A stretch of DNA of 64,000 bases, from contig NW_026889805.1 in NCBI RefSeq assembly GCF_033153115.1, positions 5,332,001 to 5,396,000 on the forward strand, in the 5' to 3' direction. This DNA is from Saccostrea echinata. Lineage: Eukaryota. The notes beneath the pieces are model-generated. The model was not told where the DNA came from and searched no databases. It saw only the letters and a list, made by a program, of their open reading frames with translations. A program made the translations under genes and the position numbers. Positions 1 through 64,000 of the stretch are shown here, piece after piece (within the stretch, counting starts at the first letter, position 1; every line of letters starts with the position of its first letter).

Positions 1-1397
1 AAATGTTTCTCTTAGTACACCATTCCCATATTTCCACTGCAAGTTTATTGCAAATTTGAGATTTTATGCCACCCATATTATTAATATAACTAATGGCAGT
101 AGTATTATCTGATAATATTCTTACATATTTGTTTTTCACAATATTCACAAATGATCTCAAAGCAAAGTAAATTGCAAGCATTTCTAAGTAATTTATGTGA
201 TTCATTTTTTCTTCTTCTTTCCATCTTCCACCAGTTCTGATATTATCTTGTGTGCATATTGCTCCCCAACCTAACAAAGATGCATCAGTTTGAATAGTAA
301 TCTCTGGGTTACCTCTAGAGATAAGTCTTATCTGAGAATGAATATTGGAACACCACCAACTTAGTTCTTCTTTCATTTTTATAGTGATTGACATTAAGGA
401 ATCAAAATTCCCTTTAGCTTCTTTTAAATGCTTTATTTTCTCTGTTTCTAGCAATCTGTAATGTAATTTTCCTAATTCTGTAGCTGAGAAACTCGAAATA
501 ATCAGTCCAATGACTCGAGCTACAGTTCTTATTTTAGCGCGATCTTTATTCAATAAACACTTGCATTCTTCATAAATAATGTCTTTCTTCTCCTCAGTCA
601 ATTCAATAGTCATTCTTTCAGAATTTATTACATTTCCCAAAAATGTGATACACTTCTTGGGTTCAAATTGACTTTTCTTTCCATGAATCACAAAACCAAA
701 TTTTTCAAGATATTCTCTTGTGATGTTCACATTCATTCTACACTCATCAATAGTATCTCCAAACAGTAAAACATCATCAATGTAAGTCATGCTAAGATAA
801 CCTAATGTTCTAAGCTTTGCAAAGATTGGTTTGAGAACCTTTGTGAATATTCTAGGTGCTGATGACAAACCAAATGGTAAGCAGGTATATTGAAATATTT
901 TCCCTTTCCATCTAAATCTCAAATATTTTTGATGCTCCATTGCTATTGGAATTGTATGATAGGCATGTCTTATGTCAATTGATGCCATAAAACAATTTTC
1001 CTTGACCAGATTTACTGCAGATTCAAAAGTATCCATCTTGAAATGATGGTATACTACATATTCATTTAGATTTTTTAAATTAAGAATAACTCTGTATTCC
1101 CCATTTTTCTTTGGTCTAACAAATATAGATGACAGAAATTGATCTGGTCCAGGAATTGCCTCAACAATAGCTCCCATTTTTAATAAACTCTCAATTTCTT
1201 GATCTATCACTTCAGATTCTACTGAATTAAATTTAGGTTCATACAAATTACATTTGCTACATCATCTACAAATTCTATTTTACAGTTTTCAACTATCTGT
1301 AATACATTTTTATCTGATGTAATTTTTTCCCATTCTTTGGAAAAATATTTCAATCTACCTGCATAAAATTCAACACTTTTCTCACTAACCTCATCAT
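1..1397 (-). pseudogene. DIRS reverse transcriptase/RNase H ORF, apparent frameshift near 1255, truncated by window edge
   Basis: Manual translation: YIDD at ~775-786 and RNase H TDAS at ~280-291. The N-terminal FYAGRL...CKIEF segment is in a different frame from the downstream EPKFNSVE...RT. Confidence 0.8.
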
Positions 1398-2753
1398 TTA
1401 TTGAGTCTTGCTTTTCTGTTGAGTGTTGCTCTTCTTGGAGTTTTTTGGATAAAATTGTCCACTAACTTCACCACTGTTTCTGTTCGAATATCCGTAATTT
1501 GGATTATATGCAGAATTGCTATAATTTCCACGTCCTCTTGGTCTGCGACCTCTAAATCTTCCTCTCATTCGACCTCTGAATGATCCTCCTCTGTTATTGT
1601 ACTGCAGCTTATGACCAATCTTACTGCAATCTTCAATTTCTTTTGCCGTTTTTGAAATTTCGTCACCAAATAACCATGACGTATAAGGTACAGTTTGTGC
1701 ACACAAATGCAAGTATTCATATCTCAATTCAGGCTTGATAAGCTCTCGTCTTGTCATGTTCACTTGTCTATTTGCATGTCCAAAGAGTGCTAAACTATCA
1801 TTGCATTCATCTATTATCTTTCCCAATTTCGTTTTATGTGAATCATCCAATTCATTCTCCAAGTCTGCTAATTTGTTTACAACTTTGGCCAAGATAATGG
1901 AACCTTTAACAACAGAGGTTTCGATGTTTTGCATTTTTCTATCAATAGTTTTTGCTTCTTGAGATATAATATCCCAAACAAGTTGGTTTGTCTTCACAAC
2001 TTTTAGGCCTTCACAGTTTTCTGGTCTTGCATTGTTTTCATCTTTAATCAGATCTGAATATTGATCTTCATTCATTCCATTTCTAAACAAATCTGTTATG
2101 TTTGTAGCCAAAGTCTCATCTATTTTCACATCACACACTTCTCTGCTCTTAAATCTTTTGCTCATGTTCATAAAACGACTTGTATTTTCTTGAACAGCTT
2201 CTGTGTCCAACTGATCACTCTTCCTTTTCCCAGAAGTATTATCTGGATTTTCAACATTATCATCAGTACGCTGAATATTACTACAACTCTCGTCATATGC
2301 TTGATCATCATCGTAACATTCGTAATCATCACAGTCTTGAAATTCGTTTTCTATTCTATTGACTTTGTTATTCAACGTGCCAATAATTTCATCATGTTTT
2401 TTCTGGTTTTCAAGTATTGTAGTCAATATACCCATAATTTGACTATCGTTTTGTGTATTATCACTATCGGCTTTGTTATGGACATCGGCCACAACTTTCA
2501 TAGATTTTTTCGTTCCGCTGGACCTTGTACTTGTAGCACTTACCGTAGTACCAACAGAACTTCCGTGTTTCTTAGTTTTTGTTCCCTGAACCTCAGTTTT
2601 ATTCTTTTTGGTAACCTCGTTACCCTTGAATGTTTCGTCTGTTGTCTTTTCTGTATCTATTTCTTCCTCAAAGCTAGTAGTGCTACGTAATTGTTTCTTT
2701 TGAATCATTTGTTCCGCCATTTTTACTACTTTATCATAAAGAAGTCGTAACAC
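1398..2753 (-). CDS. DIRS ORF1 / gag-like protein (451 aa)
   Basis: Long open ORF ending in an RG-rich tail (WLFGDE...RGRMRGRFRGRRPRGRG), directly upstream of the RT frame. Confidence 0.8.
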   Translation of the reverse strand: MLRLLYDKVVKMAEQMIQKKQLRSTTSFEEEIDTEKTTDETFKGNEVTKKNKTEVQGTKTKKHGSSVGTTVSATSTRSSGTKKSMKVVADVHNKADSDNTQNDSQIMGILTTILENQKKHDEIIGTLNNKVNRIENEFQDCDDYECYDDDQAYDESCSNIQRTDDNVENPDNTSGKRKSDQLDTEAVQENTSRFMNMSKRFKSREVCDVKIDETLATNITDLFRNGMNEDQYSDLIKDENNARPENCEGLKVVKTNQLVWDIISQEAKTIDRKMQNIETSVVKGSIILAKVVNKLADLENELDDSHKTKLGKIIDECNDSLALFGHANRQVNMTRRELIKPELRYEYLHLCAQTVPYTSWLFGDEISKTAKEIEDCSKIGHKLQYNNRGGSFRGRMRGRFRGRRPRGRGNYSNSAYNPNYGYSNRNSGEVSGQFYPKNSKKSNTQQKSKTQ

Positions 2754-2995
2754 CGCTTTATGGTAGTCGTAAAAACAAAACTCCTCGAGTTTTGTAAACT
2801 AATAAACGTGTCTAAAAATTACCAGTAACGATACCAAGTAATTACAAAATATGAGTTAACCACGTTAACCCAGACACGAACTGAAGTTGCTAAAGGAAAG
2901 ACCACGTCCTTCCCTATTCATAACTCGTACCACACTGAGGTTGCACATGCGTACTACTATCTCACATAATTCCGGAAGTAATTATGACGAAATAG

Positions 2996-3181
2996 AATTA
3001 CCTCGATGAAAAATAAGACTTTGAATAGGATACAAAAGCTTCCGGTTGGGGTTATAAATGAAGGATAAAATCAGAGACCTCGGAATGGAATACTCGGAAG
3101 TCTCTGGTTTTATCGTACATTTATAACCCCAACCGGAAGCTTTTGTATCCCATTCAAAGTCTTATTTTGTATCGAGGAATT
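2996..3181. repeat. ~185-bp near-perfect palindrome (foldback MITE) abutting the DIRS end
   Basis: cctcgat..aataagactttgaat.ggatacaaaagcttccggttggggttataaatg is mirrored by catttataaccccaaccggaagcttttgtatcc.attcaaagtcttatttt..atcgagg. Confidence 0.9.
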
Positions 3182-3305
3182 TTCAAGGATGAATTAGTGT
3201 AAATTCAACTCATTTAAATGGTTTTATTTTTGAATAAACATAGAAATTTAAAAAGTAAACCTTGCAACTGTGTCCAGGCCCCTTTCAAATATTCACCAAT
3301 GCAAG

Positions 3306-3518
3306 TTTGTTTGTTTGTTTGTATCTTGTTTAACGTCCCTCCCGAGAATTTTTCACTCATAGGGAGACGCCACCACTTGCCGGTGGAGAGCTGCAAATTT
3401 TGTCCTATACTCGGCACTTACGGCCATTGAGCAGTTAGGGATCTTTTTCGTGCCAGCACCTACTGCGACACGGGACCTCGGTTTATACGGTCTCATGCGA
3501 AGGACCGGTCTCCACGTC
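3306..3518 (-). mobile_element. 5'-truncated SINE (Deu/Nin-like core, (AAAC)n tail)
   Basis: Reverse complement carries gatgagaccgtataaaccgaggtcccgtgtc and the aaacaaac tail; similar to the copy at 29625-29930. Confidence 0.7.
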
Positions 3519-3674
3519 ATGGGCAGAAAATAAACTCAGAAGCGACCTTTCCACACTCATTCGCAGTTACATAACATTTCATGCGATTTCAATTATTCAA
3601 GATTACGATACTTTGTGATCAAGCAGTCGCGGGTAGGAAAGAGCTATAAGCGGACTCCCGACTGTGGCTTGAGA

Positions 3675-4395
3675 CGATGGCCCAGAATCCGTCCCAGGGG
3701 CCACAACTTCCACAATTCTGGAAGAGGCATCCTTGCTTATAACCATGCCCTTAGTTTGTCTGCCGAATACTCATTACAGAGGCCGAACGGATTTTCAAAT
3801 AATACATTTTTATTTTTCACTTCTGTAGAGCCCTACCCTAACTCCAGAATCCCAGACCCTAGGGCCATAAAATTTCATAATTTTGGTAGAAGCACTGTTG
3901 CTCATTATAACCATGCACTTTCACTTTATGACATATAGAGCCTCGTCCTAACACCAGAACCCCAAATTAAAAAATTTTCAGTGACCCAATTCCTCATCAC
4001 ATCTAAGCACTGGTCTGCTATATATAAAGGACGAGATTTTTGTATAATTTGTGCATTTTCAGTACATGATCTATAGAGCCCCATCCTCACCTCGGGACCA
4101 TGAATTTTCACAACTTTGGTAGAGAGCTCAACTGCTTATTACAATTATGCCAACAGCTCGATTCTTTTATGTCCAAAAGTAAATAAGATTTTCTGAAGAT
4201 TGCATTAGTTTTGGATTTAGCCCAACCCTCAGGGGTACAGGGACCATGAACTCCACAGTTTTGTTCCCCTTCACCCATTGATGCTACATGTGAAAATTGG
4301 TTGAAATCGAATAGTTCCAGAGAAGCTAAAATGTGCAAATATTAACGCATGAAGGACGAAATCAGATAGCAATAGGTCACCTGAGTGACTCAGGT
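3675..4395 (-). mobile_element. Degenerate Helentron/HINE-like element with decayed ~165-bp internal repeats
   Basis: Recurrent ccagggg..cca..aa.tttcacaattttggtaga units and a terminal ggtcacctgagtgactcaggt palindrome. Confidence 0.55.
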
Positions 4396-4934
4396 ATGAT
4401 CCAGATAGGGCAAAAAGGGAAGAGAAAACATGCTCAAGACAAGGAATTTACAGAGAAGTTTCTGACCTTGACTTGAAATTGGTTCAAGATCACTGCACAC
4501 CCTTTACCCAAAATCACTCCATTGGTGAATTTGAGCCAGATTGGGCCAGGTTCTTCACTAGCCAAGGGTATCTGATCCACTATTCTCCTCAAAACATCTA
4601 GGGTTTGTGAGAGGAGTAGTGGATCCTAGGGTTTGTGGGGAGACTAGTGCATCAGATGGGCTAAAAGAAGAAAAATATGCTCCAAACAAGGTGGTGATTT
4701 TCACCTTTACCTTTGATCAAGAAATTTGGTTCAAGGTCACTGCACGTCTATCCATAGACACTCATTGGAGAAGTCTGAGCGAGTTTGTGTCAAGTACTTT
4801 CTTGACAATGAATATCTGACCACGGACAGTAACAGACTTATCACCATAGGGCAACCACAGTAGAACCCCGACCCCAAGTTCATAAAACCAAAAATACATT
4901 TCTTTCCAAACATCTTTTTACATCCTACTGATTA

Positions 4935-5119
4935 CTGTAGATTCCTTATTTTTCGTAAAAAATCGCGAGAAAAAAATAATTTGTGAGTGGCTGATTGATC
5001 GAGATTTTACATTGATTTCAGCACGATAAAAATAAAAGCGGGTAACTTTATTTCGCGAGTGGTGCTTCTCGCGTAATTACATGATAATTAATTCCTCGCA
5101 TATATTTAGGAATCTACAG
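4935..5119. mobile_element. MITE, TA target site (Tc1/mariner-like)
   Basis: ta|ctgtagattcct ... aggaatctacag|ta terminal inverted repeats. Confidence 0.75.
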
Positions 5120-5230
5120 TAATCTGTTCTCATAAAGAAGGCTTAAATCAGAAACACCTCAATAGCTGCTGAAATCAAAAATATTACTACATGTATCAAT
5201 CAAAAAATATAATCCAGAAAATGAAAAGTA

Positions 5231-5236
5231 TTTATT
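5231..5236 (-). promoter_or_regulatory. Likely DDX39B polyadenylation signal
   Basis: tttatt on + equals AATAAA on -, about 270 nt downstream of the stop codon. Confidence 0.6.
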
Positions 5237-5508
5237 TACAAGATAAAACATATCACAGTGCACCCTGTGCAGATCTTATGTCAACTAAGAGTTCTAGGTA
5301 AACAACCGACAGTTTGTCCCAACATATTTCCACATCATCTTAAAAACAAAAAAATATTCAATACAAATATGATTTAATGAAATGACAGACATGATTTTGC
5401 TATGAATCAGAATAGTATGACCTCACTAAAAATATACAGCTTCCTCAAATTGTTCATTGTCTATGTTTTCTTGGTAAAAGTCTCTCAAATCACACGTCTT
5501 CCAAGTGT

Positions 5509-13107
<7,599 letters not shown>

Positions 13108-13717
13108 GGTGTTTCTGAAAATGCACAAATAAAAGAATTACTTAAATTCAATCAGTATGATAAATTCCATTTTATATAAGTGCTTTATGATTATTCTATT
13201 ACCAGCACAAACAGTTGGGAACATGAATCAAATCAGTTTGATTAAATCAATACTCAAAAGGAAAATTTTGTATCACACTTGACCCTTATCGTTTATATGC
13301 CAAAATTAAAGAAAATGCCTGAAATTTCGTAAGTTTTAAAGTGTCACGACTTTTGTTCTTATATCTTCATGAAATAAAATCAAATGTCAAGCTTTTAATG
13401 AGCTCTTTCCATTGACTTAAAATATGGACTTTACAGTTTCCAAACTTAAAATTTAGCTAGGGTTTCTAATTTCATAATTTGTGGCTTTTCGACTATCAAA
13501 TTATACTGGTTCTTACAGAAATAAAAAATCCAAGACAACAATCTGCTCACAATTATTATCTCAAGTAGCTTTCACAGAATACTCCCTTCAAAAACAGAAC
13601 CCATTGCCATCAGAATTCAAAGGATAACCGCTTAAAGTCAATCTACACCTTGAGTCATTTTGATGGGCAGTTAGTGCAATAGTTATAAATGATTGTCCAT
13701 CTCAAATGTTTATATAA

Positions 13718-13863
13718 TAAATAACAATTTTAGAAACTTCACTGGGAAATGAGGTGGGTAGGTACATGATCAAATTTTCTGAGAATGCCTTTGGTCTTCA
13801 CAGGATTTGATCATGTGACCGACCCATTTCATTTCCCAGTGAAATTTTTAAACTTGCTATTTA
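13718..13863. repeat. Palindromic MITE
   Basis: ttcactgggaaatga..tgggt..gt.catgatcaaa is mirrored by tttgatcatg.gacc.accca.ttcatttcccagtgaa. Confidence 0.75.
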
Positions 13864-14202
13864 CTTATTAAATATATATTTATTTATTCTTTCATTGATG
13901 TAGATCTACAGGGCTCCATCTGGAGCACTGACCTACATAGGTAAAAGGTTAAAATCTTGTAGTGAAGGGCTATTGGATTAGAATCTGGATAAAAACAATG
14001 TCCCTATTTACAGTGTCATGTTCTCAAGTGAATCAGTGTGTAAGGTATGCTGTGGCAAGGAGTTCCAGAGGGAAATAATGGCTGGAAGATTCCAGATAAA
14101 CCTATAGCTAAAAACAAAATGACAGGCATACTCCACTGTTTAACTAAAGCCCGAATTGAGGAGGGGGTAAAAATGGTGTTATACACCTTCATTTACATTA
14201 GG

Positions 14203-15459
14203 CAGGTTGGGCACACACACACCACCAAATGGTCATTTATCCCCCGTTCGGTGCTCAATCGCCCATATCGGAGTCGTATTTACTGACCAAATGGTAGTCT
14301 TTTTTATTCAAATCCAATTTTTATAAAAATAAAGCAAAGGCGCATTCGTATAGGCCTCGGGGAATTTTAGTAATCATATTCCTCGCACAATTAATACAGT
14401 TCGGTCGATTTTCCATGTGTAATTTCTGTGGAACTTCGTAAAAACGATACCTACAGCTGTCTGTGAAGGCCGAACTTCTTGCTTAATCAATCCAAAAAAT
14501 ATTTTCTTGTGTTTAGTTTAATAAAAATTCTATTTAGACCAGTGGTTTAACTCTTTAGAAGTTAACTTTCAATCGATCTTTGGATCTTTGTCTAAATAAA
14601 TCTCTATAGAATCCAGTTAAACACGAGCTCCTCATACTTTACTGGTATGGTGGGCACTTACTGCTATAATAGTCATTTTTTCTACATTTGAATGTAACAT
14701 TTATTCTTTATTTACTTTTAGGATGAAGTTGCGATTTCTGTGCGACCTTTGTGGTTTAGTATGCATATTTGTGATGAATCTACTACATTTAGTCAAAGAT
14801 TTTGAATAAAAGATTTACAAAGTGACAGTTGCTATTATTCTTGATTTAAATTCCAAGAACATCGTTTTGAAGCAATTATTATATCATGATCTCATGTACA
14901 TTTTATTTTTATAAAGAATAAAGCCATTACGTACAAAATAAACGAAATAAAAGCAAATTCATCTTTTTCCTTTTACTTTCTAATTGAAAATTGACGCTAA
15001 TGTGTCTCCGTAGTTAAATCAGACTTTTGACCCGGTTCGGAAAAGATCATCATTTCTTATTGGTTTAAATTACTTGATTGGTTGCCCGGATGATAAAAAT
15101 AGAAAGTAAGAAACATGATGAACAGGTGCAACTACGTTTGGGAAGGAGAGAAAATTTCTTTTTAAAGTCAAAACACAGAAACGTTGTACTTGTCTGCATT
15201 GGTGATGATTTGGTAAAAAATTGAATGACACTGCGCAAAAAACTCCGTGTTGAATTTCCAATTTTTTTTGTTCATAGTACCGATAAATGTTTATATTTTA
15301 TTCCCCACGAGTTAATATTATGCGCCATTTCACCCCATTCCACAGAATTGAACAAAACGATTTTACTCTCCCAAACGGTCAGTAAATACCGACTCCGATA
15401 TGGGCGATTGACCACCAAACGGGGGTTAAATGACCATTTGGTGGTGTGTGCCCAACCTG
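14203..15459. mobile_element. Non-autonomous DNA transposon with ~85-bp TIRs (no clear TSD)
   Basis: caggttgggcacaca..ccaccaaatggtcattt...gtatttactgacc and its inverse at 15377-15459. Confidence 0.85.
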
Positions 15460-15963
15460 TTGGGGGGGGGGATTTTTATGATAGGGTTTCATTTGTTACT
15501 GGTAAAAATTCAGACTCTGTTGCCATTAAACATTTGATCCCAGTCTCATTTTTCTACTATCTTAATTTTATTCTTTATGCAAGAGCGAGACCCTTCAAAA
15601 GTGAGCTTGCCTAAAGTCCCAGATGCCGTTTACCGTTCGGTACAACTGCCTACTTATGACAATACATAAAACAAAACGCCAAAAGTATAACATGAATTTT
15701 GGCTTTTATTCTCTCTAATTCAGTTATAAGTATCACTCTCTGTTTCACTAACTTCGTACTTAGTATTACAATACAATGGCGTCTATTCTCTATATATATG
15801 AAATATACACCATCTCTATACAAAGGATTACTGTTCCAGGAAACATACTATGTAACAAAATAAATACTTAGTTTGATTAAGACAAGCTTATAATGCATTC
15901 TTCAATAAATATTGTGCTTGTGTTTCTTACACAACCAGAGGATTGCAAAAGATTTAAGGTTAC

Positions 15964-16045
15964 CTGTCTTCGTTATTTCACGACTCGTCAGATGTAATGG
16001 CGTTCGTAAGGTGCCGAGTGATTGGTCAAAAATAAACCAATGAAT
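15964..16045 (-). promoter_or_regulatory. Probable non-coding first exon and core promoter of DDX39B
   Basis: Donor ACAG|GTAACC at 15964, CpG-containing segment with a YY1-like CGCCATT motif and two CCAAT boxes (~16021, ~16037). The ATG exon has an acceptor at 13114 that needs an upstream exon. Confidence 0.55.
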
Positions 16046-16128
16046 AAGCTACATTTGATTTTGTCATTGCATTCCAAAACTTATTCGATCAAACCAATAT
16101 TCTGAAGAAAAAAAATGTTTCGGGTTCT

Positions 16129-16224
16129 TTAAAAATCATTGTCGAAAACCCACGGTCGGTCTCGCTTCTCTTAACTCGAGGTAAGAGAAGCGAGACCGAG
16201 CGTGGGTTTCCGACGATTTTTAAA
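16129..16224. repeat. ~95-bp hairpin between two ~57-bp direct repeats (16034-16090 and 16270-16326)
   Basis: aaaaatc..tgtcg.aaacccacg.tcggtctcgcttctctta / taagagaagcgagaccga.cgtgggttt.cgacgattttt. Confidence 0.8.
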
Positions 16225-17842
16225 ATTTACCACAAGCCAATTGCCACTTTTTAGATAAATAATAATAATAAACCAGTAAATAAGCTACATTGATATAGAT
16301 CACTGTATTCCAAAACTTATTTGATCATATGGTGATGCATTCGATCGGATTATTCCGTAGCCTACGAATCGGCCTAAGTGTGCATATATTTCTTATGGAC
16401 GTACTGTATATGGATCCGGTCCACAATAAAAGGGTGAAGGTCAACCACACTAAATAAATTGGAGGTAGGAAATTGACATGTCTGACTTTCATTGACTGCA
16501 GAAGGACAAATCGCAAATAAATGACACAAACCGCCTTAAAGAATGGCTTTAACAAACCTAGAATTCTACCTTTATTTGGTGAACAAGGAAATAATAGAGC
16601 AAAGTGGATCATAAACCCTTGACTTGGGAAGATGATAAACGCTTAAATCACGCTTTTTTCGCTGTTACGCACTGTTCACATACAGGTCACGTGCTACCCA
16701 CATATTAGCGTTGCTTGATGACGCGACCTCTACTTTTAGAATTGGAAAGTTACGCATTAACCCCCCCCCTTTTTCAAATAAAATAAAATAAAATAAAATA
16801 AATACAATAAAATAGAATAAATTTATGAAAGGTTTTTTCGTCTATCGAATTTTTTATTTCCCGTTTTTTTCGCATGGCATTTTTTCTTATCAGGTACGTT
16901 AACGTTGACTTGTCAATTATATTTTTAGCTTCCTCTTTCCCCTCTATGGAAAAGAAAACTTTGCTACATGCCTGTTATTTGCTGAACCGGACTCCCATAC
17001 TCTGTATACCATCGGCTCATACACGTCTGAGAGAGGAACAAACGACAACTCTGCACAGGCTAATTGTGCTCAGTTATTGGTGTTAGCACAGTGTACTTGT
17101 TTATTATACAAATACACAGGTATTTAACAGCAACGTACTCAGCCCGCTTAATAACTATTCTTTTTATGTTTACTTGATACCGGTCTTGTAGAGTAGGCTT
17201 TCCCTTCCCCGAAAAACTACAACTGATATATATGTAGCTCTAAAGTAGGATTTCCTGCTGGAAAATAGGCTCTAACTAGGGTAGGATTTCCCCAAGGAAA
17301 AATGATTCCAGAGTAGGATTCCCCCTACGGAAATTTCCTACCAGATTCAATTTTCCGGCGGGGGGGGGGGTCCTACTCTGTGTAATAGTTATAGAGTGTG
17401 ATTTCCCCCAGAGCCAATTTTTTTCCCAGAACAATATCATAGCTGTACTTATGTACGGGGTGGGTGGGTTTGTTTATAAGTGTTCCTTCTTGAAAATAAT
17501 GGCGGCCAGTTCCATTGAAACATACGAAGAATGAAAGTTGAAAATTTTAAATCTCATTCTTCATAGTTACTGTCCAACCAATTCTTTTTGGAGCATCAAA
17601 ATCTTTTTCTTTACATCTGGTCAAACGGATTTCTGGGAAAAAATTGGTACAGTGTAAACCTTTGGACATTTTCAACAATGGAAGCAAAAGGGAATTTTAT
17701 TTAAAATCAATATTTTTTTTCTCCAGTTGTATTTCAAACTACATGTGCATAATATTGATGTGTAAGTGTCTCTCCAAGATTCTTCTGTTTTAATATCCAG
17801 AATAGCTACCGTTCACAAAGAACTAAAAATAGGTCATTTATT

Positions 17843-17888
<46 letters not shown>

Positions 17889-20250
17889 AAATTTTGCAAA
17901 ACTTTTAGAGAGTATATGCTCTCTGCATTCAAATCCAACATTACACTGTTGGGGTCGAGTATCAAATTCATTATACAACGTAACTAATCCGAATCATTCC
18001 CCAAATCGTATTTCAGAAAAAGCGCAGACAGAGAACAAAAAACTCTGACAAGCACAAACGCGCACGCACGCGTATACATGTACATAACCATGATGACATC
18101 ATAGACTGCTGTTTTCTAACTTGTATATAGTATGGACACTGCTCTCCACAGCTGTCACTCACAATAATTAACCAAAATCTAAAAAGCCAGTCCGCCTGTC
18201 GGTCAGGCCTTATAAAGCCTTCATTCTGTGATGGATCTATTGGGTCAATTTCGATATGGAGCTCTCCGTGTCCTGGTATATGTAAATTTAATACGTATTT
18301 CAATGTGTCGAGCTATCACATATATGATATGATATTTATGACCAATATGATTAGGGAACGACCGAACGGTGACCAAATTCACATCCTCAATATTCAGAAA
18401 AATGCATGTATATAGGAATAGAAATGTACCAGTTTTTCTTCTGGTAAGATTTTGTATTTTCATCAAATATTTTATCACACTACCTTTTAATTCCTTATTA
18501 TTAGAGAATAACGAAATTCCATGACTTCTGTTTTGAATAAATTAAAACTATCAATAATTTCAAATTATTCCAATCTCATGCTCGTATTAACATTTAGAGA
18601 TAACAACGGTTCGATTTTAAAGCGACAAAGTGTTTTTTTTTTTTTAAACTTTAAAGAACAACTTTAAAGAACACAATAGGTAATTATTCCTGGCTTCATT
18701 TGAAATTATTGAGTGAGATATTAAGTTTTAAAATTTAGTTTAATTTTAAAATCTAATATCTCTTTGTAACACTTGATGTCCCATTTTGATTCTATCCAGG
18801 CCACGGGCATAAGCTTAGATTTGACAAGTATTAGCTTTCTTAAAAAGCTGGTCTGACGTGAGCAAAATTTATTATTATACGAAGAATTAAGAAAAGTTGA
18901 ATCCAGCGTAATCAACATCATTCTGAGTCCAGAAATAAGTTATTTTGCTAAGAAACAAAAGAAAGTTCAATCCCGCGGCATCAACATGAAGTAAAACTCA
19001 GATATGAATTTATTCTATTTATACTGACAAATATTACCTGTAATTTTCTTTTTTTCTTGGCCGTAGGACCCCCCCCCCCCGTATTTTGCTGATATATATA
19101 CTTTTAATTATATGCTATAAAAACACTTATGCTACTTTATGCTCGATTCCCATAACTCAAGTAAATAATAACGTATGAAATTCATGATAATTTTTTTTAC
19201 TTGATATTAATGATAAGGAATTTTTCCTTAATAGTGCCCCTCCTCTATTGAAATTTTTGGTTGTGGATTCCCTCCCCATGAAAATTCTTCCGACTAGCCT
19301 TTTCCTAGATACATAAATATAACCACTGCTTTTGAAAGAAAAAGATAAAACATATTAAAAAATCTAAACATCAGTAAAATTCGTGAACAGTTGGGGGAAT
19401 TATTTTTTTTTTAATCATAAACTTGTTTTAAATGAGCAAACGTCAGCAGAGTTATGCATATGTGTATTTCTTAATTAAGGTAGAAAGACTGTATGCATTG
19501 AAAATAAACATCTATTAGTTAATCTGATAAGGATATTCGGCATATATGTTGACCTGATCGACCAGATTCCTGTTGTTTTCCTGGACGTACATGAATAATT
19601 GTAATGTATAAGAGAGTGGGCAAATGTTATATTATGTATAATGTGATAATAATTAGGACCAATGCTTTGGTTTGTTTGGATGTTTAGCCATTAATCCCCA
19701 TGCTCTCAAAATTGATAGTTAAGATAGAATGAAGTTTCTAAGATCGAGTTATCACAATAATTCTATTGAACGACTTGACCAACAAGCCTTGGCTAAATCT
19801 AATACTGTCTGACGCCATGACGTCAGACAATAAAATGCAGCCATGTTATTCCAAAAAGAAAACTTCACTGTTTCAAAAACGTTTATAGATATTCCTTTTT
19901 AAAATTCACTCGCAAGAACTTAATTTGAATAATTTAGTTTATGTTAGGTGATATCAAATAAAATTCATTTGAAATATTTAGGACTTTTTTGCTCTGAAAG
20001 ATGGAATTCTGTAATTTCTCCAGTAATACTTTCAGCCATTGGTAGTTTTATCCGGCAAATCAAGAGGTCTCTGCATTGGTTTTAAAGCTTACACGACATA
20101 CATTGCTTAAGTGAAAAATCAAAGGAAAATATTTTTGTTTTAAATACAGAAAAGAAAAATGGTCTGTGGTCATTCAAATCCCCTCCTCGCTTTTAAATAA
20201 TTTATATAACCTCTGTGTCATGACTATGGAAGCGGGAATTAAGGAGCCAG

Positions 20251-20467
20251 GGGCCCGTTTTACAAAAGAACTTACGACTAAGACCAAAACTTTAGCTGAT
20301 TGTAAAAATGTTTCAAATTTAATGATTTTCATTGAAATTGCCAGCATAAAAATATCTTGTTAAATTCTTTCTAAAAATATTAAAATCATTTTCAAATCAA
20401 TATAAAATTAGTTATAAGTAGAATTAAATGTTGGTCTTAGTCGTAAGTTCTTTTGTAAAACAGGCCC
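20251..20467. mobile_element. PIF/Harbinger-type MITE
   Basis: cag|gggcccgttttacaaaagaacttacgactaagaccaa ... ttggtcttagtcgtaagttcttttgtaaaacaggccc|cag, with a 3-bp CWG TSD. Confidence 0.85.
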
Positions 20468-21081
20468 CAGGTGAGAAAAATATTCCGTATATCACTGATC
20501 TTTGTGATGCTGACTTTATATTTGTTCAAACAATGTTCCGTAAAACCAGTTCAAAATTATTTGCAGAGATATATATATTTGAAATAAGATTCAATCGCCT
20601 CGATAAAAGCAAATATGATTTGTCTAGTTATAAAAATCATCATCATGAATTAATAATTCAAGATTTTAATAAAACCATTTTCAGAGTCTTGATCCCCTTT
20701 AAATAAAACGAATTACATCAACTAGATGGCTTAATTTTATTCTTTTTTAACAACCACCATACTTATCCACTTCTTTAGAATATGCTTAATTTGTGCTAGG
20801 TTAATTTGTCCCGCGGGAAAGAAGGAATGATTAACAGACCTAGAAACCTTCTTCTTTGTAAAAAATATGAAATCTTTAATCTTAGCTAAGTTCTAAATTT
20901 ATTTACAACGAATAATTAAGGTCACACATCCAAATGCCTAAATGGCAACAGTGTAAATTCCTGCATTTGCTGGGAATGGTGCTCTTTATGACAACTGAAA
21001 TTTTTAACTTAAACACTACATATCATTTTTATATTCCTATTACTTAACACGTAAAATTTTAATTTTTTAATGATATTTTAG

Positions 21082-24000
21082 ACGGTTGTGACTCTGATAG
21101 AATTCGGTTTTTGTGGTCATGGATCATTAAATAATCTGGATAAACAACTACAAAGCATACTAAAGCACTACGCAGGAGGAATTTCTCCAGCACTAAGCGA
21201 GCGTCTTCAAGAAATCATCAGGTCCAATGTACAGACACATGACTTTGTTAAAAACACAAAGAAAGATAGAGAAACATCAACAAATAAAACACATCTGGAA
21301 AATGCTAATGGGAATAAAAATAAAACAAAAGATCAGTTAAAGAAATTGCCTGCTTCGGGGAAAGGAAATTCAAAAATGGTGGCGAAAACAAGTGAAGCGA
21401 CAGAGCGGACAAGCAATGACATAGAGAGAATGGTAACTGCAAATAGAACTGACGTGGAAAATCGATTCAAAAAACGGGAAAATATCCAAATCAGCGACAA
21501 TAACAGAAAAAGTGGAAATCAGGCAAAATTTGAACCAAATGTTGGAGGAAAAGTAAATATCGAACGTAAATCATCCGACATAAAAGTAACCACAGATCAC
21601 GTTAATACAAATATCACTACAGATCATATTAACGTTATTCAACCCGATGGTTATAAAAGAAAGCCTCTACAGACAGAGAAGAAGCCAATGAAAACCAAAA
21701 ATAGCGGTGTTTCTCAAATATCTAACAGTTCCACAGAAAAACAAAATGTCTCAAACTTAAATTTGCGAATAAAAGAGAACAAAAAAGACAGTTATCAACA
21801 AGTACCACTCATGCAAAATCATCCTAGAATGTCAATTATTGAAGTGAAAAACACTTCATCTACGAAAATTTCGAAATTAACAAACCAGTTGTCAACGAAA
21901 GGTCATATTTCACATACATCAAGTTATTCTCATTTGCCAATTTTTGAACGGAAAAATAATTTACCAACGAAAAAACATTTATCAGGTACAATTACAAAGA
22001 ACCACCAAGTGCTTAACTCAGGAAACCGTCCCAATCCATCAATGTCCAAAGTAAGCAGTAGTTTTTCTATGAAAGGGCATCTCCCAGAGATCCCAATACA
22101 CCAAAATAACTCTGGAATGTCAATAATGGGAAACCACCAACATGGTCTGCCCATTGCCAAAAGGAAAATTGATTTATCAACGAAAGGCCTAGCGCATTTT
22201 AGGGATACAACAAAACGTCATCAAGTGCATAATGGAGGAAACCGACCTGATAAGTCAATATTCAAAGACAAAACTAGTCTACCTATGAAGGAACACATTT
22301 TAAAGACACCAACACGCTATCAAATATCAACAATGGGAAAACACTATGATCTGCCAATTGTCAAAGCGAAAAGTGTAATATTAACAAAAGGGCACTTAAC
22401 AAAGACTACAAAAAATCAACAAACTTTATCACTGGAAAATAAAAATTCTGCCTTCAATCCTAAATACAAAAGCGAAAACATCAACTTCTCCCACTTTTCT
22501 TCATTGTCAAGAAATCATCCAGCACAACATGTATACAATGGAAAAGAGTATGGAAGAGAACTATCGAATAAGCAATTCAAAAGGAACCATGATAAGTCTT
22601 TAAAATCACACTTGTCAGTTCCAATAAAAACCGAACAAGAATTGTCAACAGCAATATTTACCTTTAGTCCCCCAAAACAATTTCATGAAAATGAACAAAT
22701 GAAACTTCGTAGGTCTTTTAAACCTTTTATTCGACAAATTAAAAAGAAATTTTCTTTAACGCCTTCTGAGAATCAAATAAATCGCCCTCGACCTTTCGAA
22801 ATCGTATCCAACCACAGAAAAAGTATGTTGACGAACAAACAAACGACACAAGCCACAAATTCATGGAAAAGACCCGTTCCAGAAACACACGTTGCTTGGG
22901 AAAATATACCAAAAAAACATACCCAAATAATACAACCTCCAAATGCAATTTATGATCAACTGAATCTCCAGTCCTCAAACAATTATTACTACGATAATAC
23001 TAATCAGGAAACTCTTCCAGTCAAAAGACAATATCCACGGAATTCGCTTGGACAGCTACCGGGCATATCGTCTTTGCATAATGAGCAAAGTTGGAACAAA
23101 GAGTTTTCCTCTGGAACAAATAACCAGCTGCAACATCCAAATCAGCCAAATCCCGATAGATTGACAATTAGTTTTCAAGGATTCAATAAGCTTGACAAAA
23201 CAAAGTCACTTGCAGGATCACCTGAACGCTTCAGTAACTCGATGATAAACAGTAATAGGAAGACACATAGTCTCACCAAAACAGACAATTTTTCAGGAAC
23301 AAAATCATCGAGTTCGGGTTCATTTAACGTTGACATGTATATTCCAGACACACAAAAAGAGAGTAAGTTACCTTCTCAAAAGTGGCAAAAACAACCAAGT
23401 GTCGTATACTCTAACTTTCAGGATAGCTCACAAAAGAATAACCTGAAAAACAGGCAACAGTCCTCGCCACAGAAACCAAATAAAGACAAAAATTTCCAAT
23501 CTCAACAAAGGTTAACTCATCCAAGTGTTGTATACTCTAAATTTCAGGATAATTCACACCAACAAAACTGGGAAATACAAAACCAATGGAAAAAACCCAA
23601 GGACTTACGAAGTCAAAGGTTTAACGAAAACACCGGAACACATATTAGTAATAACTTTATACACACTACTACACTACCTCCATATTTCAATCCTGCTTCT
23701 TCTCCATCAATGTATGCACCTCCAAACAGGCCAAATTTACAGCCAGGCATAGCTACATTTACTCAAAACAATGCAAGAGCTGGACAGAACCTAGGATGGA
23801 ATGGTTTCACAACGCCTTTATATGATAAACAGAAATCAGTATTATATTCAAAATCTGCAGTTGCTCCTTTCTATGACCACAAGCCTATTGATAATCAAAT
23901 GACTACTCCGTCTGTAATAACAATTGCTCCCAATTTCTTATACAACCAGGAACAAAAACCACCACACCCTTCAAAGTTCTCGCAGCAAAGAATGAATCCA

Positions 24001-25920
24001 AACTCACAAAATTCAATGAATGACATATCGCTATATCAAGAAAGAAAGAACAATGTGAATACATGGGTCTATTCTTCTACCATACCACCTACACAAACGG
24101 CAGTACCAACAACATATCAAAATACATTTTTGAAACAAGAGATATTTGCTACGAAAGCACCAAACGAATGGATGCGAGCTGGTATTGATAACCAAAATAT
24201 TGAAAATCGGAATATTTATAGTACCAAAACACCAACAGATATATCAGGACAGAAGGGAGAAAATCAGCATCAACAGTATCGTAATCAACAAAATCACCAG
24301 CAAAATAATATCAATCATTACCAACAATTTCAAACACAACATGAAGTTTATCAACATCAATCACCTCAATCCAACCAACCAAATGAATCCCAAATGAATC
24401 AAGATTTCCAAACACAACAAACATATCTTCAAAAATATAAACAAACACAGCTAAAAAACCAAAATGCATTCTCAAATCCTGGACAATTTCAACCACAAAA
24501 CGAAAAAACAAGCCAAACGAAATCGTTTTCTGATCAACAAACATTCAACAAGAAAAGCAATTATCAGCGAGAAACCCCATCCTTAGTTCATCATCAACAA
24601 CGAACCGAGCACTTTGGTCAACAACAACGAACGTTATCAAATCAACATCAACAACAGGCAAGTCAATATCAAAATGAGCAATTCAATCAAGGATACCAAA
24701 CTTCTTTCCAGAAATATAAAAAATCCAGTCTACAGCAAAATAAGAATTTTGGTTGGCAAAAACAAAGACAGCAACCAAACCAATATCAAAATGAGCAAAT
24801 GGAAAATCTACCAAATAAACAACCAATTGAACAGACACTCGGGGGAGTGGGTCATCAGAAGCAAAACTTGCTCGGAAAACATCAACAACCACGTCAACAG
24901 CAAAATAAAATAGACCAACAACAACATAATTTATTTGGAAATCAACAACACCAACAACCAAATCATCTGCAAAATGGACAAACTGGTCAAAATCAACAAA
25001 ACTCGTTCATAAATAATCCATCAGTTCAACAACAAAATACGCAAGCTGATCAACAGCTTCAAGATTCTTTTGGAAATCATCATCAACAAAACAATCAATC
25101 GCTAACTGTACAGACGGGTCGACAACAGCAAAGCTCAATCGGTATTCAGCAGCAGCAACAATCAGGCAAACACCAAAATACGCAAGAAAACTCTATGCAG
25201 AATCAGAATCATTCAGAACAACCTCAACAAGAAAACAAATTCAACCAACAAATTCAGTCTATTCAGCAGCAACAATCAAACAACCTGCAAAATCAACAAC
25301 AGGATATCAGATTTCCAAAACAAATGCAGGAACAACAGCAAGTAAATAGTTTCCATTCAAATCAGCAAGGGCAATCTGTTCAACATCAGCAACAACAAAA
25401 CCAGCAACCTGTCAATGACGGTAGAAATATGAAAAGCAATTTTCCAGTAAATACGAGACCAATTAGAAGGAGACCCAAAAATATTCCAGCGCCTGCTTAC
25501 GTAAGTAATTATTTGAATGATGGTATGTTGTTTGACTAAGTTAATAAGGAATATACTGACAAAAATATTTTTGCGGGGGAGGTGCCCCCCCTTCCGTTCC
25601 CCAGGTTCCTACGGGCCTGAGAGCGCAGTTGGTGTCTATACAAATCTAGTGCATTCTGCGTTCAACAATATTGGCATTTTACAGGGATTTTAAAGAAAGA
25701 AATATATAATATACTAGCAATTTACTAGTATAATTCCTTTAAAAAAAAAAACTAAAAAATGTAAAAAATATTTTTCAAAAATTTATAGATATTTTTATTT
25801 GAACAATAAAATGGGTTAGAGTATAAGAATCAATATTGCAGCCGTTACAGATAAAATACATAACCCGCGTAAGCGAGTAATGTAAATTTTTTTTCTGCAA
25901 TAGCTGCAACGTTAGTTCCC

Positions 25921-25960
<40 letters not shown>

Positions 25961-27466
25961 TTTCCTGTTGAAATAAAGTATATTTTGAACAGTTGGCATT
26001 CGGCGTGTACTATCCAGATGGTACAACCACAGAAGAGGAGCACGATCTTTTGGGAAAATCCATCCACACTATAACATCATATGACGCAGACAACAGTTCA
26101 CATATATCGGACTACCTCACAATGGACCATGGATGGGTGTGTGAGAACATCGTACCTCTTTCTTTAATATTAATTATAATTTATAAACCTATAAAAGATT
26201 TAATATTTGTCTTTAAAATATTTTTGACAGAATACATTTGGATTGGTGTCACAAGGCAACAACAAAGACACGTGTTATGTTGGGAAATTACAAGCTGATC
26301 TCATGAAATCATTTGAGGAGATGGTGAACAAGACAAGATTCTCCGACGTAAGTCTTCAGAGAAGTTCTCCTCACAGGTACCACACATATAGAAGTATCAT
26401 TAGATTTAATTGTAGAGTTGTTTTTTTTTCTTTATAGATTCCATTTATTGAGGCAAACTCAAATAAGTTCGTATACACAGAAGTCCAACAGATAGATTAC
26501 AACCGGGCTGTTTACGAAGTCGGGGGCTTTGTCTCGGATTCGTGTGGAAACAGAGCCAATATATTTCTTGTAGAAAGACCCCGTCATGGACGTGAGTTTT
26601 ACTCAATAACTCCCCCTTCAAATATAAAGAAAATGTGCGATAGCAGCTGGATTTGAATTTTAAAACAAATCTGCTATGACAATCAACAAATATGTCCTCT
26701 TTTCGATATTAAAATAAAATCACAAAGGTTGTACTTATACTGGTAACTCTCTCTAAATCAAAGAATGGTAAATACGATTGATGAGGAACATACACAGAGT
26801 CATAAGAAGATAAAATTCACAGAAGTTTCCTGGTTATTTCTCACCTTAAAGTTTTTTTTTAATCAATTTTCACACACAAGATATATACATAAGATACGAT
26901 GCTGGATAAAATATTCACATTGTAAATAGACTGTAAATTGAGCGTAAGCGTAAACCCTCTGTTTTGATGCAAAAGTATTCTAAATCAATAAAATGTAAGA
27001 ACATTTCTAAATCCATCAAAAGCCATTTTATTTTGAAACAGGAGCCGTAGGTGTTTATTTGATGGTAAACTGTTGAATTGTTCTGGATGTCACTCAATAA
27101 GGGGAGCGGGAAGGGCGCTTAACCAATACCTTGTTTTCTCGCAACATGAACAAACACTCCTCAACACATTATCTACACAATTACATTACAAAATAAATTT
27201 GAAATGAGAGAGAGGAAGTAAGTACCTTTTTGAGATATTTGTTATTTTCAGGGTTCAAGGCCGGCAGAAAGTTCATTCCTCCCACTGCCTGTTCATTCGG
27301 TCCTCCTCAGCAGCGTATGAACAACGCCTTGTTGAAGTGTAGCATGGGAACTTGTCGTGGAAATTACAGTTGCAATACAAAATACAACATATGTTGCCCA
27401 AAAAGTAGGTCTTCAATAATAGTTTTAGCATTTTTAAGACAGATGTTACAGGCTTTGCTGTTGTAA
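21082..27466 (+). CDS. Large low-complexity (K/H-rich then Q/N-rich) protein with BRICHOS-like domain and C-terminal lustrin-type 6-Cys module. Exons 21082-25500, 25993-26136, 26231-26347, 26438-26591, 27252-27466 (or donor at 27404); first exon not located
   Basis: 4.4-kb open exon bounded by tttag| and |gtaagt. The downstream exons join in frame (phases 0,0,0,1) to give ..MDHGWNTFGLVSQGNNKDTCYVGKL..VGGFVSDSCGNRANIFLVER.. then CSFGPP..C..C..YSC..CCP. Confidence 0.8.
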
Positions 27467-28854
27467 GATATGTCTTTTATGTTCATTGTCCCCCGATTTC
27501 GTGAAAAATATCATTCGTCTTTCTGTTCCCTTGTCAGTCTTTCTTTCTTTCATAAAAAACTTTAACATTGGACCTAACTTTTGAATGAGAAAAGATATGG
27601 CTTTCATATTTCACATGTGCATTACCTGTGACAAGAACTTTTAGAATGTACTATGATTTACGACCTCATGACCTTGTAGTTTGCAACGTTTTAACCTTGG
27701 TAATGACTTTTGTATGAGAGAAGACAGGTCTTTCATTATTACGCATTACCTGTTCATGCATTACCTGTTACCAGAACATACAACGACTTTTTATCTTATA
27801 ATTTTGACCTTGACATTGGAACTACTTTTCAAAAAGTACTACATGTATATACGGTAAAAGCATGAGGCTGTGTGTAAATCATGTGATAACAAGATTAATT
27901 GTTGTTGAAGTATGATTTTATCCAACTCATTGTGTGTTCTCTATCTCAATCCTTGGCGAGGGGATAAAACACACAACTCATTAGATAAAAGTCATATCCA
28001 ACCATAACCATGGGGGTTCCTATATTTATTGCATTAAAATATGCAAACTTTTCCCTGGTTTAGAATTTATTTAAATATTTCTACATCAAAGATTAATTTT
28101 GGACATTACAGGATAATATAGTTCTTTCAACCTTGGCTGTAGCTTCTGAACGAGAGGAGATAAGGCCATCATATTTCATATATGCATCATTTACCTGTGA
28201 CAAGACCTTTCCTAGGGTCCTTGAATTTTGACCTGCTTAAAAAAACCTTGACCTTAGCTTTTGCAAATGAAGAAACAGGGCTTCATGTGCATTACCTGTG
28301 ACAAGACTATTTTGAATGTACTATGGCTTCATGGCCATTGGGCTAGTCCGATCGAAGTTTAACTTTCAAAAACTTGAACCATCGCCGTAAGTCATCCTCT
28401 CAACATCAGAGGCCCGAGCCCCTGGAAACTCTGACAAATTTCTTCCGGGTCAGCTTCTCTCATTGAGAAGCACCATCTAAGTGGAGCTTTCATAAGTTTA
28501 CATGAAATATAAACAGAAAGGAAGCAGTTGACACCTCAATGCACGTGTAACAAGTTGTTTTTCAAAAAGGCTTAATGTCATTGACCGAGAGACAAGAAAA
28601 CAATGTGATTTCCACGAAAGACGTCGCTGCGATCAGCCCTTAAAAAATTAATGAAGCTTGTCAGTGGTCCCTCGGTCACTGTTGGACTTGAGATCCTTGA
28701 CGTTTTGTGTGGATGTACCATAAATTTGCACTAGAACATATAACATGTACTTCAAAATATTAATATAAAACTTTCTTATAAAAGTATGATGGAAGACAAG
28801 GCAGTTACAATATGCAATTTAATGTTGCATTCGAACCGATCAAATTGTTGAAAT

Positions 28855-29590
28855 GAAGAAAACACTTGCTGTGGCGTTCAACTCGACATTTAGATATATC
28901 GACGACGTATTGTCAATTAACAATGGCTATTTTCATTCTTATGTCGATACGATATATCCCGGTGAACTTGAGATAAAAGATACCACCGAGTCTGACACAT
29001 CTGTTTCATATTTGGATATTTTACTTGAAAAAGACGTTCATGGTAATCTAACAACCTTTATGATAAACGTGATGACTTTAACTTTTCAATCGTCAACTTC
29101 CCTTACTTATGCAGCAATATACCTTCATCACCTGCATACGGGGTATACATTTCTCAGTTGATTCGATACGCAAGAGCATGCTCTACGTATGTACAATTTC
29201 TAAAACGAGGTAAATTATTGACAAATAAGTTGATGAAACAAGAATATCAGCTGTCTCGTTTAAAGTCATCATTTCGTAAGTTCTATGGTCGATACAATGA
29301 CCTTGTCAGCAAATACAATTTATCATTGAGTCAAATGCTGACTGACGTTTTTCATACTAATTGTTAGGCCATTATTTACACACTGAATTGTCGACGGATT
29401 TTTCCGTTATTTCCCGATCATGACAAGGAGCACACGGCGGATGTGACCAGTCGGCAGGGGATGCTCACTCCTCCATGGCACCTGATCCCACCTCTGATGT
29501 TTGGAGGTCCGTGTTTGCTCTGCTCCTATTTTGTATTGTATAATGGACTTTTGAGCTTGAATACTGTTCGTTATCTCCATATATTTCATG
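28855..29590 (+). mobile_element. 5'-truncated Penelope-like retroelement (C-terminal RT, Naiad-like), frameshifted
   Basis: FRYIDDVLSINN..YPGELEIKDT..SYLDI..DKRDDFNF..SNIPSSPAYGVYISQLIRYARACS, with the ORF ending right after RT. It is absent from the duplicate copy (empty site aaattgttgaaatacgatttg at ~57190-57210). Confidence 0.85.
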
Positions 29591-29624
29591 ATACGATTTG
29601 TACCTTTTCATATATCTCGATCAC

Positions 29625-29930
29625 GTCGCCCGCGTGGCGCAGTGGTAAGAGCATTTGCTCTAGGATCGAGGAGTAAGTTGATCCTTGCCTCGCGGCGGTT
29701 TCGAATCCACCTTATGACGTGGAGATCAGTCTTTCATGATCAGATGAGACCGTATAAACCGAGGTAGGTGCTGTAGGTGCAGGAGGTGCTGGCACAAAAA
29801 CCTCTGTCTAAAAAGTGTCAGTGTCGAATACAGGTCTAAATTTGCAGTCCTCCACCGGCAAAGACTGCAAATTTAATTTCTATATGAGTAAAAAATTCTC
29901 GAAGGGATGTAAAATAGCAAACAAACAAAT
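29625..29930 (+). mobile_element. tRNA-derived SINE (paralogous copy at ~57235-57520)
   Basis: A box tggcgcagtgg, B box gtttcgaatcc, Deu/Nin-like gatgagaccgtataaaccgagg and an aaacaaac tail. Confidence 0.75.
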
Positions 29931-30229
29931 ATCTCGACCACAGGAGCTTATTTTTTTATAAACAATTTTTCTAGCGTATACTGCAATGTGTTAATATATT
30001 TTCCATAAAATTTCTTATGTTTGCAATACTATAACAAGTCTTTTGGTACAAAAGTGATTTACGCTAACCTTTAACAAAACTTGGAAATCAGGGATGTGTG
30101 AAATTCTTTCAAATCGCTTCCTCTACATTCAATAAAATCTGGTACACAAGTAAATGAAACTTAGATTAGTTTAATTATGATTAAAGTGCTTTAAACATTC
30201 TTTCCAACGCATATTGTTCTATGAAAATT

Positions 30230-30525
30230 CTCGGCCGTAGCTCAGTCGTGCCCAAGCCCCGGCCGCGATAGTCATAAGTCGATAAAAAAAAAAAAGGTAG
30301 TAACTGCTCCTCCGCCAAGCGCTCGGCACTTCGAAATGAAGGTTGCAAGTCTTTCGGATTAGACCTTAAAAAACTGAGGCCCCGTGTTATAGTAGGCATT
30401 ATAATGATAAAGATCCCTTACTGCTAAGTGCCGAGTAATGGTCTAAATTTGACGCCCTTCACCGGTATAATTATGGTGACGTCTCTATATGAGTGAAAAA
30501 TTATTTCATGGGAAGTAAAACAACA
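30230..30525 (+). mobile_element. Degenerate tRNA-derived SINE (Meta/Deu-like; copy at ~57855-58150)
   Basis: gtagctcagt head, tgctcctccgccaagcgctcggca and tctttcggat..accttaaaaa.cgagg.cccgtgt; the 3' end is shared with the other SINEs. Confidence 0.6.
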
Positions 30526-30917
30526 TTTTATGCGACAGTAAGGTGTCCGTCTGGCTGTCTGTCTGTTTGTAAACAATTTTTTTTCAAAATGCCACTTCTC
30601 CTACAGTTTTGCTCCAATTTAAATATAACTTGGAACACAAGAAGACTACATAATTCTGTGTATCAGTTTTTGATTTCAGTGAACGGTGTTGCCAGGGTTA
30701 CTAAAAATAGAATTTTCTCTGAAATTCTTTCAAAAGTTACTCCTCCTACAGTTTTAGTCGGATTTCAATATTCGTAACTTGGTACATAAGTAGACTACAA
30801 AAAGATAAATAATTCTATATATTGGTTTGATTTCACAGAATGGTGTTGTCATGGTTACTAAAAATAGAATTTTCTCTGAAATTCTTTCAAAACGCTACTT
30901 CTCCTGCTACAGTTTTT

Positions 30918-30932
30918 AGCTCACCTGAGCCA

Positions 30933-30974
<42 letters not shown>

Positions 30975-30996
30975 TGTCGGCGTCGGCGTCGTCGGC

Positions 30997-31038
<42 letters not shown>

Positions 31039-32953
31039 AAGAACCACTGAGCCGATTTCAACCAAACTTGCCACAAAGTATCCTTGGGTGAAGGGGATTC
31101 AGGTTTGTTCAAATGAAGGGCCATGCCCTCTTTCAAGGGGAGATAATAAAGAATTAGTGAAAAATTAATAGCATCTTTTAAAAATCTTCTTGTCAAGAAC
31201 AACAGAGCCAGGGAAGATGAAACTCATGTGGAAGCATTCTCAGGTAGTGTAGATTCAAGTTTGTTCAAATCATGACCCCCGGGGGTAGGGTGGGGCCACA
31301 ATGGAGGATCAAAGTTTTACATAGAAATATATAGGAAAAACCTTTAAAAATCTTCTTCTCAAGAACAGCAAAGCCATGATGAGTCATATTTATATAGAAG
31401 CATGCTCAGGTAGTAAAAATTCAAATTTGTTCAAATCATGACCCCCGGGGGTAGGGCGGGGCCACAATGGAGGATCAAAGTTTTACATAGAAATATATAG
31501 GAAAAATCTTTAAAAATCTTCTTCTCAAGAACAGCAAAGCCCTAATTGGTCATATTTATATGAAAGCATCCTCAGGTAGTGTAGATTCAAGTTTGTTCAA
31601 ATCATGACACCCGGGGGTAGGGCGGGGCCACAATGGAGGATCAAAGTTTTACATAGAAATAAATAGGAAAAACCTTTAAAAATCTTCTTCTCAAGAACAG
31701 CAAAGCCATGATGAGTCATATTTATATGGAAGCATCCTCAAGTAGTGAAGATTCAAGTTTGTTCAAATCATGACCCCCGAGGGTAGGGCAGGGCCACAAT
31801 GGAGGATCAAAGTTTTACATAGAAATGTATAGGAAAAATCTTTAAAAAATCTTCTTCTCAAGAACAGCAAAGCCCTGATTAGTCATATTTATATGGAAGC
31901 ATCCTCAGGTAGTAAAAATTCAAATTTGTTCAAATCATGACCCCCGAGGGTAGGGCGGGGCCACAATGGAGGATCAAAGTTTTACATAGAAATGTATAGG
32001 AAAAATCTTTAAAAAATCTTCTTCTCAAGAACAGCAAAGCCCTGATTGGTCATATTTATGTGGAAGCATCCTCAGGTTGTAAAAATTCAAATTTGTTCAA
32101 ATCATGACCCCTTGGTGTAGGGCGGGGCCACAATGGAGGATCAAAGTTTTACATAGAAATATATAGGAAAAATTTTAAAAATCTTCTTCTCAGGAACAGC
32201 AAAGCCCTGATTGATCATATTTATTTGGAAGTATCCTCAGGTTGTGTAAATTCAAGATTGTTCAAATCATGACCCCCTGGGGTAGGGCGGGGCCACAATG
32301 GAGGATCAAAGTCTTAAATAGAAATATATAGGTAAATATCTTCTGATGAAGAACTGTAAAGCCATGATTAGTCATTTTGATATGGAAGCATCCTCAGGTA
32401 GTGTAAATTCAAGTTTGTTAAAATGATGACCCCCCGGGGATAGGGATGGGCCACAATGGGGGGTCGAAAATTTTACATAGGAACATATAGGAAAATATCC
32501 TCTTCTCAAGAACTGAAAATCATGTTTAGTCATTTTGATATGGAAGCATCCTCAGATAGTGTAAATTCAAATTCGTTCAAATGATGACCCCTGGGGTAGG
32601 GTGGGGCCCAATGGGGGATTGAAAGTTTTACATAAGAACATGCAGAAAAAATATTTCTTCTCAAGAACAGAAAAGCTATGTTTAGTCATATTGAAATGGA
32701 AGCATCCTCAGGTAGTGTAGATTCAAATTTTCAAATATTGACCTCTGGGATAGGGAGGAGCCACAATGGGGGATCAAATTTTTACAAAGGATTATATGGG
32801 AAAAATTTTTCAAAAAATTTACTCAAGTACAACAAAGCCATTTGTTATATTGACATGGAAGCATCATCAGGTATCCCCCCCTCCCCCCCCCCCCCGGTAA
32901 CCTTTTCAATACTGAACTGATTTGTGCTTTTGTGCTTTTGCCTAGCCAATGTG

Positions 32954-32986
<33 letters not shown>
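30918..32986 (+). mobile_element. Helentron/HINE element carrying ~10 tandem copies of a ~166-bp satellite monomer
   Basis: Termini agctcacctgagc..gctcaagtgagc and ctcaggtgagcgatgtggcccatgggcctcttg in a T-run, with a (gtc/ggc) microsatellite. tcaaatcatgacccc recurs every ~166 bp. Absent from duplicate copy 2 (~58525). Confidence 0.92.
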
Positions 32987-32989
<3 letters not shown>

Positions 32990-33629
32990 CCAAGTGCAAT
33001 TAAAATTGACTCAGAAAAAAAAAAACTAAACCAAGGATCATTATTTTATTTATTGCTGTTGTCATAGTTTCAAGTCAAACTTCTACTTTTTTAATTAAAT
33101 AAAAACCAGTAAAGCTACATTCTTGTCAGAGACTTCTGGTTTTAAATATTTATATCTTACTTTTAAGTATGAAGAGATAAAACTGTCTTTTTTTCAGGGC
33201 CAAGCAATACAAAATGTCGGAAGATGTCTATTGGAAAGTTTTGTGTGATTCACGCGCCACAGTACGGTTATTATCCAGGCTGAGAGATGTTCGACTGAGA
33301 GTACACGAGTACTCTATCCATAAGCCGAGGCATGAAACAGTCATCGGCATCTGATTATGAGAAAAGTCCCCATGTAACCTGTCTTTGTATGCAGTGCTTG
33401 TTTTGTTGGTGCCAAATTCTGAGAGAATTTCTTCAAATTTTTTTTAATGTTATTTGAAATAAAATTGTCCAACATATTTAAGATATTATAGACTTTTAAT
33501 GATCAACTATTTCCTCTGATTTTCCTGTATTTTCAAATCTTGGTGAAAAAGGGATTTGTTCACTCTTAGAATTAAGACATGATTTTGACAATTCTTATGA
33601 CTTATTACAACATTCTCAACTACCAGGTA

Positions 33630-35028
33630 TTACTTCCAATTTACAGGTCGGTATAACATTTTCAGGAATTCTTTGTTGTCAACTTTAGTTATTATTTTCA
33701 CATTATTTGACCTCTTTAAAATCTTTGACCAGTCGACCACCATCATTCCATACGTGTATTCACCTTTGACCTCTACTGTTGCAAACACCTCTTTAGATTC
33801 TTTTACGATTGCCGATTCGTCAACTACCACTGCCATTGCGAATTCGTCAAATGGTGTGTATCGAGACCATTCTATTTGATTAGTTCTTATTTTTTCAAAT
33901 GGTTTCTTTTCTATACGTTTCAGGAAATCGTTAATTTTTGAGGGTGTCTTCCGTAGTGAATCATAATCACCCTGAAAGAAACAACATTCGTAATTCACTT
34001 ATTATATCAGCAATTCAATAAAATTACGTCTTTTTTTTTACCCATGGTAATCGTTACCCAGGCGACAGCGTTGTCACGGCAGACTTCCATGCCGACCACA
34101 GTGATAGGACCCCCTAGTTGTGTTAAGACAATTCTAGCAGCCTCAGGGTCACAAGAGAAATTAAACTCACTACAAACTGTTGAATTCCCTCTGCCTGAAA
34201 TATATGTACATTGTAATTCAATATCTTTGACGACAAAAGGGATGATCCATTCCAATAATAAGAGTCAAAAACATCTTAAAAATAACAATACATGTATTTA
34301 TTTCATTGAATATATCAAGTGCATGTATTTACATTGAACCTGGATAGATGTGTATAGGGTAACATTTCTACATTTGATTTTTAACATTTATCGGATATGT
34401 TAGATAGTAACATGAAATTGGGCAAAATTTGCTACACAAAGTGATAAAAAGCCAAGGACGAATGAAATATTTTTGTTCAACGATTTGAATACCCCTCATT
34501 TGTATGTTATAAAAAATGCGGAAAAGAACTCAAACAACCTATTAACCGTGGGAATTGTGGATCGGAAGTAAGGAAGTGTAGCTTAGCGAAAACTGTTTGG
34601 AGCATAGATCAAACAATGATATCCTCCGTTCAACCATCTAAATTTCTGTTCTATGATACGTTTGTTATACACATTATTACAATCATGACAATGGTCGTCT
34701 GCTCAACTTAATTCTGTCTTGCAATTCAATACCCGGAAATAGATTACACATCGTAATGAATGTTGGATTATTCACGATGTGGGATGTCCCCTAAGTTATG
34801 TTTTCGATTTAGTGCAAACAGGGAATGGCATGGATCGAAATGTTTCGACAGTCGTTTATAATTCAACTTTTAGCGCTGCTTACAGGTAAATATATTACTC
34901 TTATTCTGAGATATAAGTTCAGCATCATGATAGTTTATGAGTTTTATAATGTTTCATCTCAACAAGGTTTATATTTCAATATCTAAGAAATACTGTAAGG
35001 CATGACCAGTGTTAAACGTTAGCAGTCA

Positions 35029-35069
<41 letters not shown>

Positions 35070-38000
35070 GTAAGAAGAATTGTTAAAATGTAATAAAACA
35101 AAGAGCATATAACTAGACTTCATCCTTCACTATCTTATTTTACAAGCTGCTGCGAGGTAATAAAAAATATCACGAGTTTCGTAATTTATAAAATCAATAC
35201 CGCTCTTTAATCAATTGCTTCCTGACTTTTGACTACATGCACTAGTGTTTTGTTCCATGGGTTGTATTTTGTTGCATACAAAGTATTGAAATACTAAGTA
35301 CCAAAGAGATTAAAATCATGTGTATTTTTGTTTTTTATACCATTTTTTGACATGCAGACAAAGGACACTGTCGAGCACCCGATCAGGACTGAGTGGTCTT
35401 TCCATGATGGCGGCTGATTCTCGAGAAAAACGGTAGGTATTCAGTTTATATGCTAAATTTTCCTAGTCGGTAGCTTGCTTAAGTCAAGTGTGCGTTAAAG
35501 TTAGTAGCCAAAATCTTTCTTGTGCATATCGTTGAATCCTTTCAAAATTGTAACTTTATTTAACTATAATTGAGACACATGTACATGTATTTGTCCTTCA
35601 ATGAAATTCAAATACATAAAATGACCTCCGACAAAAAGGGGATGGAATAAGGATCAGACTCAAGCTCAGAAAAAACGTATTTCAATTCTTTTTTGCCCAA
35701 GATTGATGATTAGGAATGACTTATAGTCATGCTTCTGTATGTCTGTCTGCCTGCCTATTGATCTATCCGTATCTGTTCATATATACCGGTATACTGAACT
35801 CAAGTCCAACATAATATTTCCTTTATTATACACAGACGGAGAGACAGACAGACAGGTATTCTGATGCTTGATAATAGTCTATTCCTAATCCTCAAACTCG
35901 AGCCGGGGCAAAGAATTCTTTCTGAGTTTGAGTCCGATCCTTAGCCCAAATATGAGATAACTTGGAGACCGTACCTAAATATTTTTTTTTCATAAATTAT
36001 ACCAAAAAACACACAACCGCTCTAAAACAAAAACAATTTTTCCCTAAGTTTTCATCACTATTTTGCACTGTATTGTTCACATCTAGTTAAAAAAAAATTC
36101 TCAATCGTCATCAGGCGCGGATCCAGGAATTGAAGTTAGAGGGGGCGCCAAAAGTAGGCAGGGGGTCTGGGGGCCGCCTTGAGGCCCCCAGTGGGTCCAG
36201 CTCCTGTATTCTAGAGATTTTGTATGGTAAAAATGAGGTCTACCGAGTGGACATTTTTACATTTTCTCGACGAAACTATGATTTATGCTAACTTTGACAA
36301 TTTTAGGGGGGGGGGGCGCGCGCCGGGTGCGCCCCCCCCCCCTAAATCCGCCACTGGTCATTTGTAAATAAGAGTGAAACGACATCAGACTCAGGAATTG
36401 TGAAATAAGGGACTCTTTCTGCTGTAAGTCACTCTTCATTTCATTGAAAGATAAATGTTTCAGTTATTGCCGGTCCGTGTTACGTAACATATTGGCAATT
36501 TTGATAGGATTCGACAATATGCACAAGTTAAGAAAGATTTTGGCCACTATTACTTCTAACTTTAACGCACACTAGCCTTGAGCAAGGAACCGACTAGAAG
36601 AATTTAGCATCTAAACTGGATACCTACCATTTTTCTCTCGACTCTGCCGCCATCTTGGAAAGTCCACTCCTGATCGGGCATAGAAGGAAAAACTTTAAAG
36701 TCTTTATGTTTGTCGATCGCAAATGCTTTCATGTGAGTAACTTGTTACATCTTGTTCTTTTTATTATAAGGTTCTTGTCATGATAAAACATGGAAGCATA
36801 TCAATACTGAGTGTTTTAAGGTTATGGACAATCCAGAATTTTATGACAAAGCATATTTGTCGTGTAAAGAGGCGGGAGGGGAACTCCTATCTTCCGGAAG
36901 CAGACACGTTCTTCTGGATCTCAATATCACGTCTATTACGTGGTTAGGAAATTTACAAGAAAACGACAACACATCTGATTTCATCAGCTATTATGATGGG
37001 AAAGAACAGGGAAACATAACATCAACAAGACAATGTCCCAGTATTGAAAGCAGCTCCTCAATTGTTACTTTCGATTGCAACAAAAGTTCAACGGTTGTGT
37101 GTCAAGCAGTGCATTTCTCCTCGAATGAGAAGGACGGAAAAGGTTTGCACAGTCGCCATTATTATGACTAGTTTCTGAGACATTCCAGTAGCACATGATG
37201 AAAATTGCTTTAGGGGACCGAGAAAACTTAATTTAATTGCTTTATATGTTCTACTTTCAGGAATTCATTTGAAGTTTGGTAGCCATAATAATCTCTGGAG
37301 TCATCCTTCTCATTTTTCTTACACTTGTGATATACAGTGCGAAACATCGTCTGGATAATGAAGAAAGACAGAATTCAGAGACGGTGGTTTATGGCAAGTA
37401 TACACACTTGCAACAAGTTGAAGATGTGAAGCTTAATGTTATTAATGAACAGCCAAATTTTGTGCCCAACAAAACTATTTTAAGTCAAAAACCAAAACCA
37501 TCAGCAACAACAAATGGAGAAGAATTACGGGGAGTATCAGGAGAAGAGAGTGTTCGAATAAGAACGGGAAATATGTACAGTTCTCAGTCCCGTCTGCAGG
37601 TTCAGAACAAATGTTGAATGACAGAAACTGCTGATTTATAAGATAAAAGCCTATTCCTGCAGTTGTTATAAATACATGTACCAGTTTTTCAATGACTACA
37701 TGCCCGTGAAAAAAATCCAGTCGGTTACTAGTATTTTTCACTGATTGACATTTGTTTCTTACTTGATATATTTTGTTTTATAATTTTTTGAAAAATTTTT
37801 ATTTTTATATAACATCATTATGTTTTCTTTACAACCTTTATTTGGTAAAAATAATTAATGATTTTAAACTTACCATAATAATTACCGCCCATTATTACAC
37901 ATTGTTGTATTGTCTGGCCCAGGGAGGGATCCAGTCTTATAGCAGTGGCTACATTTGTAAGGGGTCCCAAACACACTAGTGTCAAACTGCCTGTAAAAAA

Positions 38001-39576
38001 TAGCAAAAATTAACTAGCTTGCTCACTGTGCTGACTTAAGTCACAATATTCTGTATGAATCTGAAGTAGGTACCGGACTTTTTCAAAAATGCTAGCAGAT
38101 GTTGAACTGATTTTTTTTTTGGTGTGTGAGTCTACATTGATGACTTAAATTTTACGTTTGCATTCCGTTTATCAATGATTTTTGACAGAATTACGACCTT
38201 TGGACTTGGAGCGGAACCAGACTACACATAGTAACGGGTAGATTGATGTAATACTCCCAGAATGCTTGTTTCTTAATAGCCAATATTTAAAACCTGGAAT
38301 CGATTTGGGATTAGGAGAAATTAATTCAATCAAAATACAGATCAGTAATGTGGACAAAGAGATTCATGTATAGAATCAAAATGAGCAGAACGTCTTTTAC
38401 CGAAATAAATTTAGACAGTAATAGCTGCAATAATGTAACCCTCTCCGATTTTTTTTTTTGGGAGAGGGCTACAACTCCTTAGGATCTCCGTAATGGTGCA
38501 AGTACGGGAGTGATTCACTACCGCACAGATTTCAGCTCAAATTATCAGTAAATGGGTATTTTATTAACATATCTTACTTGAACTCATAAAATGTAGTTAT
38601 GCAAGACATGAATTGATCCAAAAATATAAAGAACAATCCGTATATCGGTTATTTTTCATGTATGTCAACATCATCACTTGAATTTATCTGCCATGTTTAC
38701 TGATCTTGATCGATTTTATTTAGGGACAACCAATGAGAGTTCGGGATCTAGGGGAGCGGATCGTTTAGGATTTCCCTTATTTTAAGCATAAATATCACTG
38801 TTTATGAAAAAAATATCACATGGAATGCTTTTATTTATCGATGTTTAGTGGTATCATACAACACAATCATTTATCAACACCGACATTTACTTTATCAAGT
38901 GATTCTAAATTTCAAGCGCAAGTCTCAGTACATCACGCGAGAATTGTCATGGCTGCTGAAGAGAACGACTGGTAAACAGGCAGATTTATTTTACTTGGTT
39001 TTCGCGAATAAAGGGCTATGATGTTGATAGTGAATAAAAATTCCGTCTTATTGGAAGTAAGTTGAATGCAAAAACAAATTTATTTTGCCTGCAGTCGCCC
39101 GTATCTAAAAAAAATATATTTGCACAATTACGGAGATGCAGTGGAATTGTAGCCCTCTCCTGCAAATATCAGATTAAAAAAAAATCGGAGAGGGCTACAT
39201 TATTGCAGCTAAGACAGTAATAGAATTGAGAACAGGGTTCGTGCCACACAAAAACCTGATCATTCAATAAGTTTCACCTTTTCATCCCATTCCCTAAATT
39301 CTTATTAGTCGAAAAGGTTTTCCAAATCTTACGTTCATGAAACGCTCGTGTAATGCATGATACAATGTATCTGAATGTAGTGTGGAGCTCCTCAGATTTC
39401 TCTTTAGGAAGTTGCGAGTATTTCTTAACAATCTTGTATACTAGTAGTCAACAGTAAGCAAATGACATATATTATATCATTTTAAAATTATTTTGGAATA
39501 AAGACTTTTTAGCAATACTTAATACTTAAAATATCACAATAATTGTGAATTTCAGTGTATCGCGACCAATTTTTTT

Positions 39577-39613
<37 letters not shown>

Positions 39614-40552
39614 TGCAGTGTGCATGTGAAAAGAAATAATAGAAAATGTGCCACTGGAAATTATAAGTTTGACTTAAAGCGGAAGTGATAGGGACCAGAA
39701 ACAAACTGTTCATCAAAGCTGCAATAATTTGCCTCGTGCAAAGTACTAATAAAATGTGGGTATCCATACCTCTGAACTCGTTGCAGATTCGCACAATGGC
39801 GGCTGAGGCAGATTCCGGATTGATCAAAGATTCGTCTACTGGTTCGGGATCTGGCGAATCACCCAGCCCATCCCAGCCATGGTATGGTTCGACATCATGG
39901 CGTCTCTCATTACCCAAAATACTTTTCTCGCTTCCAACATAGACTGGTATCTAATTGTAATCATTAGTTCGACAGAAGGTCATTCAGATTACCACAGGTA
40001 AAGGGAGTAATAATGCATCTATATATTACCTGCAGAACCGTAGCTCTCTGGGACAGAAAAACTGGGACAAGCATACAAGAGACGCCTGAGAGTCTAGTTG
40101 TCCGAATTTACACACCCAGGGAGCTATAGTTCAGAACAAGCTTACAGATCATTGTCGATTTCCTCTGGTGGAAATTAAAATTTGATTCTGATTTACCTAT
40201 GAGTAAGGTTAAATGTTAATCAGGATAAATATTCTTTACAAATAACTGACAAAAGAGCTACATATAACAGCATCACCTAAACAAAGTCAATTGTTGACAC
40301 GGACAGACATGGACAATTTCTACAGAAAATTCTAATCAAACTGTCTGCAATATTGAAAGGGGTATTACTTACGTCTAATCTTTCTGCAACTCGGAGTATG
40401 CGCAGTACGTTGACAGCCACTTGCTTTGGAAGTACGTTCCCTTGGACAATGGTAATGGCAACGACATTTACTTCTGGGGAACTGAGAGCCAAAAACAGAG
40501 CTTGGGCATCATCAATCCCTGCATCACAGTCGATCAAGATAGATTTTGGCAT
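33630..40552 (-). CDS. Nucleoside hydrolase (IUNH family), 318 aa, copy 1. Exons 40552-40373, 39950-39770, 37990-37874, 34194-34058, 33971-33630
   Basis: DCDAGIDDA metal-binding motif, HGWDGLGD, LGPLTNVA, IMGG, GN..SEFNFSCDPEAA, GMMVVDW. Introns are GT-AG and the spliced frame is open over 957 nt. Confidence 0.93.
34825..37358 (+). CDS. C-type-lectin-like protein nested antisense in hydrolase intron 3, copy 1; frameshifted before the TM helix. Exons 34825-34885, 36771-37142, 37261-37358
   Basis: Signal-like MAWIEMFRQSFIIQLLALLT|G, then CHDKTWKHINTECFKV..AYLSCKEAGGELL..WLG..C..C..VVCQ. Exon 3 has gaagtttggtagcc versus gaagttgttggtagcc in copy 2 (2-nt loss). Confidence 0.7.
35378..36678. mobile_element. 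Old DNA transposon with ~150-bp TIRs in lectin intron 1 (also in copy 2, ~60878-61664)
   Basis: cccgatcagga..gtggtctttcca.gatggcggc..ggtaggtat.cagtttatatgctaaatt is inverted at 36520-36678. Confidence 0.75.
36112..36356. mobile_element. GC-rich MITE with 5-bp TSD (gtcat), copy-1 specific
   Basis: gtcat|caggcgcggat ... atccgccactg|gtcat; copy 2 has a single gtcat at ~61344. Confidence 0.75.
38422..39211. mobile_element. Mutator-like non-autonomous element, 9-bp TSD, copy-1 specific
   Basis: agacagtaa|tagctgcaataatgta.ccctctccgattttt ... aaaaatcggagaggg.tacattattgcagcta|agacagtaa; empty site ggacagtaatagaa at ~63396. Confidence 0.88.
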
Positions 40553-41502
40553 TGTTCTGACTTTTATAAACAAGATGATATCCTTGGTAGATCCGCTGCG
40601 GCCACGGGAGCTGAAGGAGGACGTGTGTATAAAGCACTTATATATATGTTCACTTTTTAACCGAGAAATTTACTCAGATTTGGACTTATTATGACTTTCT
40701 TCTAAGTGGAGGGCAGGTTTATACCTTTATGGTCTTGATGATATGGATCAACATTAAATAGATGATTACATGATATATTATACTTCATCATCCCTCCTTC
40801 CCCTCCTATCAAATTTTCCCTCCTATTCAACAATAACGATTTTTGAAAAGAAATACAATTTATTTAATTTATCTCATTTTTTAAATTTGATCTGTGTGAT
40901 CAGTATTTAACTACTACTTAGTACTGATTCTCTCTTATGAAATTTCATGATGGAAATATGCGAGTTATATGCAAAAATAAATGATGAAGAGGGTTTTAAT
41001 CTTTCATAGATCATTCAACAGCTAGCACCTTTAATCTTTCTATAAAAGTGTTTTGAGACGCATTAAAGATCTGCATAAATCGTCCATTTCGTAGAGAGAC
41101 TGTCCATGTTTTCAACACGACACTATTATTCCCAAAAGAGTGAAAATTATTTCAGGCTAGCAATTTGCTTTCGTAAATGTTACGTTATGCTTTCAAACAT
41201 AACAACAATATACAGTCTGTTGTGATGCATAATAGCAAATTATCCAATAAAGCAAACATCATGTACTATAATTATGATACACGTTATTTAGGAACATTGG
41301 ATACTCCAAAAAATATGCTAAGAAATTTGTAAAACTTATATTATTTCAATTACGCATATTTATCACAAAATTTTCCTATCAAACCAGCCTTATTTCTTTA
41401 ATTTCCCCAAATCTCTAGTTTTATATTTACATGTATATTGAAATTTAATGCAAAATCATGAAAAATTAAATACCATATAAAAATTAAATAAATAAAATTA
41501 AA

Positions 41503-42245
41503 TTTACACACTGAATTGTAGACGGATTTTCCGTTATTTCCCGATCATGACAAGGAGCACACGGCGGGTGTGACCGGTCGGCAGGGGATGCTCACTCCTC
41601 CATGGCACCTGATCCCAACTCGGTCCGTGTTTGCTCTGCTCCAAAATTTTTATTGATTAATGGACTTTTGAGCTTGAATACTGTTCGTTATCTCCATAGA
41701 TTTTACACCCAAAAAGGAATATAAATTTACTCTAATTTGTATACGTAACAAACTAATTTTAAACATGAAGAAATGAAATACCCTCCCCCCCCCCCCCCAA
41801 AAAAAAAGAAGAATATTAATTAACCGTAATTTGACCATGTAACAAAATAATTTGTGCCTAAAACAACGAAATTCTAGAGTGTTACTTTCTCTAGATTTTG
41901 GGTATCCTATGATCTTAATTCTGAATGTAATGTTCGCCATGTAACTGCGAATGAATGATGTATGAATATAGCGAACAATAATCATGCTCAAAAGTCTAAT
42001 TAAACAAATGAACACAAATTGAGAGCAGGGCAAACACGGACTCCTGGAAACACCAGAGGTGGGATCCGAGGGAGCCATGGAGAACCATAGAATTTGTTGA
42101 CTTTAAACGAGATTGTTGATACCCTTCTATCACCAACTTATTTGTCAGAAGACTGCATTGGTGTAGAAATTTTGCGTGTGCATCATGCTCGTACGTATCG
42201 CACCAAATGGAAGATATAAACACCATATGCAGGTGAAATGGTATA
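41503..42245. mobile_element. Two further Penelope-like 3' fragments in opposite orientations (41503-41698 +, ~41970-42245 -)
   Basis: 41503-41698 nearly matches 29374-29580. The second fragment encodes decayed ..LLTNKLVIEGYQQSRLKS on - and shares the 3' UTR. Confidence 0.75.
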
Positions 42246-43382
42246 TTGCTATGACTTTTTTACGTCATATTGTAGACTGGATTATCTATACCTTAATTGC
42301 ATTCGTTGGCGTTCGACAGTTACGGAATTGACCGAGTTTAATCCGCAGTGTGGGTACAACCAAATTTACATCAAGTATCACAAGCATGGAAGGAAACACA
42401 AGATATGTCAAAATAAAAAGTAAAAGGTATAACAAAACATTTATTGACTGTGCTCGGGCAATATGTGTTTTGTCAAACCCTTGAACCATGGAAACTGTTT
42501 GCATTCGGCCTAACGGCCTCAGGCAAACATTTTGGTTCTTGGATCCGACAAAACGCATACTGCTCTCGAACCAAGTCAATAAATGTATACTAATACACCT
42601 TCGTGCGAACAAGATACTCGGTAAGTCGTTCGAACGACATGATATCTCGTCTGCATGTCCCAAATACAATGCATATAATCGTACTTTTGCATGAAAAATC
42701 TCTGTATTATATTGAAAGAAAGGTCAGGAGCGTTACAGGCCTCCGACAAAACATTATCTTTAGAGCAAAGTCAAATTTCTTTGTCGCCACAATGATTAGA
42801 TGAAAACACGTAGACGAGGAAAAGAAGCAAGTTGCCTAACATTTGGAGAAATCAACATGAAGAAACCAACCCAACAATTTATGTATGCTTGTATATTTTA
42901 GTTACACCTTTGAAATGTTATTGTTTGAGTAATGAGTATGATTGCAATTATGTGGAATTCATGCATGCACTTTTTAATTTACAGGTTCAGAATTTCACAC
43001 GTTAATGTTCGAGGTCTTGAGTGGAGTTGCAAATGTTATATTAAACTCAAAAGCTTTTGAGGTCGTTCTACAAAATCTCATGAAATTTTATAAAATCAAT
43101 TTTGTTAAGAAGTCTGATTTAATAAAACTGTTTACCTTTGAGAATTGTTATCTACAGCAAAACACCTACCTGCTAGCTGTTACGATTGTATGTATGACTC
43201 TGCATGACAACATTTACTGCATGGAGTACCTGATAAGAATAATTTATACGCAATGTCGTATGACATAAACAAAGTTATTATCAGTTCAAAAAGGTTCTGT
43301 TACTTAAACAATTTACTAAGTAATATTTTCTTATAATACTAATCAATTTTGCTTTATTTAAGCTAAAATTTGAATTATGGAG

Positions 43383-44476
43383 AGTGGCTATGAATATAAA
43401 GGTAAGTGATTATGAATATGAAAGTAAGTGACTGTGGATATAAAGGTGAGTGCCTGTTGGTATAAAGGCGAGTGGCTATGGATGTAAAGGTGAGTGGCTG
43501 CAGATATAAAGGTAAGTGGATGTGGATGTAAAGGTGAATGGCTGTGGGTATAAAGGTGAATGGATGTGGATCTAAGGGTGAGTGGTTATGGATATAAAGG
43601 TGAGTGGTTATGGATTTAAAAGTGAGTGGTTATGGATATAAAGATAAAGTGGTTATGGATATAAAGGTGAGTGGTTATGGATTTAAAAGTGAGTGGTTAT
43701 GGATATAAAGGTAAAGTGGTTATGGATATAAAAGTGAATGGTTATGGATTTAAAGGTGGGTGGCTATGGATATAAAGTTGAGTGGTTATGAATGTAAAGG
43801 TGAGTGGCTGTGGGTATAAACTTAAGGTATTGGTTGTGGATATGAAGACGAGTGACTATGGATGTAAAGGTGAGTGGATTTGGGTATAGAGGTGAGTAGC
43901 TGCAGATATAAAAGTAAGTGGTTATGGGTATAAAGAAGAGTGGCTATGAATGTAAAGGTGAGTGGCTGTGGGTATAAAGGTGAGTGGCTGCAGTTATAAA
44001 GGTGGGTGGATGTGGGTATAAAGGTGAGTGACTGTGGGTATAAAGGTAAGTTGGTTAAGGTATAAAGGTGATTGGCTTTGAATGTAAAGGTGAGTGACTA
44101 TGGATGTAAAGGTGAGTGGATGTGATGTAAAGGTGGGTGGATGTGGGTAAAAAGGTGAGTGGTTATGGATATAAAGGTGAGTGGATGTGTTGTAAAGGTG
44201 AGCAGTTGTGGATATAAAGGTGAATAGTTATGGATATAAATGTGGGTGGCTATGGATATAAAGTTGAGTGGTTATGAATGTAAAGGTGAGTGGCTGTGGG
44301 TATAAAGGTGAGTCGATGTAAAGGTGGGTGGATGTGGGTATAAAGGTGAGTGGACATGGGTATAAAGGTTAGTGGCTGCGGATATAAAGATGAGTGGCTG
44401 CGGGGATGAAGATGAGTGGATATGGATACAAGGGTTAGTGACTATGGATATAAAGGTTAGTGGTAATGGATATAAA
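43383..44476. repeat. ~1.1-kb minisatellite with a 22-bp unit (consensus gtggttatggatataaaggtga)
   Basis: About 50 imperfect tandem units are directly visible. Confidence 0.95.
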
Positions 44477-47400
44477 ACTATTTTTCCCATCTTTGCTTAA
44501 AAACTTATCTGTCTACAGATCTATATAACATATCGTTATTAGACTTATATGGCTCTTCGTCCTTTAAAATATATTCTTTAAAAAAAGACCAAGGACACTT
44601 ATCTGCTCTTTAAATGAAATGTTTCCCCCTAATACTGGTTTATGAATGAACATCAACAGTTTTAACAAATATTCAGAAAATCCATGAGCAAAATATAGAC
44701 TGAATTTCATGTTCATATATCTTATAAAGTGATATGGTCCACTATTTGCAATATGCATATCTGAAGATGTAATGGGTATAAGGAGACTTTTTTTATTTAG
44801 GGGGTTTTCAGAGTATTATGGGAAGTTGGTCCCCCAACGTTTTTGACAGTCTTTTTTTATTTATTTTTTAGTTTTTTTTTAGTTTTTGTTTGTTTGTTTT
44901 CTTTTCTTTCTGTCTTTTTTTTCACTTATCAGAATTTTGGGGAAGTTGCCCACCCCCCCCCACCCCCCTTTGAAACCGTTGCTACAGGCCTTATGGGGAA
45001 AAAAAGATTCAGGTTCGTATGAAATTACTTTTTCAATAAAATCACTTATTTCGGTACATATTTGAAAATTTGAGCATATTATGATTATGTTTATAAACAG
45101 AGTTTTTATGAGTATTTATGAATATCTACCGAGGTATTATTGATAGACCTCAAATATCCACATATGACAGGGTTTGGACAATACAGGCTGGTAAGGCTTG
45201 CTGGACGACCTCGACCACGATTTGTATTTTGTAAAAATAGTTTCACACCTGAATGAATATCTGTAAACTTGACATATATAATAAAAACATATGTATGTAT
45301 ATTTTTTAGATTTATTTGCTAATTTTCGAGGTTGGCGTTTCACCTGGGTGGTCATAAACACCCTTCCCAGAGATTTAAAGTGAGTGTCATTTATAACATT
45401 GCATGCTTATTAATTAATAAATATCATACATATATGGACTCTTTTGGCAGTGAATATAGGACTTGAATGAGAGGTTAATATTGATATTTTTCTGATGAAT
45501 ATCAAACCATATTCACCACAAAAGAGTCCCTAATTGATGTATTATATAATCAAAATTGGAATAAACATGATAAATAAGACAGCGAGGCTGCATGGTGACA
45601 CTGTTTTCACTATCAAACTTCTGTCACAGAAAGATTTAAAAAATGTCCAGATTACAAGCAGGGACCTATATCTAGTCAAACCTTGTTATCTCAAACTCTG
45701 TGAGACCTAGAAAAAACTTCAAGATGTCTGAGGATTCCAGAGATAGACTGAGGGTAAAATTCCTAAAAAAAAAAAAAATTACTGTTTGGGACTTGCAAAT
45801 CACTGCCGTGACATATCCATGGTAATCGAGATATTGGTGTTCGAGATACCAAAGTTCAATTGTAATAACTTAGTGTATACCGGTCCCTCTTACAAGTTAG
45901 AACTTCTGTGTTTTCCTTTCATTGTGTGTAATTGAAACATCAAACTGTTTGCATTGAAAATAATTCAGGCTTGCCTAACATTTTTTCCTGCTCAGATATA
46001 CAGCTGGCTTCAGCCATTGCAACTATATCGTTTACAACATTGTTTGTGATCACAATTGCAGCTGCACGCACACTGACCCTCCGGTGATTATTAGATTAGG
46101 ACTCAAATCCAGTGAATATGTAGTGTTATGAACTGTTTGCACTTGTTTAGATTATATACGGACTATTAGTAGACTATATAATAAACAGTGTCATGAACTA
46201 TCTAGGTTTGTATAGAATACCGTATATAGGGACTATTAATAAGGTGTAACATAATATTTTGATACTGCGGAATATTGAACGCAGGTTTAATATATCGCAT
46301 AATAATTCGAACCTGGGTTCACTTTTTAGCTGCAATATAATAAACCCCCTATAAAATATTGAACACCAGGTTTATAACATCATAACATTTTGCAGCAAAA
46401 TATTGACTCCCCTCAATGATTTTATTTTTCGGTAGTGTGTGTATGTGTGTGAACTCCTCATCTTTTAAATGGGAATGTTTGGAAGGGGGTTCAAAATCTT
46501 ATGGTCATAATATTTTGAACCCTGGGTTTAATATTTTTAGGGGGTTCAATATTTTGAACCCGGATTAAAAATATCAGGGCCTGGGTTCAATATATTATAT
46601 GACATCGGTATATAATAAACTTTGATCTTGGTTCAGGATTCTTTATCATTTTCGTAAGGACATGAATGTATGATGTGGAAAACATTTTTTTGTATCAATC
46701 ATGGTAATTCCATTCTGTGGGTGAACTCATTGGTACTTGTTCTAGCACGATTAATGTTAAAGCTCTTTCTTTCTTGTGTAATTGTTGACTAGCCTACTAC
46801 CAGCATTCATTCATTTAACTTATATCATGATTGTATAATTCAGCTTGATTTGGCCCATTTTCCACAAAAAAGCTAATATGTTAATGTACAATGTATGCTA
46901 TTTATGAAATGCATGTACTACACATATTTCAAATTATTTTTTTCTTCTCTAGGGCTCTTCAGGTTTTAATAAAGCTCAAACTTGATACAAAAAAGTATAT
47001 TGCCAATGACACCACAATAGCTGAATTGTTCTCAAAGACAGCAGCCAAATATCCAAATAAAGACTGTATACTTTTTTGAGAAGCAGCGATGGACATTCAA
47101 GGATGTGGATATATATGTAAATCGTGTAGCCAATTACTTCCAGAAGGAAGGGTACCAGAAGGGAGATGTTGTGGCCATTTTGATGGAGAACAGGCCCGAG
47201 TACATCTGTTTCTGGCTAGGTCTATCAAAGATTGGAGCTGTAGCAGCCTTGATAAACTATAACCTCAGAAATCAACCCTTGGAACACTCTGTTTCTGCAG
47301 CTGAAGCCAAAGGCTTTGTATTTGCAGGAGATTTGTCAACTGGTACATAGAGAAAATAGCAAGTTTTTAAATAAACTTTTGATTTTATTCCTTATAAACA

Positions 47401-47740
47401 CAAGAAGATAAAGATAATATGAAATTATGGCCAAAGACCTGAATTACATTCTTAATTTAGAGAGAGTTGAATTTGTAAGACAGAGGTTATTGCACTTCAC
47501 AAACACACTTACTTCTGTATTTTTTTTTTCAGCTGTGGAAGAAATAATGCTAGTCTATCTAGAGAAATAAAGCTTTCTTGTGTTGGAAGTTTAGTTAGTT
47601 CAGGACTTTCACCAATTTATATGGATCCAATTTTACAGAAAAGTCCAGACTTTCTACCTAGGAAAGTAAGGGTTAAGTTTACAGGTAATTGCTGGTTCCA
47701 GTCTTTCCTCCTAGAAAAGTCAGGGTTAAGTTAACAGGTA

Positions 47741-47947
47741 CTGTAAACCAACTATTATTCATGTCATCTTTTATTCGCGATTTGTCAGTTTGAAGTCATT
47801 CCTTGACGATTTATTTTCGTGACCGAAGAATTATTCTGTATAAATATAAAGCAAAATAAATGGTTTGCAGCGATTAATATTTGCAAGTTAAAGTAGGTCA
47901 CAAAACTTGCGGATATTTCTCGCACGCGAATAAAAGTTGGTTTACAA
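47741..47947. mobile_element. TA-flanked MITE (related elements at ~45672-45863 and ~51211-51416)
   Basis: ta|ctgtaaaccaact.ttattc ... gaataaaagttggtttaca.|ta. Confidence 0.7.
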
Positions 47948-48005
47948 TAATTGCTGGGATGTTTAAGGGGAATCATACATAGATTTTGCTCAATCTTAAG
48001 ATGAA

Positions 48006-49758
48006 CTAGATTTTGACCCGTGCGTGCACGGGTTGACATGGTTATGAATGCATCCATGTGCATATCGGACATTTACAAAATAGATACATCGACACATTCA
48101 TATTGTAAGGTATTTTTGAAATAAACAATGAATGTTAATATAATGCTGTTTTTTGTGTTTGTTTTGTTTTGTTTTTCTTTAAATTGTTGCGTTACGGCGT
48201 AGCGCAGAATGGGTTTGACCACCAGTTAGCTATAAATCAAGTCTTGAGTTCGAATCACGCCGGAGCTTACATAAATTTCACCTTTCCAAACAAATTTAAT
48301 AAAAGAAATTATGGATCGATGTTCATTGAAAATATGACAACAGCAAAGAGTTGAGCACACTGCTGATACATATCAAGCAAAGTAATGAAAATGAAGAATT
48401 GTGCTAAGCTGGTATTTTTACACAATCAGTTATTAAAGTAAAGGTGTAAAAATTTTTGTAACAATTTTAACACTGCAGGTCTCAACTTTTTCAAAATATG
48501 ACCTCAACAAATAAAGAGTTAAGCACTGCTAATACATATACTTTATATATACACAGGTAATAGACAGGTACATAATCTGTAAAAGACTGTCTGTTTTGAT
48601 AAAAATTAATGTAATATCCTTGAATTAGTACATAGAAAAAGTAATAAAAATAGAAGCTTAATTGAGAAAAAATAAAAACAAATTGGTAATCTTCAAGTAC
48701 CAATGATGTTTAAAATACATAAAACAAAAGACAGTATTCTTCCGATTTATCGGTATTAAAGGCCAATAATTCGAGTCTATAATTTTTATATAGTAGTTAT
48801 TTTAATTTTTGGCGGAAAAAGAATGCCTAATTCACTAAGATGTGATTCTAACTGGAGTTGTAACACCCCCCCCCCTTCAGTTCCCCTCAAAAAAGCATAA
48901 AAGAAAGGAGGGATGAAATAAATCGGGTAGTTACATTAATGTTGCTCCTACGATCATGAGCTTTTTGCCTCCGTTGAGATGGCCAGAGATGTAAATAACA
49001 TATAATAAATGTGTCTCCGAGACGGCGAATGATTACCCACGTGGCCACAATATCACATTTGTATGGATATAAACTCAGAAACGATTACGATAATACAAAC
49101 ATATAGACATCAGAAGCAAATTGAAAGTGGGGTGGCTATTTGAAAGTGGGGGGGGGGGGCTAAACCAACGAAAAAAGGTAAGCCCCAGTTTTCAATGCCT
49201 ATATTATGCCTATCTTTGCAAAAAAAGTGGGGGGAGGGAGGGCTAAGCCCCCCTAGCCCCCCCCCCCCCCGGTTCCGACGCCTATGACAAATACGTGTAA
49301 ATTTTCATTGGAAATTTGCTATATATTCTGTTCATATACATTAATGATTTCTTATTAGAGAAATTATACAATAACAAATATATATCTACTTAGTATATAC
49401 TTTTGTCTTCTCTGATTTGAACACACTGTCGACCAACGGCTCATACATTCGTGTATAAGAGAGAAACGAACGACAACTCTGCAAGGGAGATTGATTTGAA
49501 CAGCGTGATTTAGCATGAATGTAATGCGCACGCGAAAGATTGTAAAATCCAAAAAATCCAGATGATTTCCGGACTTTTTTGAGGAATTTTCGTTGATTAT
49601 TAATTAGCGAAGCTTAATTGAGAAAAAATAAAAACAAATTGGTAATCTTCAAGTACCAATGATGTTTAAAATATATCAAGTAAAAGACGGTACTCTTCCG
49701 ATTTATCGGTATTAAAGGCCAAAAATTCGAGTCTATTATTTTAATATAGTAGTATAGA
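48006..49758 (-). mobile_element. Non-autonomous Helitron
   Basis: Minus strand begins A|TCTATACTACTATA and ends with hairpin aacccgtgc-ac-gcacgggt + CTAG|T. The 5' ~140 bp is internally duplicated (48655-48797 vs 49609-49752). Confidence 0.85.
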
Positions 49759-50476
49759 TACATGTATAATTATAATTTTTCTCTGGAGAGAATTAGAAAG
49801 GAATAATTCATTCTGAATAATTTAAGACTTGCTATGTTTGGGTATATCTCTGACTACACAACTTTTGATCAGTTTGGCAATGTTTTAACTGGGGGGAAGT
49901 TGGGTGGGACTCTGCCTTATAGCTCCTTAATAATGCACACCCTCCTTGGAGTGGATTTTTCGTTTTACTGTTTAGAAATTAAATGTTTAAAAGTGTACAT
50001 TACTCAGGGAGCTTACAGTTTTCTTCTCTTTTTGATGAGAATATATATAAATTTTATGATCATTATAATTTTCTGATTGTGTTTATCATAAGATTTTTAT
50101 TTGACTTTATTTTCAGATAAACTTTTCTATGTATTTACATCAGGAACAACAGGTCTTCCTAAGGCAGCAATTATTAGTCATTCAAGGTAAAACTTATTAA
50201 ATAAAATTTGATAGTTAACATATAAAATCCAACCCTTGTTATTGAATAGACATTTGAAACAACAATAAGTACCATGTTGTGTCAACTACAATGCATATAA
50301 CTTGGAGAAATGAATAAAAATCAAAACTAAAGCTACCCAAAATTCTTAATGATTTTATACAGTTAGTGCATTGGCTTGATAATTATTCTGACTTTTCCTT
50401 AGTAAATAATTCTGCAGGTTTAAGGTTTTATTCAGCACCAAATTTTTATCAAGTGGATGTTTAAAGCATGTCTCTG

Positions 50477-50998
50477 GATTAGATGCAGAACTATGGCGAT
50501 ATGGTTCTATATTTTAGTCTTTGACAATAACGCTACAGATCCCGTAATGCAAATTTTGTGCAATTTACGGCACAAGATTTTTTCTGCGCACTTTGGGGAT
50601 GTATTTCACCACTTTTCAGCATTGGTCAATCAACTACTTTTCATTCCCTAATTCTAGACATATTTTATAACCAATATGTATATTTTATCCACCTCTTAAC
50701 CCTTTTTAGTCGCTTGTGAATTTTATGCCATCCAACAACAAATTCACAACAAGCAAGTTTATTGGTCTGTAGAGATGACTATAAAGGGTTAGGAGGTGGA
50801 TGAAATATACAGGGTGGTTATAGAGTATGTCTAGAATTAGGGAATGAAAGGTCATTGATTGACCAATGCTGAAGAGTGGGGAAATACATCCTCAAAGTGC
50901 GCAAAAATCTTGGGCCATAAATTGCATGATCTTTGCATTATGGAAATTGTAGTGTTATGGTCAATTTTAAACCATTATGCTACAGTTCTGCAGCTAGT
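50477..50998. repeat. ~520-bp foldback inverted repeat in an FATP intron
   Basis: Arms of ~235 bp, e.g. ttcattccctaattctagacata / tatgtctagaattagggaatgaa and gcgcactttg.ggatgtatttc / gaaatacatcc.caaagtgcgc. Confidence 0.88.
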
Positions 50999-52536
50999 CT
51001 CTGGCAAATTAGACATCTGAGAGTTTCAAATTTGCTGTTAAATAATCCATAACATAAAAATATAATGAAACATTTCAAGGAGAGTCAGGTAGACATTGTA
51101 TTTTTTTAAATAAAAAATTAATAAGAAATATGGAAACATACTTTTATTGATATTTTTTCAATGGGTGGATGAAATCTTCAGAAAATATTTTAGTATACAG
51201 AAAAGAAATACTGTAGAATCACATATTTTCTGGGGTCAAATTTTCATGGTTTGAGGAAAAACTATGGGTTTGTGAGGATTTGATTTTGTAGATGAAGAAT
51301 TGTTGAGTAGTAATATGTGTACAAAAATGCATTTTGTGGTGGTCATAAATTTGTGGTCTCTTCATACCTCGAAAACAATGAAAATTTAACCCCCACAAAA
51401 ATTAGTGATATCACAGTATTAGGTAATCATATTTAAAAAGAAATTGAAATGAAATTGCAGAAAAATTGCTAATTTTTCAAATCTGCACCAATCCCAATTT
51501 AAATAAGCCAGATCCTGATAAGAATGAATTCAAAATAAAAAAGTTAACAAATTACTGTCAATTTGATGCAATTGCTGGGAGAAAAATCAACTTGCTTAAT
51601 TTCCACTTCATATAATTCCAATCGAGATCAATTTAATTCAAATTGGGATAGGTTCAAATTTAATGGACATTTATGGTTTATGCATTAACAGCAAATTTAA
51701 AGCTCTTCAAGTGTCTTACTTACACTGAAAAAAATTCCATTTTCTGCAACAAAAAAAAAAATGCAAAAAAATTATAAAAAAAATAATTGAGAGCATATAT
51801 TGGTCTTTCGGTGATGAAATCATATTTTTAAACATGCAGCAAAACGTTTGGTGTGGCTCACCTCCTTAAGAAGTCAAACTTTAAGAACTATCAATTATTT
51901 CTGAACTTTTATCAGATTTGTCAAATCTTTTACAGATTTAATTACATTGCTGTAGCAGTGAACCAGTTTATGAACTTGACTGACCAGGATGTGCTATATG
52001 ATTGTCTGCCCTTGTATCACACTGCAGGGGGCGTGGTCGGGGTGGGTCAGATGATCATAGCAGGAACAACACTAGTTATCAAAAGGAAATTCTCTGCCAG
52101 CCGATTCTGGGATGATTGTGTGGAATATAAATGTACTGTAAGTAATGAAGATACCTAAGACAACAACTAGAATTGTAAATTTAATTGTTAGACTAGTTGT
52201 TTGAAGTTGTTACAATTATTATCTGCTGGGCAGGCAGGACAATACATTGGGGAGATTTGTCGATACCTCTTGGCTCAGCCTGTCAAGCCTGTGGAGACTC
52301 AACACAAGGTCAGGGTGATGTTTGGAAATGGTTTAAAGCCACAGATCTGGCAGGAGTTCCAGAAAAGATTTGGGGTGACCCAGATGGGAGAATTTTATGG
52401 GGCCACAGAAGGAAACTGCAATACAAGTGAGTGCCATGTTAGAGAATATCATCCAAAATGAACATCTAAGTTATCATTACTTGGCAAGTTATATTTATGT
52501 TAATTAAAAATGTGAAACATTATATTTATACCAAAG

Positions 52537-53210
52537 CTATTTTGACAATGGGTTTAGATTTAGACAATTCTGATATCTGATCCTTGGTAATAGGCTCTTT
52601 TTTCTGGACAACACGACTAGCTTTCCGTCTTGCGCTTCTTGTAGAGATGTAACGTAGGAATTCTTCGTTGGGTCTGGTAAACCTGCACATTCGTGAGCCC
52701 ACTTAATCGCATACACGGCAACGTTCACAGGGTGTTGAGATGATCCGTTCTGTAACAAATGCGTCAGGTATAATGCCTCATGCATGGGACTTGCCGGTAA
52801 CGCACTATGTACTTGAACTTCAATGAAATTTTTCCATCTCTTAAAAGCGTTAAAATAGGATTTATTAGTGTTATCGCTTTTACTTGACAAAATCCAGCTG
52901 CTTAAATATGGACACAGATCAGCCAATTAATTTCCAGGTTCAACGCCATGTTTTCTGCATTTCTTTTAATGCTGTCATGGAGTCCTATTCCTGTAAAAAT
53001 ATGTCATCTATATCAAAATTTTATTTTCAGAAAAATCATGTTAAATAAAAGACCTTTTTTTCCCAAATATTCCATTATTTCCTCTTCCCCTGCAAATTGC
53101 ATGAACATTTTGTATTTTCGAAAAAATTTTAACATAATGTTTGAAATTTCCCTCCTTATCAATCAACATTGGCCAAAACGGAGCGGATTTCCACTCCGGA
53201 ATTACCAAAT
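52537..53210 (-). mobile_element. Internal remnant of a DIRS/Ngaro-type element (end of pol ORF plus N-terminus of the tyrosine recombinase)
   Basis: LVIPEWKSAPFWPML at ~53165-53207, then SKSDNTNKSYFNAFKRWKNF..LPASP..ALYLTHL..AIKWAH..GLPDPT, which resembles the YR core-binding domain. Confidence 0.8.
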
Positions 53211-53657
53211 CTGAATGATGGTAAGATGTTTGACTAAGTTAATAAGGAATATACTGGCAAAAATATTTTTGCGGGGGAGGTGCCCCCCTTCCGTTCCCCA
53301 GGTTTCTACGGGCCTGAGAGCGCAGTTGGTGTCTATATAAATCTAGTGCATTCTGAGTTCAACAATATTGGCATTTTACAGGGATTTTAAAGAAAGATAT
53401 GTATAATATACTAGTAATTTACAAGTATAATTCTTTAAAAAAAAAAATGTAAAAATATTAAAAAAAAATATAGATATTTTTATTTGAACAATAAAATGTG
53501 TTACAGTATTAGAATCAATATTGCAGCCGTTACAGATAAAATACATAACCCGCGTAAGCTGGTAATGTAAATTTTTTTCTGCAATAGCTGCAACGTTAGT
53601 TCCCGTAGAGAGAGAGAGAGAGAGATTTCTTTTTGAAATAAAGTATATTTTGAACAG

Positions 53658-55265
53658 TTAGCATTCGGCGTGTACTATCCAGATGGTACAACGACAAAAG
53701 AGGAGCACGATCTTTTGGGAAAATCCATCCACACTATTACATCATATGACGCAGACAACAGTTCACATATATCGGACTACCTCACAATGGACCATGGATG
53801 GGTGTGTGAGAACATCGTACCTCTTTCTTTAATATTTATTATCATTTATAAACCTATAAAAGATTTAATATTTGTCTTTAAAATATGTTTTACAGAATAC
53901 ATTTGGATTAGTGTCACAAGGCAACAACAAAGACACGTGTTATGTTGGGAAATTACAAGCTGATCTCATGAAATCATTTGAGGAGATGGTGAAGAAGACA
54001 AGATTCTTCCACGTAAGTCTTCAAAGAAGTTCTCCTCAAAGGTATGACATAGAAGTATCATTAGATTTAATTGTAGAGTTGTTTTTTCTTCTTTATAGAT
54101 TCCATTTATTGAGGCAAACTCAAATAAGTTCGCATATACAGAAGTCCAACAGATAGACTACAACCGGGCTGTTTACGAAGTCGGGGGCTTTGTCTCGGAT
54201 TCGTGTGGAAACAGAGCCAGTATATTCCTTGTAGAAAGACCCCGTCATGGACGTGAGTTTTACTCAATAATCCCTTCTTAAAAGTTAAAGAAAATGTGAA
54301 AATGTGGAGATGTGGCAGCTGGATTTGAATTTTAAACAAACATGCTATGATAACAAATATGTCAATTTTTTCGATATTAAAATCAAAACACAAAGGTTGT
54401 ACTTATACTGGTAACTCTCTCTAAATCAAAGAATGGTAAATACGATTGATAGGGAACATACACAGAGTCATAAGAAGATAAAATTCACAGAAGTTTCCTG
54501 GTTATTTCTCACCTTGAAGTTTTCTTAATCAATTTTCACACACAAGATATATACATAAGATACGATGCTGGATAAAATATGCACATTGTAAATAGACTGT
54601 AAATTGAGCGTAAGCGTAAACCCTCTGTTTTGATGCAAAAGTATTCTAAATCAATAAAATGTAAAAACATTTCTAAATCCACCAAAAACCATTTTATTTT
54701 GAAACAGGAGCTGTAGGTGTTTATTTGATGGTAAACTATTGAATTGTTCTGGATGTCACTCAGTAAGGGGAGCGGGAAGGGCGCTTAACCAATACCTTGT
54801 TTTCTCGCAGCATGAACAAACATTCCTCAACACATTATCTACACAATTACATTAGTAAATAAATTTGAAATGGGAGATAAGTAGTAAGTACCTTTTTGAG
54901 ATATTTGCTATTTTCAGGGTTAATACTTTGTTTTCTCGCAACATGACAAACATTCCTCAACACATTATCTACACAATTACAATAGAAAATAAATTTGAAA
55001 TGGGAGATAGGAAATAAGTACCTTTTTGAGATATTTGTTATTTTCAGGGTTCAAGGCCGGCAGAAAGTTCATTCCTCCCACTGCCTGTTCATTCGGTCCT
55101 CCTCAGCAGCGTATGAACAACGGATTGTTGAAGTGTAGCATGGAAACTTGTCGTGGAAATTACAGTTGCAATACAAAATACAACATATGTTGCCAAAAAA
55201 GTAGGTCTTCAATAATAAAAGTTTTAGCATTTTTAAGACAGATGTTACAGGCTTTGCTGTTGTAA
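53658..55265 (+). pseudogene. Orphan duplicate of the BRICHOS + Cys-module exons (53658-53801, 53896-54012, 54099-54252, 55048-55265); lacks the giant exon and promoter
   Basis: Near-identical to 25993-27466, with frames still open and splice sites retained. Confidence 0.75.
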
Positions 55266-58200
55266 GATATATCTTTTATGTTCATTGTCCCCTGATTTCC
55301 TGAAAAATATCATTTGTCTGTCTGTCCGCTTGTGCAGTCTTTCTTTCACAAAAAACTTTAACATTGGACTTAACTTTTGAATGAGAAAAGGTATGGCTTT
55401 CATATTTAACATATGAATTACCTGTGATAAGAATGTACTATGATTTATAACCTCATGACCTTGACCTTGTAGTTTGCAACGTTTTAACCTTGATAATAAC
55501 TTTCGTATGAGAGAAGACAGGTCTTTCATATTTCACATTACCTGTTCATGGATTACCTGTTACCAGAACATACAACGACTTTTTTTTCTCATAATTTTGA
55601 CCTATACTATATACGGTAAAAGTATACTAAAAAAATCTGATTATTATGGGGGGCATGATAATCAGATTTGTTTGAGTGTCTCTTGAATTGTACACAATTG
55701 TATAGATGAAAGTATGACGTAACAAATTATAGAATTGATTAGAAACAAATGATTGACATTTTTTGTCTCTATGGCGTCAAAAGCTATTGGGATTTCCTTT
55801 TATTTTATAAAAAAGGGCAAAATGCACAAATTTTATTCAATTTGGATTATAGTAAATATAGACCGAATTTGCTCAGGTGCTATATTCACATATTTCCTTG
55901 ATATTATCACTCTATATCATTCTTACATCAAGAAGATCAAAAGATCAAGTCTATGCAGACTGCGCGATGTTTTTCAATCAAAATTTTGACGTAATACTAG
56001 TTTCAAAATGATTGAAATTTAGAGTACACTTCGTTGTCATGACTTCATAATTTACGATGTCATGATAACAAAAAAATCTATCACTAGTTTACTCCTTTAT
56101 ACAGTGGATATAGCTCATATGATATCGTTTTCAGGAGTTGTGACGGCACGTTTTTCCCCTCCTTAAAATGAAGTGGATTCACATATAAAACCGTGTAAAA
56201 CATAAGGCTATGTGTAAAACATGTAACAACTCTATTGTTTGAGTATAATTTTATCCAACTCATTGTGTGTTTTTTATCCCAAATCCTTGGTGAGGGGATA
56301 AAACACACAACTCGTTATATAAAAGTCATATCCAACCATAACCATGGGGGTTCCTACTTCCTATATTTATTGCATTGAAGCATGCAATTTTTCCCTGGTT
56401 TAGAATTTATTTAAAGATTTCTACATCAAAGATTAATTTGGGGAGCTGGTATTGGACATTACACGATAATATAGTTCTTTCAACCTTGGCTGTAGCTTCT
56501 GAATGAGGGGAGATAAGGCTATATTTCATATGTGCATCATTTACCTGTAACAAGACCTTTCTTAGGGTATTATGATTTTTGACTGCAAGGCATTATCCTT
56601 GAATTTTGACCTGCTTAAAAAAACCTTGACCTTAGCTTTTGCACCGAAAGAAACAGGTCTTCATGTGCATTACCTTTGACAAGACCTTTTTAAATATACT
56701 ATGGCATCATGGGCTAGTCCGATCGAAGTTTAACTTTCAGAAACTTGAACCATCGCGGTAAGCCTCAGAATCCTCACATCAGAGGCCTCGAGACCACTAG
56801 TGGGCGTGGAACCCCTGACAAATTTCTTCCGGGTCAGCTTCTCTCATTGAGAAGCACCAATCAAAGTGGAGCTTTCATAAGTTTACATGAAATGTAAACA
56901 GAAAGGAAGCAGTTGACACCTCAAAAGACTTAATTTGATTGGCCGAGAGACAAGAAAACAATGTAATTTCCCGAAAGACGTCGCTGCGATCATCCTTAAA
57001 AAAATAATGAAGCTTGTCAGGGGTCCCTCGGCCACTGTTGGACTTGAGATCCCTGACGTTTTGTGGATGCACTATAAATTTGCACTAGAACATATAACAT
57101 GTACTTCAAAAATATATAACTTTCTTATAGTATGATGGACAGACAAGGCATTTACAATATGCAATTTAATGTTGCACCCCAACCGATCAAATTGTTGAAA
57201 TACGATTTGTACCTTTTCATATATCTCGATCACGTCGCCAGTGTGGCACAGAGGTAAGAGCATTTGTTCTAGGATCGCAGAGTAAGTTGATCCTTGCCTT
57301 GCGGTTTCGAATCCACCTTATGACGTGGAGGCCAGTCCTTCAGATGAGACCGTATAAACCGAGGTCCCGGAAGGTGCTGGCACAAAAAAAAACCTCTGCT
57401 TAAAAGGTGTAAGTGTCGCATGCAGGTCTTAATCTGCAGCCCTCCACTGGCAAGGACTGCAAATTTAATTTCTATATGAGTGAAAAATTCTCGAAGGGAT
57501 GTAAAATAGCAAACAAACAAATATCTCGACCACAGGAGCTTATTTTTTATAAATCATTTTACTAGCATGTATACTGCAATGTGTTCAAAATAAAAAAAAA
57601 AAATATTAAGAATATTGAAAAATATTATTCTTAAAAATTCTTATGTTTGCAATACTATAACAAATCTTTTGGTACAAAAGTGATTTACACTTATCTTTCA
57701 CAAAACTTGGAACTGGGAATTTTTGAAATTCTTTGAAATCGCTTCATCTACATTCAATAAAATCTGGTACACAAGTAAACGAAAATTAGATTTGTTTAAT
57801 TATTATTAACGTGCTTTAAACATTCTTTCCAACGTATATTGTTCTATGAAAATTCTCGGCCGTAGCTCAGTCATGCCCAAGCCCCGGCCGCGACAGTCAT
57901 AAGTCGATTAAAAAAAATAGGTAGTAACTGTTCCTTCGCCAAGCGCTCGGCACTTTGAAATGAAAGTTGCAAGTCTTTCGGATTAGACCTTAAAAAACCG
58001 AGTCCCGTGTTACAGTAGGTGTTATAACGATAAAGATCCCTTACTGCTCAATGGTCCGAAGTGCCGAGTAATGATCTAAATTTGATACCCTTCACCGGTA
58101 TATGATGATGTCTTAATCTGAATGAAAAATTATTGCATGGGAAGTAAAACATCTTATGCGGTAGTAAGGTGTATGTCTGTCTGTAAACATTTTTTTTCAA

Positions 58201-59161
58201 AATACCATTCCTCCTACAGTTTTTCCAATTTAAATATAACTTGGAACACAAGTAGACTACATAATTCTGTGTATCGGTTTTTGATTTCAGTGAACGGTGT
58301 TGCCAAGGTTACTAAAAATAGAATTTTCTCTGAAATTCTTTCAAAAGCTACTTCTCCTACTGCAGTTTTAGTCGGATTTCAGTCTACCTTGGTACATACG
58401 TAGACTACAAAAAGATACATAATTCTATACATTGGTTTTGATTTCACTGAATGGTGTTGTCATGGTTACTAAAAATAGAATTTTCTCTGAAATTCTTTCA
58501 AAACGCTACTTCTCCTACTACAGTTTTTGTCCAATTGCAATTAAAATTGACTCAGAAAGAGACTAAACCAAGGATCATTATTTTATTTATTGCTGTTGTT
58601 GTAGTTCAAGTCCAAGTTCTACTTTTTTATTTAGTAAAAACCAGTAGAGCTACATTCTCGTCAGAGACTTCTGGTTTTAATATTCATATCTTACTTTTAA
58701 GTATGAAGAGATAAAATTGTCTTTTTTTCAGGGCCAAGCAATACAAGATGTCGGAAAATGTCTATTGGAAGGTTTTGTGTTATTCATGCGCCACAGTACG
58801 GTTATTACCCAGGATGAGAAATTTCGATTGAAATTACACGAGTACTATATCCATAAGCCGAGGCATGAAGCAGTCATTGACAACTGATAACGAGAAAAGT
58901 CCCCATGTAACCTGTCTTTGTATGCAGTGCTTGTTTTTTGGTGCCAAATTCTGAGAGAATTTCTTCAAATTTTTTTTAATGCTATTTGAAATAAAATTGT
59001 CCAACATATTTAAGATATTATAGACTTTTAATGATCAACTATTTCCTCTGATTTTTCTGTATTTTCAAATCTTGGTGAAAAGGGGATTTGTTCACTCTTA
59101 GAATTAAGATGCGATTTTGACAATTCTTATGAATTATTACAACATTCTCAACTACCAGGTA

Positions 59162-62100
59162 TTACTTCCAATTTACAGGTCGGTATAACATTTTCAGGAA
59201 TTCTTTGTTGTCAACTTTAGTTATTATTTTCACATTATTTGACCTCTTTAAAATCTTTGACCAGTCGACCACCATCATTCCATACGTGTATTCACCTTTG
59301 ACCTCTACTGTTGCAAACACCTCTTTAGATTCTTTTACGATTGCCGATTCGTCAACTACCACTGCCATTGCGAATTCGTCACATGGTATGTATCGAGGCC
59401 ATTCTATTTGATTAGTTCTTATTTTTTCAAAAGGTTTCTTTTCTATACGTTTCAGGAAATCGTTAATTTTTGAGGGCGTCTTCCGTAATGAATCATAATC
59501 CCCCTGAAACAAACAACACTTGTAATTCTCTTATTATTATATGAGCACATCAATAAAATTATATGTCTGTTTTATATCCATGGTAATCGTTACCCAGGCG
59601 ACAGCGTTGTCATAGCAGACTTCCATGCCGACCACAGTGATAGGACCCCCTAGTTGTGTTAAGACAATTCTAGCAGCCTCGGGATCACAAGAGAAATTAA
59701 ACTCACTACAAACTGTTGAATTCCCTCTGCCTGAAATATATGTACATTGTAATTCAATATCTTTGACAACAAAAGGGATGATCCATTCCAATGATATGAG
59801 TCAAAAACATCTTAAAAATAACAATACATGTATTTATTTTCATTGAATATATCAAGTGCATTGTATTTACATTGAACCTGGATAGATGTGTATAGGGTAA
59901 CATTTCTACATTTTAATATATCGGATATGTTAGATAGTAACATGAAATTGGGCAAAATTTGCTACACAAGGTGATAAAACGCCAAGGACGAATGAAATAT
60001 TTTTGTTCAACAAGTTGAATACCCCTCATTTGTATGTTATAAAAAATGCGGAAAAGAACTCAAACAACCTATTAACCGTGGAAATTGTAGATCGGAAGTA
60101 AGGAAGTGTAGCTTAACGAAAACTGTTTGGAGCATAGATCAAACAATGATGTCCTCCGTTCAACCATATAAATTTCTGTTCTATGATACGTTTGTTATAC
60201 ACATTATTACAATCATGACAATGGTCGTCTGCTCAACTTAATTCTGTCTTGCAATTCAATACCCGGAAATAGATTACACATCGTAATGAATGTTGGATTA
60301 TTCACGATGTGGGATTTCCCCTAAGTTATGTTTTCGATTTAGTGCAAACAGGGAATGGCATGGATCGAAATGTTTCGACAGTCGTTTATAATTCATCTTT
60401 TAGCGCTGCTTACAGGTAAATATATTACTTTTATTCTGAGATATAAGTTCAGCATCATGATAGTTTATGAGTTTTTATAATGTTTCATCTCAGCAAGGTT
60501 TAATTTCTAAGAAATACTGTAAGGCGTGACCAGTGTTAAACGTTAGCAATCAAGCAAAAAATGGGTAAGAAGAATTGTTAAAATGTAATAAAACAAAGAG
60601 CATATAACTAGACTTCATCCTTCACTATCTTATTTTACAAGCGGCTGCGAGGTAATAAAAATCATGAGTTTCGTAATTTATAAAATCAATATCGCTATTT
60701 ACTCAATTGCTTCCTGACTTCTGACTATATCCACTAGTGTTTTGTTCCATGGGTTGTATTTTGTTGCATACAGAGTATTGAAATACTAAGTACCAAAGAT
60801 ACTCTGATTAAAATCATGTGTATTTTTGTTTTTTAATACCATTTTTTGACATTCAGACAAAGGACACTGTCGAGCACCCGATCAGGACTGAGTGGTCTTT
60901 CCATGGTGGCGGCTGATTCTCGAGAAAAACGGTAGGTATTCGGTTTAGATGCTAAATTTTCCTAGTCGGTAGCTTGCTTAAGTCAAGTGTGCGTTAAAGT
61001 TACATGTAGTAGCCAAAATCTTTCTTGTGCATATCGTTGAATCCTTTCAAAATTGTAACTTTATTTAACTATAATTGAGACACATGTACATGTATTTGAT
61101 GCTTGATTATAGTCTATTCCTAATCCTCAAACTGGAGCCGGGGCAAAGAATTCTTTCTGAGTTTGAGTCTGATCCTTAGTCAAAAAATGAGATAACTTGG
61201 AGACCGTACCTAAATTTTTTTTTCATAAATTATACCAAAAACACACAACCGCTCTAAAACAAAAACAATTTTTTTTTCTAAATTTTCATCACAATTTGGC
61301 ACTGTATTGTTCACATCTACTTTAAAAAAGTTCTCAAAGTCTAGTCATTTGTAAATAAGAGTGAACGGCATCAGACTCAAAAATTGTGAAATAAGGGACT
61401 CTTTCTACTGCAAGTCACTCTTTATTTCATTGAAAGATAAATGTTTCAGTTATTGCCGGTCCGTGTAACGTAACATATTGGCAATTTTGATAGGATTCCA
61501 CAATATGCACAAGTTAAGAAAGATTTTGGCCACTATTACTTCTAACTTTAACGCACACTAGCCTTAATCAAGGAACCGACTAGAAGACTTTAGCATCTAA
61601 ACTGGATACCTACCATTTTTCTCTCGACTCTGCCGCCATCTTGGAAAGACCACTCCTGATCGGGTACACGGCACAGAAGGAAAAAGTGTTTATGCTTGTC
61701 GATCGCAAATGCTTTCATGTGAGTAACTTGTTACATCTTGTTCTTTTTATTATAAGGTTCTTGTCATGATAAAACATGGAAGCATATCAATACTGAGTGT
61801 TTTAAGGTTATGGACAATCCAGAATTTTATGACAAAGCATATTTGTCGTGTAAAGAGGCGGGAGGGGAACTCCTATCTTCCGGAAGTAGACACGTTCTTC
61901 TGGATCTCAATATCACGTCTATTACGTGGTTAGGAAATTTACAAGAAAACGACAACACATCTGATTTCATCAGCTATTATGATAGGAAAGAACAGGGAAA
62001 CATAACATCAACAAGACAATGTCCCAGTATTGAAAGCAGCTCCTCAATTGTTACTTTCGATTGCAACAAAAGTTCAACGGTTGTGTGTCAAGCAGTGCAA

Positions 62101-64000
62101 GTCTCCTCGACTGAGAAGGACGGAAAAGGTCTGCACAGTCGCCATTATAAGTTTCTGAGACATTCCAGTAGCACATGATAAAAATTGCTTTAGGGGAGCG
62201 AGAAAAACTTAATTAAATTGCTTTATATGTTCTACTTTCAGGAATTCATTTGAAGTTGTTGGTAGCCATAATAATCTCTGGAGTCATCCTTCTCATTTTT
62301 CTTACACTTGTGATATACAGTGCGAAACATCGTCTGGATAATGAAGAAAGACAGAATTCAGAGACGGTGGTTTATGGCAAGTATACACACTTGCAACAAA
62401 TTGAAGATGTGAAGCTTAATGTTATTAATGAACAGCCAGATTTTGTGCCCAACAAAACTATTTTAAGTCAAAAACCAAAACCATCAGCAACAACAAATGG
62501 AGAAGAAGTACGGGGAGTATCAGGAGAAGAGAGTGTTCGAATAAAGAACGGGAAATATGTACAGTTCTCAGTCCCCTCTGCAGGTTCAGAACAAATGTTG
62601 AATGACAGAAACTGCTGATTTATAAGATAAAAGCCTATTCCTGCAGTTGTTATAAATACATGTACCAGTTTTTCAATGACTACATGCCCATGAAAAAAAT
62701 CCAGTCGGTTACTAGTATTTTTCACTGATTGACATTTGTTTCTTACTCTATATATTTTGTTTTATAATTTTTTGAAAAATTTTTATTTTTATATAACATC
62801 ATTATGTTTTCTTTACAACCTTTATTTGGTAAAAATAATTAATGATTTTAAACTTACCATAATAATTACCGCCCATTATTACACATTGTTGTATTGTCTG
62901 GCCCAGGGAGGGATCCAGTCTTATAGCAGTGGCTACATTTGTAAGGGGTCCCAAACACACTAGTGTCAAACTGCCTGTAAAAAATAGCAAAAATTAACTA
63001 GCTTGCTCACTGTGCTGACTTAAGTCACAATATTCTGTATGAATCTGAAGTAGGTACCGGACTTCTTCAAAAATGCTAGCAGATGTTGAACTGATTTTTT
63101 TTTTGGTGTGTGAGTCTACATTGATGACTTGATTTTACGTTTGCATTCCGTTTATCAATGATTTTTGACAGAATTACGACCTTTGGACTTGGAGCGGAAC
63201 CAGACTACACATAGTTACGGGTAGATTGATGTAATACTCCCAGAATGCTTGTTTCTTAATAGCCAATATTTAAAACCTGGAATCGCTTTGGGATTAGGAG
63301 AAATTAATTCAATCAAAATACAGATCAGTAATGTAGACAAAGAGAGTCATATATAGAATCAAAATGAGCAGAACGTCTTTTACCGAAATAAATTTGGACA
63401 GTAATAGAATTCAGAACAGGGTTCATGCCACACAAAAGCCTGATCGTTCAACAAGTTTCACCTTTTCATCCCATTCCCTAAATTCTTATTAGTCGAAAAG
63501 GTTTTCCAAATCTTACGTTCATAAAACGCTTGTGTAATGCATGATACAATGTATCTGAATGTAGTGTGGAGCTCCTCAGATTTTTCTTTAGGAAGTTGCG
63601 AGTATTTCTTAACAATCTTGTATACTAGTAGTCAACAGTAAGCAAATGATATATATTATATCATTTTAAAATTATTTTGGAATAAAGACTTTTTACCAAT
63701 ACTTAAAATATCACAATAATTGTGACTTTCACTGTATCGCGACCATTTGGGGGGGGGGGGGGGTGCAGTGTGCATGTGAAAAGAAATAATAGAAAATGTG
63801 TCACTGGAAATTATCAGTTTGACTAAAAGCGGAAGTGATAGGGACCAGAAACAAACTGTTCATCAAAGCTGCAATAATTTTCCTCGTGCAAAACACTAAT
63901 AAAATGTGGGTATCCATACCTCTGTACTCGCGGCAGATTCGCACGATGGCGGCTGAGGCAGATTCCGGATTGATCAAAGATTCGTCTACTGGTTCGGGAT
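59162..64000 (-). CDS. Nucleoside hydrolase copy 2, 5'-partial. Exons >64000-63920, 62974-62858, 59730-59594, 59503-59162
   Basis: Same exon sizes as copy 1, open frame, YIPCDEFAMA motif. Confidence 0.9.
60355..62618 (+). CDS. Type I membrane C-type-lectin-like receptor nested in hydrolase intron 3, copy 2 (intact). Exons 60355-60415, 61757-62128, 62242-62618
   Basis: Signal peptide, CTL-fold cysteine pattern, TM helix LLVAIIISGVILLIFLTLVIY in frame, and a cytoplasmic tail with YTHL and YVQF. The exon-2 donor (gtctgc) is weak. Confidence 0.78.

Follow-up and report, generated by a model that had tools for sequence, protein, structure and literature searches.

The locus considered here raises the question of whether a very long open reading frame in the oyster Saccostrea echinata belongs to the same gene as several small exons 3' of it and, if so, what kind of protein that gene encodes. 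In the window (the whole 64,000-nucleotide stretch of DNA that was analysed), the frame of 1483 aa was confirmed at 21088..25539 on the + strand. It belongs to a single giant exon (21082..25500, +; 4419 nt, 1473 codons, phase 0-0), with an acceptor (...ttttag) before ACG and a donor (gtaagt) after TAC, and this exon is joined in frame to four small exons on the same strand. These are a 144-nt exon (25993..26136, phase 0-0, LAFGVYYPDG...ISDYLTMDHGW), a 117-nt exon (26231..26347, phase 0-0, NTFGLVSQGNNKDTCYVGKL...), a 154-nt exon (26438..26591, phase 0 to 1) ending in a basic RPRHG(R) cluster and a 153-nt exon (27252..27404, FKAGRKFIPPTACSFGPP...CCPK). The first-pass annotation had already read the frame as one exon spliced to four others, and both the contig junctions and an NCBI model (P0001, XP_061164513, 1730 aa; 100% identity, with identical small exons) agree. 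All four small exons stand as it drew them, except that the last ends at 27404 (donor gtaggt) and not at 27466, which is the stop of the open reading frame. A final coding exon had been missed; mapping of P0001 places it at 33198..33283 (+), where it encodes (R)PSNTKCRKMSIGKFCVIHAPQYGYYPG, two further Cys and the stop codon. An AATAAA signal follows at 33458-33463 (+).

That the giant and small exons constitute one protein-coding gene of true oysters (Ostreidae) follows from transcript contigs and orthologue models. The 25500-25993 junction (GT..AG), for which a check by RNA-seq had been proposed, and the 26136-26231 junction are both present in spliced contigs from two runs of two studies (1319 nt in X1 and 713 nt in X2), which join 25017-25500 or 25371-25500 to 25993-26136 and continue from 26231 onward. 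Thus, transcripts that would assign the giant exon and the small exons to separate genes, foreseen in the first-pass annotation as the contrary outcome, were not what the contigs gave; they join the 3' end of the giant exon to the small exons instead. A gene-model artefact of this kind is largely refuted and highly improbable, even though in the four small runs searched contigs covered the giant exon only at 24048-25500, leaving its first 3 kb (21082-24047) without a contig. A second point in its favour is a 5'-truncated tandem copy (53209..58817, +), recognized by its homology to the first copy, which has the small exons (53658-53801, 53896-54012, 54099-54252, 55048-55200 and 58732-58817) and lacks the giant exon. 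Every exon frame of this copy is open and its splice sites are intact; the homology to the first copy begins at 25511, 10 nt past the giant exon donor. Against an artefact, the fusion is modelled in four species, a cDNA-derived 239-aa fragment from C. gigas (P0020, six contigs) covers everything between the last part of the giant exon and the C-terminus, and 1473 open codons at 35% G+C would arise by chance with a likelihood of about e^-100, as estimated from base composition.

At least one further exon is present 5' of the giant exon. The first coding exon of the NCBI model (MLWQGV...RIEEG, 14047..14166, +), placed by tblastn of P0001 on the window, is doubtful because it encodes no signal peptide and is unlike the N-termini of S. 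cucullata and Crassostrea; the signal-peptide exon of S. echinata was not located. Crassostrea orthologue models open with a signal-peptide-like N-terminus, and TVVTLIEFGFCG at the start of the giant exon aligns with the end of this segment in C. gigas (MYSSMFGIIPCVLLTVAYLSGDSFCGHGSL), as expected from the earlier suggestion that the hydrophobic start is the end of a signal peptide. Orthologues of 1712-2130 aa with their parts in identical order were found in S. cucullata, C. gigas and C. angulata; the architecture is thus conserved in four oyster species, and the sequence search recovered the family only in Ostreidae. The BRICHOS-like and Cys-containing parts are conserved much more strongly than the giant part. 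For the latter, identity of the S. echinata protein is 67-72% to S. cucullata and 27-43% to C. gigas, while the last five exons reach 88-96% and 57-82%, respectively.

After the signal-peptide-like stretch, the giant exon encodes a conserved N-terminal block of approximately 45 aa and then a disordered region, at first basic and rich in S, T, N and K and then prion-like and Q/N-rich. It holds a single Cys, within FGFCGHG. The Q/N-rich tract, delimited by composition, comprises P0001 residues 1101-1500 (24262..25461, +) and has 37-51% Q+N per 100 aa, with 56% in the top 80-aa window. The first-pass annotation had described some 400 aa very rich in Gln, Asn and His; this is correct for Gln and Asn, but His makes up only 4-6% of the tract. 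A multibasic cluster, RRR (25465..25473, +; KRRQRQLR in Crassostrea), lies 10 aa N-terminal to the BRICHOS-like exons, is conserved in the alignment of four orthologues and is a candidate convertase site. One reading of these features, along the lines of the first-pass annotation, takes the tract itself as the product, which would serve shell, cement or mucus as a functional amyloid, a condensate or a gel-forming material. The tract would be N-terminal to its chaperone, like the mature peptide of proSP-C, and would be kept soluble by the BRICHOS domain until its release. The Q/N-rich composition (as high as 64% over 80 aa in Crassostrea) has been kept in all four species despite sequence drift and repeat gain, the frame of 4.4-5.5 kb has stayed open, the multibasic cluster separates tract and BRICHOS-like exons, and the giant exon contains short beta-prone motifs that are conserved, among them PSVVYSxF and ITIAPN. 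However, the client is C-terminal in nearly all BRICHOS proteins (PMC9714404), the best conserved part outside the BRICHOS-like domain is the Cys-rich tail rather than the tract, and the literature search turned up no paper connecting BRICHOS with shell matrix, byssus or Q-rich proteins. A product of this type seems unlikely.

The region taken to be BRICHOS-like spans residues 1514-1652. The 144-nt exon encodes its N-terminal strands and, 4 codons before the intron, a candidate for the conserved Asp; the first Cys (Cys1576) lies 24 codons before the end of the 117-nt exon and the second (Cys1636), 60 residues away, is codon 36 of the 154-nt exon. The motifs on which BRICHOS identity was first proposed (MDHGW, TCYVGKL and FVSDSCG...IFLV) are all present, as is CSFGPP-x9-KC-x4-C-x3-YSC-x6-CCP further downstream. 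Profile methods gave no match: PF04089 (BRICHOS) did not hit the exons, the four full-length orthologues or the clean C-terminal fragments P0020 and P0018, a six-frame PF04089 scan of the genome did not match the locus, and comparisons of the giant protein with bona fide oyster BRICHOS proteins by BLASTP, hmmsearch and hhalign were non-significant. Two AlphaFold2 runs yielded pLDDT values of 27.6 and 36.6, too low for a valid fold comparison. These results would suit an oyster-specific, non-BRICHOS fold that shares a CYxxKL hairpin and two Cys with the family by chance. Other evidence makes such a coincidence quite improbable. In the ESM Atlas, the first three neighbouring clusters are all BRICHOS, the best being chondromodulin-1 (0.88, 184 shared features; a score below 0.9 is a lead only by the tool's own rating), and the other named clusters are OAF, a family member which illustrates that true BRICHOS proteins can escape the Pfam model (PMC9714404). 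Further, the parts of the protein are ordered as in the BRICHOS family, and the gene agrees with L001, a small BRICHOS gene also present in this genome, in the position and phase of three introns in a row; PF04089 matches the orthologue of L001, P0012, at 60 bits. Both genes have a phase-0 intron 4 codons past the Asp, a Cys-bearing exon (111 nt in L001, 117 nt here) with its Cys 24 codons from the end, a 154-nt phase 0 to 1 exon with Cys at codon 36, and a Cys-Cys distance of 60. In exon-wise alignments to bona fide oyster BRICHOS, the CY(V/I)xKL exon gave z = 3.9 and the other two of the three gave no signal. Although the HMM check thus failed, language-model neighbours, shared landmarks and exon structure indicate that the two-Cys domain is probably a highly divergent BRICHOS homologue.

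The C-terminal domain that follows (residues 1653-1730) contains 78 residues with 8 Cys, 13 Lys/Arg and no Asp or Glu, and has an aromatic tail. Six of the Cys lie in exon 27252-27404 and two in 33198-33283, so that the six-Cys module first described is in fact an eight-Cys domain over two exons. By eye, the six (C...C-x4-C-x5-C-x6-CC-P) resemble the CPxGYxC...CCP pattern of Lustrin_cystein/WR1 repeats, as which they had been annotated; this identity was not supported, as PF14625 matched neither the exon nor the clean fragments and found 23 exons elsewhere in the genome, and the two Cys of the last exon are a further difference. An RxRH cluster precedes the domain, and the basic clusters on both sides of the BRICHOS-like region are conserved in four species. 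The active product might be this cationic domain, which would act in host defence or signalling after a release like that of the annelid BRICHOS antimicrobial peptides or chondromodulin-1, with the giant region only a spacer or pro-region. Its charge and Cys content behind the conserved cluster, the identity of the Cys exons (93-96% within Saccostrea, 57-81% to Crassostrea) and the best ESM cluster, chondromodulin-1, a BRICHOS protein from which a Cys-rich C-terminal domain is cleaved (PMC9714404), are in keeping with this. Docking of 1653-1730 on 1514-1652 also favours it, with weak support (0.57 against 0.34 for the best control), a score in the band that the tool rates as more often wrong than right, a caveat which lifts only where the guess is already likely; pLDDT was 65-66 and 72-74, and contact agreement between runs was at least 82%. 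On the other side, the site departs from the canonical furin motif R-X-K/R-R and its RK is not conserved in Crassostrea, the 78-aa tail is unlike the beta-hairpin BRICHOS peptides of approximately 20 aa and has no Pfam family or usable ESM neighbour, and a pure spacer would not need 1,400-1,800 open codons of fixed composition. Such a peptide as the active product is a rather doubtful proposition, if a conceivable one.

The explanation that accounts best for the locus, and that we consider reasonably likely, is a BRICHOS-like precursor that acts as a chaperone in cis and is then cleaved. Its linker would have expanded to approximately 1,470 disordered residues in one exon. By analogy with known family plan and behaviour (PMC9714404, PMC13237185), the BRICHOS-like domain would act within the secretory pathway and may keep an aggregation-prone part of its own precursor soluble, and putative cleavage at the flanking conserved basic clusters (RRR/KRRQR before, RxRH after) would then separate the pieces. 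Family precedent, with weak support from the docking, points to the Cys-rich, aromatic-tailed C-terminal domain as the presumed client; the Q/N-rich tract would be the alternative. A 4.4-kb Q/N-rich exon combined with a probable, very divergent BRICHOS domain and an 8-Cys cationic tail is an architecture undescribed for the BRICHOS family, which supports the initial impression that it is unusual.

Compared with the BRICHOS superfamily (Pfam PF04089: proSP-C, ITM2/Bri, gastrokines, BRICD5, TNMD/CNMD and OAF), the giant protein shares the succession of signal peptide or anchor, linker, two-Cys domain with one conserved Asp and, beyond basic residues, a C-terminal region (PMC9714404, PMC13237185), as well as the ESM neighbours and the Asp/Cys offsets and intron positions of a bona fide oyster member. 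It differs in its missing Pfam match, its restriction to Ostreidae in sequence searches, its total length (1,712-2,130 aa instead of a few hundred) and its Q/N-rich linker of 1,450-1,850 aa, where family members have tens of residues. The annelid BRICHOS antimicrobial precursors (arenicin, alvinellacin, capitellacin and nicomicin) are likewise lophotrochozoan secreted precursors in which BRICHOS is followed by a cationic disulfide-bonded peptide (PMC9756803, PMC10745061). Those peptides, however, are short, double-stranded beta-sheets (beta-hairpins) reported from polychaetes only, whereas the oyster tail comprises 78 aa with 8 Cys and comes from a precursor that exceeds theirs in length five- to tenfold.

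L001 (contig C8; P0012, 210 aa), the small His-rich oyster BRICHOS, has an identical arrangement of exons across the domain. It too has a signal peptide ending in ...G-x-CG(F/H) and a low-complexity linker before the domain, but this linker is His-rich and only approximately 60 aa, its C-terminal peptide has no Cys, and it is recognized by PF04089. CNMD and TNMD, in contrast to the giant protein, are type II membrane proteins of approximately 320-335 aa with a different Cys spacing. Their C-terminal domain has 8 Cys and a GYYP motif, and in CNMD it is released by cleavage at a basic site; the tail of the giant protein may resemble it. As is probable for the giant protein, whose best ESM cluster is chondromodulin-1, BRICHOS in both precedes a C-terminal domain that folds separately (PMC9714404).

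In Saccostrea echinata, a giant, Ostreidae-specific precursor with a divergent BRICHOS-type domain is encoded on the forward strand of the window. The NCBI model of this protein (XP_061164513, here P0001; 1730 aa, named 'PF3D7_1417600-like') shows 100% identity to the translated giant exon (21082-25500), and its S. cucullata orthologue P0002 (1712 aa) shows 67% identity to the same translation. Exon coordinates were obtained by tblastn of P0001 against the window, and properties of the joined protein were taken from database entries. The NCBI first exon is placed at 14047-14166, and the giant exon is followed by small exons at 25993-26136, 26231-26347, 26438-26591 (with a phase-1 end) and 27252-27404 (exon 5), all on the forward strand. 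The giant exon acceptor and donor and the four small exons proposed in the first-pass annotation are all identical to this model. The reading of exon 5 through to an ORF stop at 27466 has to be corrected, as the real donor is A/gtaggt at 27404/27405; a further last exon (33198-33283, forward strand), 5.8 kb downstream of exon 5, contributes RPSNTKCRKMSIGKFCVIHAPQYGYYPG and the stop. Within this 5.8-kb last intron are 10.4 copies of a 166-bp unit (85% matches; 31177-32873) and a forward-strand ORF fragment, transposon-like in appearance (28853-29367). The names given in the databases to P0001, P0002, the orthologue P0004 and the entries P0015 and P0016 (PF3D7_1417600-like, probable WRKY transcription factor protein 1, DDB_G0283357) stem from low-complexity similarity and carry no information on the protein.

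The giant exon (1473 codons) encodes a single Cys (FGFCGHG) and 187 K+R versus 99 D+E, with S, T, N, Q, K, P and G making up 61% of its residues. A stretch of about 400 aa had been described as very rich in Gln, Asn and His; Gln and Asn do reach 37-51% per 100 residues between residues 1101 and 1500 (56% in the best 80-aa window of the S. echinata protein), but His accounts for only 4-6%. In models from Crassostrea gigas (2015 and 2066 aa) and C. angulata (2130 aa) the parts follow each other in the same order, with a Q/N region that is longer still and carries ANGPYxNQQ-type repeats. The giant part of the S. echinata protein is 67-72% identical to that of S. cucullata and 27-43% to that of C. 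gigas, with many gaps, while the last five exons show 88-96% and 57-82% identity, respectively. The family is detectable in Ostreidae only, and its two copies in the genome are both inside the window. A phmmer search with exon 2 against 1.84 billion representatives returned oyster orthologues, exon fragments and noise, and no short full-length paralogue; P0001, profile A1 and P0020 (a 239-aa C. gigas C-terminal fragment) retrieved nothing but noise from the PDB sequences.

Alignment to Crassostrea N-termini gives a good basis for the suggestion that the giant exon starts with the last part of a signal peptide. In the models of C. gigas and C. angulata, as in the fragment P0023, the N-terminus is MYSSMFGIIPCVLLTVAYLSG or MFGIIPCVLL..., and the Crassostrea proteins carry a signal-peptide-like N-terminus, beginning MYSSMFGIIPCVLLTVAYLSGDSFCGHGSL, the end of which aligns to TVVTLIEFGFCGHGSL, where the S. 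echinata giant exon starts. This exon opens at TVVTLIEFGFCG, aligned to the Crassostrea N-termini. The NCBI first exon (14047) is doubtful, as no signal peptide arises from it. The true S. echinata 5' signal-peptide exon was not located upstream by similarity or by a search for ATG...GT mini-ORFs, which yielded several candidates of equal standing, including 15478-15501 (MIGFHLLL) and 14723-14770. Upstream of the giant exon, a short element at 20410-20473 (inverted partner near 20174-20347) occurs in many unrelated contigs of all four sequencing runs compared with the locus. It has loose ends on both sides in those contigs, and is probably a dispersed repeat or MITE transcribed inside other RNAs.

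These four runs (X1-X4), which are stored as contigs and presumed to be RNA, were compared with 20350-26300. A 1319-nt contig of X1 joins 25017-25500 to 25993-26136 and then to 26231 on, and a 713-nt contig of X2 joins 25371-25500 to the same two segments; both leave out first a GT..AG-bounded segment of 492 nt and next one of 94 nt. The two contigs come from two studies with two organism labels. The giant and small exons are thus found on one spliced molecule, as expected of the single gene originally proposed and not of separate genes. Other X1 contigs cover 24048-24210 and 24415-25012. No contig of the four small runs falls in 20549-23931, a result that is uninformative for runs of that size, and the 5' 3 kb of the exon is unseen as RNA in them. 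In C. gigas, P0020 is found on six short contigs; it extends from the last part of the giant exon through every exon downstream and must therefore derive from spliced RNA.

The second copy belongs to a segmental duplication in tandem, about 27.7 kb in size: 25511-36000 matches 53209-61233 (82-93% identity), and the match continues to the window end. The left breakpoint, 25511, is inside the intron, 10 nt past the giant exon donor. Since homology starts there, copy 2 (53209-58817) comprises the five small exons without the giant exon or the 5' end. Frames and splice sites of copy 2 are intact, and the two copies are 96.3% identical in exons and 95.4% in introns. Of the 11 amino-acid differences, polarization with S. 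cucullata marks 8 as derived in copy 2; some of these lie at orthologue-invariant positions, which suggests that copy 2 is evolving under relaxed constraint. Contigs of X3 and X4 start at or after 25993, and none is linked to the giant exon. In them the exon junction (window 26131-26230) is 4 nt shorter than its in-frame counterpart in X1 and X2 and would shift the frame. X1 and X3 represent one sample. The source of the shorter junction could be an allele or copy that has lost one ATGG unit, or an odd splice site. As proof of copy 2 expression, the contigs of X3 and X4 were rejected, since their variant letters also occur in giant-exon-linked contigs. A transposon-like ORF fragment lies on the reverse strand (52537-52926), and 283 bases separate it from the duplication junction downstream (53209). 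Between the copies, a 22-bp minisatellite (GAGTGGTTATGGATATAAAGGT; about 50 copies, 43382-44476) explains why the GC skew is strongly positive at 42-46 kb.

The domain encoded by the small exons had been recognized as BRICHOS from its sequence pattern. The PF04089 profile gave no match up to E = 10 on single exons, P0001-P0004 (the full-length orthologues), P0020 or P0018 (a further clean C-terminal fragment), and a six-frame PF04089 scan of the genome gave no match at this locus. The genome scan did reveal L001, a bona fide small BRICHOS gene (G000 contig C8, 11187730-11190849, minus strand), whose 210-aa orthologue P0012 scores 60 bits on PF04089; L002 and L003, with weak PF04089 matches that are not exon-like, were dropped as BRICHOS genes. 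One Asp and two Cys occur here at family-typical BRICHOS spacing (D1558-x17-C1576-x59-C1636, unchanged in four orthologues; D85-x15-C101-x59-C161 in P0012), and an anchored alignment backs the earlier choice of the Asp of MDHG as the BRICHOS Asp. Further, the gene structure is common to both. The first intron compared is in phase 0, four codons past the Asp (MDHGW/N here, HDFQK/N in L001/P0012); the next exon (117 nt here, 111 nt in L001/P0012; phase 0-0) has its Cys 24 codons from the end; the following exon is 154 nt in both, runs from phase 0 to 1 and has the second Cys as codon 36; and the Cys-Cys distance is 60 in both. In both genes the introns, of phases 0, 0 and 1, keep their positions with respect to the Asp and Cys, a feature that supports rather than defines membership, and the chance of all these features agreeing is, by a rough estimate, well below 1e-4. 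The CY(V/I)xKL exon is the sole exon with a sequence signal (z = 3.9), and BLASTP, hmmsearch and hhalign of the whole domain against bona fide oyster BRICHOS were non-significant.

AlphaFold2 confidence was low owing to too few diverse relatives (pLDDT 27.6 for a 1158-aa C. gigas form and 36.6 for the 239-aa fragment), and Foldseek on the latter is thus void. These low-confidence models place a strand on TCYVGKL followed by a helix, and a helix just before the second Cys followed by a strand. The BRICHOS fold consists of a central beta-sheet and two helices, with a disulfide linking strand 4 and helix 2. ESMFold2 gave the domain a pLDDT of 72-74. In the ESM Atlas, three BRICHOS clusters came on top for residues 1500-1730, with chondromodulin-1 first (0.88, 184 shared features), followed by OAF, which a published analysis assigns to the BRICHOS family and which is counted as a member without a PF04089 match (PMC9714404). 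The BRICHOS assignment is supported by ESM neighbours, Asp/Cys spacing and exon structure but not by Pfam or the alignment methods, and the two-Cys domain is probably a divergent BRICHOS homologue.

A lustrin-like module had also been proposed for the Cys-rich tail, but PF14625 had no match on exon 5, P0018 or P0020. A PF14625 genome scan found 23 exons, six of which exceed the cut-off, but all lie outside the window and neither window copy was recovered. By the tests applied, then, the tail is no lustrin module. Exon 5, P0018 and P0020 matched no Pfam family whatever, and the ESM Atlas gave no usable match with the tail alone. Basic clusters conserved in four species flank the BRICHOS-like domain (RRR/KRRQR before, R(P/S)RH after), neither being a textbook furin site. 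The second of these, R(P/S)RH(G/R)(R/Q)F, is followed by a 78-aa domain; this tail after RPRHGR, including the last exon, has 8 Cys, 13 K/R and no D/E. As in BRICHOS precursors, a C-terminal polypeptide lies behind a candidate basic cleavage site. A possible likeness of the tail to that of chondromodulin/tenomodulin has two pointers, the top ESM cluster and the tail end, CC...C...C...YGYYPG. When the tail was docked onto the domain with ESMFold2, the result was a weak pass (0.57 versus 0.34 for the best control); passes of up to 0.60 prove wrong more often than right, except where the guess is already likely. The docking pLDDT was 65-66 and 72-74, with contact agreement between runs of at least 82%.

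Research treats BRICHOS both as a natural chaperone against amyloid and as a drug lead. Most likely, the oyster protein would work as a secreted pre-pro-protein, in which the BRICHOS-type domain may work in cis on an aggregation-prone segment before a basic site is cleaved. The client could be the C-terminal domain, for which family precedent, conservation and the weak docking speak, or the Q/N tract, in view of its composition, the upstream basic cluster and its proSP-C-like N-terminal position. A more specific proposal is that oysters recruited the domain to escort a giant, prion-like, Q/N-rich N-terminal polypeptide of its own precursor through the secretory pathway, which cleavage at the conserved multibasic site would release to form an extracellular functional amyloid, gel or condensate, for instance in an adhesive, mucus or matrix. 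This we consider unlikely; if true, it would provide the first natural Q/N-type client guarded by BRICHOS, in a size class unknown for the family. Literature searches, by accession and name as well, yielded no paper on this protein and none connecting BRICHOS with mollusc matrix or Q-rich proteins.

A conserved oyster protein that combines a BRICHOS-type domain with about 1,500 disordered prion-like residues and a cationic 8-Cys tail offers a natural test system. It raises the questions of what such a domain can hold soluble and how a 20-fold linker expansion arises within one exon. For annotation, the lesson is that low-complexity names mislead, and that the relationship of a domain missed by Pfam was recovered via gene structure. 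To our knowledge, characterized BRICHOS members are all small, with short clients. The L001 protein has a His-rich linker (KPHRRPNKHHRHHEHHH), whereas that of the giant protein is Q/N-rich; the end of the L001 signal peptide (...RGRCGF) is similar to ...FGFCGH of the giant protein. Annelid BRICHOS-AMPs are short, cationic beta-hairpin peptides (PMC9756803), whereas the tail here, although cationic, is 78 aa long with 8 Cys. According to the same review, such peptides are found in polychaetes only (PMC9756803), which raises the question of whether BRICHOS-linked secreted peptides exist in molluscs. In the published plan of the BRICHOS family, a signal peptide or anchor is followed by a linker, then by the BRICHOS domain and last by a C-terminal domain that is beta-prone (PMC13237185, PMC9714404); the oyster protein matches this plan with a linker expanded about 20-fold.

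Follow-up and report, generated by a model that had tools for sequence, protein, structure and literature searches.

The window (64,000 nucleotides of Saccostrea echinata contig NW_026889805.1, positions 5,332,001 to 5,396,000 of the forward strand in assembly GCF_033153115.1) contains two copies of a nucleoside hydrolase (NH) gene on the minus strand, each with five coding exons, GT-AG introns and an intact open reading frame (ORF) for a protein of 318 amino acids. Copy 1 spans positions 40552 to 33630, and copy 2 runs from 64698, past the window end (locus L001), to 59162. The gene models agree with proteins P0026 and P0027 (source name: nucleoside hydrolase-like, S. echinata). In copy 1, exon E1 (40373..40610) comprises part of the 5' UTR, the start codon at 40552 and the DxDxxxDD fingerprint; E2 (39770..39950) encodes His84 as well as Val80, Asn117 and Phe119, which are derived by outgroup comparison; E3 (37874..37990) is the same in both copies; E4 (34058..34194) contains codon 199 (Arg, 34076-34078), again derived by that comparison; and E5 (33630..33971) encodes the last 113 residues and the stop codon. 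The models of E1, E4 and E5 were also supported by RNA contigs. A non-coding first exon, E0, was placed at 43170..43260 (minus strand, far end approximate) using an RNA contig of run X3, which fits the copy-2 version instead. The corresponding exons of copy 2 are E5 (59162..59503), E4 (59594..59730, with Tyr199), E3 (62858..62974), E2 (63920..64000 within the window, extending to 64100), E1 (64519-64698 in window-extended coordinates, locus L001) and E0 (near 67300, from an RNA-contig match).

The two proteins are about 97% identical, with 17 differing codons and eight of 318 residues replaced (copy 1/copy 2: R77P, V80D, N117R, F119Y, R199Y, S241P, T244I and F246C); exons 1 and 3 are free of replacements. 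The first-pass annotation had reported three replacements within six codons of a last exon that was otherwise identical in protein. Translation of both genes confirmed this, as the 113-residue last exons differ solely at S241P, T244I and F246C. Codon 246, directly before the calcium-binding Asp247, reads TTT (Phe) at 33851-33849 in copy 1 and TGT (Cys), the ancestral state by outgroup comparison, at 59383-59381 in copy 2; codons 241 (Ser) to 244 (Thr) of copy 1 (33855..33866) belong to a loop that, in the structural model, lies ahead of helix 246-255. The changes previously listed as CRDN/CYDN and CNEF/CREY are likewise real and correspond to R199Y and to N117R with F119Y, whereas R77P and V80D had been missed because both lie past the window end. 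The chance of three of eight replaced codons falling inside six codons anywhere in 318 was P = 0.03 (simulation; post hoc). By Nei-Gojobori counting, 10 of the 19 base changes are replacements and 9 are silent; the pairwise dN/dS, a ratio that pools both branches, is 0.34 (Fisher P = 0.025 versus equal rates). Exon 5 (342 bases) shows seven differences between the copies, which is under the mean of the duplicated unit, and intron 4 (33972-34057) differs at 9 of 66 columns, compared with a unit mean of 4.5%. A peak of divergence at codon 246, as a sign of an old balanced allele, was sought between the copies and was absent, intron 4 alone being raised.

The tandem duplication and its junction

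Self-comparison revealed a direct tandem duplication of 27.5 kb that holds both hydrolase copies. Unit 1 lies at 25511..52579 and unit 2 at 53210..64000, continuing to 78505 past the window; the units show 4.5% substitution divergence over 17,744 gap-free aligned columns, and the 22.6-Mb contig has no gap across the duplication. The junction is occupied by a filler of 630 bp (52580..53209), identified by genome comparison as an internal piece of a dispersed repeat. It is 95-97% like three other sites in the genome, is flanked by a 5-bp direct repeat and has no counterpart at either outer end of the duplication; together with the lack of a gap, this favours a real rearrangement. The three other sites share the ends of the filler only because they are longer copies of the repeat, and a whole small transposon at the junction was ruled out, given that the filler is an internal piece of a longer element. 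The repeat showed a weak match to a tyrosine-recombinase N-terminal domain (E 0.048) and is presumably of the DIRS type.

The breakpoints cut two neighbouring genes. What unit 1 contains of a long-chain fatty acid transport/AMP-binding gene is a broken 5' half (45328..52428, plus strand; Pfam AMP-binding, copy comparison), in which a deletion of about 920 bp has removed the start of exon 1, two frameshifts are present and the sequence is cut off at the junction. The gene, which we take from its sequence to be fatty-acid-transport-like, is whole in unit 2 (about 71,900-81,650, loci L001-L002), where it stands head to head with the hydrolase. The broken and intact versions differ by 8 replacement and 14 silent codon changes (ratio 0.17; P = 0.011 versus neutral decay since the duplication). 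As these remaining differences are mostly silent, the units were likely already different haplotypes when they were joined; the duplication would thus have captured an already diverged haplotype, and most of the unit divergence likely predates it. Hydrolase intron 3 harbours a nested antisense gene, defined by spliced RNA contigs (plus strand; 34727..37631 in copy 1, 60250-62615 in copy 2), whose product has a hydrophobic stretch and a weak C-type-lectin-like domain (UL45, E 4e-6; Lectin_C, 0.004; both below the cut-off). In copy 1, a 2-base deletion near 37275 causes a frameshift, whereas the RNA contigs lack this deletion.

Residue 246 and the hydrolase family

Both copies matched Pfam family PF01156 over the whole domain (residues 5-308; 278 and 283 bits versus a cut-off of 34.2) and are the same at D8, D10, D14, D15, N39, H84, N163, E169, F170, N171 and D247. 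The DxDxxxDD fingerprint and the third calcium-binding Asp about 230 residues further on (D8, D10, D14, D15 and D247) are therefore present in both; calcium- and ribose-ligand roles were taken from sections of two reviews (PMC8910321 and PMC10526354) and from family knowledge. The best match among solved structures was the Caenorhabditis elegans chain 5mj7 (E 5e-46), in which the Cys preceding the Asp aligns with F246; in Leishmania 8ctm, the aligned residue is the His that precedes the Asp. Sequence alignment thus places residue 246 at the His/Trp/Cys position, one residue ahead of the last calcium-binding Asp, as had been proposed. An AlphaFold model of copy 1 (mean pLDDT 92.6, built on a 24-sequence alignment) has the NH fold, with TM scores of 0.83-0.92 to solved NHs (0.89 to 5mj7 and 0.92 to 3fz0), and supports the match at the level of the fold, the assignment of residue 246 coming from the sequence alignment. 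Its Z scores were 41-44.5 versus group I/III-type chains and about 36 versus group II, placing it nearer to group I.

In the consulted sections of PMC8910321 and PMC10526354, the residue before the last Asp is given as His in group I, Trp in group II and Cys in group III, with a role in leaving-group activation. The group I His is absent from both oyster copies. The group II Trp is absent as well, being replaced by Phe in copy 1 and Cys in copy 2, and so is the second Trp of the beta3-alpha3 loop, where both copies have His84 (Trp86 lies two residues further); the two extra beta3-beta4 crossover helices of group II are lacking in the copy-1 model, which has coil at 66-102 and one helix at 108-118. 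The Cys that marks group III is found in copy 2 (C246) and not in copy 1 (Phe246), which descends from group III though it is without this marker. Group III members usually have a second, paired active-site Cys, according to a section of PMC10526354. Both copies have Asn39 where 5mj7 has Cys, as do 137 of the 150 best related clusters (Asn), and their other Cys residues are at 167, 174 and 198. The Cys of 5mj7 at the Asn39 position is presumably the paired catalytic residue; in the C. elegans enzyme, the two are reportedly Cys253 and Cys42.

At seven of the eight differing sites, copy 2 equals the nearest outgroup protein (P0001), position 77 alone being reversed, so that seven of eight replacements (binomial P = 0.07) and nine of ten base changes (P = 0.02) fall on the copy-1 side. 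Judged by this comparison, Phe246, Arg199, Ser241 and Thr244 are derived. Residues C246, Y199 and D80 are invariant in six of six oyster Cys proteins; positions 241 and 244 are variable among oysters. The orthologues of Saccostrea cucullata, Ostrea edulis and Crassostrea gigas/angulata are 75-94% identical and all keep Cys246 and Tyr199, and three other last exons found in the S. echinata genome encode Cys before Asp. The earlier proposal that Phe is the new state is borne out by these comparisons. The other NH loci of the genome lie on L004 (5963-9299), L007 (451-1148), L005 (9186-9446) and L006 (753-3369) and have Cys wherever that exon was seen; the piece on L007 appears frameshifted.

The position itself is naturally variable. 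Among the 150 best clusters at 50% identity (one misaligned, eight without an aligned Asp), it is occupied by Cys in 79, Ala in 21, Pro in 16, Tyr in 10, Trp in 5, Gly in 4, Ser in 3, Phe in 2 and His in 1. About four in ten are thus without Cys, and 17 of the 150 carry an aromatic residue (Tyr, Trp or Phe). One crustacean protein carries Phe and three hemichordate proteins carry Trp. Phe at this site is rare, whereas an aromatic residue is not. A FastTree phylogeny built from 147 sequences (280-420 aa long and with the Asp; the misaligned one was dropped and 16 earlier hits were added) placed the aromatic residues in 15 separate groups, three of them adjacent and several weakly supported. As many nodes are weak, 15 is an upper figure, and aromatic residues would have arisen about ten or more times in the family. 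By the cluster tally, the His/Trp/Cys scheme leaves out many of the residues that occur naturally (Ala, Pro, Tyr, Gly, Ser, Phe), and position 246 is no strict specificity switch. The first-pass annotation had called the residue specificity-defining, which overstates its role: in the cited section of PMC10526354, the grouping is described as "not based on substrate specificity", with varied preferences in the Cys group, and Cys occurs in just the 79 clusters given above. Ala (P0060, P0128 and 19 others) and Pro (P0078, P0095 and 14 others) are the commonest alternatives to Cys, the Ala class going unmentioned in the sections of PMC8910321 and PMC10526354 consulted. Searches of open-access text brought up no study of this gene or of a family member with Phe at the site; alignment figures supplementing the reviews might include such enzymes.

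For the Phe form, Ca2+, ribose and the attacking water would be handled as in other family members, with D10, D15, D247, D14, N39, N163, E169 and N171 kept. Since Phe has no proton to give, leaving-group activation would fall to stacking of Phe246 on the base, by analogy to Trp260 of group II, and/or to the retained loop residue His84, as proposed for an archaeal enzyme that has neither His nor Trp at this site. The expected outcome would be an altered turnover, leaning towards purine nucleosides, with no new reaction. Retention of the calcium- and ribose-binding residues makes it likely that the Phe246 enzyme works, Phe taking over from the Cys chemistry by stacking on the base. A loss of activity is quite possible, because Cys is catalytic in the studied group III enzyme and because Cys246 and Tyr199 are invariant in all six oyster Cys proteins. 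According to the sections of PMC8910321 drawn on here, the C. elegans enzyme is the only group III member studied, its Cys being catalytic and acting in leaving-group activation; the same review (2022) states that the manner in which the group III Cys activates the leaving base is unknown.

Known enzymes offer partial parallels. The fold is shared with the C. elegans NH (PDB 5MJ7, TM 0.89), and copy 2 also shares its Cys, whereas copy 1 has Phe for Cys and both oyster copies have Asn39 for Cys and His84 for Phe. The top structural match was Trypanosoma brucei IG-NH (PDB 3FZ0; Z 44.5, rmsd 1.6 over 308 residues), with the second-ranked match within 1 Z. This enzyme is described in a section of PMC8910321 as a hybrid with a group I fold and a likely base activation by stacking. 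It is the nearest precedent for the stacking proposed in the oyster Phe enzyme, although IG-NH has two Trp residues (same section) and the oyster enzyme one Phe and His84, at 33-36% identity. With Trypanosoma vivax IAG-NH (group II, Trp83/Trp260), copy 1 has in common an aromatic residue before the last Asp; the W260A exchange in that enzyme is reported to lower the rate a thousandfold (section of PMC8910321). The oyster enzyme differs from it in lacking the second Trp and in having Phe rather than Trp, and the similarity is limited to a Z score of about 36 and 18% identity. The Sulfolobus solfataricus enzymes IAG-NH and CU-NH (3T8I and 3T8J) resemble copy 1 in that they are active without His or Trp at the site, and the loop His was suggested as proton donor (section of PMC8910321); 3T8I has Pro before the Asp where copy 1 has Phe.

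RNA contigs and the form carried by other animals

RNA evidence consisted of assembled contigs from five of 10 listed runs (X1-X5; four samples, three studies, two organism labels), none of the ten being recorded as RNA or genomic DNA. Such contigs drop minor forms, so that a weakly expressed Cys copy could go unseen. Spliced contigs across exons 4-5 were present in all five runs, including X1, which is labelled 'DNA?'. Runs X1, X2, X4 and X5 agree with copy 1 at all three replacement sites of exon 5 (59382, 59388 and 59398 in copy-2 numbering), X3 differs from copy 1 in exon 5 by a single silent change (33900), and the exon 4 pieces of X1, X2 and X3 show no difference from copy 1. The Phe form is thus transcribed and spliced, and it was present in five of five runs. 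The first-pass annotation had counted a variant without read support or an unexpressed Phe copy as grounds against its proposal; the contigs support the codon in every run, and the ORF of copy 1, said to have stayed intact, is so. Because Phe was read in all five runs, it is no sequencing error. For Cys246, an error is unlikely, since the copy-2 residues at this site and at the two neighbouring replacements are those of the outgroup, a pattern that an error would not produce. A Cys-type exon 4-5 contig was not seen in the five runs, which, for contigs, does not show that this copy is silent.

The contigs pass from copy-1-type to copy-2-type letters in a zone at about 37.0-37.3 kb (36998..37275). 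Left of this switch they equal copy 1, with 0 differences in 3' UTR pieces where the copies differ at 8-9 sites and 0 of 8 differences in an intron piece (36357-36555). Right of it, copy-2 letters were found at 37417 and 37456 in four of four runs, and the copy-2 state of the 2-base indel near 37275 and the insertion at 37559 in three of four runs each. The E0 contig of X3 has 0 mismatches to copy 2 and 2 to copy 1. Several right-side assignments are counts of differences, not individual letters: by count, an intron-2 piece of X1 is copy-2-type at six of six sites, and an exon-1 piece of X4 shows five differences from copy 1 where the copies differ at six. A letter of a third type at 37979 lies on the same contig as Phe in X1 and, in X4, on the contig with this exon-1 piece. 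The contigs of the other animals accordingly match neither unit throughout. Letters of the copy-2 type also occur on the left side, at 59110-59133 in X5, at about 58800-58834 in X4 and X5, and at 35935/35947/35951 in X3; one 49-base intron piece of X5 (depth 3.4) is wholly of this type. As the longer left-side pieces are mosaics of both types, these letters suggest shared polymorphism, though the inner segment described below could be their source.

The simplest reading is that the other animals carry one copy, composed of a copy-2-type 5' half and the Phe 3' half, and that the reference has an extra inner segment of about 25 kb (about 37.1 to 62.1 kb, the switch zone marking its inferred edge) that comprises the 5' half of copy 1 and the Cys-bearing 3' half, as well as the junction and the broken genes. 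Under this reading, R199, S241, T244 and F246 would lie in the common expressed gene and V80, N117 and F119 in the inner segment, and three of the four changes of the expressed gene would fall inside six codons (P about 0.002, a post hoc figure for a loop that varies). The claim that copy 1 gained Phe after the duplication is not supported: contigs of other animals combine a 5' half of the copy-2 type with the 3' half bearing Phe, which fits Phe as the usual single-copy form. Polymorphic duplications were described as common in oysters in a genome-wide study on Ostrea edulis (bioRxiv 10.1101/2025.06.24.661118), and the present locus resembles these in being a diverged tandem segment that is seemingly absent from other animals.

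Origin and status of the Phe form

Because the runs are copy-1-type on the left and copy-2-type on the right, as single-copy chromosomes would be, the Phe form is likely the usual one in the species, with the Cys half representing an older allele that has been preserved. The full reading we prefer, in which Phe246 is the ordinary and still active form and the Cys246 half sits as an older allele in an extra, decaying 25-kb segment, is held tentatively, at a little short of an even chance. On this view, the outer parts of the duplication would by now look like the common chromosome, and the inner part, with its broken transport gene, frameshifted nested gene and repeat-derived junction, would be decaying. 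It is rather unlikely that the changes Y199R, P241S, I244T and C246F were linked and swept through the species, converting a Cys-assisted into an aromatic-stacking enzyme, with the polymorphic duplication keeping the Cys allele as a permanent heterozygote and with the same switch having occurred some ten or more times in the family. A slightly better case, if still an unlikely one, can be made for relaxed constraint, with Cys246Phe and Tyr199Arg crippling an enzyme whose gene is transcribed yet drifting, backed up by Cys paralogs elsewhere. The role of Cys in leaving-group activation in the C. elegans enzyme (section of PMC8910321) is in line with this, as are the joint alteration of two sites invariant in other oysters, the Cys found at the site in at least three other loci of the genome and the frequent dispensability of family members (sections of PMC8910321 and PMC10526354); dN/dS is under 1 yet not divisible by branch. 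On the other hand, the ORF, the splice sites and all calcium and ribose residues are intact, exons 1 and 3 are without replacement, the changes are grouped near the active site instead of scattered (the clustering given above, again post hoc), and Cys is missing from about four in ten of the best related clusters.

The remaining explanations concern the duplication itself. Fixed paralogs, of which copy 1 acquired Phe and a new substrate preference after the duplication while copy 2 holds the old job, would account for two intact ORFs, for the seven of eight replacements on the copy-1 side, for a junction that looks like a real rearrangement and for the expression of the Phe 3' half. They are improbable in view of RNA contigs that differ from the reference copy 1 at the 5' end, of the lack of a Cys-type exon 4-5 contig in five runs (with minor forms dropped), of the split of seven changes into four in the outer and three in the decaying inner segment, and of a unit divergence that seems mostly older than the duplication. 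An assembly artefact, in which two haplotypes of one heterozygous animal were written in tandem and Phe and Cys are alleles, is quite improbable. The unit divergence of 4.5%, the many indels and the mostly silent coding change resemble diverged haplotypes, and there is no third copy on another contig; yet the contig has no gap, the filler and its direct repeat occur at neither outer end, unit 1 as a haplotype would need a frameshift in the nested gene along with a triply broken transport gene, and neither unit is matched along its whole length by other animals. Splicing from exons 0-3 of copy 2 over about 28 kb to exons 4-5 of copy 1, with both copies in all animals, would likewise yield copy-2-type 5' ends with Phe. 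This is very improbable, as the opposite-strand nested gene would have to leave out that segment as well, and the left/right pattern recurs in contigs from introns.

The residue swap is thus real, derived, expressed and located at a catalytic position, while the history of the duplication probably differs from that in the first proposal. An expressed Cys-to-Phe form beside a 97% identical ancestral version constitutes a natural pair for testing the role of the Cys by kinetics, albeit with a narrow reach (one enzyme in one species, with no known phenotype). For oyster genomics, the locus advises caution, since a pair of genes annotated as 'paralogs' may represent halves of different alleles within a duplication seemingly lacking in other animals.

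Several minor features were noted in and around the duplication. Tandem arrays with units of about 166 bp and 22 bp (31173-32873 and 43379-44480) vary in place and size between the duplication units, and a frameshifted reverse-transcriptase-like fragment (28823-29364, plus strand; recognised by eye, the part tested having no Pfam match) is present in unit 1 only. The left breakpoint lies at the end of a Gln/Asn repeat-rich open frame of 1485 codons without a Pfam match (21082-25536, plus strand). At lower positions, the minus strand contains a DEAD-box helicase exon (10284-10637) and, at 2-2798, part of a retrotransposon that encodes reverse transcriptase and RNase H domains and has an ORF of 466 aa upstream.
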